Source of the DNA: a virus | Strand: one strand, 5' to 3' | Virus record (IMG/VR): IMGVR_UViG_3300009504_000946 | Location: 2,558 to 66,557 of that record | DNA length: 64,000 nucleotides | Shown: one piece after another, positions 1 to 64,000 of the stretch | How the letters are laid out: every line of letters starts with the position of its first letter | How positions within the stretch are numbered: the stretch's first letter is position 1 | The notes under the pieces: generated by a model | The model's database searches: none | What the model was told of the DNA's origin: nothing | The model's input: the letters and a program-made list of their open reading frames with translations, nothing else | Position numbers and translations under genes: made by a program

Positions 1-108
1 AATACCCACCACCATGACCAATCAATCTTACCAATCAACTTGAGGACAATAAAAACTATTGTCAATAGTCCAGCGAAACCTATTCCACCAGAGCTGCTGC
101 TTGAACTA

Positions 109-348
109 CTATTTCCCATCTTCCTTATTTTTATCCATTAACTCATCAAACCTATCGAATTCATCAACTAATTTTGACAATGATTCTTTCAAATCTTTAA
201 ATCCACCTTCTTTTGAGATTTTTTGTTTTTCTTCATCAGATAACCTCGATGTCTCTTTGATTAAATCAGCAATTCCATCATCAATCTTATTACTCAAAGA
301 CATAGCTTGGTCTAATAGCTCTTGTGGTGTTGGTTTTTCTTTACTCAT
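109..348 (-). CDS. Hypothetical protein
   Basis: ORF; probable start MSKEKPT at 348, overlapping the upstream stop. Confidence 0.6.
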   Translation of the reverse strand: MSKEKPTPQELLDQAMSLSNKIDDGIADLIKETSRLSDEEKQKISKEGGFKDLKESLSKLVDEFDRFDELMDKNKEDGK

Positions 349-1072
349 CTTCTTTTTTATTTTCGTGCAATTTACAAATTTCATCCCAGTCAACCACAAC
401 TGGCTCGTTGGCAACATAATACTGCAAGTTTAACACACTGCAGTTAATAAGTCTCATTATTTTTCCTGGCTTAGATTGGTCCTCAAAGTCCAAAATCTCC
501 TTGTCATCAATTCCATAGGCCTCGTGAATATGTCCGAAGCTACAAATCTTTGGCTGAATCTCTGTAAGTCTTCTTGCAAGGTCTGCACACCCAACCAAGT
601 CTCCACCTCGACATCTCTCAAGATGAGTTCCAGCTGGAGGGCCATGAACAACAACAATGTCCGTTCCCTCCTCAATAAGGTCCCAGTGCTTCTTAATATC
701 CTCCCCACGCATTGCATTAAATGCCCATGAGTGAAACCATGGAGTCCAAGGACTTCCAAATATCTTTATTCCCTCGATTGTGATTGTCTCATCTTCAAGA
801 TAAATAATATTAGATGGAATTATCTCTCTTGGATTCTCACCTGGTCGAAGACTTCTATTTCTTACGTGACTTGGCTCAAACCAGAAGTCATGGTTACCAG
901 GAATGAATATTTTATACTTATGAGGAAGAGCGCTGAACCAATCAAGAAATGACCGAACCTCAGACCTATCACCTTTCATTGAAATATCTCCACAGCAGAT
1001 AGCCATGTCAGCATCGGGAATTGACAATTCATAATGAAACCCATGTGGGTCAGAAAAAAATACTATTTTCAT
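341..1072 (-). CDS. Calcineurin-like metallophosphoesterase
   Basis: Motifs SDPHG, CGD, PGNHD, VHGPP, FGHIHE. Confidence 0.9.
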   Translation of the reverse strand: MKIVFFSDPHGFHYELSIPDADMAICCGDISMKGDRSEVRSFLDWFSALPHKYKIFIPGNHDFWFEPSHVRNRSLRPGENPREIIPSNIIYLEDETITIEGIKIFGSPWTPWFHSWAFNAMRGEDIKKHWDLIEEGTDIVVVHGPPAGTHLERCRGGDLVGCADLARRLTEIQPKICSFGHIHEAYGIDDKEILDFEDQSKPGKIMRLINCSVLNLQYYVANEPVVVDWDEICKLHENKKEDE

Positions 1073-1581
1073 TTTTTAATCTCTTTAGCCAGGTATTTAT
1101 GTCCTGAGCCTGGTTTAACTTTTTCAAGCGCCCTATAAGCACTTGAAGATACATGCATGTAAGCTGGGTCAGCAAATAAACAAATTATGTCAAGTTCTGG
1201 CATTTGGTCCCACATAAACCGAATCTGGTTATACTCATAGTCAAAATCATGTCCATTTCTAAGACCACGAATGACAACAACATTTTTTTCAGTTTCTTCT
1301 TTTTTTTGTCTGACATACTCAGTCAAAAAACCATAATAACCCTCAACTGGCCTTGATGGAATCTGTCTCCTTATGTTTTCAACCCTTAAATCATTATGGG
1401 GAACATAAACAGTTTGTCTAAGATTTCCAATCTCATAAGTTTCTGTTATCTTATCTGGATTAATACCAACAGCAACTATGACATTTCCCTTTCCAAATAT
1501 TCTCTCAGCCTTGTCAATAATATTTTGATGACCTATTGTCATTGGATTGAAACTTCCTGGATATATTGCAATTGTTTTCAT
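1069..1581 (-). CDS. coaD: Phosphopantetheine adenylyltransferase
   Basis: IAIYPGSFNPMTIGH, IRGLRNGHDFDYE, VSSS; start trimmed to MKTIAIY. Confidence 0.85.
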   Translation of the reverse strand: MKTIAIYPGSFNPMTIGHQNIIDKAERIFGKGNVIVAVGINPDKITETYEIGNLRQTVYVPHNDLRVENIRRQIPSRPVEGYYGFLTEYVRQKKEETEKNVVVIRGLRNGHDFDYEYNQIRFMWDQMPELDIICLFADPAYMHVSSSAYRALEKVKPGSGHKYLAKEIKK

Positions 1582-1586
1582 AACTA

Positions 1587-1802
1587 TTATAATCCTGAAC
1601 AAGCGCCTTCGCCAAGCACCTCTTCCATTCTGTTTTTAATTTTTTGCCTCACCTCTTTGAATTGTATGCACAATTGACGAAGCTCATCGTCTTCAATGTT
1701 CTCAAGAGTCATCCAACCATCAATGGCGTAGTCAAGGCCCTCACTTATCATGACAGCCTTAACTTCTTCCATTGTATATTTTGAATCGTCAGAGAAACCC
1801 AT
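1587..1802 (-). CDS. Hypothetical protein
   Basis: Tightly packed ORF in operon. Confidence 0.6.
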   Translation of the reverse strand: MGFSDDSKYTMEEVKAVMISEGLDYAIDGWMTLENIEDDELRQLCIQFKEVRQKIKNRMEEVLGEGACSGL

Positions 1803-2500
1803 TATTTTTTGCCTCCAAAAAGAATTTGGTCAACACAACCGTACTCCTTAGCTTCCTTAGCGGTCATCCAGAAATCTCTGTCACAATCTTTGTTGATTGT
1901 TTCATAATCTTTTCCAGTATGCTTTACAATGATTTCATAAAGCTCCTTCTTAAGCTTGTTTATTTCTCTAACTGTAATCTCCATGTCAGTTGCTTGACCA
2001 TGAGCTCCACCAAGTGGTTGATGTTGCATATATCTTGCGTGAGGAAGAGATAACCTCTTTCCCTTGGTTCCAGAGCAAGCAAGAACATACGCCATTGAGG
2101 CGGCAATTCCAGTATTTACTGTTACGATGTCTGGTCCAACAAACTGCATTACATCATAAATTCCAAGACCAGCATACACGCTTCCACCTGGACTGTTGAA
2201 GTAAATTGTAATATCTTTCTTTGCATCAATTGACTCAAGATACAACAATTGTGCGTTCACAACATTTGCAACAGTGTCATCAATTCCCATTCCCAAGAAA
2301 ATAATTCTATCCATCATCAATCTTGAGAAAACATCCATTGCCACCGCATTTAACTGCCTCTCTTCAATAATGTTTGGAGTCATTGCTTGTGGAATCAAAA
2401 TTCCATTTGCCGCTTTCTTGTAGTCACCCATTGTAGTGGTTCCAATCCCTTTGTCTCTTGCGAAAAGCTCAAAACCCTTTGCTGTACTTTCGATATTCAT
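1802..2500 (-). CDS. clpP: ATP-dependent Clp protease proteolytic subunit
   Basis: DVFSRLMMDRIIFLG, NSPGGSV, AASMA (catalytic Ser), HQPLGG, DRDFWM. Confidence 0.95.
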   Translation of the reverse strand: MNIESTAKGFELFARDKGIGTTTMGDYKKAANGILIPQAMTPNIIEERQLNAVAMDVFSRLMMDRIIFLGMGIDDTVANVVNAQLLYLESIDAKKDITIYFNSPGGSVYAGLGIYDVMQFVGPDIVTVNTGIAASMAYVLACSGTKGKRLSLPHARYMQHQPLGGAHGQATDMEITVREINKLKKELYEIIVKHTGKDYETINKDCDRDFWMTAKEAKEYGCVDQILFGGKK

Positions 2501-2520
2501 ATCTCTCTTTTTTTGTTTGT

Positions 2521-3078
2521 TTATTTAAAATTTGGCTCAACGAAATCAATTGACTTCAAAACCTTATTATCATTTTTTCTCTTAATAATCCAGTATTCAC
2601 CAACCTTTTCATGGTAGCACTCAATTACATCTCCCATCTTATTTGGGTGTGTTCCCTTTGCATATGCTTCAACTGACTCTTGCGCTTGTTCTTCTGTGGA
2701 GCAAAACTTTGAGAAGTTTGAATCCATTACTTCACTGAAGTCTTCGTTAAACTTATCTTGTATTCCCGCAAAATGAATTAGATTACCCATAACCACTCTT
2801 AGGTCTGCACATGCATCTCTAAGTTCTGTTAAATCTCCTTCTTTTCTACCTCTTTCTTTTTCTTCTAATGAATTTATTATTTTAGAAGCGGCACTTTTCA
2901 TTGTCAACGCAAAATCAAGAAGTTCTTCATCTGAACCAGATTCTGCTGCTTCAATTAATTCCTCAAGAACCAATCCAAGGGCAAGTTGAAACTTGTCACT
3001 CTCTGGAAACTTTGGCTCACTTGGAGCTTCTACTCCCGCAAGAGTTAGCCAGTCTGATATTCTTTTTTGTTCATTCAT
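2521..3078 (-). CDS. All-alpha NTP pyrophosphohydrolase (MazG/PRA-PH-like)
   Basis: LEELIE...ELRDACAD...EVMDSNFSK...KVLKS pattern. Confidence 0.75.
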   Translation of the reverse strand: MNEQKRISDWLTLAGVEAPSEPKFPESDKFQLALGLVLEELIEAAESGSDEELLDFALTMKSAASKIINSLEEKERGRKEGDLTELRDACADLRVVMGNLIHFAGIQDKFNEDFSEVMDSNFSKFCSTEEQAQESVEAYAKGTHPNKMGDVIECYHEKVGEYWIIKRKNDNKVLKSIDFVEPNFK

Positions 3079-3361
3079 ATTTTCTATCTATACTTAAAAT
3101 TCTATGTTTTATTAATTCTGTAAACACCTTTTCAATTCCATATTCAGATAAAATTTTACTCTTATTTTGTCCACTTATTTTGTCAAAAACATATGAACTT
3201 ACAGAAGCTTTATAAGCTATCTTAACTTTGCAATCTGTAGTCACTTCTTTATTATGATATATAGTATCAGAATACCAAGTATCAACTTCTGCAATCTCAA
3301 AATTATTAATCTCTAAGTAATTAATCATTTCATCTTCTGAAAAATATAATTCTAATTTCAT
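3071..3361 (-). CDS. Hypothetical protein
   Basis: Packed ORF. Confidence 0.55.
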   Translation of the reverse strand: MKLELYFSEDEMINYLEINNFEIAEVDTWYSDTIYHNKEVTTDCKVKIAYKASVSSYVFDKISGQNKSKILSEYGIEKVFTELIKHRILSIDRKYE

Positions 3362-3362
3362 A

Positions 3363-3635
3363 TCAAAATCCTAAATAATAATCACTATGCTTAAGGTAAA
3401 ACTTTGTTGCCTCAAATTTCTTCATGTCAAGCCACTGAGAAAATGAAATCTGAGATGTCTTTATTCCTCCAACATCTTTTCTAAAATCTTCTCTATATCT
3501 AACCTGAGCTTCTCTCATGTCTACGTTAAATCCAAGTGAAACAAATTCGAAAGAACGCTGTTCTTCTTGCATTTCTCTCTTATATTTTTCTACTTCAGAG
3601 TTTAATTTTTGCTGATGTTCTAATCCTTCAATCAT
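3363..3635 (-). CDS. Hypothetical protein
   Basis: Packed ORF. Confidence 0.55.
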   Translation of the reverse strand: MIEGLEHQQKLNSEVEKYKREMQEEQRSFEFVSLGFNVDMREAQVRYREDFRKDVGGIKTSQISFSQWLDMKKFEATKFYLKHSDYYLGF

Positions 3636-4486
3636 ATGCCCCTCAATTCTTCGATTACAAAATTTTCACCTTGAATTATAAGTGATGTCAAAGCCATCTC
3701 AGGATTTGACTTATTAATTAAGGCAACTTGTTTTTCATCATGATGATATGTGAACAAGTTATTAAAAACTTTCTGTACTGGCACCAATAATTCAAAATTA
3801 GTGTGAGGATTTTTCTCATGCACCAAAGATGTCATATCATGGAAAATAAAGACATTTTCTGGATTATTATACACAAATGAATAATCACTTGGGTCCATCA
3901 AACTTGTGATTGGAACATTGATGTCTCCACTATATATTAGTACAGCATAATCTTCAGAATCATTACCCGTGTCGAAGTGAAAAATAAGTCCAGAGTTAGG
4001 GAAATCATTTACTGGCCAGTGATGCTTTGTGGTATCAATCTTGGTAACACTTATTGCATCTTCTTCAATATACAAATACTTCTCAGTGCTAATTTCATAT
4101 TGTTCTTCTGGATGTCCGCAAATATCTAAGTAACCCTTAACTCTCTCGGCAACTTCTGGAGTACACTCAATTTGGGTTTTTTTTCCATGAATGAAGTATC
4201 TTTCATAAACCAAGGTACTCAAACCATTTATATGGTCTTCATGAGTATGAGTTATAAAAACAATGTCAATATCACCTATTAAATTAGATTTTCTAAGTTT
4301 AGAGTAGGCTGTATATCCACAATCTATTAAAAAGACCTTTCCAGCTCTTGTATTTAGAAGTGCGCTCGCAGTCCCCTCATCAACATCAAAAGCACCACCT
4401 ATACCAAGGAATGTAATATCAACAAGGCTTTTTCCAGTTCCACCAAGTGCGTGCTCAATCCCTTTTCTAATTTTAAATTTCGACAT
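3632..4486 (-). CDS. Metallo-beta-lactamase-fold hydrolase (RNase Z-like)
   Basis: FLGIGGAF, LIDCG, THTHEDHING, YSGD. Confidence 0.8.
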   Translation of the reverse strand: MSKFKIRKGIEHALGGTGKSLVDITFLGIGGAFDVDEGTASALLNTRAGKVFLIDCGYTAYSKLRKSNLIGDIDIVFITHTHEDHINGLSTLVYERYFIHGKKTQIECTPEVAERVKGYLDICGHPEEQYEISTEKYLYIEEDAISVTKIDTTKHHWPVNDFPNSGLIFHFDTGNDSEDYAVLIYSGDINVPITSLMDPSDYSFVYNNPENVFIFHDMTSLVHEKNPHTNFELLVPVQKVFNNLFTYHHDEKQVALINKSNPEMALTSLIIQGENFVIEELRGI

Positions 4487-4502
4487 GTTTCTTAATTTAA
4501 TT

Positions 4503-4534
4503 CAAAAGTATACAGAAAATATGATTTATGCAAA
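4503..4534 (-). promoter_or_regulatory. Bacteroidota-type housekeeping promoter (-33/-7)
   Basis: TTTG-N20-TACTTTTG upstream of the 4486 start. Confidence 0.6.
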
Positions 4535-4538
4535 TATT

Positions 4539-5720
4539 TTAAACTTTATCTACTAAAAATAAACCAAGCTTTTTCATGCCAAGCTCAAGGTCTTCTTTTA
4601 AGTTACTGAACATAACCATATTTTCTGGGCTTCCTTCAATTCTGTGAGTCACATATAAACTGTTAATCATCTTGCAGTGTTCAACAAGAGCGTTGAAGAG
4701 GATGTTTGGTTGTAGATTATACAAAGACTTCATATACTTAAATTGAAGCTCTGTACTATTAAATTTATCATCAATTTTCGCACCTATTGCTCCAGCACTT
4801 GTTAGTCGAGCAAGAGTGTAAGACAAATAAAGCCCAGGAGAGTTCTTTGGATTTTTCAACAAATCTAAGTCAATCTTTTTATCCTTAGTTGGCTCTATCT
4901 TCAATATAAATCCAGCAAGAACATTGTACACAAGATTCCAGTCATTATTAAATTCCTTCAGACAATCTTCTATTAGGTCATTAAAATATATCACATTACC
5001 ATCTCGACTTGACATCTTTTTCTTTAACTTGACAAGGCCCAATCCGATATGATTGGTGTTCGGATAAAATTTCTTTAAATTCTTAAAGTGCCCATTCTGC
5101 TCATGACCAGTTAGGTAAAGAGTCGGGGCATCAAGAACAGCAGCAAGAGCTATGTCTTGATAAAAATAACTTGTGGAGCCATCGCTCTTAATCCCAACTA
5201 TTTTTTCTTCTCCAGTATTAAAGACATTTGTTCCAGCATATTCTCCTTCACCATCCTCAAGTTTATCCCCTAAGTAAATCATGTGTGACGCATAAAACAC
5301 TTGAGATACGTCAAGGTCAAAAGTTTCACAATATGTTTGATACATTTTATAGGCCTCTTGTTTCTCGACAGCACCCTCAAGAGTATCACCAAGTATAGAT
5401 ATGAACTCTTGACCCACATCCATCGACTGAAATGCTTTGGCAAGAATAAAGTTTGACATGTGACCAACGTGAAGGTGTTTGTTTAAGTTTGGACTAAATC
5501 CATCTACATATCTATATTGTGAGAACTTTTCAAAACACTCAGAAATATCATAGTTTTTTGGGACCAAGATGTTAGTATATCCACCTTTGCCTTCTTGGAT
5601 TTTAAATCCCCAGCTATTTGCCCACTTTACTATTTTAACATCTGGAGTTCCGTAAACACAAAACCCAAATCCCAATTCTGAAGGAAGTGTTCGAACTTCG
5701 TTTATATTAATCTTTTCCAT
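4539..5720 (-). CDS. argS: Arginyl-tRNA synthetase, shortened (393 aa)
   Basis: FSPNLNKHLHVGH (HIGH), KSDGSTSYFYQDIA, KMSSRDGN, YLSYTLARL (DALR domain). Confidence 0.85.
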   Translation of the reverse strand: MEKININEVRTLPSELGFGFCVYGTPDVKIVKWANSWGFKIQEGKGGYTNILVPKNYDISECFEKFSQYRYVDGFSPNLNKHLHVGHMSNFILAKAFQSMDVGQEFISILGDTLEGAVEKQEAYKMYQTYCETFDLDVSQVFYASHMIYLGDKLEDGEGEYAGTNVFNTGEEKIVGIKSDGSTSYFYQDIALAAVLDAPTLYLTGHEQNGHFKNLKKFYPNTNHIGLGLVKLKKKMSSRDGNVIYFNDLIEDCLKEFNNDWNLVYNVLAGFILKIEPTKDKKIDLDLLKNPKNSPGLYLSYTLARLTSAGAIGAKIDDKFNSTELQFKYMKSLYNLQPNILFNALVEHCKMINSLYVTHRIEGSPENMVMFSNLKEDLELGMKKLGLFLVDKV

Positions 5721-6336
5721 TAATTTGCTTTTTGTTGATATTCTGGCATTTCACCGAGATTTAATAAATCATTTTGAGCCATTTTTATTATGTACTCTGA
5801 ACGTTCTTCATACATTCCAATAGCCTTTATGCCATTAACTCCCTTTTCAAGTTTTGGGTAGAAATTAACCGCTGTACCTATTGTCATGTGAAATCCGAAG
5901 TATGGCTTAGCTGGAAGACCGAGCTCCACTCTAATGGCACCAAGTTCATCTCGGTACTCATATGGAACGGTGAGCCACCAGTCAACATAATTTCCCATCC
6001 TATTCTTAATTCCAAGAAATGGGTCCACATGCAAGTAGATGTCAATTTCCTTCCCATCCCACTTAGCCTTAATTTCTTCCCACTTACCATTTGTATCTGA
6101 TGCTCTATCATTGATAATAGTTACGTGAGCTCCTCTAATTGGTCTGTGAAGCGGCAAGTTAAATCTTTTCTTGAAAACCAAGCATAATAATCCGCAATGC
6201 CTTTTTCGCCCAAATTAAGGTCAGGCTCAAGAACAACCATAGCAAATTTCTTCCACTCAGATTGACGACTTTGCTTGTTGGTCACCTCCTCTGGGTCGAA
6301 AATTATTGTTCCTGATATTTTTATGCAATTTTTCAT
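5720..6336 (-). pseudogene. 2H phosphoesterase-like gene split by a one-base frameshift near 6175
   Basis: ORF 6121-6336 (..DYYAWF) joins ORF 5720-6181 (FKKRFNL..AHVT..FHMT); two HxT motifs. Confidence 0.6.
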
Positions 6337-6340
6337 AATA

Positions 6341-6368
6341 AAAAATAGGGCTCAAAAAGCCCTATTTG
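6341..6368 (-). terminator. Intrinsic terminator
   Basis: AAATAGGGCT-loop-AGCCCTATTT followed by T run on minus strand. Confidence 0.7.
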
Positions 6369-6393
6369 TAATACCTATTTTAAAAAATATTAC

Positions 6394-6861
6394 TTAAGCT
6401 TTCTTGTATATGGTCCAAACCCCCTTACCCTCTGTATTGAATACAGCGAAATTATCTTCAAACATTAATATGTGTCCTGTTATTAATGTGAAATCCATGT
6501 TAAATGTTTTTCCAATCACATTAAAAATAGCACCTTCTTCAGTTGGAATAATAACAATGTCAACTATAGTTGTTGTATCATTATTAAAAACAAGATTTCC
6601 CCCTAAATAATCACTCTTTTCGAGAAATATGCAGCTAATCCCAGCAATTCTTCTTCCATTTGGAAGAATAATAACTTCATCGGTAGAGCAGGTTCTCACT
6701 TCAATATCATATCCTGACACTAAACTTGAACCAACGATATATTGAACCTTCGGCTCTCCAGTGTAAGATGAATTTTTATTTGCTACATAAGACACAAGAT
6801 TATCTTGTGAATAAGAAAGTGCTCCCAATAGCAAAAAGGCGAGTAATAAAATTGCTTTCAT
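6394..6861 (-). CDS. Hypothetical secreted protein
   Basis: N-terminal signal peptide MKAILLLAFLLLGALSYSQ. Confidence 0.65.
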   Translation of the reverse strand: MKAILLLAFLLLGALSYSQDNLVSYVANKNSSYTGEPKVQYIVGSSLVSGYDIEVRTCSTDEVIILPNGRRIAGISCIFLEKSDYLGGNLVFNNDTTTIVDIVIIPTEEGAIFNVIGKTFNMDFTLITGHILMFEDNFAVFNTEGKGVWTIYKKA

Positions 6862-6862
6862 T

Positions 6863-7282
6863 TTATATTAGATTTAATTGTTTCTCTGCTGTTTCTTTTA
6901 CAAACTTCATATCAGCCTCAAGACCTTTGAAAGCTCCCATGATTCTACCAATATTATTGGCACCACCATCAATAACCTCTTTGACTTTAACTTCAATTTC
7001 TCCCTCAGACATTTGAGCAGGGATGTATGAATTAAGAATTTCAATTTCTCTATCAGATAGAGAAGAAACCACATCTATTCCCATCTGTCTCATTTTATCC
7101 ATGCTCTCATCGTTTCTCTTTAGCATTGACTTACACTTAGAAACGACCTCTTTATCATCTGGAGTCTTTGTGTTCTTTGTGAGCTCACCTCTTAGAAGAC
7201 CCAAGAAATCTTTTGTTTCCATGTCCTTAGCCTTGTAGGCAGCCATGAAATCACTGTTTATTTTTTCAATTAAATTTGACAT
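6863..7282 (-). CDS. GatB/YqeY domain protein
   Basis: INSDFMAAYKAKD, EIEILNSYIPAQMSEGEI, IGRIMG. Confidence 0.85.
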   Translation of the reverse strand: MSNLIEKINSDFMAAYKAKDMETKDFLGLLRGELTKNTKTPDDKEVVSKCKSMLKRNDESMDKMRQMGIDVVSSLSDREIEILNSYIPAQMSEGEIEVKVKEVIDGGANNIGRIMGAFKGLEADMKFVKETAEKQLNLI

Positions 7283-7302
7283 AATAGTTTGATATTAGAT
7301 AG

Positions 7303-7334
7303 CGAAATTAAAACAAAAAAAGTAATTAAGCAAA
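7303..7334 (-). promoter_or_regulatory. Bacteroidota-type promoter (variant)
   Basis: TTTG-N20-TAATTTCG. Confidence 0.45.
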
Positions 7335-7347
7335 TAAAAAATAAAAT

Positions 7348-8487
7348 TTATTCGTCATTCCAACAAAAACACCCAGATTCCGCATTATGACAAGAATTAC
7401 AAAGTCCAATAAAAACATTTATTGCCTTTCTCATTTGCTTTTCACTCATACTCGGAACCTCTTCCCTAAGCCTTTTAACAAGATACGGATATTCTAACAC
7501 AATCTCACTCATGCTCATTTCTCCATCTGGAATGATTATCTCATCAATAGAGTCATCATCCACAGACCACACAGCAATTTCACCATCACTCATGAACATC
7601 AGGTCCCTCTTATCAAGAGGTTCTTTTAAAATATGAGTCTTGAAGTACTTGAAAAATTTATTTCCAGGAACTTTAAATAGAAGTGTATATTTTTCAGACA
7701 AACCACCCATCTTAACTTGATACTGAGTCTGAACACACATTCCAGCTCCGATGCTCTCATTCTTAAAAACCTTGTAGTGAGTCCGCATGTTGATTGATTC
7801 ATTCTGCACTATATTTCCAATAGCACTCAGCAAAATGTTTACTCTATTTACAGCAAGCTTGTGGTCTGGCCTAAGCTTAACAATAAATTCGTCATGTGAG
7901 ATGAATACGAAGTCGGATTCTAAAAACCCATAGTCTGCAATTAACTTATCAACAATAATTACAATGTTTTGATGTTGTGTCTTTTGAAGTCTCTTCGGAT
8001 TTGTATTTCCAAAAACATATTGCCTAAATGATTTTGACTTAGCAAGGGTTTGGTGAATGTCGAGTGCAATGCATAACTCCTCCCAGCTCCCAAATAACTC
8101 ACCACTATCATCATAAGTCTTTAGAGCGCTGTAGTTAGCTGCCTTAAAATCTATTGAGATAAGATAAGTATTATCATTATTTCTAAGCTCATCCTTGGTT
8201 CTAAGTTTAGAATCATTAAAAGTGGCCTTCTGAAGATTTTCATAAGCAGCTGTATTCAATAAATAATCCCTCAACTTTGGCAGGGCGTAGTCAAGTTTAT
8301 ATGACTTTGCGCTGGCATATATACCACCAGCCTCAATATCCCTTTCATATTGCTCAAACTCCTTAATTACACCGCCAAATCCAGCATAAAACGGAGACCT
8401 CATCAAAGTCTCTGCATAATACTGGTGATGCTCCTCAACTGGAAAGTTCACCTTAAACAATTTTTCAAATTCCGCTATATCTTTCAT
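7348..8487 (-). CDS. Hypothetical protein with polymerase-palm-like motifs
   Basis: ISIDFKAANY and ISHDEFIV resemble family A polymerase motifs A and C. Confidence 0.6.
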   Translation of the reverse strand: MKDIAEFEKLFKVNFPVEEHHQYYAETLMRSPFYAGFGGVIKEFEQYERDIEAGGIYASAKSYKLDYALPKLRDYLLNTAAYENLQKATFNDSKLRTKDELRNNDNTYLISIDFKAANYSALKTYDDSGELFGSWEELCIALDIHQTLAKSKSFRQYVFGNTNPKRLQKTQHQNIVIIVDKLIADYGFLESDFVFISHDEFIVKLRPDHKLAVNRVNILLSAIGNIVQNESINMRTHYKVFKNESIGAGMCVQTQYQVKMGGLSEKYTLLFKVPGNKFFKYFKTHILKEPLDKRDLMFMSDGEIAVWSVDDDSIDEIIIPDGEMSMSEIVLEYPYLVKRLREEVPSMSEKQMRKAINVFIGLCNSCHNAESGCFCWNDE

Positions 8488-8492
8488 ATAAT

Positions 8493-9737
8493 TTATTTCT
8501 TATAAAATTCTTTTCTAATTTTGATAAGAGTTTCATCAATTAATTTAGTTGGAACTTCATCTGGCAGACCACTATCATCAAATAGAACAATAAGGTCTTC
8601 CATTTCTTTCTCAGCCCAGGTAATAAGCTCTTCAAGCTTAACCCTACCTTTTCTGATGTCGAGAAGCTCTTCTCTATTAGGCCTTCTGATAGTCATAGTT
8701 CCAGTCTCTGCAATTTCTCTTGCAATCTGCAGCAATCTCTTGCAGTGCATAAGGTTCTTGCCATCATACTGTTGACCATGCTCCTTGTTATCAACCCATC
8801 GCTGCTCATTTCTGTTAACAAGCCAATCTTGATAAGAATTATAATCTTTGCAATGAGCTGTATAGCCATCTTTGTTATAAACTATAATGGCCATAACTTC
8901 TTCTCCCTTTGGAATTGATGAAAGTCTAAGTTGATTTGACTCAGCTACATTTTCGCCAACACCCGTCTTAGCAATACCTTTATATCCAAGACCAACTGTT
9001 CCACCCCCTCTTTTATAGTGATTTTTATTAAACTCCCTATCGTCCTCACTTTCAAGTTCTGAAAAACAATAGTGAGCCTTGTGGTCATAAAATAAGGCAT
9101 ATACATCTCTGGCATTTGGAATCTTTGAGATACCACAAAACTTTTGTTCTCTCCCAGTTTCCTCAAGCCAAACTTTAATAGGCTTTGTGCCATAACCCTC
9201 GATTACATAACAGAAGTCGATAGGCTCCTTACGAGTAACTCTATCTTTTTCCCAATTCTGCATCTTATCCATTCCTCTTGCCTTCTGAATTTGCTTGCGA
9301 GCATATCCAGCAAATGAACTCTTACACCTCTTTGTTAGAAGCTGGTCCCTCATGTCAATCGCATGTTGATATACTGGATGCTTTGTAATAATGCAATCCT
9401 CTGGACTGTAAAATAATTCTAAGACTGTTGGGTTATTGCTGTGAGCAAGCTCCAGGAACCTTCGAATTTCAAATCCAGTGTAATCTGCGTGAACTCTAAT
9501 TTGGTCTTTATATTCAAAGTCAAGTCCATATAAGTATTCTTGAGGAAGTATATATACAAATGATTTATCTATATCTGACTCTGGAGTGTTTGTCCCATGT
9601 GCCTGAGAACCAGTAATAGCCTCAAATAAGATGCAATTATTATCTTTAAGAAAATGATAAAACTCAAGGGCTTTTTGCTCCTTGAGTTTCATTTCATTTT
9701 CCTTATTTTTTAAATCTTGTTCAATTGCCTTTGTCAT
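8493..9737 (-). CDS. Pol-beta-superfamily nucleotidyltransferase (YcgL/RlaP-like)
   Basis: GSQAHGTNTPESDID, NNPTVLE, YDGKNLMHCKRLL, LLDIRKG; start set at MTKAIEQ downstream of the promoter. Confidence 0.85.
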   Translation of the reverse strand: MTKAIEQDLKNKENEMKLKEQKALEFYHFLKDNNCILFEAITGSQAHGTNTPESDIDKSFVYILPQEYLYGLDFEYKDQIRVHADYTGFEIRRFLELAHSNNPTVLELFYSPEDCIITKHPVYQHAIDMRDQLLTKRCKSSFAGYARKQIQKARGMDKMQNWEKDRVTRKEPIDFCYVIEGYGTKPIKVWLEETGREQKFCGISKIPNARDVYALFYDHKAHYCFSELESEDDREFNKNHYKRGGGTVGLGYKGIAKTGVGENVAESNQLRLSSIPKGEEVMAIIVYNKDGYTAHCKDYNSYQDWLVNRNEQRWVDNKEHGQQYDGKNLMHCKRLLQIAREIAETGTMTIRRPNREELLDIRKGRVKLEELITWAEKEMEDLIVLFDDSGLPDEVPTKLIDETLIKIRKEFYKK

Positions 9738-9745
9738 ACCACTTA

Positions 9746-9771
9746 TACGTAACAATTTAAAAAATGTTTCA
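9746..9771 (-). promoter_or_regulatory. ECF-sigma-type promoter
   Basis: TGAAAC-N16-CGTA(TAA). Confidence 0.75.
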
Positions 9772-9775
9772 TGAA

Positions 9776-11218
9776 TTAATCTTGTTCTGGCACGTCTGGA
9801 GCAAAATCCTCACCGCTATCTCTATAGCTTTCGTCAGAAATTTTATCTCTATAATCCATTTCTTCCTTTGTATTCCAACCTAAGCCTTCTTCTGATTCAC
9901 ACTCTTCATCAATTGAATCTTCATCATCTTGGGAAATTGGAACCAGACCAATTCTCTTCGAATTATCTTCTCCCTTAAGCGTGTTATCCTTAAGGTAGTG
10001 AGCATTTCTAATTGTGTTTACAGTCCTAAGCTCATGCTCAACTTCGTTGATAATCCAATCAACATCGTAATCTACAATATCAAGTGTGTCAACTTTTCTC
10101 ATAATCATCTTAACAGATGCAAAAACATGAGAACCAGTTAATTTAGAATCATAGAAAAGGTCAATAATTTTGCTATCTGTAAAATTCTCAGCAGATTTAT
10201 GAGTTTTTCCATATTGAAAATTATGTCTAAGAGACTTCAAGATGATGTCTTTAATATTTTGCTTTGTAATTGTGTCGAAAGACATAATTTTATCAAAACG
10301 TCCTGGTCTTTGAGCTGCAAGGTCAAGAAGGTCGATTGAGTTTGTTGTTGCAATAATACCAACTCCAGGACTAATCTTATCAGTGCCATCAAGTGCATCA
10401 AGGAATGTTCCAAGTGAGCGTGAGAATCCACCCTTGTTTCTTGAACCAAGTGAAAGGTCAAGGTCATCAAATATAATTAAGCATGGAGAAAGAAGTTCTG
10501 CAAGCTCAATTTTCTCTTTTAGAGCATCACACACAACAGTCTTAATGATTGTAACACCATGACTCTTCAAAATGTTTGAAATAGCGAGAGTTGATTCTGT
10601 CTTACCAGTTCCTGGAGTACCTGCAAACAGGTATCTCATAATTTCACCCTTCTTCTCGAAAAGTCCAGTAAAAAGCTTAAGGTCTTCCATGATTTCCTTA
10701 GGAAGATATATGTCACCATAATCTCTCTTCTCAAGAGCTCTCTTATCCCATGCCAACTCATTATATGGCATTATGAAATAAGAACCCTTAAGGTTTGAGT
10801 GAGCAAGCGCTCCATAAACAATTTTTTTGTATATGAACTCTGAATTCACATAGGATGACTTATTTGATGTAAATGAGATTGAGCTCACCCAGTTCCCATC
10901 AACCTGAAATCTTGATAAAACAACAAAGATAGAAAATTCATCTTTGTAATCTAAGTCAACCTTATAATTAATGCTTCCGTTAGCTCTCTCTGGAAGATTC
11001 TCAACATAATTGTTTCTTCCATCAACAAATCCACGAACTGTAAACCCTTGTTCCTTCTGCATTTTTTTTCTATCATTTAACACATTGAAGTAGTCAAATA
11101 TAATCTTCAACATCGGTGTGTTAATTTGTTGACTATGATTTAATCTTGCAGAATAATCATTTTTTACTTCATGAAGAACATCCTTCTTAAGTTGTTCGAA
11201 ATTCATTTTATCTTCCAT
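9776..11218 (-). CDS. AAA+ ATPase
   Basis: GTPGTGKT, IIFDDLD, IATTN, QRPGRFD. Confidence 0.9.
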   Translation of the reverse strand: MEDKMNFEQLKKDVLHEVKNDYSARLNHSQQINTPMLKIIFDYFNVLNDRKKMQKEQGFTVRGFVDGRNNYVENLPERANGSINYKVDLDYKDEFSIFVVLSRFQVDGNWVSSISFTSNKSSYVNSEFIYKKIVYGALAHSNLKGSYFIMPYNELAWDKRALEKRDYGDIYLPKEIMEDLKLFTGLFEKKGEIMRYLFAGTPGTGKTESTLAISNILKSHGVTIIKTVVCDALKEKIELAELLSPCLIIFDDLDLSLGSRNKGGFSRSLGTFLDALDGTDKISPGVGIIATTNSIDLLDLAAQRPGRFDKIMSFDTITKQNIKDIILKSLRHNFQYGKTHKSAENFTDSKIIDLFYDSKLTGSHVFASVKMIMRKVDTLDIVDYDVDWIINEVEHELRTVNTIRNAHYLKDNTLKGEDNSKRIGLVPISQDDEDSIDEECESEEGLGWNTKEEMDYRDKISDESYRDSGEDFAPDVPEQD

Positions 11219-11269
11219 ACTTTTTTTGTTATTTATTTGTCGCTTAAACTCTCTAATACTTTTTTAATT

Positions 11270-12037
11270 TTATAAAACTTCAGCTTTAAATGTATCCATG
11301 TCAAGATTCATTCTATATGAAGCCCCACTCTTACCATTTCTGTTTTTTATAACCTTGACTGTAAAATTATTCTTTTTTCTCCAGAACAGCAAGAAATTTA
11401 TCAATTTTTTCCAAAAACTTTCTCTTTCTCTCTGAACACCTATGATATAGTCACTCTGCTCAACCAAAGACCTTGAGTTATTCATAAAATCAATCAAATT
11501 TTTGCTCATAAATTCATCAAGATATTTTTTGGCTTCCTGAGAACTTTGTATTTCAATAGCTGGCATATCAACTTGCTTAATAATAATAGGTGTAATTTTT
11601 TGTGTAAGAGCAAGAATTCTTGCCGTGGAAACCACAAGCTCATCGTCTCCTGGTCTGACCTTATTATTCTTAACGAATTCAATAATGTCAAAAAACACAT
11701 AATTAAGAACACACTCATCCTTAACTTTCTTAATAGTATCTTCAACAAACTTTAACCAATCCATTTCTCCAGGAATTTGATGCGTGTCGATGACTGCAAA
11801 GTTTCCATTTATTTCACCTGGACTCTCCTCATGCTTAAGAGCAGATTGCATAAAGTCATAAATCTTAATAGAATCGTGTGAAAATGAAAAATATAATACA
11901 TTTTCACCCTGCTTCATCAAATCAATCGCTTGAGCAACTGGGAACATTATGCTTTCCTCCATAGGAAGGCATACAACAGTTACAACATCATTATTTTTTA
12001 AGGTCTCAGCTGTGTATAATTTTTTAAAATCATTCAT
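11270..12037 (-). CDS. Degenerate DnaB-C/RecA-fold protein
   Basis: NVLYFSF, SLVEQSDYIIGV, VIKNRNG; no Walker A. Confidence 0.5.
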   Translation of the reverse strand: MNDFKKLYTAETLKNNDVVTVVCLPMEESIMFPVAQAIDLMKQGENVLYFSFSHDSIKIYDFMQSALKHEESPGEINGNFAVIDTHQIPGEMDWLKFVEDTIKKVKDECVLNYVFFDIIEFVKNNKVRPGDDELVVSTARILALTQKITPIIIKQVDMPAIEIQSSQEAKKYLDEFMSKNLIDFMNNSRSLVEQSDYIIGVQRERESFWKKLINFLLFWRKKNNFTVKVIKNRNGKSGASYRMNLDMDTFKAEVL

Positions 12038-12446
12038 TATTATAAGGTTTACAAATTTCTACTACTCTCTTACAAGTTGGAACGTCAAACATTCCAATGT
12101 GTGTATCTTCAATTCTCAATCCAAGCTGTATTGAAAGCCAAATATAAGATTTTTTTCGATAAGTTGTATCTGGCATATATTTGTCAAACACACTCTTTAT
12201 CTTTTTCTCTTTCCAAAGCACATCAAAATATTTATGTGCCTCTTTCTTCCAAAATCTAAGCTCATTATTAGCAAGCCTACCAAGTGGAGTTGTTGTTTCT
12301 GGGTGACATCCAACAAAACTATCGCAAAGAGGGAAGTTCTCACATGCATGTACTGGGCCGAAGTCTCTACCATTGTATATAAAGGCGCTACTCATGTGTA
12401 ATTGCGACTTTCCTTGGCAATATGGACACACTAAAGAATTATTCAT
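12030..12446 (-). CDS. Zinc-finger protein (DUF3268-like)
   Basis: CPYC, VGCHP..PLGRLAN.ELR...AH..FD.LW, THIGMFD. Confidence 0.8.
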   Translation of the reverse strand: MNNSLVCPYCQGKSQLHMSSAFIYNGRDFGPVHACENFPLCDSFVGCHPETTTPLGRLANNELRFWKKEAHKYFDVLWKEKKIKSVFDKYMPDTTYRKKSYIWLSIQLGLRIEDTHIGMFDVPTCKRVVEICKPYNNE

Positions 12447-14170
12447 TATTTTTTATTAAGTAAAACTATTTCATTACCCTCCCAGGCCAGTATTCCAGCA
12501 TCACACTTGTACAATACGGTTTGAGAAGTAACAACACTGCAATTCATCTCTCCAACTTTCTCAAAGTCATTGGTTCGATAGATTTCTATCTTGTCATCCA
12601 CTGGAAGGAATATCATACCATCAGTTTCAGCTTTTCCTCTACTATCAACATTAGGGAAAAATGCGAAGTTAGAAAATGAATCAATGTCACTACTTGATAA
12701 TTTCATCTTAAGCCCATCAATCTTGAAAAACTTAAACCTAACCTTACCTTTTTCAATGTATTGAATAATTCCAACATTCTTATCCTGATACAAACCGTTT
12801 AGGTGAGCAATTGGGGATGATACAATTGATATGTTTCTTCCAGAGTTGTAGAATATATTCTGCTTTCCACCCGAATTGTGAATAAAGCCATTTTGATTAT
12901 TGAAACCTTTTCCATATACACCAATATGCTCTGTTATTACGGTTCCAGCGCCAACTTGGTCGATAAACAATTTATACATGTCATCTGGACCTATGACAAT
13001 TAATATGTCACCCATCTGAGTTATTATGTGTCTATCTGGAAATGTGAAGTTCTTCAATACTTCGGTTGAGCCATCTTTCTTATACTGCCATAGCTCATTT
13101 CCTTTTTTCATTAGAATATTCTCATTTCCAATGAATACCTTATCCCACTTTGACTTTTCTAATCTGTGCTTGAGAGATAAATATCCCTTATTGCTTGAGT
13201 CATAAATGATATATTCATTTTTTGTCTCGACAACACCTTGTTTATTAAGAAAAAAGATGTTTACAACTTCTACTCCTTGATTTATCATTGTAATAATAAG
13301 GTCATCTTGTTCATATTTCTTAACAAGAGATGGTTTTGGCAATGGACTTGTAGCTATTATAGAACTGTCAACACCTGTGAGAGATAATAAAAATCTTTCT
13401 CCACCAAGATAAAACTTCTTGAACTGGTCCATAAAGTTTTTATCCTGTATTGGCTCGTAACACTTAGGTATTGTTATATCTGGGTCACCAATAAATACTG
13501 GCAACTTATGAATCATCCTGTCACCAATCTTCTTATACACCTTGTGCATTCCTTTAAATGGGTGCAGAAATGCAAGCATATTAAATGTTAATATGGACAA
13601 GGCGAAGTAATCACTTTCCTTCCCAACTCTTCCTTGATAGTAATAATCCCTTACTTCATCAAGAAGAATGCGAGAATGTGGAAATCCTGGAGTCTCATAA
13701 GAATCTGTATCAATCAATTTTATTACACCCTTGTCGTTTACAAGAATGTTAAATGGATTTAAGTCTCCAATTATTACATTCTCATTATGAGCATACTTAA
13801 CTGCAGCAATCAGTTTCTCAATGACTTTCATTTTTAATTTCTTGTCAATACCATGAGTCTTACAAAAATTTTTATTTGACAAATTTGCAAGTTGAAAAAA
13901 GCTTTGGTCAACATATTTCATCGTATATCCAATAACAACACCGCTGGTGTCATATAATAATTCAATTGGAGCAACAAAATAGTTTGGGTCAAGACCAGAT
14001 AAGAATTGAAATTTCTTGATGTTTATGGGTTTAATTCCTGGGTGGTAAATTTTAGCAACCGTACTTGAATCTACCTCATACACAGTTCCTTCTCCTCCAG
14101 ATGCAAGTTCCTTGCTTGTTTGAATATCAATAGGCTTACCGTGAATATTTTTACATTTAATTACCGACAT
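12446..14170 (-). CDS. Ser/Thr protein kinase (TerY-P/YegI-like)
   Basis: ASGGEGTVY, VAKIYH, IGDLNPFNILV, IDTDSY. Confidence 0.85.
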   Translation of the reverse strand: MSVIKCKNIHGKPIDIQTSKELASGGEGTVYEVDSSTVAKIYHPGIKPINIKKFQFLSGLDPNYFVAPIELLYDTSGVVIGYTMKYVDQSFFQLANLSNKNFCKTHGIDKKLKMKVIEKLIAAVKYAHNENVIIGDLNPFNILVNDKGVIKLIDTDSYETPGFPHSRILLDEVRDYYYQGRVGKESDYFALSILTFNMLAFLHPFKGMHKVYKKIGDRMIHKLPVFIGDPDITIPKCYEPIQDKNFMDQFKKFYLGGERFLLSLTGVDSSIIATSPLPKPSLVKKYEQDDLIITMINQGVEVVNIFFLNKQGVVETKNEYIIYDSSNKGYLSLKHRLEKSKWDKVFIGNENILMKKGNELWQYKKDGSTEVLKNFTFPDRHIITQMGDILIVIGPDDMYKLFIDQVGAGTVITEHIGVYGKGFNNQNGFIHNSGGKQNIFYNSGRNISIVSSPIAHLNGLYQDKNVGIIQYIEKGKVRFKFFKIDGLKMKLSSSDIDSFSNFAFFPNVDSRGKAETDGMIFLPVDDKIEIYRTNDFEKVGEMNCSVVTSQTVLYKCDAGILAWEGNEIVLLNKK

Positions 14171-14495
14171 GTTTTTTATCTTTAATGTTATTAAACCATG
14201 AAATTACTTGATTTCTTTGATTGTTATAATCACCATCGCTTAATTCAAATGGAAGGAAACCTTCAATGTTTTTTGTATACTTAAATCTATTTCTAACAAA
14301 CAATGCAGTTTCGGTTATTTTACCAATTGGTATAATTTGATGCCAATTCTCTTCTTCATCACCCAGTACAAATAAAAAAAGAGTATATTTACCAATTTTA
14401 ATATTTTTAACACCAAAGAAATCACTAATATTTTTAGCTTCTTCTTCATTGTTTATATATATGTCTGGATACAATCGTACAGGATATAATTCCAT
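14157..14495 (-). CDS. Hypothetical protein
   Basis: Packed ORF. Confidence 0.55.
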   Translation of the reverse strand: MELYPVRLYPDIYINNEEEAKNISDFFGVKNIKIGKYTLFLFVLGDEEENWHQIIPIGKITETALFVRNRFKYTKNIEGFLPFELSDGDYNNQRNQVISWFNNIKDKKHVGN

Positions 14496-14497
14496 TT

Positions 14498-15259
14498 TTA
14501 TTCTTCTTCTGATTTAAAAATCAATCTTATCATGCTGATGTCATCTCTGTGGATTGTTTTGTACTTTGACTTAAGTACATTCACCTTCTTGGATAACATA
14601 ATTTTATTATTGCACCACGTGTCATCTATCAATAAAAATTCCACTGGGTCAACTTCCACTTCTGGTGTCTTAAAAGTAAGAATTCCATCTGTTGATATGC
14701 TTATGTCTTTTGGGTCAATGAATTTATTTACCTTAACATGCTCATCATACCAGTGGTTGAAATAAGTTCTATCAAGTCCAAGGTCAACCAAGTCATAGGC
14801 GATGTAATCTGGCATATCCTTATATGTTGTTGGATGTGTGAACTTAAACCTATCATTCTCCAATATGATTAAAGTTCCATCGCAATGAATTACTCCATCA
14901 CCAACAGTTAGTGTTAGAGCCTCGCCATGAACCTTATCATATATAAGCATTACAAAAGTAGCAAGCATGTCATTATCTTCCAGGTGAAGAGAAACTTTAA
15001 TTTCGAATAACTTCTTAACAAAATTTTGAACAAAGTTCTTAGCTTTCTCCTCTATTGTATTTCCAGCCATTGCCCCCTCACCTATTATCTGCTTAAATAT
15101 TTTTCCAAATAGTGATGATGCAAAGTGTGAGTCATTTCCTCCGCTGCACCCATCGAATACAACTCCAAGAAAATATCTACCTGAATCTCCAGTGTCTATG
15201 AAATCTTCACAGAAGATTGGGTGGTCTTCACCCTTACGAATAACTGAATGAATTTTCAT
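14498..15259 (-). CDS. PP2C-family protein phosphatase
   Basis: HPIFCED, VFDGCSG, VGDG, STDG, RDDISM. Confidence 0.85.
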   Translation of the reverse strand: MKIHSVIRKGEDHPIFCEDFIDTGDSGRYFLGVVFDGCSGGNDSHFASSLFGKIFKQIIGEGAMAGNTIEEKAKNFVQNFVKKLFEIKVSLHLEDNDMLATFVMLIYDKVHGEALTLTVGDGVIHCDGTLIILENDRFKFTHPTTYKDMPDYIAYDLVDLGLDRTYFNHWYDEHVKVNKFIDPKDISISTDGILTFKTPEVEVDPVEFLLIDDTWCNNKIMLSKKVNVLKSKYKTIHRDDISMIRLIFKSEEE

Positions 15260-15453
15260 CTTAAAACTTCATTTAAAAGATTAATTCCTATAGTTGCCCA
15301 TGTACTTCTTCTTTCTCTAACTGGGATATAATGCGTTGAGTCATTAATTCCAGGAACAAATAATAACATTCCAATTACAGTTAATACAAGAATTATAGAT
15401 GCTACAATCCAAGCAAACAAAAGCCATGCTGCTTTTTCTTTATTTTTATCCAT
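15256..15453 (-). CDS. Small membrane protein
   Basis: Hydrophobic helix WLLFAWIVASIILVLTVIGMLLF. Confidence 0.5.
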   Translation of the reverse strand: MDKNKEKAAWLLFAWIVASIILVLTVIGMLLFVPGINDSTHYIPVRERRSTWATIGINLLNEVLR

Positions 15454-15658
15454 TATATTCAATATTTAATACCCACTGAAGAGTTTCGATTTCTTTCTTA
15501 AGAACTTCATACTCTGATTCTATTTTTAGAAAATCAGCCACATAAACATCTTCTCCACTTTGCTTCTGCTCAATAGAAGAGAAATAGGCTTCCTCAGCCT
15601 GCTCAAACTCTGGAGTAAGCTCTGCAATTTTTTGTAATATTTCTTCTCTATTTTTCAT
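15446..15658 (-). CDS. Hypothetical coiled-coil protein
   Basis: Packed ORF. Confidence 0.55.
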   Translation of the reverse strand: MKNREEILQKIAELTPEFEQAEEAYFSSIEQKQSGEDVYVADFLKIESEYEVLKKEIETLQWVLNIEYNG

Positions 15659-15664
15659 TCTTCT

Positions 15665-15695
15665 AAAAAAAAGGAGGACTACACCGTCCTCCTTT
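15665..15695 (-). terminator. Intrinsic terminator
   Basis: AAAGGAGGAC-loop-GTCCTCCTTT plus T run. Confidence 0.7.
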
Positions 15696-15719
15696 AGATA
15701 TAGTACCTATAAAATTCTC

Positions 15720-16433
15720 TTAGAAGTTAGGGGTAGAGATAGCAGTGCCACCTCCACTTGCAGAAGATACAGAAGAAGAGATGAAATTAATCATTTTCTT
15801 GATGTCATCTGCACTATCAGCAATCGTTGCTACATTCTTAATCCCCATGTCTTCAGCAGCTTGCTTGAAGTATCCATCCATTCCTTGACCAATTCCAAAA
15901 AGAATTGCTTCAAAACTTGAGAAGTTTCTCTCCTCCTTAAGAAGATTTGTGATGATGTCCTTAACATCAGAAGGCCTGCATTTTGAGGCATTGTCATAAC
16001 CATCAGTGATTACAAAAAGAAGAGTCTTGCAGTTTACACCTGCGCTCTCAAGACCATTTCTATAGTCAAGAGCATTTGTGAGAGCAACTTTTGTTCCTTC
16101 ATAAAGAGCTGTCATTCCTCCGATAGATTTACTAAAATCAATGCTTGGAACCTGACTGATTGGTTGGAATCCACTTCTAACTTTTACATTAGATTCGAAT
16201 TCAACAATTGATACGAATAATTTTTCAGAAACGTGAGACTTCTGCATTCTCTGCACAAACTCATTCATCCCCTTGTTTAATTCGTTTACATATCCACCCA
16301 CTGAGCCTGATACATCAATGGCGAATACAGCATTAATTGTGTCTTCCACTTCTACATCCTCTGGATTAAAATTTCCGAAGTTGTAATCAAAGTCCACATT
16401 GTTATCGCTTTTATTTTGCGTAGCTGAGTCCAT
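15720..16433 (-). CDS. vWA domain protein (TerY-like)
   Basis: MIDAS motif IDVSGS, GGMTALY, VITDG. Confidence 0.85.
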   Translation of the reverse strand: MDSATQNKSDNNVDFDYNFGNFNPEDVEVEDTINAVFAIDVSGSVGGYVNELNKGMNEFVQRMQKSHVSEKLFVSIVEFESNVKVRSGFQPISQVPSIDFSKSIGGMTALYEGTKVALTNALDYRNGLESAGVNCKTLLFVITDGYDNASKCRPSDVKDIITNLLKEERNFSSFEAILFGIGQGMDGYFKQAAEDMGIKNVATIADSADDIKKMINFISSSVSSASGGGTAISTPNF

Positions 16434-16458
16434 AATAATTTATTTTTTTTGTTTATAT

Positions 16459-16487
16459 AAAAAACCTGGGGAACTATTCCCCAAGTT
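16459..16487 (-). terminator. Intrinsic terminator
   Basis: AACTTGGGGAA-loop-TTCCCCAGGTT plus T run. Confidence 0.6.
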
Positions 16488-16494
16488 GATATTC

Positions 16495-17337
16495 TTATGC
16501 AGTAATTGGAGTACCTGACGTTACAGAAAGGTTTTCTTTAACTGTAGTTGAAAATCTAACCCCAAGAGCCTTAGCTTCATCATATATTGGTTGAGCAAGC
16601 TCACCAAATGTTGGAGTTGTCCCAGGTCCCATTGGCCCACCAGGAACGTCAGACATTGCATCAGTCAAGATAACAAACTTCTTAGCAAGGTTTGGAGCTT
16701 TTCTAACAACTTGCTTCAAAGTATTCGCAACACAATGTGATTGTGCTTGACCTGCAAGATAAACAACATCATACTTTTCAAGAGTTTGTTGAAGCTCAAG
16801 ATTATACTGAGTCATCGGCATGTTTTTAATTGGAACCTGAGCCTCAAATGCACCGAAGTGTTCAGTATCTGGGTGTGTTCCCTTAGTTACGTAGCGAATT
16901 GAGTGACCCAATCTTGACCAAGTTTGAAGTGCTTGATTGATTTTGTCATCAATAGCATGACCAATTGTTCCAACAAGGCAGTGTTCTGGCCAAATTACGT
17001 GAACATACTCGCCTTCATCTTCAAGAGCTTGAAGATAGTCAAGGGCGTGCTGCGGTTTAACAGCACTCCACTTTCCACTATTTAAGTCAGCAACTGTGAT
17101 TGCCGTAAATGGAGCTGGCCTGTTTCCGTCTTTATCTCTCCAGTATTCTGGATGAGCAATGTCATGGATTTGATGTGAGTCAAGAGTACAAGCAATGTAG
17201 TCAATTGACTTCTTGTTGTTCAAAATCCATTGAGATAATCTTTCGTTATCTTCTTGAGCTCCTGGTACGAATAAAGCGCCAGTTGGGCTGCAGAAGTCGT
17301 TTTGAGCATCAATAATCAAGAGTGCGATTTTTTTCAT
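16495..17337 (-). CDS. Nicotinamidase/isochorismatase-family cysteine hydrolase
   Basis: IIDAQNDFC, LDSH, WPEHC, KG, GQAQSHCV. Confidence 0.85.
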   Translation of the reverse strand: MKKIALLIIDAQNDFCSPTGALFVPGAQEDNERLSQWILNNKKSIDYIACTLDSHQIHDIAHPEYWRDKDGNRPAPFTAITVADLNSGKWSAVKPQHALDYLQALEDEGEYVHVIWPEHCLVGTIGHAIDDKINQALQTWSRLGHSIRYVTKGTHPDTEHFGAFEAQVPIKNMPMTQYNLELQQTLEKYDVVYLAGQAQSHCVANTLKQVVRKAPNLAKKFVILTDAMSDVPGGPMGPGTTPTFGELAQPIYDEAKALGVRFSTTVKENLSVTSGTPITA

Positions 17338-17361
17338 GATGTTTTATTTTATTTTATTTTA

Positions 17362-17393
17362 CAAATTTACTTACTTATTTTACCTTATCCAAA
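17362..17393 (-). promoter_or_regulatory. Bacteroidota-type promoter
   Basis: TTTG-N20-TAAATTTG. Confidence 0.6.
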
Positions 17394-18457
17394 TTTTTAT
17401 TCTTCAAATCTCTTAATTGCTCAATTAATTTTTTTTCATCTTCCGAATATTCACCTGGAACTTCAAGAGCCAATTCTACTACATAATCTCCAAAAGCATT
17501 TTCATATCCAGGCCCTGGTTTTATTTGTGGAGGCAAGTTTAAAATTGGCATACCACGACCCTTCATTCTATATGATTTTCCATTTTGAGTTCCTGGCTCA
17601 ACCACAAAGGTAAGAAACTTACCCTCTACTGTTGGCACCTCTATCTTTGTTCCAAGAACAAGGTCTTCATAGCTAATTTTATGTCTATGTAACAAAGAAG
17701 CGCCTCTTCTCTCAAATTTGTCATGCTTTAACTCTTCAATTATAAAGACAACATCTCCACGGTCTGCTCCACTTACCCTTGAGTAATGTCCTTTCCCTTC
17801 TGCGGCTATACTTTGACCATGCTCAACCCCTCGTGGGAAGGTTACGACAGCATTTTCATTTTCTATTTCCACCCCACTCCCATGACAAGTTGTGCAAGAT
17901 TCAATAATCACCCTTCCAGTACCAGAACATTTACTACAAGTAGAAGTTCTTTGCATAAAGTGAGCACCAGCTCTCAGTATTTTAGTTTCCTGTCCACTAC
18001 CACCGCAAGTTGTACACGTATGAAATGCTGTTCCATTTTTGGCTCCATTTCCAGTGCAACTTGAACAGATTTTCTGAACAGCATATGAAACCTCTTTGTC
18101 ACATCCATTATAACACTCCTCAAGAGTTAGAGATATTTTTACGTGAGCGTTTTTTCCTTTTGCAGCCTGTCTGCCAAATTCATTCATAAAATGCTCATAG
18201 TGACTTCCAAATCCACCATAACCTCCAGAAGCAGCCTTATCCCAATCGTGGCCATATTTATTATACAGCTTTCTTTTTTCTGGGTCACTCAACACATCAT
18301 TAGCCTCGTTGATTTCCTTAAACTTTTCTTCAGCCTCTTTATTGTCTGGATTTTTATCAGGATGATATTTCATAGCCATCTTACGATACGCCTTCTTGAT
18401 TTCATCATCAGAAGCCCCACTTTGCAGTCCTAATATTTCGTAATAATCTCTTTTCAT
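17375..18457 (-). CDS. dnaJ: Chaperone DnaJ
   Basis: J domain with HPD, four CxxCxGxG repeats, C-terminal domain. Confidence 0.95.
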
Positions 18458-21141
18458 TATAATCTTGGGTCAAGTTCTTTTTCATTTCTCTCTTCAAGGA
18501 CCATTTCTCCATAAGCCTGGATAAAATGCTCATTTTCCTTGTTAATTAAATTATATGGAATTTCAAGGATTCTCTTTCCTATTTCCCACTCCTTTACAGA
18601 AACCTCAAGTTTTCTCTTAATTCTCTTTCTTTGAATTAATTTTGTGAACTTGGATTCAATTTGATAATCTGGGCCATAAACAATGGTTAAGTATCTTGGG
18701 TTACGAACTTTAATTGAGGGGGCCACGCCTTTAACATAAACAGTTAGGGGCTTAAGCATAATTCCCTCCATCTCATCAATCAATGTGGTCTTGTCATAAA
18801 AAGTCTTAAGCAATTCTATGTCCTCCTGATTGTTAACGTCAACAACAAGATAGTTATCTGAATTAATTCCCTTGTAGATGTCCTCGTTTGACTCATTGAA
18901 AAACAGTTTCTCTGTTCCATCCTCGAACACCTCTTTCAAAATAGAAAATGGTTTAAAGTAAACGTCTCCATCTGCACCATATAGCTCAATTTGACGTGAG
19001 TATATTTTTGTAAGGGCTTCAAGTTCATCAATACCTGGAAATTCTCTCACATAATCTTTTATACATCTAAACGTTCTCTCATTATTAGAGCCAATCAAAT
19101 CGGATAAGTCTTTTTTTGAAGTCTTATTGGAGATTTTTTCAAAATCACAATCCTTATATGGACCATTGTAAACATTTTCTAAAGCTTTATCAAACCCTGT
19201 TGTCTTCAAAAACTCTATTTCACTTGAGATAGCCTTGTCAACAGTTACGAAACTACTTTCAATTAACCCTCGCCCAATTGCTGACCAAGGAAGAAGTTCT
19301 GCATCTAAAATTATTAGCTCAGTATTCTTACTAAAAGCTTCCTTGATATATGGCAAGTCATATAGTGGCTTGTAAGCCTCTGTTAAGTCAACCTGTGTTT
19401 CCTTGATGATGTGGCCACCTCTTGATGTTGTATAATTCTTCTCTGGGTTCTTAAAAAGATATATATTGGCTCTTGAACCCATATACTTAGGTTGAGCAAT
19501 AATTTTTTCAACACCCTTCCTTCTAAAATACTCTATACCTTGTTCGAGAGACTCAAGCTGACTATCAGCAAGTATAATATTCTTATCCTCATCCTTAGCT
19601 AATAATTTATCAGCTGGGCACACAGTTCCAGAAATAAAATTTACCTTATTTTCTGCAGCCGTAAGTATTCTATCCCTTTCACGTCCCTCAAGTGTGTCAA
19701 TAGATATTTTTGCTATTGGAGCCGCAAAAAACTCTTCAAGATTCTTCTTAACAATTTTTTCATTATCGTGAGCAGAAATCTTATTCACAAAATGACGACC
19801 ACTGCTATTGATATTTATAGAGGTTAAGTGACCACCGCTAACAGCTCCAGAGTCAATGTTTATTTTATTGTACAGCTTGGACATTCCCTTGCTCGACACA
19901 TGACCGAATAAGTGAATTGGCAGAGACCTGCTTGCTTGGTCTCTAAAAAACTTAAAGAATTTTGACTTAGCAGCCATATAATCTTGAGGATTGCCAAATT
20001 CTATTTCTTTTGGATATACGATTGTTCTCTGATTTCTTTCTGATACTGAACCGAGTTTTCCAAGATACTTTTGGTCACAAGGCGCATGAGTAACAATAAA
20101 GTCTTCATGCTTTAAAAAAGGCTTCATAGATTCACAAACTACAAAGAATTTCTCTTTTAGCTCCTCATTAGATTCAAACAACTTGATGCTATCGAAATAA
20201 GTATCAATTACATCTTGTGGCGGAAGGTCCTTCGTGGGTATATCGCCCTTGAGGTATCTGTATACGAAATTTTCATGATTACCCTTTACTACATAAAATA
20301 AGTCAAGGTTATTATAGACAAGCTCAATAACACCACCCACATCATAACCTTTATCAACAAGGTCACCAACAAGGATAATTCTCTTATTTTCTTCTACGTG
20401 TGATATTTTCCCATCCTTAATCTCAAATCCATTTCTATCAAGAAGAGCCAAAAACTCTTCATAACAACCATGGATGTCACCGATGGTGGTATAATCAAAT
20501 TCTGAACTTAACAAGCATTCTTGATATTGCTCGTGGTTAATAACATTTATCTCATAGTCCTCAACATCATGAGACTTAACTCTGTAAATGTCCTGGAAGG
20601 TTTTCTTACTAATCTCACGCATTACAGTATCTCTCATATACTCAAGCTGGCGAGATGTAACAGCCTTACTTTCTTCATCACCAATAAATCGGTAATAAGG
20701 CTCCCTACCCTTGTAATCAAACATAATTACAACAAGATTGTAATTATTATCATCTGCAATATTTTTAATGCTGTCACGAAATTCTTTGCTAAGACCAGTT
20801 GTGTCAACAATAACAAAATCAGTGTTGATTGGATATGAAGTCAGGGCCCTAACTCTTGCATCAAGAAGGTTAAAGGCTTGCTTGCTGGCATACATCATCT
20901 TTGGGTCTTTTTTAGATAGATTCATGTCACCAAGAAGTTCTCTTCTAATTTCATCAGAACTAACATGAGAAACAGATGCATTCCCAAGTGCATTAATAGA
21001 TGGCAATATTCTGTTCTCAGCAAAATATGTCTTTCCACAGCCACTTGGACCAACCATTAAAATAATAGTATGCAACCTTAAGTCAATTGTAACAATATCT
21101 TTCCCAGTTAAGGCTTCTTTATTTAAAGTTTGATTCTGCAT
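18457..21141 (-). CDS. pnkp: Polynucleotide kinase-phosphatase-ligase (Pnkp)
   Basis: GPSGCGKT kinase, GDIHGC/GDLVDKG/GNHE phosphoesterase, [24 protein letters not shown] ligase, LDPRL C-terminus; start at MQNQ. Confidence 0.92.
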
Positions 21142-21151
21142 ATAATTCTTA

Positions 21152-21177
21152 TACGTTAATTTCAAAAAAATGTTTAA
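21152..21177 (-). promoter_or_regulatory. ECF-sigma-type promoter (variant)
   Basis: TTAAAC-N16-CGTATAA. Confidence 0.6.
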
Positions 21178-22505
21178 TTAAATTTGATAATAATTCCCTG
21201 ACTCGGAGTAATGCCATCAACGACATCTCCAATGCCAAACCATTGACTTGAATATTGCTTGCTACTTTTCCCAAGACAATCACTCATGAATTTTTGAAAC
21301 TCAATGTTATCCCACTCGAAATCGTGGTCATCGTGACGCATTCCAGTCATGAAGTAATTTGCATTAAATCTCACATCAGGAGTTGTCACAATAAGGCTAT
21401 TGATATTGGGAATTTTCAAAATAGCTTCAATTAATTCAGCAGCAGCTTCTGGTTGCATGTGCTCAATTACTTCAGTACACACAACATCAGTTGGGACCAC
21501 TTCTTCTGTGGTAAATTTTTCTGATTGCAATAGTTCATCAATCGTCTTGAAAAAATGTACATTTTTCAAACCCTTATTCTTAACTCTACGCTCTGCATCA
21601 GCACGAACCTCATCATCAATATCAATGGCAAAATAGTCATTACCCTTCATGTACTTACTAAATCTGGTAATATACTTTCCTTCACCACATCCAACATCAA
21701 CTATGTCATTTTTGAAATCGAGTCTTTCCTCGATTGCCATCTGGCGAGCTTGCCATGTATCACCAAATGTCATCTCTATATTGGACTTTATATTCTTAGA
21801 AAGCTCATCCTTAATAACTCCAAAACCTTCAATATTTCTATTAAATGTGTTCATACCCCTAATGAATCGAATCTTAAATAGGTATCTCAAGAAATATGGA
21901 GCATCAATAACATTCATACATCGAATGTATTTAGCTATGTTGTCATCTCCAATGAAATTTGGCTCATTATTTACAATAGCATTAAATATTCCAAATAGGC
22001 TTGCAAAATTCAATAATTCAAATATTGTTTTATTTGTCGTTATTGTGATTTGATAATTATTTCTGTTAATTAGCTTTGCATCAACTTTATATTCTGGGAA
22101 ATAATCTTCAAAAGCAGCAATGTACCTTTCGTTCTTGATGTGAATCATGTTAATAAAGAATGAGCTCATCTTTCCTTCTGATTCTTTTATATCCCCGTTT
22201 GGAGTCGAAAATTCAGGTGACTTAAATGCACTTCTGAACATTTCATCAATTGCACTAACAACAAATGACGCAGAATTATATCTGGTTTCATTTAGATATT
22301 CAAACTCTTCTCCTTCATATGCTGGAAAAGACACTTCGTCACTCCCATCTTTAAAAAAAATGTTGTATGAGCTTTCATCACCTTCTGTAAAGTATCCAAA
22401 AACAATACCCTTCCTAAGATTCTTAGCAGATAAACCACTCTTTGGATTCTTGCTTATGATATATGAGAACATTGGGTTCTCACTCTTAAGTTGTATAATA
22501 CTCAT
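21174..22505 (-). CDS. hen1: Hen1-like RNA 3'-terminal 2'-O-methyltransferase
   Basis: VDVGCGEGKY, EVIEH, VTTP, RHDDHDFEW; adjacent to Pnkp. Confidence 0.88.
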   Translation of the reverse strand: MSIIQLKSENPMFSYIISKNPKSGLSAKNLRKGIVFGYFTEGDESSYNIFFKDGSDEVSFPAYEGEEFEYLNETRYNSASFVVSAIDEMFRSAFKSPEFSTPNGDIKESEGKMSSFFINMIHIKNERYIAAFEDYFPEYKVDAKLINRNNYQITITTNKTIFELLNFASLFGIFNAIVNNEPNFIGDDNIAKYIRCMNVIDAPYFLRYLFKIRFIRGMNTFNRNIEGFGVIKDELSKNIKSNIEMTFGDTWQARQMAIEERLDFKNDIVDVGCGEGKYITRFSKYMKGNDYFAIDIDDEVRADAERRVKNKGLKNVHFFKTIDELLQSEKFTTEEVVPTDVVCTEVIEHMQPEAAAELIEAILKIPNINSLIVTTPDVRFNANYFMTGMRHDDHDFEWDNIEFQKFMSDCLGKSSKQYSSQWFGIGDVVDGITPSQGIIIKFN

Positions 22506-22987
22506 ATTTTACCTTGTTTAAAATTTTCTATTTGCTCTGACGTATAATTAAATCTCCTAAGTACTGGCTCCCAGTATTCATAATAACCAGCCTCAAATTC
22601 ATCAATTGTAATAAATTTTGGAAGGCCATTAGAATCAAAAACTTGTATGAGATGAAATGATTCATTTTTTGATAGGTCCCTAAGAATGCTTATTGTTGAG
22701 TCTTTGTCTTCTATGTTAAATGGTGCTTCTGGAATCAACTCTATATATGTTGTTGACCTACTGACCTTTTTTTTAAAAGCCTGGTCATATAAGTTGAACA
22801 TCTCTTCTGACTCCTTATCCATGAAATTGACTAAATATTCAAGCACCTGCTCAGTTGTCATGTCAGCAATTCCAGGTTGAGAAATTAAATTATTAATTTT
22901 AGCCCTCGTAATTCTGGCTGCAGATGAAAATGAAGCAATAGATGTCATTGCTTTGTCAATCAGATAATCTTTTTCTATAGAGTCCAT
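22502..22987 (-). CDS. Hypothetical protein
   Basis: ORF directly downstream of a promoter motif. Confidence 0.6.
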   Translation of the reverse strand: MDSIEKDYLIDKAMTSIASFSSAARITRAKINNLISQPGIADMTTEQVLEYLVNFMDKESEEMFNLYDQAFKKKVSRSTTYIELIPEAPFNIEDKDSTISILRDLSKNESFHLIQVFDSNGLPKFITIDEFEAGYYEYWEPVLRRFNYTSEQIENFKQGKI

Positions 22988-22998
22988 ATCACCCCTTA

Positions 22999-23024
22999 TA
23001 CGTATATTAGAATTAAATGTTACA
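22999..23024 (-). promoter_or_regulatory. ECF-sigma-type promoter
   Basis: TGTAAC-N16-CGTATAA. Confidence 0.7.
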
Positions 23025-23032
23025 ATGCCACA

Positions 23033-23791
23033 TCACTTAGATGGTGTTGTCTTGTTTATGATTCTTGTGACATTATTATGCAGGTCTACTTCACTATACA
23101 TCTTATCAACATATTCGATGTTTTTTTCATGTTCTTTTTTAAACTCTTCTCTGTTGTTATATTTTGGATTTTCCATGAGAGGAATAAAAGTCTTCTGAAG
23201 TATTCTCGCTATGTTATAGGCATCATCTCCGCCTCGATGAGCTGTTCCCTCAAAATCCATCCCAAGTTTATCGAGAGCTTGTGCAACCCCAAGGTCTGTC
23301 TTGATTCCAAATGCGAAGCTAAATAGCGGTTTCATATTTATGTGAGTTCTTCCAAATGGATTTCTAATCCCCTTCAACTCACAATTGGATGCAATGATAT
23401 TTTTATCATACTCACCCCAACTTAACCAAATTCTATCTCTTGACTTATACTTAGTTTCAAGTATCTCACACGCCTCAGCAAAAGAAACACCATGTTCATC
23501 AACAAATTCCTGGGTTATTGTTGTAAGTCCTGTACAAAAATCTGAAATCTCTGAAAAATCAGGCTTAACTATGATTGTGTCTCTAAGTCTAATTTCCTTT
23601 GTAACATAGTCAACACCAGATATTCCTATCTCAATAATTTCATTGTGCATTCCATCTGGAGTCTTCTTATTCCAGCATGTAGCTTCGAAGTCAATAACCA
23701 AAGCAATGTCTCTGCTCATTTTCCCTCTCTTACTTGTTGTTTTTTTACCTCTTCTACTAAAGTGGTTTCTATTGTCTTTTTCTGTGTTCAT
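23033..23791 (-). CDS. DEDDh 3'-5' exonuclease (ERI-1/KapD-like)
   Basis: VIDFEATCW, EIIEIG, SWGEYD, AHRGGDDA; true start may be the later Met (MSRDIAL). Confidence 0.88.
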   Translation of the reverse strand: MNTEKDNRNHFSRRGKKTTSKRGKMSRDIALVIDFEATCWNKKTPDGMHNEIIEIGISGVDYVTKEIRLRDTIIVKPDFSEISDFCTGLTTITQEFVDEHGVSFAEACEILETKYKSRDRIWLSWGEYDKNIIASNCELKGIRNPFGRTHINMKPLFSFAFGIKTDLGVAQALDKLGMDFEGTAHRGGDDAYNIARILQKTFIPLMENPKYNNREEFKKEHEKNIEYVDKMYSEVDLHNNVTRIINKTTPSK

Positions 23792-23948
23792 TTTTACTTG
23801 AATTAATTAGAGTATCAATGAATTTTGTATTCATTTTATTATCTTCCACTTCTATATCAACAGGTTTATTATAAAAAAAAGATAATATAAACAAAGTTGA
23901 TATTCCGATTCCCATCATTACTAAAGAAAATATAATTACCTTTTTCAT
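23769..23948 (-). CDS. Small membrane protein, 59 aa (not in ORF track)
   Basis: MKKVIIFSLVMMGIGISTLFILSFFYNK...HRKRQ fills the gap with overlaps at both ends. Confidence 0.5.
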   Translation of the reverse strand: MKKVIIFSLVMMGIGISTLFILSFFYNKPVDIEVEDNKMNTKFIDTLINSSKNEHRKRQ

Positions 23949-24490
23949 TCTTGTTTTTTTATATATTTTACTGGAACCTCGTCTGTCAGATAAACTCCAT
24001 TCTCTGACTTATAAATTTTATATCCATCAGCTCTCATCCTCATGGCTTCGACCTCAAGTATTGTGAACTTACCCCTTCTTGAACCAACGATAGCCGCAGT
24101 CTCCTTATCTGGAGACAAATGTACGTGATGGCGTGACATTTTTTTGAGTCCTTCTCTCATTATTATGTCAACAACACCGACTGGAGCTCCATGATATAAA
24201 ATCTGAGGAGGTATTACCTCATCAAGTTTAAGGTCAACCGAAACTGAGTGTCCCTGGTTTGCTCTTATCATAATCAAGTCTTCGCTTATTGAAAACCTCT
24301 TCTTATCATTGTTGTTAACGACATATTTTAAGTCATCAAAATCAAAATCAATCTTAGACTTTGCATTTTCAATCAAAATGTCAATATTTGTCCACCCACC
24401 CTCATTTAGCTCAATTCCAATTTGTTCAGGATTGTGACGAAGCCAATACGAGAGTGACTTGCTAATTTTTTTTTCTCTATTTTCGTTCAT
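23945..24490 (-). CDS. kptA: RNA 2'-phosphotransferase
   Basis: SKSLSYWLRH, DKKRF, IRANQGHS, LYHG, MSRHHVHLS, NGVYL. Confidence 0.95.
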   Translation of the reverse strand: MNENREKKISKSLSYWLRHNPEQIGIELNEGGWTNIDILIENAKSKIDFDFDDLKYVVNNNDKKRFSISEDLIMIRANQGHSVSVDLKLDEVIPPQILYHGAPVGVVDIIMREGLKKMSRHHVHLSPDKETAAIVGSRRGKFTILEVEAMRMRADGYKIYKSENGVYLTDEVPVKYIKKQE

Positions 24491-25025
24491 TTATTTTTTT
24501 CATTATTTCATCAACAATAAAATTCTTTACATCCACACCAATACCAGAAACACCAGTAAACTCAATATCATTTTCAATTAAAAACTCTGATATTTCCCTA
24601 TCCACTTCCTTAGCGCCTTCAGAATCTTGATACCTACCCTCTTGCTCATATGGAACCTCTTTATCTCTTAGTATAAAGTAATTCATGTTGTTGTACTTAT
24701 TGTACTCAGACATTACAAGATTCTTCAACTCTTCATTTTTTGTCTTATCGTATATGCTGCAGAAAATGAATGGAGAATCAGTGACAATTACATCAACTTC
24801 ATCTTTCATTGTGAACAACTGATATTGTTGCTTACCAAATATGTAAATTTGACTCTCAACAGCCTTCATCGCTCCTTCTCTTAGTTTTTTCTTGATGTAT
24901 TCTGGAGATATTTCTGCAGAAACAAACCTTCTCTTAAGTTCTGAAAATATTTCAGAAGTAAGTATTGATTTTCCAACTCCTGGACCACCAATTAAATTTA
25001 CTACTATCGCTTTGTTTTTATACAT
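24477..25025 (-). CDS. P-loop kinase/ATPase (NadR-like AAA_28)
   Basis: GGPGVGKS, VIVTDSP, YEQEGRYQ. Confidence 0.8.
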   Translation of the reverse strand: MYKNKAIVVNLIGGPGVGKSILTSEIFSELKRRFVSAEISPEYIKKKLREGAMKAVESQIYIFGKQQYQLFTMKDEVDVIVTDSPFIFCSIYDKTKNEELKNLVMSEYNKYNNMNYFILRDKEVPYEQEGRYQDSEGAKEVDREISEFLIENDIEFTGVSGIGVDVKNFIVDEIMKKINERK

Positions 25026-25037
25026 TTTTATTAAAAT

Positions 25038-25063
25038 AAAAAAGGTCTCATGAGAGACCCTTT
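25038..25063 (-). terminator. Intrinsic terminator
   Basis: GGTCTC-loop-GAGACC plus T run. Confidence 0.6.
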
Positions 25064-25086
25064 GTTGTTTGTTTACTCTCGTGGAG

Positions 25087-25116
25087 CAAATATAGTGAAA
25101 ATATATTATCTGACAA
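25087..25116 (-). promoter_or_regulatory. Bacteroidota-type promoter
   Basis: TTG-N19-TATATTTG. Confidence 0.5.
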
Positions 25117-25124
25117 GTTCATTT

Positions 25125-25553
25125 TTATTTTTTATTTAGCCTATCTCTAATTTCTGCAGCTTTTTCATAATTCTCGATATTGACAGCTCTTTCTAATTCA
25201 AACCTAAGCCACTCAGCATTATCCTTAAGGTTTTCTAAATTTAGAGACTTAAGCTCCTCAATATCTGTATCTGGAAAAAACCCTGCTATTGATTCTTCAT
25301 TGACATTTCCAGTAAGCTCAATTAATAGATACCTTGAGTTTTTCATTTTCAATTTTTCTCTCACCTCAATAGAGCTCATCTTGGTTGTGAAGATAACTCC
25401 GTATCCAGAAACTCTCTCGGTCTTGTAAGCTATTGTATCCTTTATAAATGCTTGCTTAACTGCAATATAACTATCAGTCAATTTTTTTCCACCCCCATCT
25501 TGAGGTAAAAACAGAAACATTTTCAACCCTTCCTCGCTCATACTAACACTCAT
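25125..25553 (-). CDS. Hypothetical protein with C-terminal UVR motif
   Basis: ELERAVNIENYEKAAEIRD. Confidence 0.65.
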   Translation of the reverse strand: MSVSMSEEGLKMFLFLPQDGGGKKLTDSYIAVKQAFIKDTIAYKTERVSGYGVIFTTKMSSIEVREKLKMKNSRYLLIELTGNVNEESIAGFFPDTDIEELKSLNLENLKDNAEWLRFELERAVNIENYEKAAEIRDRLNKK

Positions 25554-26034
25554 CTGATAAACTATAGTTACTAAATGGTTTTTGACCAGTTACCTCGCAA
25601 ATAATTTCTTTTTTGATTTTCTCTGGAATTTCGATTTCTTGATTAATGTCATCAAGCTCAACTTCAAGTGTGACCAAATTTATATCTTCATATATATCAA
25701 TCTCCCATTTCAATCCACCATCACTATAGACTAATCTTTCTTTAATGATAAACCTATGCGGCTGCTTAGCCATTTTATTAAAAGTGTTTTCACTTACCTT
25801 TACCTCAATTTCTTCAAAAACGCCAGTTGATATTGGTTTTTTAACACACTTAAAATATATTGTTTCATTATTTGGTCTTCTCAGGTCCTCAGTCATTCTA
25901 AATCGAGTAACTTGACCATCAATGTCTACATATACTTGGTGGATTAAATATCTTTCCAAATCTTTTGCAAGAAATGCTGGAACTCTCTTAAGTAAGAACT
26001 TTCTCTCTATTTCCAAGTTATTTTTCGTACCCAT
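25543..26034 (-). CDS. CYTH domain protein
   Basis: EIERKFL, IHQVY, WEID, LEVEL. Confidence 0.88.
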   Translation of the reverse strand: MGTKNNLEIERKFLLKRVPAFLAKDLERYLIHQVYVDIDGQVTRFRMTEDLRRPNNETIYFKCVKKPISTGVFEEIEVKVSENTFNKMAKQPHRFIIKERLVYSDGGLKWEIDIYEDINLVTLEVELDDINQEIEIPEKIKKEIICEVTGQKPFSNYSLSDEC

Positions 26035-27466
26035 ATATTTCTTTTAACGTATTTCTGTTTGAATTATTTGTACACATCACAATGTCTTCCATTTTAAACT
26101 CAGATGGGTGATTATACCCACACGCATGTGCGGACTGTAAAATATCTTTTCTAAGAGTCTTTATAAATCTACCAACTCTCTCAGACTTTTCTTCAACATC
26201 AAAACCCTTCTCAAGCCACCACTTATGAGTTGCAATTCCAGCTGGACAATTGCCTACGTGACACTTTTGAGCTTGAATACATCCTGCTGAAATCATAACT
26301 TCTCTTGCTATGTTAATCATGTCAGCGCCCATAGCAAAAGCTACAACAGCCTTGCTCGGAAGACCAAGCTTACCAGATGCAATCCAAGTAACCTTGCCAA
26401 CATCATAGTAGTCCTTAAATATCTTATACACAGTGGTAAATGCCTCATAGAATGGTAGTGACATATTATCAGCAAACGATGCTGGAGCAGCTCCTGTTCC
26501 ACCCTCACCCCCATCAATTGTGATGAAGTCTGGGCCATTCCCCTTAACTCTCATAGCACATGCAAGGTCAATCCAAAATTGACTCTTGCCAACCGCTGAC
26601 TTAATACCAACTGGAAGACCCGTTGCCTTTGCAATTTCTTCAACAAAACTAACTAAGCCATGAGCTGAATCGAAGGCGGAGTGATAGGATGGAGATATTA
26701 CATCTTTACCCACTTCAATTCCTCTTATTTTTGCAATTTCTTTAGTAACTTTATCTCCAGGAAGAACACCTCCCTTACCTGGCTTTGCTCCCTGACTAAG
26801 TTTAACCTCAATCATCTTGATGTTTGGGTTTTCTTTAACCAAACTCACAAGTTTGTCAAGGTCGAATGTTCTTGTGCCATCCTCATTTGTATAACCACAA
26901 CCAAAATATGAAGTTCCAAGATTAAATACTACATCAGCTCCATTTCCATGATAATCTGGAGAATAACCACCCTCACCAGTATTGTGATATGCGTGAGCTA
27001 TTTTTGCTCCTTTGTTATTTGCTTCCGTAGCTCTCTTTCCGAGGGAGCCATAACTCATTCCAGAAATGTTTACAATTGAAGTTGGGTGATAGGGGTTTTT
27101 TCTACCTGGACCAATAATCTTAGTAGGTTTTAATTCACCTGAAACACTTACCTCTCTAACTGGAAGAGCTGCTGTCTTGATAAAAAAATGACCAGGCTTA
27201 TTAAAATCTGCATCCGAGCCAAATCCTATTAAGTTATTCTCACCTTTTGATGATGCATATATGTAGCTTCTATCAACTCTGTTGAATGGTAATTCCTCTC
27301 GATTCCCAGCAACTAAGTACTGACGCATCTCAGGGCCTATGGATTCTAAAAAATACCTAATTCTTCCGATTAGAGGGAAGTTGCTCCTTATTGTATGCTT
27401 CTTGCTAAATATGTCGTAAGCGACAATTAACAAGATAACTCCTAATATGTAAAAAGTAATATTCAT
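26018..27466 (-). CDS. FMN-binding glutamate synthase family protein
   Basis: MSYGSL, NTGEGG, EVKLSQGAKPGKGG, IDGGEGGTGAAP, CIQAQKCHVGNCPAGIAT. Confidence 0.92.
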   Translation of the reverse strand: MNITFYILGVILLIVAYDIFSKKHTIRSNFPLIGRIRYFLESIGPEMRQYLVAGNREELPFNRVDRSYIYASSKGENNLIGFGSDADFNKPGHFFIKTAALPVREVSVSGELKPTKIIGPGRKNPYHPTSIVNISGMSYGSLGKRATEANNKGAKIAHAYHNTGEGGYSPDYHGNGADVVFNLGTSYFGCGYTNEDGTRTFDLDKLVSLVKENPNIKMIEVKLSQGAKPGKGGVLPGDKVTKEIAKIRGIEVGKDVISPSYHSAFDSAHGLVSFVEEIAKATGLPVGIKSAVGKSQFWIDLACAMRVKGNGPDFITIDGGEGGTGAAPASFADNMSLPFYEAFTTVYKIFKDYYDVGKVTWIASGKLGLPSKAVVAFAMGADMINIAREVMISAGCIQAQKCHVGNCPAGIATHKWWLEKGFDVEEKSERVGRFIKTLRKDILQSAHACGYNHPSEFKMEDIVMCTNNSNRNTLKEIYGYEK

Positions 27467-27503
27467 AAAAAAGCCTATTTTCGTTGTTATACGAAAATAG
27501 GCT
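27467..27503 (-). terminator. Terminator-like hairpin overlapping a promoter -10 element
   Basis: AGCCTATTTTCGT-loop-ACGAAAATAGGCT plus T run. Confidence 0.6.
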
Positions 27504-27515
27504 CAAAATGTTTCA
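27490..27515 (-). promoter_or_regulatory. ECF-sigma-type promoter
   Basis: TGAAAC-N16-CGTATAA. Confidence 0.75.
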
Positions 27516-27521
27516 ATAAAA

Positions 27522-29090
27522 TTAGACTAATTCCTTAATTTTACCAATAAGTGCGTCAACTCTATTTTTTGTTTCTATTGGGCCAATTACATACATAATT
27601 TCTGGCAGTTTAGGCCCCGAAACACCACCAGTTAAAGCAACTCTTAGCATTGGCATAATTTTTCCAACCTCAAAACCTAAGTTAGTTGAAATTGACTCAA
27701 GTACCATTTTTATGTGTTCAATTGTCCAATCTTTTTCATCAAAGTCAATCATGAAATCTTCTGAAACAAATATGTTCATAACTTTGATGAATTCATCAAC
27801 ATTCTTTGTCTTAATTTCACCACTTAAGTCAGGAGCATTCCAAAGATAACTCATTGCATCCTTAAGGTCACTTGCAAACACAACTCTCTCAACAGCCATC
27901 TTGGCAATTAGGTCCATTTTGGCATCATCAAGAGTAAACAAAAATTCACCTGGCATTGATGTCATTCTTTCGAGGATGTAATCAGCGTGTCTATTTCTCA
28001 GATAGTGCGCATTAAAACTATCAAGCTTCTTAGGGTCGAACATTGCTCCAGAATTATTAACTCTTTCAAGACTGAATAGTTCAAACATTTCACTCACTGT
28101 CATGAACTCAACATTTCCACCTGGATTCCACCCAAGAAGAGCAAGATAATTTATAAATGCATCTGACTCATATCCTGCCTCACGAAACCCCTTAACTTCA
28201 ATAACTTCTCCTTCCGAGTTAGTATATGTCCAGTCAAGCATAAAGGCAGGTATTCCATATTTATTTCTCTTTCCAAACTTTTTTCCATCTGGACCAAGAA
28301 TAAGAGGCAAGTGTGCAAATGTTGGAAGGTCCCAGCCAAATGCTTTATAAATTAAAATATGAAGCGGAGTAGATGATACCCACTCTTCACCACGAATGAC
28401 GTGAGTAATTTCCATCAAATAATCATCAACAACATTTGCCATGTGATATGTTGGAAGTCCATTGCTTGATTTCCAAATGACTTTATCATCAAGGTCACTT
28501 GTATTAAATACAACCCACCCCCTAATTTCATCCTTAAATCTTACATCTTCTGCTCTCGGCATTTTAAATCTTACAACATATGGGTCACCAGAATCAATCC
28601 TTGCCCTAACATCATCTGAAGACATACTCAATGAGTTTTTCATTCTTTCCCTAACTACGCCAGAATATCCAGTAATCTTAACTTTAGAGGCAGTTAATTC
28701 ATCCCTCATCTTATCAAGCTCCTCTTCGGTATCAAATGCATAGTAAGCATTGCCAGATTCAATAAGCATGTCAACGTATTTTTTATACAAATGACTTCTT
28801 TCCGATTGAGTGTAAGGACCAAAGCTTCCCCCTTTCTTAGAAGACTCATCAAACTTAATTCCAAGCCAATTAAGACTATCATAAATATAGTCCACTGAGC
28901 CAGCGACCTCTCTCTTGGAGTCTGTGTCCTCAATTCTCAATATAAAATCACCACCATGCTTCTTAGCAAAGAGATAATTAAATAGAGCTGTTCTAACTCC
29001 TCCAATATGTAAAGGCCCAGTTTACGTAGGGGAGGGCGCAAAGCGAACTCTTACCCTCCCCAAATTTCTTTTATCAATATTAATATTCAT
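27522..29090 (-). CDS. gltX: Glutamyl-tRNA synthetase with in-frame TAA at 29022-29024
   Basis: Reads [65 protein letters not shown]..KFGKR in one frame. Confidence 0.9.
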
Positions 29091-29098
29091 TTTTTTGA

Positions 29099-29605
29099 TT
29101 ATAAATTATTAGTTAAATTCTTTTTTTGTCTCTCAAAAAATTTATCAACAAAATCTTTTGAATCTTTAAGTCCCCAGCCAGTCTGCTCCTTTACATACTT
29201 AACTCCCATTAATAAGGCAGTTCCATCTTTAGAAGCCTCTACAAGACCTCTCTCAATTCTTCTTCTCTCATCATCATCTTCTATTGATGTAGTATTTTTG
29301 ACTGGTAATGGAACCAAATAAGATTTAAAGCCATTTTTATTAATAAACTCATGGAACATGGTGCTTCCGCTGGCATACATATTTACTCCACCAAAGTGTG
29401 GGTCTGGAGAGAAATGAATTGGAAAGCACTTTTTATATTCATTCTCAAGATTTTCAAATTCAAGCTTGTTAACTTGATGATTTGTCTTATATCGTCTCCA
29501 ATCAATACCATTAGAACTTGCGGTTCGAGAATACTTTTTTTTTCCTAAAGATATAACTTCTTTTCTCGATTTTCCTTTTACAAATATTTCTTCAATTACT
29601 TTCAT
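29099..29605 (-). CDS. Hypothetical protein with ribosomal L7/L12 CTD-like motif
   Basis: VKYVKEQTGWGLKDSKDFVD resembles IKxVRExTGLGLKEAKDLVE. Confidence 0.6.
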   Translation of the reverse strand: MKVIEEIFVKGKSRKEVISLGKKKYSRTASSNGIDWRRYKTNHQVNKLEFENLENEYKKCFPIHFSPDPHFGGVNMYASGSTMFHEFINKNGFKSYLVPLPVKNTTSIEDDDERRRIERGLVEASKDGTALLMGVKYVKEQTGWGLKDSKDFVDKFFERQKKNLTNNL

Positions 29606-29949
29606 TTTCCTTTAATTGTTACTTCGCCATTTTTTATTTCAATTATAATTGCAATTTGACCTTTATATCGCCTCGGAGTAAAGTTAATTTCCTTTAGAGC
29701 CCTTTCTTTTTCATCACCCTCAAGACCTGGTAGGCATTCCTCTAAATATTCCTCCTTACTCATTTTTTCCATAAACTGAGCCTTGGTCATATTATATTTA
29801 TACTCACGTTTTCCACCTACCTCTATTATTAGGTCAGTTCTATCTCCGTTGGTTGGCGGAATGGATGTAACATCAGTTCTAACAATAATCTGCTCACCAC
29901 AACGATAGTGGTCATTCATCTCCAGTGTCCACTTATTCTTTTGTTTCAT
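29602..29949 (-). CDS. Hypothetical protein
   Basis: Packed ORF. Confidence 0.55.
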   Translation of the reverse strand: MKQKNKWTLEMNDHYRCGEQIIVRTDVTSIPPTNGDRTDLIIEVGGKREYKYNMTKAQFMEKMSKEEYLEECLPGLEGDEKERALKEINFTPRRYKGQIAIIIEIKNGEVTIKGK

Positions 29950-30355
29950 GATTTTTTAAGTCAGTTAACAACTGTAGCTTACCAACAATTGGTTCACAAT
30001 CCTCAACATAATTTGGTCCAACTGCAACAACTGTATAATTTTCTCCCTCAAGACCAAACAAGCCAGCATCCTTAATTAAAGAGGCATTGAGTCCAGCATC
30101 TTTTGCGGCATTATACACCTTTAGAAGTTGGTTCTCATTTTTAACTTTTTTAGTAATCTTTGTAAATCTTCCATCAACCCACTCCAACTCCTCATCTGTC
30201 AAATGTAAAGTTCTCTCTGACCTATCAGTTGGCAATACAAACATCTTATCAAAAAACACTTTCATACAAGCGTGAGCAGCTTGTGCGGCAAGTTTACCAG
30301 CATTCATTGGAAGGTCGGTCCTTACAATTATGTATTGCTTAACTTCCTTTTCCAT
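29933..30355 (-). CDS. Peptidyl-tRNA hydrolase, Pth2 family
   Basis: KQYIIVRTDL.M..GKLAAQAAHA, IKDAG, TVVAVGP; start at MEKEVKQ. Confidence 0.9.
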   Translation of the reverse strand: MEKEVKQYIIVRTDLPMNAGKLAAQAAHACMKVFFDKMFVLPTDRSERTLHLTDEELEWVDGRFTKITKKVKNENQLLKVYNAAKDAGLNASLIKDAGLFGLEGENYTVVAVGPNYVEDCEPIVGKLQLLTDLKNHETKE

Positions 30356-30860
30356 CTTCAATTCTCTTATTAACAATATTCTCCCACTTAATGTTCTTCT
30401 CAGAAATTTTAGCAACCACCTCAGACTCCTTAATATCGTAGTAAGCAGTTAAGCTAAGAACTTTAGAAATGCATCTATTGAATTGATAAATCAACTCTGG
30501 GTGATTTGTCTCAAACCTGTAAACAATACCACCAACATACTTAAATACTTTTGGTAATATGAACTCTGGCTTAGTACCATCTGGTTTATGTGAGCCATCA
30601 ATAAACTGGTCCCTAAACACAGAGTAGTCAAGGTCATAGGTGTCAGCAAAAGATAGTAGACATTGAATTGTATCTGCAGCCTCCTCCTTAATTTCTTCAA
30701 GTATTTGCTCACTGGTAAGTGTTGTTGCTTTTCTTCCAAGCTTCATATTTACTGCACGAGCAAACTCGCCAACTTCCTCAAACAACTTACACAATCTCAA
30801 CTCAGAAGAAGCTGGGTCAAGTCTATTGATTCTCTGAATTTCTTTATATGTGTTTTTCAT
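30339..30860 (-). CDS. MazG-like nucleotide pyrophosphohydrolase
   Basis: KLFEEVGEFARAV..EEAAD. Confidence 0.8.
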   Translation of the reverse strand: MKNTYKEIQRINRLDPASSELRLCKLFEEVGEFARAVNMKLGRKATTLTSEQILEEIKEEAADTIQCLLSFADTYDLDYSVFRDQFIDGSHKPDGTKPEFILPKVFKYVGGIVYRFETNHPELIYQFNRCISKVLSLTAYYDIKESEVVAKISEKNIKWENIVNKRIEDGKGS

Positions 30861-31654
30861 TTCAGTGTGTTTGGGTATTTCATATTTAATTTTTGTAATT
30901 CCTCCAAAATGATTATTGCAATCAAGTGGTCTCTATACCACTTCTGGTCAGCTGGGATAATGTTCCATTTAATTTTTGACTTATCAAATATCTCTTCATA
31001 GACTTCCATGTACTTGCTCCATAGCTTAGATTCTTTAAGGTCATTTGAGCTATACTTCCACATTTTTTCAACATTCGTCTTACGCTCTTCAAATCTTCTT
31101 TGCTGCTCTTCTTTGGATATGTGAAGATAAAACTTGATTACATGAGTTCCTCTATCTTTTAATAAATCTTCAAAGTTGTTAATGTGTTTATATCTTTTAT
31201 CAATGACCTCTTTGCTGAATAAACCATGAACAGTTGGAACCAATATGTCTTCATAATGTGACCTATTGAAAATACCTACGTGTCCAGATGGGGGAGCCAA
31301 TTTATGAAGTCTCCACAAAAAATCTCTTGATGCTTCATCTTCACTCGGAGCCTTAAAGGCATTTACCTCTGCTGCCATCGGATAAAGTCCATTATACAAC
31401 TTGTCAATAGAACCGTCTTTACCAGCTGCATCAAGACCTTGAAATACCAATAGCAAAGAGTGCTTATTCTCAGCCCTCATAGTTTTATGTAGTTCCTCAA
31501 TTTGAACATACATTTGTGCTGTTGCTTTTTTTATTTCTCTTTTATTCAGTTGCCCTGGAGCCTTTGTTGATATTTCACTTAAAATACCTTTCTTAGAATT
31601 TTTGATTGTATCACGAAGGATAACTTTATCAGACTTTGTTAATGTTTTTTCCAT
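30857..31654 (-). CDS. ppk2: Polyphosphate kinase 2 family
   Basis: QGLDAAGKDG, FKAPS, DFLWR, FNRSHYED, IPADQKWYR. Confidence 0.92.
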   Translation of the reverse strand: MEKTLTKSDKVILRDTIKNSKKGILSEISTKAPGQLNKREIKKATAQMYVQIEELHKTMRAENKHSLLLVFQGLDAAGKDGSIDKLYNGLYPMAAEVNAFKAPSEDEASRDFLWRLHKLAPPSGHVGIFNRSHYEDILVPTVHGLFSKEVIDKRYKHINNFEDLLKDRGTHVIKFYLHISKEEQQRRFEERKTNVEKMWKYSSNDLKESKLWSKYMEVYEEIFDKSKIKWNIIPADQKWYRDHLIAIIILEELQKLNMKYPNTLK

Positions 31655-31656
31655 AG

Positions 31657-33045
31657 TTATATATTTCCAGGTGTACGTGGATACAATATCACATCCCTGA
31701 TGTTTTTCATTCCAGTTACAAATTGTACCAATCTTTCAAATCCAACTCCAAATCCACTATGTGGACATGTTCCAAATCTTCTTGTATCAAGATACCAACT
31801 CATTTCTTCGTGAGATATGCCAAAGGTAGTCATTTTTTCCTTAAGAACATCAAGCCTTTCTTCTCTTTGGCTTCCACCAACAATTTCACCAATTCCAGGA
31901 AAAAGTATATCCATCGCAGCAACAGTCTTTCCATCATCATTGTCACGCATGTAAAAAGCTTTTGAGCCTTTTGGATAATCATAAACAATCACTGGTTTTC
32001 CAAAATGTTTCTCAACAAGATACCTTTCATGCTCCGACTGAAGGTCCATCCCCCACTCTTCGACTGGGAAAACAAATTGCCCCTTCTTAGCAGGTTTTGA
32101 ATCTTTTAGAATTGCAAATGCTTCAGTGTATGAAACCTTTTCAAAGTCGTTCATAACAATGTTAGCAAGCTTTTCAAGAAGAGGCTCACTCTGAAGTTCT
32201 TTTTTAATGTTCTTCTCATCATCTTCAATATATTTCTGAAGATATTGCAACTCTGGTTGACATCTGTGGTAAACATCTTTGATTACACTTCTAAGATAAC
32301 CTTCTGCGATTGTCATGTTATATCCAAGGTCTACAAAAGACATCTCTGGCTCAATCATCCAAAACTCAGACAAGTGTCTTGTGGTGTTGCTGTTCTCCGC
32401 TCTAAAAGTTGGACCGAATGTATATACTCTTCCAAGCCCAAGAGCTGCAGTTTCAGCTTCAAGTTGACCAGATACTGTCAACCCAGCTTCTCTACCAAAA
32501 AACTCACCCTCTATTTTAAACATCTCTCCAGCTCCCTCACAATCTGAACCACTTATAATTGGTGTGTGTGCATATATGAAACTTCCCTTGTCAAAAAACT
32601 CATGAGTAGCCATTGCAAGACGATGACGAATTCTAAATATTGCTTGGAATAGTTGAGTTCTCATTCTAAGATTAGAGTGTTCTCTAAAAAATTCCATTGA
32701 GTGCTTCTTTGGTTGAATTGGATATTCTTCTCCAGCTTCACCAACTACTTCAACAATTGTTGTGTTAAAGTCAACTGCTTGACCCTGACCCTTAGATTCA
32801 ACTGGCTTACCTACAACCCTAATTGAGGTTCCAGATGTTATCTTGCTCAGGTCTAATCCGAGCTCCTTATCAACTACAACTTGTAGTGAGTCGAAAGTGG
32901 AGCCGTCATACAACACAATAAAAGAAACATTCTTACTGTCTCTAATTGTTCTAACCCAGCCAAACACCTCAACTTCCTCACCCCATTGCACAATAGGCAA
33001 TAGGGAAGATGCAGATAATGCACCAAACACACTTGTTCTTTTCAT
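31657..33045 (-). CDS. asnS: Asparaginyl-tRNA synthetase
   Basis: GWVRT, LTVSGQLEAE, FRAENSNTTRHLSEFWMIEPE, DLQSEHERYL, GFGVGFERL, PRTPG. Confidence 0.95.
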   Translation of the reverse strand: MKRTSVFGALSASSLLPIVQWGEEVEVFGWVRTIRDSKNVSFIVLYDGSTFDSLQVVVDKELGLDLSKITSGTSIRVVGKPVESKGQGQAVDFNTTIVEVVGEAGEEYPIQPKKHSMEFFREHSNLRMRTQLFQAIFRIRHRLAMATHEFFDKGSFIYAHTPIISGSDCEGAGEMFKIEGEFFGREAGLTVSGQLEAETAALGLGRVYTFGPTFRAENSNTTRHLSEFWMIEPEMSFVDLGYNMTIAEGYLRSVIKDVYHRCQPELQYLQKYIEDDEKNIKKELQSEPLLEKLANIVMNDFEKVSYTEAFAILKDSKPAKKGQFVFPVEEWGMDLQSEHERYLVEKHFGKPVIVYDYPKGSKAFYMRDNDDGKTVAAMDILFPGIGEIVGGSQREERLDVLKEKMTTFGISHEEMSWYLDTRRFGTCPHSGFGVGFERLVQFVTGMKNIRDVILYPRTPGNI

Positions 33046-33054
33046 AAACTCTTA

Positions 33055-33080
33055 TACGACAAAAATTAAAAAATGTTTCT
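33055..33080 (-). promoter_or_regulatory. ECF-sigma-type promoter
   Basis: AGAAAC-N16-CGTATAA. Confidence 0.7.
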
Positions 33081-33081
33081 T

Positions 33082-33396
33082 TTATTTGGCAATTTCTCTA
33101 ATAAACACTTTATTTATTTTTGAAGGTATGTTTGAGAATTCTGAAGGAATTCTGAAGTGATGATTTCTTATGAAGTAATTTTCGCCATAAGAATATGTAT
33201 CAACAACACCTATATAATATCCAAGTCCATCATAGAATGTATTTTTTTCATATACACCTTCTGGTTCAATAATATTTACAACCTTTCTTTGAATGATGTT
33301 CTCAATTTCTTCAATAGTAAACTTATCATCTTTTCCACAATCTAAATTATGTTGTACTTGCAACATAATCAATCGGCTAACTTCCTTTAAGTCCAT
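33082..33396 (-). CDS. Hypothetical protein
   Basis: ORF. Confidence 0.55.
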   Translation of the reverse strand: MDLKEVSRLIMLQVQHNLDCGKDDKFTIEEIENIIQRKVVNIIEPEGVYEKNTFYDGLGYYIGVVDTYSYGENYFIRNHHFRIPSEFSNIPSKINKVFIREIAK

Positions 33397-33435
33397 TTCT
33401 TCTCTCTTTATTTTGTTCTTATAATTATTCTGCTG

Positions 33436-33738
33436 TCATTTTTTAAAAGCTCTATGAATTGATTCCAGGTTCTCAACCTTTGCCCACCCAAGAGCTCTAA
33501 ATGAACCTTTAGCTCTTGGGTCAAGAAATAATCTTGCCCAAGTATAGTCAACATCTGTCTTGCAATCCTTGAAACTATATGTCCTATTATTTGAATTAAG
33601 ATGTAGAAGCTCTCCGTCTGATATTCTCTCAATCGTGAATGGAACGTATCCAATATTAAACTCAACTACATCATCTGTCTCCCCATCCTTACAATCGTAA
33701 AGGAATTTGTCAAAAAATTCTTTATTTCTCTGTATCAT
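33436..33738 (-). CDS. Hypothetical protein
   Basis: ORF with ATG start. Confidence 0.55.
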   Translation of the reverse strand: MIQRNKEFFDKFLYDCKDGETDDVVEFNIGYVPFTIERISDGELLHLNSNNRTYSFKDCKTDVDYTWARLFLDPRAKGSFRALGWAKVENLESIHRAFKK

Positions 33739-33750
33739 AAAACATATATT

Positions 33751-34314
33751 TTACCCAAAAGTTTGAATCTTAGCATCCACTTCTTTTAGTTCGCCCCATG
33801 TACCGAGATATGTCACAGCTCGAACTTTTCTATTGTCAATCCAAACATATTCTTGTCCTTCTTTAATTCTTGGCTTATTCATAACCAGACCGTGGTATTG
33901 GAAACCATTTTCATGAAGCCACTTTTCGGTGACATATCTATCTTTTTCTTCTCTGGCAGTAAAAAAAGTAATTACATTTCCTTCATAATACCACTTGTTC
34001 AGCATCTCCTTTGCTCCAGGCAAAGCTTTTGCTTTAGCATAAAGATGGCTGTCCTCATTCTTGATGTCATCACAAACAGTTCCATCAATGTCAATCAAAA
34101 ACACTTTGTTGCCAGCTCTTTTCGGATTGTGATGAGAAATTCTTTCTGCCAAATCCTTTATATTCCATTTAATCCTTAATATTTCAGGGCTTAACTCAAT
34201 AAAGTCAGAGTCCTTTAGTCTCTCTCTTTCATCAACCAATCTTTTTTTCCAATATTCAATTGCCTCTTTTAGGCCTTTTAAATCCTTTGGCATTTCATCA
34301 TCATCAATCATCAT
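33751..34314 (-). CDS. HAD-superfamily phosphatase
   Basis: LIDIDGTVC, FFTAR, NKPR, WIDN. Confidence 0.8.
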   Translation of the reverse strand: MMIDDDEMPKDLKGLKEAIEYWKKRLVDERERLKDSDFIELSPEILRIKWNIKDLAERISHHNPKRAGNKVFLIDIDGTVCDDIKNEDSHLYAKAKALPGAKEMLNKWYYEGNVITFFTAREEKDRYVTEKWLHENGFQYHGLVMNKPRIKEGQEYVWIDNRKVRAVTYLGTWGELKEVDAKIQTFG

Positions 34315-34730
34315 AACTCTCTTTTATCAATTTCATGTTTAATCCTACTTGCCTCCTCATAATCCTCTATTTCAATCGCCTCATCGAGCTTTGAAACCAG
34401 CGAAGTGTCAGACATGCTCTCATATTTACTTTTTCTCTTAGCATTAACAAGTGTAGTTGGGTCTATATAATGTGCCCAACCTTCTTCAAATTTATGAATT
34501 GGCAAGTCAATCAACCTACCCTTCTGAAGTATATATGTAAATGAATCCGTAGCTTCAAAGTAGGCGCACCCATTTGCTATTCCTATGAATATAAGCTTTT
34601 CTCCAATATAACTTGAATCATAACTCATTCCACCCATAAACATACTTTGACTTATAATAACAGACGGTTCAATTCTTGTAACTATATCTCCTGGACTAAA
34701 TTCGTATATAGATTTTGGTTCTTGTTTCAT
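34311..34730 (-). CDS. Hypothetical protein with C-terminal UVR motif
   Basis: LDEAIEIEDYEEASRIK. Confidence 0.6.
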   Translation of the reverse strand: MKQEPKSIYEFSPGDIVTRIEPSVIISQSMFMGGMSYDSSYIGEKLIFIGIANGCAYFEATDSFTYILQKGRLIDLPIHKFEEGWAHYIDPTTLVNAKRKSKYESMSDTSLVSKLDEAIEIEDYEEASRIKHEIDKREL

Positions 34731-35194
34731 CCTCGATAATTTATATTAAAAAATAAACAATTTTCCCTTGGAACTCTATACATCTGGTCTTTCCCATTTC
34801 TATCGTGAGTATCTATTGTCAAATCTTCAATATAATCATCCAAAAATATTTGTTCGGAATCACAACAGACTGCCCACTCAGTTTCGACACATATTATTAT
34901 GTAATAAAATCCTTGCTTGATGTGAAGTCTTTTTTTCCTACCCAAAAAGCTAACAGTATTAAACTTATAGGTATTTTTATGTGTAAATGGATAATTTATT
35001 TTAACTTCTAATTCAAAGTAATATGTAACCCCGTCTTTTTCAGTTATTATGTCATGCTCATAATTTTCATGAGAACTCAAAACTTTATGACCCCTACTAA
35101 CGATAAAATCTATAAACTTTTGTTTAGCATAACCATCATTGTTGTCATAAGAATTTTGATTAAACTCTCTTGCTTCATATTTAAACTCCGACAT
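34727..35194 (-). CDS. Putative PD-(D/E)xK nuclease-fold protein
   Basis: HDIITEKDGVTYYFELEVK. Confidence 0.55.
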   Translation of the reverse strand: MSEFKYEAREFNQNSYDNNDGYAKQKFIDFIVSRGHKVLSSHENYEHDIITEKDGVTYYFELEVKINYPFTHKNTYKFNTVSFLGRKKRLHIKQGFYYIIICVETEWAVCCDSEQIFLDDYIEDLTIDTHDRNGKDQMYRVPRENCLFFNINYRG

Positions 35195-35340
35195 TATTTG
35201 GCAATGTAAGTTATTTTTACATATTTCTCTTTATTAATTGAGAAAATTCTATTCACTATCATTAATTCTAAGTTTAGAACAAAGATATAAATTTAAAAGC
35301 AAGTAACCAAGTAATAGAATTAAATATTTCAAAGTACATA

Positions 35341-35368
35341 AAAAAAGTACCCTACTTTAGAGGATACA
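35341..35368 (-). terminator. Probable terminator closing the tRNA-Gln array
   Basis: Imperfect hairpin GTATCCT..AGGGTAC followed by T6. Confidence 0.45.
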
Positions 35369-35373
35369 TTTTG

Positions 35374-35446
35374 TTGCCCACCCAGGGCTCGAACCTGGAC
35401 TCTTCTGTGTCAAAAACAGACGTGTTGCCAATTACACCAGCGGGCA
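35374..35446 (-). tRNA. tRNA-Gln(TTG)
   Basis: Cloverleaf; anticodon arm TCTGT-TTTTGAC-ACAGA; U1-A72; no encoded CCA. Confidence 0.92.
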
Positions 35447-35453
35447 ATATTTG

Positions 35454-35537
35454 TTGTGCAGGTAGGATTCGAACCTACAAAGGATTTCTCCATACTTGAT
35501 TCAAAGTCAAGACGCTTGCCAGTTTGCATACTGCACA
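35454..35537 (-). tRNA. Atypical tRNA-Gln(TTG) with long variable arm
   Basis: CTTGA-CTTTGAA-TCAAG; V arm TATGGAGAAATCCTTT; T arm GTAGG-TTCGAAT-CCTAC. Confidence 0.8.
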
Positions 35538-35590
35538 ATATTTGTTTCCCATATCTATTGCTTTACCTCACTTATGGGGAGTGAATTTTG

Positions 35591-35663
35591 TTGCCCACCC
35601 AGGGCTCGAACCTGGACTCTTCTGTGTCAAAAACAGACGTGTTGCCAATTACACCAGCGGACA
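35591..35663 (-). tRNA. tRNA-Gln(TTG)
   Basis: Cloverleaf; near-identical to 35374-35446. Confidence 0.92.
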
Positions 35664-35716
35664 ATATTTATTTCCCATATCTATTGCTTTACTTCACTTA
35701 TGGGGAGTGAATTTTG

Positions 35717-35789
35717 TTGCCCACCCAGGGCTCGAACCTGGACTCTTCTGTGTCAAAAACAGACGTGTTGCCAATTACACCAGCGGACA
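35717..35789 (-). tRNA. tRNA-Gln(TTG)
   Basis: Identical to 35591-35663. Confidence 0.92.
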
Positions 35790-35796
35790 ATATATC

Positions 35797-36051
35797 TTAA
35801 TTCATTTTTTCTTTCCAAACTTCTTTTATCTCCTCATCTGAAACTCCAACCTCAGACATTCTACTATGCATCATCATTAATTCAACACATAGACAAACAT
35901 CGAGTCCCAACTCAAACCTCTCCACGGCTTTGTCAAAATATTTATCAAATATTATGGGACCACCCCTTTCTAAAAGAGTTAGTGTATATCCCTCTTCACA
36001 TTCTGAACAAAGTACTTTTTTACCTTTTATTATTATTTCTTTAATTTCCAT
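35797..36051 (-). CDS. Hypothetical protein between the attenuator and the tRNA-Gln array
   Basis: 84-aa ATG ORF with CSEC motif. Confidence 0.55.
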   Translation of the reverse strand: MEIKEIIIKGKKVLCSECEEGYTLTLLERGGPIIFDKYFDKAVERFELGLDVCLCVELMMMHSRMSEVGVSDEEIKEVWKEKMN

Positions 36052-36069
36052 TTTCTAAATTTTTGACAT

Positions 36070-36099
36070 AAAAAAAGCCTGAACTAATCAGTCCAGGCT
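36070..36099 (-). terminator. Attenuator terminator (Gln leader)
   Basis: AGCCTGGACT-GATT-AGTTCAGGCT followed by T run. Confidence 0.85.
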
Positions 36100-36128
36100 C
36101 TCAAATATTTTGTTTTTTAACAAATAGT

Positions 36129-36206
36129 TCAGGCAACACCAGGACCGTCCTCTCTCGAAGATTGCTGCTGTTGTTGCTGAGCTGATATGTTAATTACGTT
36201 TTTCAT
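36129..36206 (-). CDS. Poly-Gln attenuator leader peptide, 25 aa
   Basis: MKNVINISAQQQQQQSSREDGPGVA*; contains antiterminator GTCCTGGT complementary to the terminator 5' arm. Confidence 0.8.
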   Translation of the reverse strand: MKNVINISAQQQQQQSSREDGPGVA

Positions 36207-36291
36207 TTCTCTAATAAATAGTTTTATTTTTAATAAACTTGTTTTTGCAACAATAAACCTTGTTAGTTTATTGTGTACTTTTTACTTGTTG

Positions 36292-36373
36292 TGACCGAAG
36301 CGAGACTCGAACTCGCACGCCCTGCGGCAACGGCTTCTTAGACCGCCTTGGCTACCAATTACAACACTCGGCC
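36292..36373 (-). tRNA. tRNA-Leu(AAG)
   Basis: GCGGT-CTAAGAA-GCCGT; long V arm; A73. Confidence 0.85.
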
Positions 36374-36385
36374 ATTTTTATCTTA

Positions 36386-36421
36386 TACGCAAATTTAGTT
36401 CTTTTGTTTCAAATAATCAAA
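36386..36421 (-). promoter_or_regulatory. Overlapping ECF-type and Bacteroidota housekeeping promoters
   Basis: TGAAAC-N16-CGTA (36386-36411) and TTTG-N20-TAAATTTG (36390-36421). Confidence 0.7.
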
Positions 36422-36656
36422 CTTTTTTTGCAAAAACTTTCTTTATTTTTTCTGATATTAATTCAATAGGGTTTATCTTAAGCAATACAAAAGAAAGTAA
36501 AAAGAATAGGGATGCCAATACATAAAATATATATGTTGTAATCCAATAGTCCCCTGACAATTTCATCACGAGAGCAAATAGTTCTGCATACCCGAATGGG
36601 TTCAGAAATGTTGCTATCATTAAGCAAAGAATCCCTATGTTCTTTCTGTTTCTCAT
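36417..36656 (-). CDS. Small membrane protein
   Basis: Two hydrophobic helices; start probably MRNRKN. Confidence 0.55.
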   Translation of the reverse strand: MRNRKNIGILCLMIATFLNPFGYAELFALVMKLSGDYWITTYIFYVLASLFFLLSFVLLKINPIELISEKIKKVFAKKV

Positions 36657-36763
36657 AATCCCCTGTACTGTCTGATTCCATTTAATCAATTTTTGTTTAA
36701 CAATAGAATATTGCATATTGCGATATGCAATATTCCTCTTTTTTATAAATAGAAAGATAAACT

Positions 36764-37498
36764 TTATCTTTCAATATTTTTACATAATTCATTCCACCTT
36801 AAAATGGACATCCTCACATAATCTCTCCCATCTAAGCCATAAGTTCCTACGCCATATCCATCATTTACTTCTATGAGCATTGTTTCACATTTGTCTGTAA
36901 CTCCAAAGTCAATTGCATATGCAATCGGCTGTGAAGTATAATTTTTTATCGTGTCATTTATAAAGTTAAAGTCTGGAATTACCTCATGATTCCCGCTATA
37001 CTTTCTACAGTCAATCACTTTTCCTTCTGCAACAAAAACTCTATATTCAGACACAAAATTAACAACAGATGAAGTCATTATATTAAACTCATCTCCTTGC
37101 ACAGTCAAAGTAGATATATAATCCAACTCATCCTTATCTGGAATGACAAGCCCAGTAAACAACTTCAACGTTGTCGGCTTAACAAATAAAGGAAAATTTC
37201 CATTATCCTTAAAGTGTCTTACCGTACCTATTTCTATATCCCTCATTGTATACTTATACAATTCTTTTGGAATGTCAATAGGCTCTGGAACAATTACTCC
37301 AAGACTACTTAATGCATGTCTTATTGGAGTAACTCCTCCGAATACAATTGTATTCTTTGTAATATCTAAGCTGTCAATTTCATCGTAATCAAATTTTTCA
37401 GTCTTTATTCTCAAGTGCTCACAACCCAGAAAAGCTACATAAGTTGCCTCAGTTGCAAATTCACCTTTAAATGTTTGAAGATATGCTTTTTCTATCAT
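36764..37498 (-). CDS. ATP-grasp domain protein (DUF4343/R2K-like)
   Basis: FVKP..KLFTG, SEYRVFV, AIDFG, IEVND. Confidence 0.8.
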   Translation of the reverse strand: MIEKAYLQTFKGEFATEATYVAFLGCEHLRIKTEKFDYDEIDSLDITKNTIVFGGVTPIRHALSSLGVIVPEPIDIPKELYKYTMRDIEIGTVRHFKDNGNFPLFVKPTTLKLFTGLVIPDKDELDYISTLTVQGDEFNIMTSSVVNFVSEYRVFVAEGKVIDCRKYSGNHEVIPDFNFINDTIKNYTSQPIAYAIDFGVTDKCETMLIEVNDGYGVGTYGLDGRDYVRMSILRWNELCKNIER

Positions 37499-37544
37499 GC
37501 TAAATTATAAGCATTTTTTTGCATAAATTCAAACACCTAAAAAA

Positions 37545-38306
37545 TTACATATCTTCGAGTGCCATAATTAACTTTTGCATGTCAGCATCGTAAAATCCAG
37601 CACAAGAAGTGCTTCCACACTCAACTATCTTCCATCCATTATCAGTAAGACAAACATCAATTACAAATGTATCAGCAAGTTGATATATGTCCACCATATC
37701 CTGAGCAAAATCTAAAGCATCTTGGTCAACTATGTTATCATAAACCAAGAAACTACCACGCCTATAAGTACTCTGTGTTACTATTTTTCCTTTTACAACC
37801 CAACATCTAACTTCTTGCGTAATTCTCTTTGGAACCGCTACTTGAATCTTAGAATCAAACCTTAGCGTTGTATCCTCTTGATGTGAAAGCATTCTATCTT
37901 TAAATTTATCCCATTCAGTTTTTTCATATACCTTGCCAGTAAAAGATTTTGAATCAAGGCATGGTCTTATAAAATGCTGGTCGCACTTCCAATCAAAGTC
38001 ATCTCCAAAATCAATAACCCTTGAGTCATAATTTAAAAGATTATCCTTATAATATTTTGAATACACGTTGTAATCGTGATTTTCAGTTATTAATGCACCT
38101 GGAGTCCAAGAATATTTTTTTGACAATCTCGCCAACTTAAGAGAACCAAAAACAAATACATCTTTCCTATCTGTCTTAAATTCGACTTCTTCTACAAAAG
38201 GGAAAACTGTAACCAATTCATGACTTATGTCAAACTTATTAAGACAGTTCATTAACTTAGCATGACCTTCTTCTCTAAATAAATTTTCTTGTACAATATA
38301 ATGCAT
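37545..38306 (-). CDS. ATP-grasp domain protein (DUF4343/R2K-like)
   Basis: FIRP..DSKSFTG, EVRCWVV, VIDVC, KIVE; start MHYIVQ (the track extension overlaps a tRNA). Confidence 0.8.
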   Translation of the reverse strand: MHYIVQENLFREEGHAKLMNCLNKFDISHELVTVFPFVEEVEFKTDRKDVFVFGSLKLARLSKKYSWTPGALITENHDYNVYSKYYKDNLLNYDSRVIDFGDDFDWKCDQHFIRPCLDSKSFTGKVYEKTEWDKFKDRMLSHQEDTTLRFDSKIQVAVPKRITQEVRCWVVKGKIVTQSTYRRGSFLVYDNIVDQDALDFAQDMVDIYQLADTFVIDVCLTDNGWKIVECGSTSCAGFYDADMQKLIMALEDM

Positions 38307-38322
38307 AATCTTTAATTTTTTG

Positions 38323-38405
38323 TAGCCCAGGCGAGAATCGAACTCGCACTCCACAAGGGAACAGAATTTTAAGTCCTGCGTGTCTACCAGTTTCACCACT
38401 GGGCC
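38323..38405 (-). tRNA. tRNA-Leu(TAA), long V arm
   Basis: CAGGA-CTTAAAA-TTCTG. Confidence 0.9.
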
Positions 38406-38479
38406 ATTTTTTAATATGAGTGTTCATTATCCCAATCTATTCACGTAATGTGAACACTCCAAAATAATGAACAATCTTG

Positions 38480-38560
38480 TACCGATGGAGAGAGTCGAAC
38501 TCTCACGCCTTTAGGCACTGGGTTTTGAATCCAGCGTGTCTACCATTCCACCACATCGGC
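38480..38560 (-). tRNA. tRNA-Leu(CAA), long V arm
   Basis: CTGGA-TTCAAAA-CCCAG. Confidence 0.9.
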
Positions 38561-38574
38561 ATATGCTGAGGCTT

Positions 38575-39126
38575 TCACTCAGCTGCTTTATATTTTCTAA
38601 AAGTCAAACTTACTCTCGGACCACAATCTCTATCATGCTTTGGAATCCTGTGTAAGTGTGTGTCTTGGAATCCTGGAGGCATGTAAAACAATGAGCCATT
38701 TTCTAACTTCCTTTTATTCTCATCTGGGACCATACCCTTTTCCCCTTTTTCTTTCCACCATATTTCTCTCTCTGCCCCAAATGACACAACTGCAATTCCA
38801 TCATTGTGGTCAATTGAGTGAGAATCATCAGCGTGCCATCCTAATCCATTTCTTGAGCTAACATACATGTTTAAGAAGCAAATATCCAAGCTTGTTCCTA
38901 ACTTCTCATTCACCTTATCCATTATAGACTTAACTATAGGAATCATTGGAGTTGACTTATAGGTAGGAGCTCCGCTGTGGTCTAAGTAAGAATATTCAAT
39001 GTCAGAGTTTGCCATAAAGCACTCTCTTCTCATCTTTGTCTCATCAACCCAACTTACTTCCTTCACTAATGTGTCAATAAAGTCTTCGTCAATTAACTTG
39101 TCTATGTAAACTAAATTTTTCATCAT
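38575..39126 (-). CDS. AlkB-like 2OG-Fe(II) dioxygenase
   Basis: LNMY, GWHADD, VSFGAER, HRIPK, RVSLTFR. Confidence 0.9.
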   Translation of the reverse strand: MMKNLVYIDKLIDEDFIDTLVKEVSWVDETKMRRECFMANSDIEYSYLDHSGAPTYKSTPMIPIVKSIMDKVNEKLGTSLDICFLNMYVSSRNGLGWHADDSHSIDHNDGIAVVSFGAEREIWWKEKGEKGMVPDENKRKLENGSLFYMPPGFQDTHLHRIPKHDRDCGPRVSLTFRKYKAAE

Positions 39127-39137
39127 TTTTATTTTTG

Positions 39138-39211
39138 TGACCCCTATGGAATTCGAATCCATACTATACGCTGTTTAAGAACGTTGCCTCTGCCTATTGG
39201 GCTAAGGGGCC
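39138..39211 (-). tRNA. tRNA with Leu(TAA) anticodon and short V loop
   Basis: ACGTT-CTTAAAC-AGCGT; 5-nt variable loop ATAGT. Confidence 0.85.
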
Positions 39212-39219
39212 AAATCTTG

Positions 39220-39317
39220 TGTGTTGAGCAGGATTCGAACCTACAATAAGGAGATACTGCGCAATATCTTTATCCTCACGACTAAATCGCATGTCTAACC
39301 TCTTTCATCATCAACAC
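39220..39317 (-). ncRNA. Atypical tRNA-like RNA (Leu-type D loop, shrunken anticodon loop, very long V arm)
   Basis: 7-bp acceptor GTGTTGA/TCAACAC, T arm GTAGG-TTCGAAT-CCTGC, arm GCGA-TTTAG-TCGT. Confidence 0.65.
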
Positions 39318-39318
39318 A

Positions 39319-39395
39319 TGGTACACCTGGAGGGAGTCGAACCCCCAACCTCACGAGTCGTAATCGTGTGCTCTATCCAGTTGAGCTACAGGTGC
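39319..39395 (-). tRNA. tRNA-Arg(ACG), CCA encoded
   Basis: CACGA-TTACGAC-TCGTG. Confidence 0.93.
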
Positions 39396-39405
39396 ATATT
39401 TCCGA

Positions 39406-39729
39406 TTACTCGGAAACTTTTATAAATTCACCAGACTTAATTGCCTTTCCAATCCATCTGTTAAGCTCAGAACCTCTCATCTCCGCTGAGAAAGTTGTTG
39501 TCCCAAGGTCTGCAGACAATGTTGTAACTACATCTGGTTCCTTAACTTCTGCACCAACTTCTAAAGTTGATACATGATGTGTAACTTCAACGTCAATAGT
39601 CGAAATAGGAAATTGATAAACTCCACCTTCCAACTTTACAGTGTAATATAAATTACCACTCACATAGTGACTAAGCTTAGCCATCTCTTTGCTTTTAAAA
39701 AGCTCTTTTTTTACTTCTAACTCGTTCAT
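39406..39729 (-). CDS. Hypothetical protein
   Basis: ORF between tRNAs. Confidence 0.6.
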   Translation of the reverse strand: MNELEVKKELFKSKEMAKLSHYVSGNLYYTVKLEGGVYQFPISTIDVEVTHHVSTLEVGAEVKEPDVVTTLSADLGTTTFSAEMRGSELNRWIGKAIKSGEFIKVSE

Positions 39730-39745
39730 TTCTTATAAAGTTATG

Positions 39746-39818
39746 TAGGACTTACAGGGCTTGAACCTGCGACCTCTTGCATGTCATACAAGCGCTCTAC
39801 CAACTGAGCTAAAGTCCT
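39746..39818 (-). tRNA. tRNA-Val(GAC)
   Basis: CTTGT-ATGACAT-GCAAG; 5' end overlaps the leuS stop. Confidence 0.9.
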
Positions 39819-41098
39819 GTATTAAAATTTGGAGCAAAACACCTTACTATTTCTGTAAGTGCAGCAGCTGTGCTCCCTGTCAACTGCTTATTCTTATTTT
39901 TATTGTAGAATTCCATCAAAGTGCTTATTACCTTATTAAACTTGAAGGATTCTACATATCCATCAATAGTATATTGCAAATCAATTATATCTTTAGCGGT
40001 TACACCCTCACTTACACCCTCACTTACACCCTCAATCCATCTATTCCATTTACCTAAAGCCCTTCTTATTCCACTAATCTTTGAGTCATCCCAATCTCCG
40101 CCTTCGAAGTAGTGTCCAATGAACATCAAGTACATTCTCAACTCATCTGGGTCGTAGTCATCTGGGTTTACAACATTCCCAATTGACTTTGACATCTTGA
40201 CCCCATCTTTGGTAATCATTCCCTGGTGAATCAATTTCTTGAATGGTTCCTCACATGTAACAATTCCTTGGTCATACAAGAACATATTAATAAATCTTGC
40301 ATAAATCAAGTGCATGCATGCATGTTCATTTCCACCAACATACAAGTCCACTTGTTTGTATTCATCCTTAGGCAAAAACTCACTATCACTATCTGTCAAA
40401 TATCTCAAGTAGTAAAATGAGCTATCAACAAATGTATCCAAAGTATCAGTTTCTCCATCTACAGGAATTGGACATCCCCAACTCCTCTGTCTTGATACAC
40501 ACCAATCATTCAAATTCTCAAGCCAGTGTCTCTGTTGCTTCTTTGTCTTCTCTGGGTAGTCAATCCAATCCAAGTTTTTAATCAACCTGTCTTTATAATC
40601 TGTAATTTTAAAGAACCACTGATTCAACTCTCTTACCTCAACTTGCGACTTACATCTATCACACTTCTCCTCTTTTACCTGCTCATTTGCCAATACAGTT
40701 TCACAACTTGGGCAGTAATTTACTGGAGCAACTTTCTTATAAGCCAATCCAGCATCTTTCAACTTCAAGAACAACCACTGTGTCCATTTTTGATAGCTTG
40801 GGTCAGATGTAACCAATTTCTCTTCAAATTGAGTATTCATATTCTGCATCTGCCACCTAAATCTCTCAATGTTCTTATAGGTTATTCTCCTTGGGTCTCC
40901 ACCTTCTTTCTTGGCCTGGTTTTCTGCAGGCAATCCGAATGAGTCATATCCAAAAGGTTGGAACACGCTTATTCCTTTAAAATTTTTCCATCTGCAGTAA
41001 GAATCAATTACCGCATAATTGTAAGCATGTCCAACATGCAAACCATCACCTGAAGGATATGGAAACATTGTCAAGCAGTAAAAATCTTCCTCTTTCAT
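39809..41098 (-). CDS. leuS: Minimal leucyl-tRNA synthetase (no CP1 editing domain, no C-terminal domain), 429 aa
   Basis: MFPYPSGDGLHVGH, DSFGLPAEN, DWCVSRQRSWG, DTLDTFVDSS, GGNEHACMHLIYARF, KMSKSIGN; start MKEEDF. Confidence 0.92.
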   Translation of the reverse strand: MKEEDFYCLTMFPYPSGDGLHVGHAYNYAVIDSYCRWKNFKGISVFQPFGYDSFGLPAENQAKKEGGDPRRITYKNIERFRWQMQNMNTQFEEKLVTSDPSYQKWTQWLFLKLKDAGLAYKKVAPVNYCPSCETVLANEQVKEEKCDRCKSQVEVRELNQWFFKITDYKDRLIKNLDWIDYPEKTKKQQRHWLENLNDWCVSRQRSWGCPIPVDGETDTLDTFVDSSFYYLRYLTDSDSEFLPKDEYKQVDLYVGGNEHACMHLIYARFINMFLYDQGIVTCEEPFKKLIHQGMITKDGVKMSKSIGNVVNPDDYDPDELRMYLMFIGHYFEGGDWDDSKISGIRRALGKWNRWIEGVSEGVSEGVTAKDIIDLQYTIDGYVESFKFNKVISTLMEFYNKNKNKQLTGSTAAALTEIVRCFAPNFNTGL

Positions 41099-41108
41099 AA
41101 TCTTTTTT

Positions 41109-41251
41109 TTGCGCTTGCGCCAGTGAGCAAAGCGAGTTGTAGGACAGGAGGGACTCGAACCCCCGACATCTTGCATGTAAAACAAGCGCTCTACCAGCTG
41201 AGCTACTATCCTATTTTTATGCGCTTGCGCCAGTGAGCGAAGCGAGTTGTA
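41109..41251. repeat. ~32-bp direct repeat forming the 3' trailers of two tRNAs
   Basis: TGCGCTTGCGCCAGTGAGCRAAGCGAGTTGTA at ~41110 and ~41220. Confidence 0.8.
41140..41212 (-). tRNA. tRNA-Val(TAC)
   Basis: CTTGT-TTTACAT-GCAAG. Confidence 0.9.
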
Positions 41252-41323
41252 CCCTCTGTCAGATTCGAACTGACACTGTATGGCTTCTAAGGCCATCGCC
41301 TCTACCAATTGGGCTAAGAGGGC
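41250..41323 (-). tRNA. tRNA with Leu(TAG) anticodon and short V loop
   Basis: ATGGC-CTTAGAA-GCCAT; 5-nt variable loop ACAGT. Confidence 0.85.
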
Positions 41324-41376
41324 ATTTCTATTGTTGGCCAAATGTGGTATTTAACTTCTACATTTGGCCACTTTTG

Positions 41377-41451
41377 TACTCCCTGTTGGACTCGAACCAA
41401 CGACCCTTGCCTTGTAAGGGCAATGCTCTGAACCAACTGAGCTAAGGAAGC
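41377..41451 (-). tRNA. tRNA-Val(TAC)
   Basis: TTGCC-CTTACAA-GGCAA. Confidence 0.93.
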
Positions 41452-41478
41452 ATTCTAAATTTATAATTTCGTCTTCAG

Positions 41479-41564
41479 CTTGCCAAGCAGGACTTGAACC
41501 TGCACGCCCTATTACGGGCAGCCCTTCTTACAGAGCCCATGTCTACCAATTCCATCATTGGCTC
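41479..41564 (-). tRNA. Degenerate Leu-type tRNA (anticodon ambiguous, TAA or AAG)
   Basis: Leu-type D loop and V arm, intact T arm; only 5-bp acceptor; irregular loop TGTAAGAA. Confidence 0.5.
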
Positions 41565-41620
41565 GCCTTAGACCAGAACTTCATAGAGTTTGCAACCTCT
41601 TATTCATTCTGACAATTGTG

Positions 41621-41693
41621 TGGTGATGGAGGGAATTGAACCCCCGACACATGGATTTTCAGTCCATTGCTCTACCAACTGAGCTACATCACC
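41621..41693 (-). tRNA. tRNA-Phe(GAA)
   Basis: ATGGA-CTGAAAA-TCCAT. Confidence 0.93.
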
Positions 41694-41753
41694 ATAAATT
41701 CCGAAAGACTGGTAAGACCTGCAAGCTCGGAAAAACACCTGCAGGTGTCTATG

Positions 41754-41830
41754 TGGTACGGACGAGAGTCGAACTCGTGACCTCTGGGGTTTCAAGCCAG
41801 CGCTCTACCAAAAAACTGAGCTACCATACC
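41754..41830 (-). tRNA. tRNA-Phe(GAA), variant
   Basis: Loop TTGAAAC; C31:C39 mismatch; U-rich expanded D loop. Confidence 0.8.
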
Positions 41831-41832
41831 AT

Positions 41833-41972
41833 AAAATTTAGGGGAAAGTTTGAGAGAGTGTAAACCCCTGAAGGGGCTCGACAGGACTTGAACCTGTAAC
41901 AGTTTGTGTTTAAGACAAATGCGCTACCAATTGCGCAACGAAGTAACTCTTACTCATCACCACCTAAATTTT
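41833..41972 (-). ncRNA. Y-RNA-like RNA carrying a tRNA (TAA anticodon) D/anticodon/T module
   Basis: Outer stem AAATTTAGG/CCTAAATTT, internal loop TGGTGA/AACTTTCC, inner stem, TACTTCG, then tRNA arms with a broken acceptor. Confidence 0.55.
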
Positions 41973-41976
41973 TTTG

Positions 41977-42112
41977 TGGAGGGGGCTGGACTCGAACCAG
42001 CGACACGGTGCTTTCAATGCAAACGAAGTATCTCACATTCTCACCACTAACAAAAGGGAAAACGAAGTAAGGTTTTTTTTCTAACCTGCTCTACCAACTG
42101 AGCTACCCCTCC
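41977..42112 (-). ncRNA. Phe-like tRNA with a ~60-nt Y-RNA-like insertion in the anticodon arm
   Basis: Perfect acceptor GGAGGGG/CCCCTCC, D and T arms; insert carries the TTTTCC, TGGTGA and TACTTCG motifs. Confidence 0.6.
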
Positions 42113-42176
42113 AAAAATTTATTCTTAATATGTCAAATTTTCCTTTCGGAATTCCCTGGACGCTTCCAGTGGAAAC

Positions 42177-42206
42177 AAAAAAAGCCCGAACAGTAGTTCG
42201 GGCTTT
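42177..42206 (-). terminator. Attenuator terminator (Leu/Val/Phe leader)
   Basis: AAAGCCCGAAC-TACT-GTTCGGGCTTT plus T run. Confidence 0.88.
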
Positions 42207-42232
42207 CAAATATCTTTTATATGATTATAACA

Positions 42233-42334
42233 TCAACTTAAAGACATATTACGTCCGAACTCTTGTCTACTAAAGACAAATAGTAATTGCACTTGCAATA
42301 AGAGTTGACGTGATATGTTGTTAATGTTTTTCAT
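42233..42334 (-). CDS. Multi-codon attenuator leader peptide, 33 aa
   Basis: MKNINNISRQLLLQVQLLFVFSRQEFGRNMSLS*; AGTTCGG is complementary to the terminator 5' arm CCGAACT. Confidence 0.8.
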   Translation of the reverse strand: MKNINNISRQLLLQVQLLFVFSRQEFGRNMSLS

Positions 42335-42380
42335 TGTTATCTTTAAATATACAGAAAATTTATTTTTCCATTTTTAATTA

Positions 42381-42415
42381 TACGCAAATTTATAAATTAT
42401 GTTTCAATAATCCAA
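42381..42415 (-). promoter_or_regulatory. Overlapping ECF-type and Bacteroidota housekeeping promoters
   Basis: TGAAAC-N16-CGTA (42381-42406) and TTG-N20-TAAATTTG. Confidence 0.7.
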
Positions 42416-42495
42416 GGCTTTTTTTAATTATTTTTAATAATAATTTTTAAATAACTGATAATCAAATATTTATAATTAAAAATAATTTGAAAAAT

Positions 42496-42526
42496 AAAAA
42501 ACCTGAAGACTTTCTCCAGGTTTTTT
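42496..42526 (-). terminator. Intrinsic terminator
   Basis: AAAAAACCTGGAGA-loop-TCTTCAGGTTTTTT. Confidence 0.7.
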
Positions 42527-42530
42527 ATTT

Positions 42531-43292
42531 TTAGAACCACCACTTTCCATAGTGCTTGTGTCGATATTTGAACTCATGCTGGTCATCGCACCAATCATAA
42601 ATCCAACAACCCCAATCATCAGTAATGTCATCATACTTAGCAAAGGTAGCTCTCATATTTTTGCGAAGCGCATTCTTATTATAAGCTCTATCCCTTCTGT
42701 TTAAGCATTGTCTCCACCACTTTGAAGAACTGTGTCTTTCCCAGTACTTTCCTCTAACATCATAGAAGGTTGTCTCAAGTTGAGCATTAATTTCCGCTTC
42801 TTCTCTCAACAATTCTTCATCAATGACCTTGTAATGAGTCTTGTAGCTCTTTACAATCTTTCTCACAAGAAAGTGAGATGGGATGTTAACGGCATATACT
42901 GTGTATGATGCTCCCCCCCAGCGACTCTGCTTTTGATAAGAATAAAAAAACTTCTGAGCCCACGCACTAAGATTATCATATCGCTTTTGGTCAATTTCTC
43001 TTAGCCCTGGGTTAACATCAACCATTTTTTTACAAGAACGGTCCCATTCTTTGAAATTCTTATCCTTACACCAAACAGTTGTACCAAAGTTATCAAGAAT
43101 TTGCTGAAACTTATCAGCATCTTCTCTCCTTGCCACATCGTCTCTAAGGACCCAGTAGGAATCATACCCATGGTGGATTGGTTTTTCGAGAGGCTTGTAT
43201 CCGAGTTTCCTCTGTGCCTCCCAGTTAGCATCATGCTCTCTCATCTTACTGAGAAATGCCTTGTGCTTTTCTGCTTTCGCATTCCTTTTCAT
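42531..43292 (-). CDS. Basic hypothetical protein
   Basis: 253-aa K/R/W-rich ORF (WVLRDDVAR). Confidence 0.7.
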   Translation of the reverse strand: MKRNAKAEKHKAFLSKMREHDANWEAQRKLGYKPLEKPIHHGYDSYWVLRDDVARREDADKFQQILDNFGTTVWCKDKNFKEWDRSCKKMVDVNPGLREIDQKRYDNLSAWAQKFFYSYQKQSRWGGASYTVYAVNIPSHFLVRKIVKSYKTHYKVIDEELLREEAEINAQLETTFYDVRGKYWERHSSSKWWRQCLNRRDRAYNKNALRKNMRATFAKYDDITDDWGCWIYDWCDDQHEFKYRHKHYGKWWF

Positions 43293-43368
43293 GTTCTGTG
43301 TTTTTCTAAGTTAATACTTAGTACACAGAACCTTTTCTTGGAATTTGATATTTGATTTGATTCGTCAC
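43293..43368 (-). promoter_or_regulatory. uORF (43318-43368) ending inside a hairpin that abuts the downstream ATG
   Basis: GTG-start 16-codon ORF MTNQIKYQIPRKGSVY*; hairpin GTTCTGTGT-A-CTAAGT-ATTA-ACTTAG-AAAA-ACACAGAAC-ATG. Confidence 0.6.
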
Positions 43369-43379
43369 TTAACTATATA

Positions 43380-43405
43380 TACGTAAAAAAACAGAAAATG
43401 TTACT
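43380..43405 (-). promoter_or_regulatory. ECF-sigma-type promoter (variant)
   Basis: AGTAAC-N16-CGTATA. Confidence 0.65.
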
Positions 43406-43597
43406 TTATTCCAGATAAATATTATACTGACTTATCATTTTTTCATTAAGAGAGTATCCTTTCATGAGCCAAAAGTCAAATTCAAATTCTGTCTTAGATT
43501 CCGAAAGTCTAACCACAATTAAGTCCGCATAATACTGAGCCCACTTATGAATTATCATAAGCTTCCAAGCTTTGTATTTATTATAGTAATTTTTCAT
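43406..43597 (-). CDS. Hypothetical protein
   Basis: Packed ORF. Confidence 0.5.
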   Translation of the reverse strand: MKNYYNKYKAWKLMIIHKWAQYYADLIVVRLSESKTEFEFDFWLMKGYSLNEKMISQYNIYLE

Positions 43598-44192
43598 ATT
43601 TTTTTCTTAATTTATTTTCAATTTTTTTTGCTACATATGCACAGAACTCAGCTTGAAGGTCAATTGGAATATAATCTTCATAGTCTTTTTTTAAAAAATA
43701 TCCAAATTTTTTAAAATGACTATTTTTAAGTTCTCTATATGTTTTATGTGGCCTATTCATATGCCACTCATCCCCACTCTCTGGTAAAACAGTATCATAA
43801 AAATATACTATGGCAGACTCTTTTTTTTCTTTGATAGACATCCAAAGAACTGAATTAAATTCTTTTTTAATCATACCAAATATTTCTGGAACATGCTCAT
43901 GAGCATCTTCAAATCCTGAGATTATTCTTCTGATAATTGGAAAAATCACAATACCAAACTCATTGTCTTCATGAGTAATTTCTCCTGTCATTTTATACTG
44001 CATGTCACACATCTTTTCTTCAGACAAAAGGATGAGCGCTGCTATTTCAAAGCCAACAGCAACTTTTACAGCAACACCTGAATCAAGACCCTCAAGAAAC
44101 CCTAAGTTCATGTATCTAATTAAAATATGGTCTAAAGAATTTTTATCTCTATCTGAGATACCAATTAAACCGCTCCTAAAAAGTTCTGACAT
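43581..44192 (-). CDS. Hypothetical protein with T4 gp23-like capsid fragments
   Basis: LGFLEGL, FPIIRRI, IDLQAEFCAY. Confidence 0.55.
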   Translation of the reverse strand: MSELFRSGLIGISDRDKNSLDHILIRYMNLGFLEGLDSGVAVKVAVGFEIAALILLSEEKMCDMQYKMTGEITHEDNEFGIVIFPIIRRIISGFEDAHEHVPEIFGMIKKEFNSVLWMSIKEKKESAIVYFYDTVLPESGDEWHMNRPHKTYRELKNSHFKKFGYFLKKDYEDYIPIDLQAEFCAYVAKKIENKLRKKYEKLL

Positions 44193-44207
44193 GCTATTTA
44201 TTTTAAA

Positions 44208-44846
44208 TCATCTTGTTTCTTGAATTTGACCATCTCTATCTCCAGCATAGTACCAACTAATCGTCTTTGGCGGATTCATCACATGATATGTTGCAAGCGC
44301 CATTTGATTTGCGGCCTTATCATAAGGAATCCTCCCAGTTAAGGTTGCAAGCCCTGGAGTTACAAGGCAATTAATTCTCGTATCATCTGAGGCAATACCT
44401 GAGTCAACTAATTTATTATGAGACTGAACAGCAAGCAGGGCCGCCTTCATTGCTTTGTATGCATTATCACTTCCAGTTACTGACTGTGGAATTCTCATTG
44501 TCGGAGTGTGAGCGACATATTTATTTCTATCTCCTGGAATCTCATTTCCACGAACAATGATAGAAGTCCCAACTGGTTGCTCACCAGCAAACTCCTGAAT
44601 GATTCTACTTTGAACTCTGTGCATCATCTGAACGCCAAATAGGTCTGTGATACACTGGTCAACTCCACCATCCATGAGCCCAAAGCTATTTGCAGCACTA
44701 ACAACACAATCGAAGTCAACATCCTCAAACCTACCTTGATGACACTCTACTTCTGGACCAAATCCAGAAAATGCTCTTACAAACTCATTATATAGCTGTT
44801 CATCGAATCCAGCAAGAACCAGTTTAAATCCTAATCTATTTTCCAT
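44208..44846 (-). CDS. Macro domain (ADP-ribose/Appr-1''-p processing) protein
   Basis: VSAANSFGLMDGGVD, EQPVG, HTPTMR, PGLATLTG. Confidence 0.9.
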   Translation of the reverse strand: MENRLGFKLVLAGFDEQLYNEFVRAFSGFGPEVECHQGRFEDVDFDCVVSAANSFGLMDGGVDQCITDLFGVQMMHRVQSRIIQEFAGEQPVGTSIIVRGNEIPGDRNKYVAHTPTMRIPQSVTGSDNAYKAMKAALLAVQSHNKLVDSGIASDDTRINCLVTPGLATLTGRIPYDKAANQMALATYHVMNPPKTISWYYAGDRDGQIQETR

Positions 44847-44878
44847 ATTAAAATATACAAAACAAAATTAATAAAATC

Positions 44879-44911
44879 AAAAAACCCTTCAGATATTTCT
44901 GAAGGGCTTTT
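44879..44911 (-). terminator. Intrinsic terminator
   Basis: CCCTTCAGA-loop-TCTGAAGGG plus T run. Confidence 0.75.
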
Positions 44912-44959
44912 CTTTTTAGGGCCGAAGCATCCACCAATTCAAGTCCAAGGACCTGAATA

Positions 44960-47068
44960 TTATGACAATAACTCTGACAGATTTAACTGTTTGAAGCTAT
45001 TACTATCGTTTAGTGGCTTAAATACATAAGCACTTTTTTCGTCTTTAATTTCAATATCACTGTCATCATAAGTGATAACAACTCCATCTTCACTTTTTTG
45101 CACACCTTTAAATAAGTCGTATACACTTGGAAGTGAATTAAGGTACTCAACAAATGCTGGCATTGACTCTGCAAGAACTTTCTCATTCGCACTTGCAGTT
45201 CTCACATTTCCTCTAAAGTTTGCATCCATGTACACAAGAGTTCTATCCTTAATGTCAATGTATGCAATGTACTTTGTCAAAGAATCTCCCTCAAGTGGGA
45301 ATGCAAGTTGACATCTGCTTGGCTCAAACAACTTACCCTTTTGTTTTTCTTCACCCCACTGAAGTGCAGCAAATACATCTGTTGCTTGACTGAATTTAAC
45401 TCCAGAATAGCAAAGGATGTTCCACACGGCATATCTCACACCTGCCTCAGCAAGTTTATCAAGATAAAGGTCAATCATCTGACATGCCTTACCACTCATC
45501 TCCTTAGAGTTGGTTGGGTCACCAGAGAAAATTGCTGAGTTATATGCAAATGGGTTTCTATCCCATGAGCAAGTTCCCTTCACCTCCCAGTTCTCACCAA
45601 AGAAATTCCATCCATTATCAAACCAAGTGTTACCATTTGATTTATTCTCCCAGTAACTTGCAGTCCTAATGAACTTAACGTTATCTGGAATTGGGAAGAC
45701 AGTTCCTCTTCCATAGGGAGCAAGCTCTGAACCATTTGTCTGAAGCTTAACAAAATCAGCACTATCTTGAAGGTTCACTGAACCAACGATTGCGCCAACT
45801 CTTGTTGCAACTTCATTTCTAATCGCTGAAAGTAAGTTTTTCTTAATGTCAAGAGGCATCTTGGCACTGCTCTCAAGAACTTGAAGCTTTGTCCAATTTC
45901 CCTTAGGAGCAACAGTCGAATATATTCTTACATTTGCACTCTCAACATATTTTTCTATTTTTAGAAGTTGAGCCACAGTAAGCTTATCAAGAATGGAGAC
46001 AAATGCATCTGCACCTTTTTTATCAAATACAGAAATGACCTTATTAAGTCTTCTCATAAACTCACCTGGTCTTGACTTAAGTAGGTCAAGAACTGAGTCA
46101 AGCTTATTTAATATTCCAGATTCAACTTGACTATTAAATGTAATTATTTTTCCATTGTAAAGAGCATTATATGCCTCACAAACTCCTGGGAACTGATTTG
46201 CATAGTCACCTGGGTGAAGAGCATACATAAGCCTTTTCCACTTGCCCTTGTATCTCATCATATCTTCAGCAAGATTTGTTGATGACTCCATCATTGCAAG
46301 CAACTGCTTCCTCTCACTTCTTGAGAATTTCTTGAACTTTGTCTTTGTAACAAAAGAAACGTCTCCATCAGAAAGTCCAGTGGCCAACCTAAGGATGTCT
46401 GTTGCTGAATTTAACTTAATCTCAATACCTTCTTCGAAGATAGCAGAAACAAGCTTAACCATATTTTCCTTAAATGGAATCTTCGTAATGTCCACAGAAA
46501 GGCTCTCTTGAGTAACAAGAAGATAAACACTATCATATTGAATTGGTGTCCACTTTGCAGGAGACTTCAATAGCGTATTTAAAACATTTTGGATTGACCC
46601 ATTTTTTACAAGGTGAAGCACTTTTAGATTAATACTCTCAAGTATTGACTCTCTGACCTCTTCTTGCTCAGTAAAATACTCATTTGGAACACCCCAATAC
46701 ATACAGATTTGATTAAACCAATATTGAGCCTGAGACATATCAAGTACCTCTTGTGGGAAATTCTTGTAGACAACAAACTTATCCATGTTTTTGCTATCAC
46801 CAGTATATTCCTTAAGGGTTGGCTCAAATCTTTTCCACCACTCCTTCAGAGAAGATTCATCAAGAGATGTAAGTACATCAAACGCCTCCTTAGAAAGCGT
46901 GAAACCATAATACACAAGATTTGCCACAATTGTAGCCAACATGTTTTTTGATGCTGGCCTTTGAGTATCCATTGATTGGATTTCAACCAGATTATTATCA
47001 ATTAAAATGAAATCTTTGTTTACATTCAATTTAACTCTTGGCTTTTTTGCTGTTGCAGTTCTTGTCAT
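44960..47068 (-). CDS. Large helical protein with C-terminal TerD-like domain (possible Ro/ROT-related RNA-binding protein)
   Basis: ATDILRLA..LSDGD, RPGEFMRRL, FSGDPTN..ACQMIDL..RYAVWN. Confidence 0.65.
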   Translation of the reverse strand: MTRTATAKKPRVKLNVNKDFILIDNNLVEIQSMDTQRPASKNMLATIVANLVYYGFTLSKEAFDVLTSLDESSLKEWWKRFEPTLKEYTGDSKNMDKFVVYKNFPQEVLDMSQAQYWFNQICMYWGVPNEYFTEQEEVRESILESINLKVLHLVKNGSIQNVLNTLLKSPAKWTPIQYDSVYLLVTQESLSVDITKIPFKENMVKLVSAIFEEGIEIKLNSATDILRLATGLSDGDVSFVTKTKFKKFSRSERKQLLAMMESSTNLAEDMMRYKGKWKRLMYALHPGDYANQFPGVCEAYNALYNGKIITFNSQVESGILNKLDSVLDLLKSRPGEFMRRLNKVISVFDKKGADAFVSILDKLTVAQLLKIEKYVESANVRIYSTVAPKGNWTKLQVLESSAKMPLDIKKNLLSAIRNEVATRVGAIVGSVNLQDSADFVKLQTNGSELAPYGRGTVFPIPDNVKFIRTASYWENKSNGNTWFDNGWNFFGENWEVKGTCSWDRNPFAYNSAIFSGDPTNSKEMSGKACQMIDLYLDKLAEAGVRYAVWNILCYSGVKFSQATDVFAALQWGEEKQKGKLFEPSRCQLAFPLEGDSLTKYIAYIDIKDRTLVYMDANFRGNVRTASANEKVLAESMPAFVEYLNSLPSVYDLFKGVQKSEDGVVITYDDSDIEIKDEKSAYVFKPLNDSNSFKQLNLSELLS

Positions 47069-47085
47069 GATTTTAAAATTAAAAA

Positions 47086-47351
47086 AAGGGAAAGTAATAA
47101 AGCTGGTTTTACGTGAGCATCGGGTTTCCCCGATAATTTTTTAGAAGGAAGCTTTATAAGTGGCCCTTAATATTTTGTTTTTATAAGTTCGTAAAAAAAG
47201 AAGAAAGTAAAAGCGCTGGTTACATTACAAGTTTAGAAGGAAGCGCCCTTGTAGCCTCTTATTTTTTAAGTGTCTTTAATAAAAAAAGGGAAAGTAGTTG
47301 AGCTGAGTTTCCATTAAAAGTAGTTTTAGAAGGAAGCTCAACAGTAGCCCT
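47086..47351 (-). ncRNA. Three tandem structured-RNA units (47086-47168, 47198-47260, 47287-47351)
   Basis: Consensus AG(G/A)G(G)CYAC-stem-TCCTTCTAAA-variable-stem-TACTTTC(C/T); stem sequences differ between copies but keep pairing. Confidence 0.7.
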
Positions 47352-47365
47352 CGTTTTTTTATTTA

Positions 47366-47401
47366 TACGCAAATCTAAGATAAATGTTTCAAACTTGCAA
47401 A
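47366..47401 (-). promoter_or_regulatory. Overlapping ECF-type and Bacteroidota housekeeping promoters
   Basis: TGAAAC-N16-CGTA (47366-47391) and TTTG-N20-TAGATTTG. Confidence 0.7.
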
Positions 47402-47412
47402 AAAATTTTGTT

Positions 47413-47739
47413 TTATTTTTTAATTATACGCTCAATCTCTTCTATTTCTTTCTTTATCCTATCAATTGAGGCTTTTTCTATGTCTTGGTGAGGATTAGTT
47501 TCTTTTCCATAAGTCTCAAAATTCTTCTCCCTATATTCTTTATCATCAGGCCATCTATTTATTGATTTTTCACGAAACTTAAGTTGATGTCTAAGTTTTC
47601 TTAACTTTTCCTCATCACTTAGTGAGTTAAAATAACTTTCATATTCAGACTGACTTATTACTTTTACACCAAAATGACGTTTCCTTAGCATGAATAAAAT
47701 TAAAAAAACCAGAACAATAATGAAAATCAAGTAAATCAT
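47413..47739 (-). CDS. Hypothetical membrane-anchored protein
   Basis: N-terminal TM helix. Confidence 0.55.
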   Translation of the reverse strand: MIYLIFIIVLVFLILFMLRKRHFGVKVISQSEYESYFNSLSDEEKLRKLRHQLKFREKSINRWPDDKEYREKNFETYGKETNPHQDIEKASIDRIKKEIEEIERIIKK

Positions 47740-49292
47740 TTCAATTCAATTTTGGGAAATAATTTTGATTTTACACACTCTTTAAGTGCTTTTCGAATTT
47801 CACCAACTTTACCAGGTATTACTGGATAATATAGTTCATTCACTTTATTTACTGCATAGTGAACCTCAAGGATAGTAGCCCATCCTTCTTTGCCTTTTTT
47901 CCAGGGCTCCTCATCACCAAACTTTTTATTTAAGCTCTTAACAAGTTTGTTTGTCTCATCAAGTGCTTCAGAAATCTTGTAACTCTCCCAAAGCGGCTTA
48001 ATTACACCATCAATTTGTTGGTCAAATAGCACGCAGAACTCACCATCCTGAACATAACTGTAGTCAAGCTCTATACCTGAGTCATCCCCATAATCCTTAA
48101 GGAACTTTCCCGCAAGATGTCCAACTCTGGACACAAGATTACCAAAATCATCAGCAAGATGACTGTTATGAAGCTCTATAAGCTGATTTTCATCCCAACT
48201 GGAGTTACCATAAGTTCGAAGCCCAGCAAGCGCATAATACCTCACTGCATCAACACCATATTTTTCAATTTGGTCAATAGGGTCAACAACATTTCCTACA
48301 GTCTTAGACATTTTCCTTCCATTAGCATCAAGGATGGTTCCATGAACGAGCAGCTTGTCTGTATTTTTTATTCCAGCACTCAGCAATAGGCCCTGAAGTA
48401 TTACAGCCTGGAACTTAAGGTTGTCTGGACCACAAATTTGAACTACTTCACTGTCAGTCCAAATTTCATCAAAGTCAGAAGAGTGGCCAATCTGGTATTG
48501 TGCAGCAAAAATATAATTTAACAATGCATCAAACCACACATATATTGTCTGCTCATCATCCCCTGGAACTGGCACTCCCCATCTCACAATATTCTTAAGT
48601 CTTGAGATTGAAATATCCTCAACAGAGTCAATTATATTTAGAAACTCACCTCTCTTAGATTTCGGCTCAATAAATTCTGTTGACTTGTATGCCCACGAAT
48701 TAAGCCTATTCTTATACTTGGAAAGTCTGAAGAAGTAATTTTCTTCATTAGTGGTCTGAAGCTGTGTTGTAGGGTGGTCAGGACAAATAAAGTACTTGTG
48801 TGTTTGTAATTTTGGATTTTCCAAAGCTGGGTCAATGCCAGATATTAATTTTTCCTCAAGGTCTTTCTCAAGCTTAAATGATTCGCAACCAACGCAATAG
48901 GTTCCAGAGTATTCTTTCTTATAAATGTCTCCACGTTCAACAGCTTCATTCCAAAACTTTTGAACTCTTATAGCATGCTCACCATCTGAAGTTCTATAAA
49001 AACTATCTTGACTGAAGATTTGAAACTTAGTAATGAAATCTACCCACTTCCCATGTAAACCATCTACATATTCACGAGGAGTGATTCCTTCTTTTTTAGC
49101 TGCTTGCTGAATTTTAAGACCATGCTCATCAAGACCAATGTTGAAAAATACATTATAACCATTGTATTTAAAATAGCGTGCCAGAGCATCTCCTATAATA
49201 AACTCGAATGCATGTCCAATGTGCGGCTTTGAATTCGCATATGGAAGCGTGGTTGTTATGTATTTGTTTTTGTTCATTTTCTTAAAATTCAT
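47736..49292 (-). CDS. metG: Methionyl-tRNA synthetase
   Basis: YITTTLPYANSKPHIGH, DEHGLK, YCVGCE, ISISR..WGVPVP, YVWFDALLNY, KMSKTVGN. Confidence 0.95.
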   Translation of the reverse strand: MNFKKMNKNKYITTTLPYANSKPHIGHAFEFIIGDALARYFKYNGYNVFFNIGLDEHGLKIQQAAKKEGITPREYVDGLHGKWVDFITKFQIFSQDSFYRTSDGEHAIRVQKFWNEAVERGDIYKKEYSGTYCVGCESFKLEKDLEEKLISGIDPALENPKLQTHKYFICPDHPTTQLQTTNEENYFFRLSKYKNRLNSWAYKSTEFIEPKSKRGEFLNIIDSVEDISISRLKNIVRWGVPVPGDDEQTIYVWFDALLNYIFAAQYQIGHSSDFDEIWTDSEVVQICGPDNLKFQAVILQGLLLSAGIKNTDKLLVHGTILDANGRKMSKTVGNVVDPIDQIEKYGVDAVRYYALAGLRTYGNSSWDENQLIELHNSHLADDFGNLVSRVGHLAGKFLKDYGDDSGIELDYSYVQDGEFCVLFDQQIDGVIKPLWESYKISEALDETNKLVKSLNKKFGDEEPWKKGKEGWATILEVHYAVNKVNELYYPVIPGKVGEIRKALKECVKSKLFPKIELK

Positions 49293-49345
49293 AAAGCTTT
49301 AATCTAATTAAAATAGGTAATTATATACTTATTTAACCATAAAAA

Positions 49346-49861
49346 TCACAAGAGATATTTATTGTAATATTCTTTGTATTCTGTTAATTGTGATTTATAG
49401 TTATCATCAGTTAGTCTTGGTAGATTGGTTTCATTCTTTAGTGTTAAATGTTTTAAATTATATAGTTCACACCAAAAATTGTATTGACTTATATTTCCTC
49501 TCGATAGTGCATTTACTGCAAAGGTAAAATATTGAAGTATTTTCCAATCATCTCCATATAAATGTTCAACTTGAAGTCCACTATACATGGGTTTTATAAA
49601 TGAGGTTTCTAATTCTTTTTTTGGCAATCCCCAGGATAAATGTTTACTCACATCTTCTATGTACATAATCTCACAAATTGTATTTACACCAGCTCCTCCA
49701 TAGCTCTTATTTTTGTATGTATAGCCTTCGGTGTCTAACTCTATTATTGTTTTTGGACTATCCAATGCTTTTAACATAAATTCAAACACATCTTTTCCAG
49801 TCATATTAACAAGTTTGTTATATAACTCTTTTATAGGGATTTGTATTTTATTATTTGCCAT
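49346..49861 (-). CDS. Hypothetical protein
   Basis: ORF. Confidence 0.6.
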   Translation of the reverse strand: MANNKIQIPIKELYNKLVNMTGKDVFEFMLKALDSPKTIIELDTEGYTYKNKSYGGAGVNTICEIMYIEDVSKHLSWGLPKKELETSFIKPMYSGLQVEHLYGDDWKILQYFTFAVNALSRGNISQYNFWCELYNLKHLTLKNETNLPRLTDDNYKSQLTEYKEYYNKYLL

Positions 49862-49920
49862 ATATGGTAGATTTTATGTAATTTTTAACCAAAGTTGGGT
49901 TAAATAAGTATATAATTACC

Positions 49921-50196
49921 TTAAAATATAAAGCTTAAAATTGTACCCAATATAGATGCAATCGCTAAATTTATTAAAAAAACAACTGGAATTAATATGA
50001 TTAACACAACCTTTCCAATTGATAATAATTTAGCAGCAATTTTAGTAAATACCCCATAATGCCTTGTCTTGTCGGCACCTGTAATCTTAGCGATACCCTT
50101 TCCAAGGTCAGCATATTCTTGAATCTCGCTGTATTTCCAATAAAATAACCCAGCCTCAACTGCGCAAAGCAGCAATAAAATAATAAGTGTGTACAT
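49921..50196 (-). CDS. Small membrane protein
   Basis: Hydrophobic termini. Confidence 0.55.
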   Translation of the reverse strand: MYTLIILLLLCAVEAGLFYWKYSEIQEYADLGKGIAKITGADKTRHYGVFTKIAAKLLSIGKVVLIILIPVVFLINLAIASILGTILSFIF

Positions 50197-50206
50197 AATT
50201 GTTTTT

Positions 50207-50851
50207 TTATTCAGTTAAACTTCCAGTTTCCGCAAACTTCTGCAACAAAGGTAGTAATTTTTTTACATCTTCACGAGATAGATGCATTCTTGTTGATATT
50301 GAAACTTCTTTTGGAATCTCATACGGCATCCACCCGTTTTTCACACTCTCTGTAATCCCAAGCCTACGAGCATCACTGACCATAATTTCTGGTTTAGGGT
50401 CATCAACCCCAAGCCAAATACAATCTCTCGTTGCAGCTGATGACTTTTGAATTGAGCATTGACTTCCATATTGGTCTTTGAATTTTCCAATAGCAAACCC
50501 TCTTTGAGTAGATGTAATTTCAACTGGGGCTATTACGACAGTGGCAACACCTTCTGTTACATCAAAATCAAGCTCTTTTCCGTCATGATAATAATCCCAC
50601 CAATCATTATCCATTGCTTCATCAACATTATCATGATTAAGCTCTAAGGTGGAGCCATCTTCAAGTCGAACCATGAACTCTTTTACATTTTCAAATAAGA
50701 AAACTGTCTCATCTGTTTCATGAACTTTAACACCATGTTCTTCTTCATATTCAATGCGGCCAAACCAAGCATTTTCTGCATCAAAAACAGGCCAACCCTC
50801 TTTATTGTATTTTTCTTTTCTAAGAGGTTGAAGTGTTATTCTTCCTTTCAT
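50207..50851 (-). CDS. Hypothetical phage protein
   Basis: C-terminal TQRGF..FKDQYG..CSIQKSS..CIWLG..RMHL motif typical of phage hypotheticals. Confidence 0.65.
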   Translation of the reverse strand: MKGRITLQPLRKEKYNKEGWPVFDAENAWFGRIEYEEEHGVKVHETDETVFLFENVKEFMVRLEDGSTLELNHDNVDEAMDNDWWDYYHDGKELDFDVTEGVATVVIAPVEITSTQRGFAIGKFKDQYGSQCSIQKSSAATRDCIWLGVDDPKPEIMVSDARRLGITESVKNGWMPYEIPKEVSISTRMHLSREDVKKLLPLLQKFAETGSLTE

Positions 50852-51297
50852 GTCTTAATCATTTTTTCCATTTTTTCTTGGAGTTCCTTAATTATTTCGA
50901 GATTCTTTAACTGACAAATCTCAAGAGCCTCTGCATAGCTATCATAATAAACATTTCGCTCAACTCCTTTTGATGTCAGAAAGTTTACATCAGTCTTTTT
51001 TTCCATGACAACCCTCTCAGGTCTCCATTCAAGAGCTTTATGATTCTCATCATGAATGAAGCTGTAATGTTCTCTCCTTTGGACAATTTCCCACTTGCCC
51101 CTGACTGGCTCCTCCTTATATGGATTCCAAACAAAAGCTTCAAGTCCATTTTTTTCTATTAAAATAACAGCAGCCTTGGTTTTAAACTTCTGCGCATCTC
51201 TTAGTACTTGAGTCCACTCAAGTTCAATCAACTTAGACTCAATGTTGAATGATGAGGATTTTAAAAAACCTTTTCCACTAACTATAAAATTATTCAT
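50848..51297 (-). CDS. Hypothetical protein
   Basis: Packed ORF. Confidence 0.6.
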   Translation of the reverse strand: MNNFIVSGKGFLKSSSFNIESKLIELEWTQVLRDAQKFKTKAAVILIEKNGLEAFVWNPYKEEPVRGKWEIVQRREHYSFIHDENHKALEWRPERVVMEKKTDVNFLTSKGVERNVYYDSYAEALEICQLKNLEIIKELQEKMEKMIKT

Positions 51298-51356
51298 AAT
51301 TTTTCACTTTTTTTAATAGCCAATTCTTTTTCTCACCTCTTTTTTGTTGCTCACGA

Positions 51357-52397
51357 TTACAAATTTGAGATTATTGCGTCAGTAAACTCCTGTGTCCCTG
51401 CAAATCCTCCAAGGTCACCAGTTACGTGCTTACCCTCCTTAATTGTCTTGAAAATCGCTGCCTCAATTCGGTCAGCATTATCAAAGTCACTAATATTATT
51501 ATCTCGAAGCATCATGCAGGCAGATAAAAGTAGGGATGTTGGATTTGCAATACCTTTGCCAGCGATGTCTGGGGCAGTTCCATGAATCGCCTCGTACACC
51601 GCACAGTCATCACCAATATTTGCCCCAGGAGCAACCCCAAGTCCACCAACAAGAGCAGCACACAAGTCAGAAATAATGTCACCATGAAAATTAGGCGCAA
51701 CAATTACATCAAAAGTTTCTGGACGCTGAATAAGTTGCATGCACATGTTGTCAATGATTCTGTCATCCACAAAATACTTTCCACCATATTCTTTTTGATG
51801 AATATTGTTTATTGAATCCATGAACAACCCATCTGTAAATTTCATGATATTTGCCTTGTGAACAATTGTCAATCTTTTTTTGGAGATTTCTTTGTTAGGA
51901 CGATTTCTGCTCTTTAGCAATTCAAGAGCATATCTTCCAATGCGCTCGCTTGCTTTCCTTGTGATAATTCGAATTGTCTCAGCAGCATCACTGCCAACCA
52001 TGTGTTCAACACCAGCATAAAGACACTCGGTATTCTCACGAACAATCACCATGTCAATAACCTTATCACTCTTGAGTGGAGAATTAACACCCTCAATACT
52101 AACAATTGGCCGAACATTCGCATAGAGGTCAAGCTCCTTTCTGAGGGCAACATTTACGCTTCTAAATCCTTTTCCAACTGGAGTTGTCAGGGGTGCCTTG
52201 AGAGCAACCCTATTTTTTCTAATTGAATCGAGAACTTCTTCTGGCATAGGATTTCCGCCATTAGCACCCATCACTGTTATTCCAGCATTAATTTCTTCCC
52301 ACTCAACCTGCACATCTGCAGCTTTAAATATTTGCTTTACAGAATCGACAATCTCTGGTCCAATTCCATCTCCTGGTATAAGTGTTACTTTTTTCAT
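51357..52397 (-). CDS. Isocitrate/isopropylmalate dehydrogenase family, NAD-IDH-like
   Basis: IPGDGIGPEI, LTTPVGKGFRSVNVALRK, RENTE, HKANIMK, GDIISD, EAIHGTAPDIAGKGIANP. Confidence 0.92.
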   Translation of the reverse strand: MKKVTLIPGDGIGPEIVDSVKQIFKAADVQVEWEEINAGITVMGANGGNPMPEEVLDSIRKNRVALKAPLTTPVGKGFRSVNVALRKELDLYANVRPIVSIEGVNSPLKSDKVIDMVIVRENTECLYAGVEHMVGSDAAETIRIITRKASERIGRYALELLKSRNRPNKEISKKRLTIVHKANIMKFTDGLFMDSINNIHQKEYGGKYFVDDRIIDNMCMQLIQRPETFDVIVAPNFHGDIISDLCAALVGGLGVAPGANIGDDCAVYEAIHGTAPDIAGKGIANPTSLLLSACMMLRDNNISDFDNADRIEAAIFKTIKEGKHVTGDLGGFAGTQEFTDAIISNL

Positions 52398-53926
52398 TTC
52401 TTCAACGTTATTTCACTATAAGTATTGTATCTGTTTGCTTTATCCTTAAAAGCGCTGCTTCCATAGAGGTGTTTAACCACATACGTCCCTGGAGTCACCC
52501 TTGCAACAACATCTCCCTCTCCAGAGTGACCAGCATCTGTCAATGTTTTCTTATCAGCACATTCCCAGCGCCAAACAGAAAGACTGATGTTTCCAAGATG
52601 TGTATACTCTTCTTCAAACTTCTTGTTAAATTTTTCATCAGCAGCTGTTGGCTTTTTATCAGAATAATCATTAGGCTCTTCTCCAAATATCAACTTATTT
52701 CCATCTTTGGATACAAACACATCCATGCTCATATTGCCCATTTGAGCATACCCAAGATTATGAGTCTTTGAAAGATAGTCTTGACGATTAAATCTTCCCT
52801 TCAGAGTTTGCAAAGAGTATTTATCTGAATATTCCTCATTCTCTGGAACACTAAATAGGCTTCCTCGACTTCCATCAACTGCACCAAAATAATTATCAAT
52901 AACTACCTCTCCAGTTGGGAAATTAAGCTCGTATGTATGAACTCTTGATTTTTTATCAGACATCTCACAAACACCAGGAATATCAATTTTATGATTATAA
53001 TTCTCTCCACGCTCCCACATAAAGTATTCAGCATTGTTTTCATTTTTTACGTGAACTCCCAATTTGGCTCCGCAATAATAACAACCAGTTCCATCAAGAT
53101 AGATTTTTTCTCCAATTAGCCTCTTTGCTAATTTTACATCAGCACTTCCGCCATCTTCATCTCTTCTTTCGATTAGCTGATTTATTTCATCACAAGCACC
53201 TCTTCCATAGGGGGCATGACCATTGTATTCGGTCTTTAGAGTTTCTTCCTTTACGTTCTTAACTAAAGTTTCTTCAGCTTTCACGATATTTTTCTTATCC
53301 TCTTCTGAAGCCACTTTAACATTCAACTCAATTTTCTTTGCGATGCTCATATAATGCTTTAACTCTTTTGTTTTTGATAATGTGATTTTTCTCCACATTA
53401 ATGGCAATGATTTATATTTACCAACTATATTTAAAATCTCATCTTCGTCAAGCTCTTCATCAAATGCTCTTTCTGAAAAATCATTCTTTAACATATACTC
53501 CCAAGCAATCGTTTTAAATGCTGGTTTCTTTTTAAGCTTGCTAAGACTTGTTTCGTTGTACATGGATACGAGTTTCTCAAACATTGTAACAGTTCCATAG
53601 ATGTCTCCAATTTCATTACAGAAGTCCTTCATCCACTTTCCAGTCCCCGATGTGGTACCTCTTAAGTTTATTACAGCTCTCTGAAGTGGTCTTCGCTCTT
53701 TACCATCTTTATCCTTGATTGTAACATCTTTTTCTTTCCAAAGTCTATCACTATCTTCTTTTGAAAGAATTTCAACTTCATCAAGACTCTTAATGTGTTC
53801 TAATTTTTCTTTGTCGAAATTTAGAAAAATATATGAATCATTAAAACCCCAACGCTGGATGGTTCCAAAATCTCCTTTTTTAAGAGCTGTTTTTCTGTGT
53901 ACTGGTTTTGCTATTGCTTCTTCCAT
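52394..53926 (-). CDS. Hypothetical protein
   Basis: 510-aa ORF with CYYC motif. Confidence 0.7.
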   Translation of the reverse strand: MEEAIAKPVHRKTALKKGDFGTIQRWGFNDSYIFLNFDKEKLEHIKSLDEVEILSKEDSDRLWKEKDVTIKDKDGKERRPLQRAVINLRGTTSGTGKWMKDFCNEIGDIYGTVTMFEKLVSMYNETSLSKLKKKPAFKTIAWEYMLKNDFSERAFDEELDEDEILNIVGKYKSLPLMWRKITLSKTKELKHYMSIAKKIELNVKVASEEDKKNIVKAEETLVKNVKEETLKTEYNGHAPYGRGACDEINQLIERRDEDGGSADVKLAKRLIGEKIYLDGTGCYYCGAKLGVHVKNENNAEYFMWERGENYNHKIDIPGVCEMSDKKSRVHTYELNFPTGEVVIDNYFGAVDGSRGSLFSVPENEEYSDKYSLQTLKGRFNRQDYLSKTHNLGYAQMGNMSMDVFVSKDGNKLIFGEEPNDYSDKKPTAADEKFNKKFEEEYTHLGNISLSVWRWECADKKTLTDAGHSGEGDVVARVTPGTYVVKHLYGSSAFKDKANRYNTYSEITLKK

Positions 53927-53936
53927 CTTCTATTTT

Positions 53937-54605
53937 TTAAGCCATTGCCATTCCTTCAAACTTATCCATAATAACTTCAATGGAGTTATTTAAAATAAAT
54001 TCATCATAATTTTTCTTACTTCCAAATGAATACTTAAACTCACCCATAACTTTCGTTAATAGAGATTTATCAAAGTCTGGAAACTTGCTCAAAACAACTC
54101 TTCCATTAAACTTTGTGACAATCTCTTTTTTGTTTTTTTCTTTTTGCTTTAAGGCTTCAAGGGCTTCAAAAAAATCAAATTCAACAAATGAGTCTATGTA
54201 TTCAAATGTAATATTCTTACCTGGACTAACAATATTGTTATGCAATAGATAGCGTCTGAAATTATCAAATATTGGGTGTGTTAATTTTTTATCTGGGTCT
54301 GTAAACTCATCTGACTTTAAATAAGGAGATGATGCCACGAGGGCAAACATTTGCTCAACTGTTTCACACCCATTATAGAACAGGTTTGGGTCCATCTCAA
54401 GAAATTGAAACAACTCAAAAGCTTCATCTAATATTAGGATGTCTCCAACTTTGGATTGATGATTCTCAACGCTTAACTTTTCTTCGTAAACAACGCCTTC
54501 ATCTGTTAGCTTTAACCCAGACCCCTTTATAATCTTTCCAATCAACATATTAATACCATATGCTGGGTCTTCTTTTGGGAGATAAAATGCTTCTGAAATT
54601 TTCAT
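53937..54605 (-). CDS. Hypothetical protein
   Basis: ORF downstream of a promoter motif. Confidence 0.65.
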   Translation of the reverse strand: MKISEAFYLPKEDPAYGINMLIGKIIKGSGLKLTDEGVVYEEKLSVENHQSKVGDILILDEAFELFQFLEMDPNLFYNGCETVEQMFALVASSPYLKSDEFTDPDKKLTHPIFDNFRRYLLHNNIVSPGKNITFEYIDSFVEFDFFEALEALKQKEKNKKEIVTKFNGRVVLSKFPDFDKSLLTKVMGEFKYSFGSKKNYDEFILNNSIEVIMDKFEGMAMA

Positions 54606-54632
54606 AATAAAATTATTGATTCAATTTATTTA

Positions 54633-54658
54633 TACGAAAAAAAAAGAGGAATGTTTCA
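54633..54658 (-). promoter_or_regulatory. ECF-sigma-type promoter
   Basis: TGAAAC-N16-CGTATAA. Confidence 0.75.
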
Positions 54659-55054
54659 AATCCTCTTTTTGTTTTTATTTTTTCTATATGTAATGTGGTC
54701 AACAAATCGTCCATCAACCATATACCCCCACTCCTTAAAAGTTCTCCTTCCAACAATAGCCAGTGTATAGGTTGGAGACTTAATCATTTCCTTAATTTTA
54801 TGGAAATCACTTAAATTCGCCTTAGCCATGTGACCAGACTTTCTGACCCTAAGCCTACCACTGTGAAGCTCCTCAACGTAGCCTCCGCTTAGAATCATTG
54901 TCCATATCTTCCAAGGATGGTTGTGCAAGTGGTCATCTTCATCTTTATGATAAATACCATGAATGTAAATATCAAACCAAGGAGTCTTCAATAGTCTCCA
55001 TCGCTTAAAGTGAAGAACTCCTTCCTTACTCTTGATTTCTTTTATTAATTTCAT
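54656..55054 (-). CDS. Cupin-like protein
   Basis: HLHNHPW..ILSGGYVEE..FHKI; start MKLIKE. Confidence 0.65.
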   Translation of the reverse strand: MKLIKEIKSKEGVLHFKRWRLLKTPWFDIYIHGIYHKDEDDHLHNHPWKIWTMILSGGYVEELHSGRLRVRKSGHMAKANLSDFHKIKEMIKSPTYTLAIVGRRTFKEWGYMVDGRFVDHITYRKNKNKKRI

Positions 55055-55301
55055 TGATTTGTTTTTTAAGAAGTTCAACCTCAAGAAGTTCTTTTGTTTG
55101 ATTTACCACAAATACTCCATGATAATTATGGTATACGTGAAATTCCATATCATTTTTGTTAACAATATCCATCAACACATCTCCAGTATCATATTTATAA
55201 TCATGAGGAGCTACTCTTTGACCAGCTGAAGCTTGTCTTGGTCCAACCTCACAACATACCATCAGCATTGTGAGCATTGTTAATCCTAAAATCTTTTTCA
55301 T
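55026..55301 (-). CDS. Hypothetical secreted protein or lipoprotein
   Basis: MKKILGLTMLTMLMVCC signal. Confidence 0.55.
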   Translation of the reverse strand: MKKILGLTMLTMLMVCCEVGPRQASAGQRVAPHDYKYDTGDVLMDIVNKNDMEFHVYHNYHGVFVVNQTKELLEVELLKKQINEINKRNQE

Positions 55302-55330
55302 AATTAATTGTTTTTACAAATGTAATAAAA

Positions 55331-55577
55331 AATAAGCAAAGACTCATAACCAGGTTTCTGTCTTGGGTTATCATTTGTCTATTGTCCGCTACCCGAACCT
55401 CACTGGAGCAGCTCACCCTCCTAAGCTCTGTTTGCGTTTCACCTCGGCAGGAATTTCACTTATGGTGGTACTTATAATGCCATCTTTCGAAGGCTCCCAC
55501 ACCGCCTAAACTGTGGTGGCCTGAGTTTGTCCTCTCCTCTCATTCGAGTCGGAGCGATAACCTCGTCTTTACTTATT
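55331..55577 (-). ncRNA. rnpB: RNase P RNA, compact (~247 nt)
   Basis: P1 AATAAGTAAAGAC/GTCTTTGCTTATT; CR-I-like GAGGACAAACTCAGGC; CR-IV AGACAAATGAT; CR-V ACAGAAACCTGGTTAT. Confidence 0.85.
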
Positions 55578-56444
55578 TTCGTTAATTTCCCTGATTAAAT
55601 GTGAATACTTATTTTCAAATTCCTTATAATTTTTTGGCATGTCAACATAGTAGTCATGTCCAATGTATAGACTACATGGTCTCTCATGCTCCGTAATAGT
55701 TGTCTTCCCCTTATCAATACCCATTGATGGCGTTCTCTCTGTCGTGTACTTAATTACAATATTCTCATTTATCCACTGAGGTCTTGAGTGATGTGTAGTC
55801 TTTAACTCAAAACCAAGTGACTTCATCTGGTTTGACATAAATTCATTGGTCTCATAGTTTTCTATGACCTCTTTAACAATTTGCATATCCCTCTTTTCAC
55901 CCCATCTTCCACCCTCCTTTTGCCAGATACATAATTCATGAATTGGCCTAAGCTGTCTATCATTAAAATCTGGGTCTATTACAAATAGGCACCAACTTGC
56001 TTCTGAGCTTACAGAGCCAGACATTCTATCAGTATATGCTGAGTGTGAATCTACTTTAAATATGGCGTAGCAACCATCATCTGATACCCACTGAAGTTTC
56101 TTGTGGCTACTCCATGTAGTTCCAGAATAAAATGCCTTGAACATTTTTATTAGCTCATCGTTATACTCCTTTGGGTCAAGTCCATCTTGAATTTTTCTCA
56201 ATAAATCTCTTGAGTATGCAAGTTCTTCATTAGCAAATTTGATGTCATCCTGAGCATTCTTACGGTACTCAACTTGAATTTGGTATTTTCTATTTTCAAG
56301 CTCAGCTTTCTTTTTTGATAATTCGTCAAGTTCCTCTTGAATCTTTTGATACTCAGGAATATGCCTATAGCCCTCTCTGGCATCAAGCAGTCGTTGCTCA
56401 TCAGCCTTGATTAATTCCTTTATTTCTTTTTGAGTCATCGACAT
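55569..56444 (-). CDS. Hypothetical protein with N-terminal coiled coil
   Basis: ORF. Confidence 0.65.
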   Translation of the reverse strand: MSMTQKEIKELIKADEQRLLDAREGYRHIPEYQKIQEELDELSKKKAELENRKYQIQVEYRKNAQDDIKFANEELAYSRDLLRKIQDGLDPKEYNDELIKMFKAFYSGTTWSSHKKLQWVSDDGCYAIFKVDSHSAYTDRMSGSVSSEASWCLFVIDPDFNDRQLRPIHELCIWQKEGGRWGEKRDMQIVKEVIENYETNEFMSNQMKSLGFELKTTHHSRPQWINENIVIKYTTERTPSMGIDKGKTTITEHERPCSLYIGHDYYVDMPKNYKEFENKYSHLIREINENK

Positions 56445-56453
56445 AATATATTA

Positions 56454-56479
56454 TACGTGACAAAAGGAAAAATGTTTCA
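56454..56479 (-). promoter_or_regulatory. ECF-sigma-type promoter
   Basis: TGAAAC-N16-CGTATAA. Confidence 0.75.
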
Positions 56480-56490
56480 AAAACTAAATT

Positions 56491-59400
56491 TTATGACATA
56501 TACGCATTGTCAAAAAAATCAGAAGCAGAATCTATAACTTTTTGAATATCAAGACCGTTGTTAATATATTTATTTCCCTTCTCTTTTAGTTCATAATATT
56601 GACTATCGGGATTCATATAATAAATACTATTAAAGACATTGAGAGATTCTTTTTCAGTTTCTGACAAATCCATCCACCAAGACATTTTATCTTCATCATC
56701 TTCAAACTCACATTCATTACCATATAAAATATCACATCTAAAGCTATTGTCTAATAAATTAAGCACTTTCTTTTTTATATCACTTCTCTTATAGAATTTT
56801 TCCCAAACTCCAAAAGCCTTTTCTCTAACATCACCATCTCTTTGTGGCATTAAACCCTTTTTTTCTTGGAAAATGTGCATCATAGCAAGCTCATAAATAA
56901 ATGGCCCAAAACCTTTTTCTGCAACAACTGCTGTAACATAATAAAAATCTTTTCCATAATAATCTCTGCTTACTATAGTTATTGTAGCATAAATACTTTT
57001 TTCTTTTGGATTATATAAGACAAAATCATAACCTTGATTTATTTCTCTAATAAATAAAGCCGTTGATTCTGGTAAATCTTTTTGTCTTAGGGCAGACTCC
57101 TCAATATTATTTTCTCTAAGTTGAGCTACCATATCATGAGCATTTCCAAAGTCTTTAACTACCTCAAATCCATATCCACTGTAAAATTTAGATAGAGCAT
57201 CAAGGCTAATTCTTGGTTCAAATCCAATTGGACTTGCTATTAGATATAAGGTTTTATAATCCCTTGACTTTACATATTTTATAACAGCATCCATCAGTTC
57301 CTTTCCAAATCCAGATTCTCTAAATTTAGAATAAACCTCAATGTGCTCAAGTTTTGCAGCAAAATCCTCTGGAAAATGCTGCTCAATATCTTCATCACTA
57401 AATTTAGCTGGGTCATTATCATCCATGTAACCAAATTCTGACTCTGGATGCATGCCCATATCTAAAATAGCATAACCCACTTCTTCTCCTTTTTTATTTT
57501 TAGCAATTATCTTAACCCTATCCCAATATCCATCATCATCTCCAACATCTTTAAGTTCAATATCTTCTTTAATAGATTTTTTATTTAAAAATGCCATTCT
57601 CATGCCATCAAACTCATCTTCATAAAAATCAAATTTTTCAAGAACACGCATCAACTTGTTATTAATAACAATAGCTGATATTTGCTCCGCTTCTGGGTCT
57701 TTATTGAATTTGTCAATTAAAGCCCTTATTAACACAGAAGAGTAACCTTTGTTTCTGTATCTCTTGTTAATTATTATGTCAAATCTATAATCCCAAGGCA
57801 AATAATCTTCTTCAAGAAGAATTGCTCCAATTAATTTATCACCATCAAATAACCCAATAGTTGCTGTTCCATAACTTGGAAATTGATTTCCTATTAATTT
57901 ATACACTTCATCATTATACGAAGAGTCTATTTCTTTTGTATAAACTTCACTATCCGATGACTCATTAATAGTATTTTTAATAAAATCTTCTGTATTATTA
58001 TGCGGATTGTCAAGGTCAAATGCGACAAGCTCACCCTTAGAATTTCTACCAAATTGAGCAGCGTGAATATCCATCCAATCATAATGTTCTCCAACATTTC
58101 TAAGAACAACTAAAACTTCTGCAAGCGTTTCTATAACTGCTTTTGGATTTGGTATTTCTTCTTTTATGTAGTCAACAAACTTCCATAGTAGTTGCATGTT
58201 TTCCTTTTCCTCAAAAAGAATTCTCAAAGCAGGAAGTCCATCATCTTTTCCTTCGCTCTTTAAAAATTCTTCAAAAGCCCATCTAACATCATCTACCTCA
58301 TTTTCAATCTTAGAACTTGTATTTACCTTTTCCATTATGAGATAGTACAATACGCCACTCTTATCAACGCCTATAGCACTGGCTCCAAAATCAACATAAT
58401 TACCTCCAAAACCTTTTTTTAAGAATTTAACTGGAACATTTATTTTTCCATGAGCATATGTCTTAGCTATTCCTGAAATATTTTTATTCATTACAGCCGT
58501 GCTGTCAAACATTTCATTTTTTGATATTTTTATTACCAGGTGACCCATTTTAAAAACCTCACCAGTTTGTCCACCCCCTATTCTATCTCCAATATCTTTT
58601 CGAAGCTTCATTGATAGCCAGTCTAAAAAACTTTCATCACCATGCTCGCTATATTCTTTTAACATAAAAGATTCACTCTGAATATCCTTTGAGAATAAGT
58701 CACTTTCTTTTTGTCTCCTGAAAACATGCCCTGGATATGTGACATTTGTTGTCAATATTCTCTCTGCAGCCTCATCATACTTTCCTTGCTTAACGAGTTG
58801 AATGAATTCTGACTTCCTGAAGTTTCCAATCCCCATATTGAATATCATAGATGTCATCGCATCATACATTGATTGACTTATCTCTACATTTATATTATTC
58901 TCTTTCCAGTCGTCAAGAATTTTATTAAGACCCCTCTCTGCTTCAGCTATGTCTGCCGCAAGTAACTCTTCAGCCTTTTCTCTTGTTATCTCCTGCCCAG
59001 GCTTAAACTTAGATTTATTAATTCTCTCCGCATGTCCCCATCCAACAGTAATCATACCATCTCCAAGTTTATATGCTTTCAGTACTGGCTCACCTTTTTC
59101 TTTTACAGAACCTTCTTCATGCTTAAGTATATCCACAAGAGATTCAGAAGATTTTCTTGGCTCAAACTTCAATACACTACTTTCAGTTTCATTAGAATTT
59201 TGTTCATGGCTTGCTATTGCCATGTTAATTTCTTTATTTATTTCAGGAGCATATTCATACACAGCGCTTTTTACAGCATTATATCCAAGAAGTCCTATGA
59301 GTGATAGAGCAACATACTTTGCAATCCTTATTTTTATAGACTTTGGTAGTGACTTTATTTTCTCTAACAATCTAATTAGGTACTCATAAGCCTGCTCATC

Positions 59401-60516
59401 AGTTCTTACATATCTTTTGGAGTCATCAATCTTACTCTTAACAAAATCCCACTCAAATGTCGGAGAAGGCTCATCACTTTCATTTAGAAAATTTTGATTA
59501 ATAAAAGCAAGTGCCTCATCTATTCTCAAATTTGATTCTGAGATAATAAAATCTTTTTTCAAAACATCTCTAATGATTCTTCTTACCTCTTGAGGATTCT
59601 CCTCCAATACACCATCAGTTTCGTTTAATTTGATGTTGTAATCATAATAATTAGAAAGCTGATTGTCATTCTCAAAATATAACACATCACCAGGTGTGAA
59701 ATTTACCATTTCCCTACCTTTTATGACGATTCCATCATATCCAAGCTTCTGCATCTCATCTTCAATTGTTGTTACTGCATTGAAATCTCTCTTATCTGGA
59801 AACTCTTTTCCCTTCTCCTTTGAATATTTATAAACAAGTGTATTATAAAACCAAATTTCCCACTCATTCAGGTTATTAAATACCTTCGGATTCTTAGGAA
59901 TTGCTCCAACAACAAAATAAACCTTCCCATATTGCTTGGCCAAATCTTTGTTTGATAAGGCTGCTGAGTAGAGTCCTCTACCAAGCATTGCTCCAGCATT
60001 ATTTTCTTGACCAACTTCTTGAACCCCTCTTATGGTTACATTCTTTCTCTTCCAAGATTTATAATCCTTATCAAAAGCCTCTTTAATACTTTCTTTCAAC
60101 ACACCCCTAACAGTCTCTCTAATTATAGAGTGAGTCTTTATAAGTTCAGCAAGTTTATCAGATGCCTCAGAATCAAACTTAATTCCGTTCATATCCATAT
60201 CTGGAGTAAAATATCTAATCGTCAACGCACCTTCTCTTGGATGTTCGTTTTTCACAAAGAAATTAAGCCAAGTCTTTGAGTTATTGTGCTCGCCATCATG
60301 GTCAAGTATTGTTCCAGAAGGAGTAATTACACCAAAATGTTCTGGTGCATCGTAATCCAAATTATAGATAACAACCATTGGATAACCCTCAAGCTTATTC
60401 AAAGCTTGAGCTAAAATTGCACAACCACCTGCACCCCAGTCGGAGCCAGCACAATTGCTGCTATCGAGAATATCAAAAGCAGCATCAGTTCTTACTATTT
60501 TCTTAAGATTTTTCAT
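56491..60516 (-). CDS. Multidomain protein: GH24 lysozyme, kinase-like and two GNAT-like domains
   Basis: LKHEEG..AYKLGDGMITVGWGH..FNMG..RRQKE; IGGGQTGEVF..VIKIS..DIHAAQFG..FDLD; YRNKGYS; FRESGFGKELM..FYSGYGF. Confidence 0.75.
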   Translation of the reverse strand: MKNLKKIVRTDAAFDILDSSNCAGSDWGAGGCAILAQALNKLEGYPMVVIYNLDYDAPEHFGVITPSGTILDHDGEHNNSKTWLNFFVKNEHPREGALTIRYFTPDMDMNGIKFDSEASDKLAELIKTHSIIRETVRGVLKESIKEAFDKDYKSWKRKNVTIRGVQEVGQENNAGAMLGRGLYSAALSNKDLAKQYGKVYFVVGAIPKNPKVFNNLNEWEIWFYNTLVYKYSKEKGKEFPDKRDFNAVTTIEDEMQKLGYDGIVIKGREMVNFTPGDVLYFENDNQLSNYYDYNIKLNETDGVLEENPQEVRRIIRDVLKKDFIISESNLRIDEALAFINQNFLNESDEPSPTFEWDFVKSKIDDSKRYVRTDEQAYEYLIRLLEKIKSLPKSIKIRIAKYVALSLIGLLGYNAVKSAVYEYAPEINKEINMAIASHEQNSNETESSVLKFEPRKSSESLVDILKHEEGSVKEKGEPVLKAYKLGDGMITVGWGHAERINKSKFKPGQEITREKAEELLAADIAEAERGLNKILDDWKENNINVEISQSMYDAMTSMIFNMGIGNFRKSEFIQLVKQGKYDEAAERILTTNVTYPGHVFRRQKESDLFSKDIQSESFMLKEYSEHGDESFLDWLSMKLRKDIGDRIGGGQTGEVFKMGHLVIKISKNEMFDSTAVMNKNISGIAKTYAHGKINVPVKFLKKGFGGNYVDFGASAIGVDKSGVLYYLIMEKVNTSSKIENEVDDVRWAFEEFLKSEGKDDGLPALRILFEEKENMQLLWKFVDYIKEEIPNPKAVIETLAEVLVVLRNVGEHYDWMDIHAAQFGRNSKGELVAFDLDNPHNNTEDFIKNTINESSDSEVYTKEIDSSYNDEVYKLIGNQFPSYGTATIGLFDGDKLIGAILLEEDYLPWDYRFDIIINKRYRNKGYSSVLIRALIDKFNKDPEAEQISAIVINNKLMRVLEKFDFYEDEFDGMRMAFLNKKSIKEDIELKDVGDDDGYWDRVKIIAKNKKGEEVGYAILDMGMHPESEFGYMDDNDPAKFSDEDIEQHFPEDFAAKLEHIEVYSKFRESGFGKELMDAVIKYVKSRDYKTLYLIASPIGFEPRISLDALSKFYSGYGFEVVKDFGNAHDMVAQLRENNIEESALRQKDLPESTALFIREINQGYDFVLYNPKEKSIYATITIVSRDYYGKDFYYVTAVVAEKGFGPFIYELAMMHIFQEKKGLMPQRDGDVREKAFGVWEKFYKRSDIKKKVLNLLDNSFRCDILYGNECEFEDDEDKMSWWMDLSETEKESLNVFNSIYYMNPDSQYYELKEKGNKYINNGLDIQKVIDSASDFFDNAYMS

Positions 60517-63071
60517 TAAAATCCCTTATTTTTTTGCTTCAAAAAATCATCATACTTTACATAGTGAATATCAGTAATCATATCTTTTGAAATTGGCTGC
60601 CTAAGAGCATACCATTTAGATTTTTCAGACCTCTCATATGGTGGCCAAAAGTATGGATGGCCTTCCCACTTAGAATTGTCAATAGGAACATCAAACTCAA
60701 AAACAACCGCATCCTCACCATCTTCAGCTGTAGCATGAAATAGTGCGCTTTCAAAATCTGTAGATACCATGTACCAGCTCGCATTTTGATAGCCCATTGA
60801 CTCAGAAGATTTCAATCCCTCATTTATAATGTTGACAGATTTTTTAATAGATGTTCCATGATATACCTTTTGTACCCTTCCCTCCCCACCTCTCTCAGAG
60901 ATGAATTCAAACAAATTATTTTTTATGTGATTTATTTTGAAGCTGTCAAGATAACCTTTCTCAATAAGGTCATCTCCCCATTTTTGAAAGATTGGTATAT
61001 GCGAATCTCTATCATCCCACATTTCTATTTCTCTAATACCTGGATTATACTGGAGAGCCATCTCCATCTTGTGCTTCTTATCAGAACTTGTTTCTCCACC
61101 ATCATTATAAAGATAGTCGTGAAACTTAAGTCCATGCATAGAAAGTATTTTTTCCACCTGTTTACTTAATTTTCCAACTCTCCCAGTCATCATAACAACA
61201 AGGTTATTAGGATTTGAGATTTCCTTCTTATAATCTGAAATTACCCCTGAATTTGTCGGCATATCAAAAACATCTGTATCAAGTGATTCTGGAGTTCCCC
61301 ACCAACCACCTGGCCATGGAGTTCCAGTTTTTCTCTCCCACTCTTGCTTGCCAGATTCTGGAGTTGGCGTGTTAACAAGTGTGCTATCAAAATCAAAAAC
61401 AGAAAGTTTTGTCATATTATCAATACCCTCAACCTCCCTACTCTCTCTAATAATTTTTCTTACAATTTTCCTAACCTCACTAAGGTCTTTCATTATAGTT
61501 ATATCAGCTGGGTCAAACACCATCCTTACTGTTGACCTTGTTGAGCCCCCTTGATAAGAGTCAAGAACGCCAATAACATCAATATAATCAAAACCAAACC
61601 AATCTCCAATTGCAGCTATATCATCAGTTCTTATGCCCTTGCTGGAGTCAGTAGCATAATTCAATTTTGCTATGATTGCATCGAGATTATCTGGGTCAAC
61701 ACCTGCATTTATAAAACCTCTTCTAACTGGCTCTATATCAATAAATCTAAACCTTTGTCCAGGAGCATTAATTATAACTCCATTTCCTGAATTTACCTTA
61801 ACTTTAAGTACTTTTTCTTCAGCATTCTGATAGTCAAATGCAGGCTTATCTGAATATGTTTTTGCAACAGAATATACATTAGTCAAGAAAATGGGCTTTC
61901 TAATTTTTGCATTTTTTCTAAGCTCACCAATCGTATCAAGTATCTTAAAATATTGATTTTCATCACCAGACTCTCTTGCGGTTTTTAGCAAATTTTGTCT
62001 TCTATTCCACTCATCAATATCCTCAACATAATCTATGTTTATATGCTTTTGTGTAAATCCACCCTCTTTCTCAATATCTCTAACATCAGGTGTTCCGTGA
62101 TACCAAACATCTTCCGAACCAAAATCTTCTGAAATCATTTCAAGTTCTTCCTTAGAATATTTTTCTGCTGCAGTCTTTAGATTTTCAATAGATTCTTGAT
62201 AGGCCTTAGCAAGTCTTCTCGTGAGCTTTTTTTTCATCTTATCACTCAAGTGTCTCCAGCCTTCAAAATTTATCTTAAAATCTTTGTAAACTTTATTCCA
62301 ATCTTCTTTTACGTCATCAAATGTTTTAAAATCCATTCCCGTCAAGACAATTTTCTGCATGGCCTGCGCATATCTTGCATTTATTTCATGAACAAGATTT
62401 AAGTAAGCCAATCTACTATTGTTGATTGCATCAATTTCTTCTGGAGTCAGTTCATCATACCCAGATTTTGTCTTCATTAACATATCAGCTTTTTCCTGGG
62501 CTGAAGTATAACTTTTCTTGAGCTGACCCCCAAACGCCTTGCCCTTACTTCTCCAAGCATCATATGCATGTTGAAGCTCATGAAGAAGGGTTGAGTAGAA
62601 CATGTAAAATAACTTGAAGTAAATATCAGTTGTTGTTACCTCTCTACCATCCTTATCAAAAATTTGATTTATCTCATCAAGGTCTTTATTTTCGTATTTA
62701 AGCCAAATTTTGTAATATTCCTCATTAAAATTATTTGGCGGACCATATTCCAACTCACCCTTTATACTTTTCCTTCCTCTTATTGGAATTGATGTGGGTG
62801 CAATTCTTATGTTTGTTGACATTACGAAGTCTTCTATTTCAGAAAAACCTTCTCCATTCATCATAAGAGTATTTGCCAGTGGAATTTTTGTGATAGGCTC
62901 TTTTTCATTGCCAGTTAGCCACATAACATGAGCTTTTTCTTTCATTATTTGCTCGGCAACCAACTTTAAGACATCATTAGTAAGTTTCTCAAGGTCTTTC
63001 TGGCCAGTTTGAGTTTCCTCAATGACCGATTCCCTTAATACATTTCTAATTATTTTTCTTAATGACTCCAT
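60516..63071 (-). CDS. Multidomain protein: HExxH peptidase-like, two ART-like and one HAD domain
   Basis: LLHELQH; WYHGT; VFDFDSTL..MTGR..WDDR; VYHGTS. Confidence 0.7.
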   Translation of the reverse strand: MESLRKIIRNVLRESVIEETQTGQKDLEKLTNDVLKLVAEQIMKEKAHVMWLTGNEKEPITKIPLANTLMMNGEGFSEIEDFVMSTNIRIAPTSIPIRGRKSIKGELEYGPPNNFNEEYYKIWLKYENKDLDEINQIFDKDGREVTTTDIYFKLFYMFYSTLLHELQHAYDAWRSKGKAFGGQLKKSYTSAQEKADMLMKTKSGYDELTPEEIDAINNSRLAYLNLVHEINARYAQAMQKIVLTGMDFKTFDDVKEDWNKVYKDFKINFEGWRHLSDKMKKKLTRRLAKAYQESIENLKTAAEKYSKEELEMISEDFGSEDVWYHGTPDVRDIEKEGGFTQKHINIDYVEDIDEWNRRQNLLKTARESGDENQYFKILDTIGELRKNAKIRKPIFLTNVYSVAKTYSDKPAFDYQNAEEKVLKVKVNSGNGVIINAPGQRFRFIDIEPVRRGFINAGVDPDNLDAIIAKLNYATDSSKGIRTDDIAAIGDWFGFDYIDVIGVLDSYQGGSTRSTVRMVFDPADITIMKDLSEVRKIVRKIIRESREVEGIDNMTKLSVFDFDSTLVNTPTPESGKQEWERKTGTPWPGGWWGTPESLDTDVFDMPTNSGVISDYKKEISNPNNLVVMMTGRVGKLSKQVEKILSMHGLKFHDYLYNDGGETSSDKKHKMEMALQYNPGIREIEMWDDRDSHIPIFQKWGDDLIEKGYLDSFKINHIKNNLFEFISERGGEGRVQKVYHGTSIKKSVNIINEGLKSSESMGYQNASWYMVSTDFESALFHATAEDGEDAVVFEFDVPIDNSKWEGHPYFWPPYERSEKSKWYALRQPISKDMITDIHYVKYDDFLKQKNKGF

Positions 63072-63088
63072 TAATAATAAATATTAAC

Positions 63089-63118
63089 AAAAAAGGTGAC
63101 TTCAAAAGAAAGTCACCC
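63089..63118 (-). terminator. Intrinsic terminator
   Basis: GGTGACTT-loop-AAGTCACC plus T run. Confidence 0.7.
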
Positions 63119-63291
63119 TCAAGATAAATATAATTACGTTACCTTACTTTTTCTATAATTATTATAGCTTATGGATTGAACTTTTCTCTATTAACTGTAG
63201 CTTTAGGAGCATTCGCTCTAACTCTATTTAGATAATCAACTATCTCATTAGGATTTAAACACCTCTTACCTACATCACTGAAGTCTCCCTC

Positions 63292-64000
63292 TCAATGATT
63301 TTCATTGATTTGAAGAGATTCACTAATAACTTGTCTAACTATTTTTCTTAAACTTTCACTCATTTTTTCAGTTTTTTCATTATCTAAATATTTTTTCAAA
63401 CTTTCAATATTATTCACAGAAATAATTTTATCAAATCCTTCATATTGAGATACTGGTTCATAAGAAGAAAATAGTCTATCAAAAACGTAGTCATACATAG
63501 TTTTGTGTATACCTTTCTTCTTTAATTCCACTTCTCTCTTCTTGGAAACTCTTTTTATTAACTCCTCATATCCCTTAAACTCAAATTCAACTGCTATCTT
63601 AATATAATCATCTTCATTACCTTGAATTGCCTTAAGAGCATTTTTTCTCTGAAAACTATTCATATTGGTCATATCAATAACAATATCTTTTCCACTTGGA
63701 TGAGCTCCAGATATTTTTTCAACCATGTTTTTATAGACCTCATCATTAGCTTTAAAAACTTTGCTGTAAATTTTATCTGAAATCCTATAGCCTTGTGGAG
63801 CATTTAGTACTTCTCCATATTTTTCGCTGTAGTCACCAATATTAGCATTTTTCAATGGCTGCTCAAACATGTCATCGTAGGACCACCCGAAAGAATTAGC
63901 CACATCAGTAACTACATCATCTCTACTTATAATATATGCTTCTGGAAAATTATTTTTAATCCACGTAGATTTGCCTACAGAAGGTGGTCCGACTAAAACA
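63292..64000 (-). CDS. P-loop kinase-like protein, 5' end outside the window
   Basis: Frame stays open to the window edge and reads VLVGPPSVGKSTWIK; C-terminal ESLRKIVRQVISES linker. Confidence 0.7.
   Translation of the reverse strand, partial: VLVGPPSVGKSTWIKNNFPEAYIISRDDVVTDVANSFGWSYDDMFEQPLKNANIGDYSEKYGEVLNAPQGYRISDKIYSKVFKANDEVYKNMVEKISGAHPSGKDIVIDMTNMNSFQRKNALKAIQGNEDDYIKIAVEFEFKGYEELIKRVSKKREVELKKKGIHKTMYDYVFDRLFSSYEPVSQYEGFDKIISVNNIESLKKYLDNEKTEKMSESLRKIVRQVISESLQINENH

What the first reader, a model, noticed from the sequence alone, without database searches (positions are those of the whole stretch)
42177..42334. Multi-codon leader that indexes its downstream tRNA array
The 13-codon stretch CGT CAA CTC TTA TTG CAA GTG CAA TTA CTA TTT GTC TTT uses four different Leu codons and two different Val codons, as expected for sensing individual isoacceptors rather than amino acids. 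Every clear anticodon in 38323-41830 has a codon it can read here. AGTTCGG (42255-42261) is an exact complement of the terminator 5' arm, and AATAT/ATATT can extend the antiterminator.
Basis: partly seen in the sequence, partly recalled or inferred. Interest (0 to 1): 0.88.

Follow-up and report, generated by a model that had tools for sequence, protein, structure and literature searches.

The report
Leader-peptide attenuator gating phage tRNA genes
A tiny translated "test" gene, spelled in the amino acids whose tRNAs lie behind it and wired to a switchable transcription stop, sits in front of this phage's tRNA genes, so the phage probably makes those tRNAs only when ribosomes run short of them.

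Summary
On the minus strand a conserved promoter motif is followed by a 33-codon ORF (42334-42233), a strong intrinsic terminator (42207-42180), and then an array of tRNA-Leu/Val/Phe/Arg genes plus a leucyl-tRNA synthetase.

- **Codon run.** Thirteen consecutive leader codons use only Arg, Gln, Leu, Val and Phe. The longest such run in 16,846 background codons is 6.
- **Switch.** AGTTCGG in the leader pairs with the terminator 5' arm (p=0.012 against shuffles). It is sequestered by the codon run in the untranslated fold, which is a trp-like 1:2 / 2:3 / 3:4 layout.
- **Paralogue.** A second leader (36206-36129, six Gln codons) gates four tRNA-Gln genes.
- **Relatives.** Phages reached through the synthetase gave 19 more leader/array pairs. 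Leader composition tracks array content: Cys/Leu/Val, Phe/Asp/Glu/Ala, Ser/Trp/Asn/His/Ile/Met/Arg, Gln/Lys/Pro/Gly/Tyr/Thr, Leu/Asn/Pro, Asp/Pro/Gln and Ser/Phe/Leu.
- **Covariation.** Terminator stems differ between orthologues and the upstream partner changes with them.
- **Weaker point.** Isoacceptor-level indexing is only suggestive (P=0.065).

Nothing here is experimental. My literature searches found no such control of tRNA genes in print. This scan has noted the same arrangement before on other phage DNA.

The parts
42379..42406 (-). Promoter-like motif TGAAAC-N16-CGTATA upstream of leader 1
   Evidence: exact match. There are 7 exact and 3 one-mismatch copies in the window, all on the minus strand. 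15 matches at up to 2 mismatches against 4.45 +/- 2.08 expected; conserved in orthologues L028 and L029. Function as a promoter is inferred.
42233..42334 (-). Leader ORF 1, 33 codons plus TGA: MKNINNISRQLLLQVQLLFVFSRQEFGRNMSLS
   Evidence: orthologues in L028 and L029 keep the frame through indels of 6, 3 and 3 nt inside the codon run.
42272..42310 (-). Regulatory codon run (codons 9-21: R Q L L L Q V Q L L F V F). Its 5' end (CGUCAACUCUU, 42310-42300) is region 1 of the untranslated fold.
   Evidence: for the match to the array. for the 1:2 helix.
42254..42261 (-). Region 2 (AGTTCGGA): pairs either with region 1 or with the terminator 5' arm (antiterminator)
   Evidence: duplex -8.8 kcal/mol, p=0.012; constrained folds; invariant in L028 and L029.
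42175..42207 (-). Intrinsic terminator (regions 3 and 4: stem 42207-42180, 12 pairs, loop TACT) and its T tract
   Evidence: the stem is conserved and the loop is free to vary. In L028 one G-C pair is lost on both arms.
38322..42112 (-). Gated array: tRNA-like genes, tRNA-Phe, Val(TAC) x2, Leu(TAG), Val(GAC), Arg(ACG), Leu(TAA) x2, Leu(CAA), with LeuRS and two other ORFs interspersed
   Evidence: tRNAs. (ORF families); between 42379 and 36411 the only other match to the promoter motif (38368-38395, 2 mismatches) lies inside a tRNA gene.
39812..41098 (-). Short (429 aa) leucyl-tRNA synthetase inside the array
   Evidence: translation. (relatives at 54-79% identity in phage contigs).
36291..36411 (-). 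Second copy of the promoter motif (36411-36384), directly followed by tRNA-Leu(AAG) (36373-36291)
36129..36206 (-). Leader ORF 2, paralogue of leader 1: MKNVINISAQQQQQQSSREDGPGVA with six Gln codons
   Evidence: 0 of 15,696 background segments match; orthologue in L029.
36067..36102 (-). Intrinsic terminator of leader 2 (13 pairs) and its T tract
   Evidence: (folds).
35373..35789 (-). Four tRNA-Gln(TTG) genes gated by leader 2. Closed by a terminator at 35367-35347.

Best explanation
This is a ribosome-mediated (leader-peptide) transcription attenuator that controls a phage tRNA operon.

- Transcription starts at the TGAAAC-N16-CGTATA motif, and the 33-codon leader is translated as it is made.
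- If charged tRNAs for its Arg/Gln/Leu/Val/Phe run are plentiful, the ribosome runs through region 2 to the stop codon. The terminator hairpin then forms and transcription ends at 42175-42180.
- If any of those codons is decoded slowly, the ribosome stalls on region 1. Region 2 (AGUUCGG) is left free and pairs with the terminator 5' arm.
- RNA polymerase then reads into the tRNA-Leu/Val/Phe/Arg genes and the LeuRS gene.
- The products relieve the stall, which gives negative feedback on tRNA supply.
- A second, paralogous Gln attenuator gates the tRNA-Gln sub-array further down.

Shown from sequence and computation: the ORF, the terminator, the alternative pairings, and the covariation of leader content and antiterminator with the array in relatives.

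Inferred: that the leader is translated, that stalling causes readthrough, and what depletes the tRNAs in nature (phage codon demand or host tRNA-cleaving defence).
For: 1. Codon match. 9 of 12 consecutive codons match the array's amino acids, reached by 2 of 15,296 background segments. The run of 13 in {F,L,R,V,Q} compares with a longest background run of 6. All 8 of 8 array anticodons are covered.

2. Switch anatomy.
- The terminator is the strongest in 35000-44000.
- The leader RNA folds at z=-6.9, with 0 of 200 shuffles as stable, and its codon run pairs to region 2.
- With a ribosome masked on the run and the 3' arm not yet made, region 2 pairs with the 5' arm.
- With the ribosome at the stop codon, the 5' arm is free.

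3. Paralogue. The six-Gln leader plus terminator precedes four tRNA-Gln genes. 0 of 15,696 background segments match it.

4. Relatives.
- In total there are 21 leader/array pairs: 2 in the window, 4 in G001, 4 in G002, 1 in G003, 1 in L028, 2 in L029, 1 in L033, 1 in L038, 2 in L039, 1 in L067 and 2 in LR745206.1.
- Leader composition follows array content.
- In unbiased rankings of 492 and 246 small ORFs upstream of tRNAs, the leaders come out on top.

5. Antiterminator covariation.
- Terminator stems differ between orthologues, yet 13 of 19 tested leaders have a complement to the 5' arm at p<0.1. The Fisher combined p is 8e-9 over all 19, and 0.0017 with one median value per class.
- With a ribosome stalled in the codon run and the 3' arm not yet made, the fold pairs the 5' arm with the upstream segment in 19 of 19.

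6. Dependence on readthrough. In four relatives the first tRNA starts only 8-30 nt after the terminator. That leaves no room for a separate promoter.

7. In-frame indels. The W1/L028/L029 alignment shows them in the codon run.

8. Ribosome-binding site. A GGAG sits 8 nt before the ATG of the GC-rich G003 leader.
Against: - There are no expression or translation data.
- In every equilibrium fold that includes the 3' arm, the terminator wins. Readthrough therefore has to be kinetic.
- The 1:2 anti-antiterminator of this leader is not conserved. In most relatives the untranslated nascent RNA already forms the antiterminator.
- With the ribosome masked at the stop codon, the 5' arm is clearly free in only 7 of the first 10 leaders. 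It is free in fewer of the next 9, because the program draws the outer helix around the masked ribosome.
- Duplex tests fail for G1b (p=0.94), L038 (p=0.89) and G003 (p=0.67).
- Codon-level (isoacceptor) matching beyond amino-acid level is not significant.
- One relative with 40 tRNA genes (G004) has mixed arrays and no convincing leader.
- A weak palindromic terminator at 41750-41733 inside the array could limit how far readthrough extends.
Confidence: 0.8

Rival explanations
1. Translation-coupled control of the opposite or a different kind. The small ORF is translated, but stalling uncouples the ribosome from RNA polymerase and lowers downstream transcription (Rho-type polarity). Alternatively the cassette mainly sets RNA processing or stability of the tRNA precursor, and is not a stall-induced readthrough switch.
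For: At equilibrium the terminator always wins. The 1:2 element is not conserved. The ribosome-at-stop state does not free the 5' arm in all models.
Against: A conserved, covarying complement to the terminator 5' arm sits just 3' of the codon run in most leaders. That has no role in a Rho or processing model. The folds with a stalled ribosome give the antiterminator in 19 of 19.
Confidence: 0.1
2. The ORFs encode small functional peptides (for example membrane-active or regulatory micropeptides), and the terminators are ordinary operon boundaries. The likeness to array content would be a by-product.
For: Several leaders are hydrophobic (W1, G1a, G2a). The N-termini are alike (MKN..NIS, MRN..NDI), as if a peptide family.
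Against: Peptide chemistry swings from hydrophobic (Leu/Val/Cys) to acidic (Phe/Asp/Glu/Ala) to poly-Gln to Gln/Lys/Pro/Gly/Tyr/Thr, exactly with the tRNAs downstream. The central run is the least conserved part between orthologues, while the RNA elements are the most conserved.
Confidence: 0.04
3. Chance. An accidental short ORF lies next to the terminator of the upstream gene.
For: Short ORFs are common in AT-rich DNA (one search lists 88 ORFs of at least 40 aa in 14 kb).
Against: The upstream gene has its own terminator (42532-42490) and a promoter motif lies between. Background tests give 2 of 15,296 and 0 of 15,696. A paralogue and 19 pairs in relatives show the same design.
Confidence: 0.02
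4. Direct RNA sensing of tRNA (T-box-like) without translation.
For: The regulated genes are tRNA and aaRS genes, as in T-box regulons. Rfam gives a sub-threshold hit to a leader family at the terminator.
Against: There is no T-box hit at the gathering threshold or at E<=1. A T-box reads one specifier codon, not a run of 6-17 codons. In-frame indels argue for translation.
Confidence: 0.03

Closest known systems
Multivalent leader-peptide attenuators of enterobacterial amino-acid operons (ilvGMEDA: Ile/Leu/Val; thr: Thr/Ile). Recalled textbook knowledge, not checked in a call.
   Same: A short translated leader with a run of codons for several amino acids. An intrinsic terminator. A mutually exclusive antiterminator whose 5' strand lies just after the codon run. 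For this window's leader 1, also a 1:2 helix over the regulatory codons.
   Different: The genes behind the terminator here are tRNA genes (plus a synthetase), not biosynthetic enzymes. The output is therefore the decoding molecule itself. The amino-acid combinations follow tRNA-array content, not a metabolic pathway. The element is phage-borne and occurs several times per genome.
pheST attenuator of E. coli (an aminoacyl-tRNA synthetase operon under leader-peptide control). Recalled. only listed papers that mention it.
   Same: Leader-peptide attenuation applied to the translation apparatus rather than to biosynthesis. This window's array also contains an aaRS (LeuRS), and its leader is rich in Leu codons.
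   Different: pheST senses a single amino acid and controls protein genes. Here up to seven amino acids are sensed and most regulated genes are tRNAs.
Rfam RF00512, Leucine operon leader
   Same: Sub-threshold similarity over 42254-42178, which is the stretch just 3' of region 2 through the terminator: 35.5 bits, E=8.8e-5.
   Different: The score is below the family's gathering score of 50 bits. The match skips most of the 148-position model. I do not file the element as a member.
T-box riboswitches
   Same: They regulate aaRS and related genes by terminator/antiterminator choice in response to tRNA charging (recalled).
   Different: They need no translation and read one specifier codon by direct tRNA binding. 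No T-box hit.
Inducible tRNA L-array (trn operon) of Anabaena sp. PCC 7120 (PMC8421152; I read passages found by term search)
   Same: A supernumerary tRNA gene array that is normally silent and is induced when translation is impaired.
   Different: Control there is through direct repeats over the -10 box and start site, with a presumed repressor. The words 'attenuat', 'leader' and 'terminator' occur 0 times in the main text.

Membership tests
Ribosome-mediated leader-peptide transcription attenuator (trp/his/leu/ilv/thr/pheST type) | Short ORF in the 5' leader enriched in codons cognate to what the operon supplies | tested here: met
   13-codon run; 2 of 15,296 background segments reach the score; longest background run 6.
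Ribosome-mediated leader-peptide transcription attenuator (trp/his/leu/ilv/thr/pheST type) | Intrinsic terminator between the leader ORF and the regulated genes | tested here: met
   12-pair stem with 6 G-C pairs and a T tract at 42207-42175. The first tRNA-like gene starts at 42112.
Ribosome-mediated leader-peptide transcription attenuator (trp/his/leu/ilv/thr/pheST type) | Antiterminator that uses the terminator 5' arm and a segment just 3' of the regulatory codons | tested here: met
   AGUUCGG pairs with CCGAACU, p=0.012. The pairing covaries in relatives.
Ribosome-mediated leader-peptide transcription attenuator (trp/his/leu/ilv/thr/pheST type) | Anti-antiterminator (1:2) that overlaps the regulatory codons | tested here: inconclusive
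   Present in this leader, partly in leader 2 and in L029. Absent from most relatives' folds.
Ribosome-mediated leader-peptide transcription attenuator (trp/his/leu/ilv/thr/pheST type) | The leader is translated and ribosome stalling increases readthrough | not testable with these tools
   Only indirect support: in-frame indels and a GGAG before the G003 leader. No usable RNA run.
Ribosome-mediated leader-peptide transcription attenuator (trp/his/leu/ilv/thr/pheST type) | Regulated genes are amino-acid biosynthesis or aaRS genes | tested here: not met
   The regulated genes are mainly tRNA genes, with one LeuRS. This is the point of novelty.
Rfam RF00512 Leu_leader | Covariance-model score at or above the gathering score (50 bits) | tested here: not met
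   35.5 bits. Not reported at the gathering threshold.
T-box riboswitch | Match to the T-box covariance model (specifier loop and T-box motif) | tested here: not met
   No T-box row (gathering threshold, whole window) or (E<=1, 38200-42400).

The most novel reading that the evidence does not exclude
These huge phages run a modular, on-demand tRNA supply system.

- Each tRNA block is an autonomous feedback loop. Its leader is an OR-gate over the codons that the block decodes, partly down to rare codons and isoacceptors. For example, CGT, CTC, CTA and GTC are each 4-8% of their amino acid's codons in phage genes.
- The loops can be nested. Here leader 1 carries Gln codons, and a second Gln attenuator gates the tRNA-Gln sub-array.
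- The biological trigger would be loss of host tRNAs during infection: anticodon-nuclease defences, host shut-off, or phage codon demand. The leaders would then act as sentinels that switch on replacement tRNAs and a cognate synthetase only for the tRNA species under attack.
Probability: 0.35. Interest if true: 0.95.

Novelty: new variant of a known kind. Interest (0 to 1): 0.85.

Why it matters
Leader-peptide attenuation is the textbook way bacteria tie amino-acid synthesis to charged-tRNA supply. I found no account of it controlling tRNA genes themselves (searches; passages read).

If it works as inferred, three things follow:
- It shows that phage tRNA genes are regulated by demand rather than simply added to the pool. 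That bears on the long-running question of why phages carry tRNAs: codon compensation, or replacement of tRNAs destroyed by host defences. Papers PMC10264068 and PMC11464382 on this question were seen only as listing and abstract starts.
- It gives a sequence signature for annotating tRNA operons in huge phages: small ORF, terminator, then an array sorted by amino acid.
- It offers compact, composable sensors of decoding capacity for individual amino acids. These are directly testable in cell-free systems.

The same cassettes are present, unannotated, in a public 635-kb phage record (LR745206.1).

Tried and rejected
- **Search for the shared leader N-terminus.** A degenerate DNA pattern in viral contigs gave one hit. 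It lies inside a long ORF with no tRNAs nearby, so it is a chance match.
- **Relatives of the ORF just upstream of the leader.** None found for 42531-43292.
- **PHROG scan of neighbours.** It gave no function relevant to the switch.
- **Sequencing runs.**
  - One DNA run holds the stretch (0.97 of words). It may be the source sample.
  - The RNA runs hold only 0.04-0.07 of the words. I did not lay them, so there is no expression evidence either way.
- **Laying four DNA runs at 80% likeness.**
  - A contig of about 92% identity in X2 spans 41938-42450. Of its 26 listed differences (37 in all, 11 not shown), one lies in the 101-nt leader ORF: 42308, CGT to CGC, synonymous.
  - This hints at constraint but is incomplete, so I do not lean on it.
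- **G004, a relative with 40 tRNA genes.**
  - It gave no convincing leader in either scan. Its arrays are mixed by amino acid.
  - The two small ORFs before terminators in L024 show no clear match.
- **Loci set aside before counting.** Of the 80 metagenome loci I analysed 30 (L028-L056 and L067). In the other 50 the match covers only the first 170-320 residues (cellular-type LeuRS or fragments).
- **Coverage among the 30 analysed loci.** 13 had any tRNA and 8 had at least 4. Of those 8, 6 carry leaders. The other two, L030 and L045, are short contigs whose arrays start within 900 nt of the contig end.
- **Isoacceptor-level indexing.** Tested and not significant.
- **Rfam Leu_leader hit.** Below threshold, so rejected as membership.
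- **Supplementary files.** None were opened. The supplements of PMC7162821 may list the tRNA content of LR745206.1. I did not establish which paper that record belongs to.

Full report
**What is there**

The window is most of a 66.6-kb viral contig with 35% G+C. Everything relevant lies on the minus strand.
- The 253-aa ORF at 43292-42531 ends with its own terminator (42532-42490).
- A promoter-like motif, TGAAAC-N16-CGTATA, follows at 42406-42379. It has 7 exact and 3 one-mismatch copies in the window, all on the minus strand. There are 15 matches at up to 2 mismatches against 4.45 +/- 2.08 expected, and 0 of 100 shuffles reach 15.
- About 45 nt further on lies a 33-codon ORF (42334-42233): MKNINNISRQLLLQVQLLFVFSRQEFGRNMSLS.
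- The best intrinsic terminator of the region follows: stem 42207-42180 with 12 pairs, then 7 T.
- From 42112 down to 38322 comes a run of tRNA and tRNA-like genes: Phe-GAA, Val-TAC twice, Leu-TAG, Val-GAC, Arg-ACG, Leu-TAA twice and Leu-CAA.
- Interspersed are a 429-aa leucyl-tRNA synthetase (41098-39812) and an AlkB-like ORF.

**Checking the observation**

- All 7 distinct anticodons called in 38323-41830 can read one of them. With Leu-AAG at 36373 the count is 8 of 8.
- Against every 32-codon segment of the window's ORFs of at least 150 aa, the leader's best 12-codon window (9 matches to Phe/Leu/Arg/Val) is reached by 2 of 15,296 segments.
- With Gln added to the set, all 13 codons match. 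The longest such run in 16,846 background codons is 6.
- AGTTCGG (42261-42255) is complementary to CCGAACT of the terminator's 5' side. The duplex energy is -8.8 kcal/mol against -4.4 +/- 1.3 for 500 dinucleotide shuffles of the leader, p=0.012.

**Switch anatomy**
- Free leader RNA. It folds far better than shuffles: -51.1 against -26.2 +/- 3.6 kcal/mol, z=-6.9, with 0 of 200 shuffles as stable. In that fold the start of the codon run (CGUCAACUCUU) pairs with AAGAGUU..CGGACG. Region 2 is therefore hidden and the terminator stands.
- Ribosome stalled on the run. I masked a ribosome footprint on the run and cut the RNA before the 3' arm. Region 2 then pairs with the 5' arm around a nested helix.
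- Ribosome at the stop codon. The 1:2 helix re-forms and the 5' arm is free.
- Overall layout. This is the 1:2 / 2:3 / 3:4 logic of the trp leader (recalled knowledge).
- Caveat. In folds that include the 3' arm the terminator always wins, so readthrough must be kinetic.

**A paralogue in the same window**

At 36206-36129 a second ORF with the same N-terminus reads MKNVINISAQQQQQQSSREDGPGVA.
- It is followed by a 13-pair terminator (36102-36073), an 84-aa ORF and four tRNA-Gln(TTG) genes.
- Six Gln in 24 codons is matched by 0 of 15,696 background segments.
- Its unit starts at a second copy of the promoter motif, which directly precedes tRNA-Leu(AAG).

**Relatives**

I used the synthetase as a handle and fetched more of four viral records. 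I then scanned for small ORFs followed by a terminator and same-strand tRNAs. I also ranked all small ORFs upstream of tRNAs by their match to the downstream amino-acid set, without requiring a terminator. The leaders head both rankings, of 492 and 246 ORFs.

| Leader run | tRNAs behind the terminator |
|---|---|
| SLLVILLCSLVV and ILVLCLLSSVVLL | Cys/Val/Leu |
| FDFAFTAAEED and FEFNFAAFAEEDD | Phe/Glu/Asp (Ala, His, Gln) |
| INIHMISISNWRRNSHR | Ser/Trp/Asn/His/Ile/Met/Arg |
| TTYQTQKQQPKGGKPYG and TTTYKGKQYPQGTKP | Gln/Lys/Pro/Gly/Tyr/Thr |
| LNLVLNPVNLLGLNPNQLP | Leu/Pro/Asn |
| SLSISHIPSTSLSLPRSLRHTT | Ser/Thr/His/Pro/Arg/Leu |
| QPQLQVVIDQDQPD | Asp/Pro/Gln |
| QQQQQQQ | Gln |
| LSSVLFSLSYSSLSS (GC-rich record, GGAG 8 nt before the ATG) | Ser/Phe/Leu |

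- The public record LR745206.1 (635 kb, unannotated) has two such cassettes.
- Within G001 and within G002, each with four leaders and four arrays, the cognate pairing gives the longest run in 7 of the 8 leader rows. The exception is G2c: 3 against its own array, 4 against the G2d array.
- Background tests for the ten leaders of the window, G001 and G002 gave 0 to 158 hits per 10,558-15,696 segments.
- The two closest relatives (LeuRS 79% identical) carry orthologues of this very leader: MKRIINISRLQLVQLLFVFSRQEFGRDMSLS and MKNFNNILRQLQLLQVVLFVFRGKEFGRDMSLVS.
- One of those two has tRNA-Gln inside the array. The other has it behind a second Gln leader, as in the window. That explains the Gln codons of leader 1.

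**RNA-level covariation**
- Orthologous leaders have unrelated terminator stems. For example, AGACCCAGCTTAAT compares with AAAGCCTCAGTGA.
- The best complement to the 5' arm nevertheless sits at ORF nt 47-92 in 18 of the 19 tested leaders, just after the codon run. The exception is G003, whose best duplex spans nt 18-60.
- 13 of 19 have p<0.1. The Fisher combined p is 8e-9 over all 19, and 0.0017 with one median value per class of orthologues.
- G1b (p=0.94), L038 (p=0.89) and G003 (p=0.67) fail this test.
- The alignment of leader 1 with its two orthologues shows in-frame indels (6, 3 and 3 nt) confined to the codon run. Region 2 is invariant and the terminator loops vary freely. One G-C pair is lost on both arms.
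- In four relatives the first tRNA starts 8-30 nt after the terminator. Those arrays can only be reached by reading through it.

**What does not fit or is weak**
- The 1:2 element is specific to this lineage. Most relatives' untranslated nascent RNA already forms the antiterminator. There the only switch would be the ribosome reaching the stop region.
- The ribosome-at-stop model frees the 5' arm in 7 of the first 10 leaders and in fewer of the next 9.
- Isoacceptor-level matching is suggestive only. The leader covers 8 of 8 anticodons against a mean of 6.09 under synonymous reshuffling, P=0.065. Summed over ten leaders it is 56 of 60 against 52.8 +/- 1.9, P=0.08.
- The leader does favour codons that are rare in phage genes: CTC 53 of 1,275 Leu codons, CTA 108 of 1,275, GTC 72 of 1,034 Val codons, and CGT 44 of 686 Arg codons.
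- G004, with 40 tRNA genes in mixed arrays, shows no leader.
- There are no expression data.

**Comparison with what is known**
- The mechanism is that of classical leader-peptide attenuators, closest to the multivalent ilv and thr leaders and to pheST (recalled).
- It is not a member of Rfam's Leu_leader family (35.5 bits against a gathering score of 50) and it is not a T-box.
- The one published inducible tRNA array I could find, in Anabaena, is controlled through promoter repeats. Its text never mentions attenuation, a leader or a terminator (passages read).
- The huge-phage survey PMC7162821 reports tRNAs and synthetases, but its main text has none of 'attenuat', 'leader' or 'terminator'.
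- Full-text searches gave no paper describing leader-peptide control of tRNA genes.
- Earlier notes of this scan report the same arrangement in other phages, and this window's own notes saw both leaders. I used them as leads and re-derived everything here.

**Verdict**

The feature is real and conserved. It is most likely a codon-matched ribosome-stalling attenuator that gates a phage tRNA and synthetase operon, with a second nested Gln attenuator downstream. I give this a confidence of 0.8. It is a new variant of a known mechanism applied to a new class of genes. Interest 0.85.

Noticed in passing
window 41977-42112 (-): A tRNA-like gene (Rfam tRNA, 45.4 bits) with an insertion of about 60 nt in the anticodon-arm region. 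It is the first gene after the attenuator. The stretch matches Bacteroides crAss-like phages at 72% identity. ARAGORN does not call it.
   Followed up: no
window 41878-41941 (-): A truncated tRNA-like element (Rfam 49.3 bits, model positions 5-66) with a TAA anticodon loop by eye and no normal acceptor stem.
   Followed up: no
window 41754-41830 (-): A tRNA missed by ARAGORN. The Rfam alignment gives anticodon GAA (Phe), a C-C mismatch at the base of the anticodon stem and a 5-nt D-loop insertion.
   Followed up: partly
window 39220-39317 (-): A 98-nt weak tRNA match exactly at the gathering score (29.1 bits) between tRNA-Arg and tRNA-Leu. Its anticodon was not determined.
   Followed up: no
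window 39812-41098 (-): A 429-aa leucyl-tRNA synthetase, much shorter than cellular LeuRS. Full-length relatives at 54-79% identity occur in many large phage contigs. Cellular-type hits align only over the first ~190-250 residues.
   Followed up: partly
window 35453-35537 (-): One of the four tRNA-Gln(TTG) genes is 85 nt long, apparently with a long variable arm. That is unusual for tRNA-Gln.
   Followed up: no
window, ten sites from 9744 to 56479 (-): The motif TGAAAC-N16-CGTATA has 7 exact and 3 one-mismatch copies, all on the coding (minus) strand. It looks like a phage-specific promoter class. In G001 and G002 the leaders are instead preceded by TAnnTTTG-like boxes. My reading of those as Bacteroidota -7 boxes is recalled, not tested.
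   Followed up: partly
window 41733-41750 (-): A palindromic short hairpin plus TTTTT inside the array, after the second tRNA-Phe. It is a possible weak internal terminator or processing site.
   Followed up: no
L015 8804; L019 3335 and 3414; L036 4654; L025 2628: The relatives carry tRNAs with anticodon CTA (called 'Pyl' by ARAGORN, so amber-suppressor-like). One has anticodon TTA ('Stop'). This hints at stop-codon recoding in these phages. The G002 Phe/Glu/Asp leader ends in TAG.
   Followed up: no
window 28643 (-): An ORF start there reads, to my eye, like a Glu/Gln-tRNA synthetase N-terminus. I ran no family search on it.
   Followed up: no
L108 (LR745206.1) 16873-16968 and 17808-17858: A public, unannotated 635-kb uncultured phage record carries two leader/terminator cassettes (Pro/Gln/Asp, then Gln) in front of matching tRNA genes.
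   Followed up: partly
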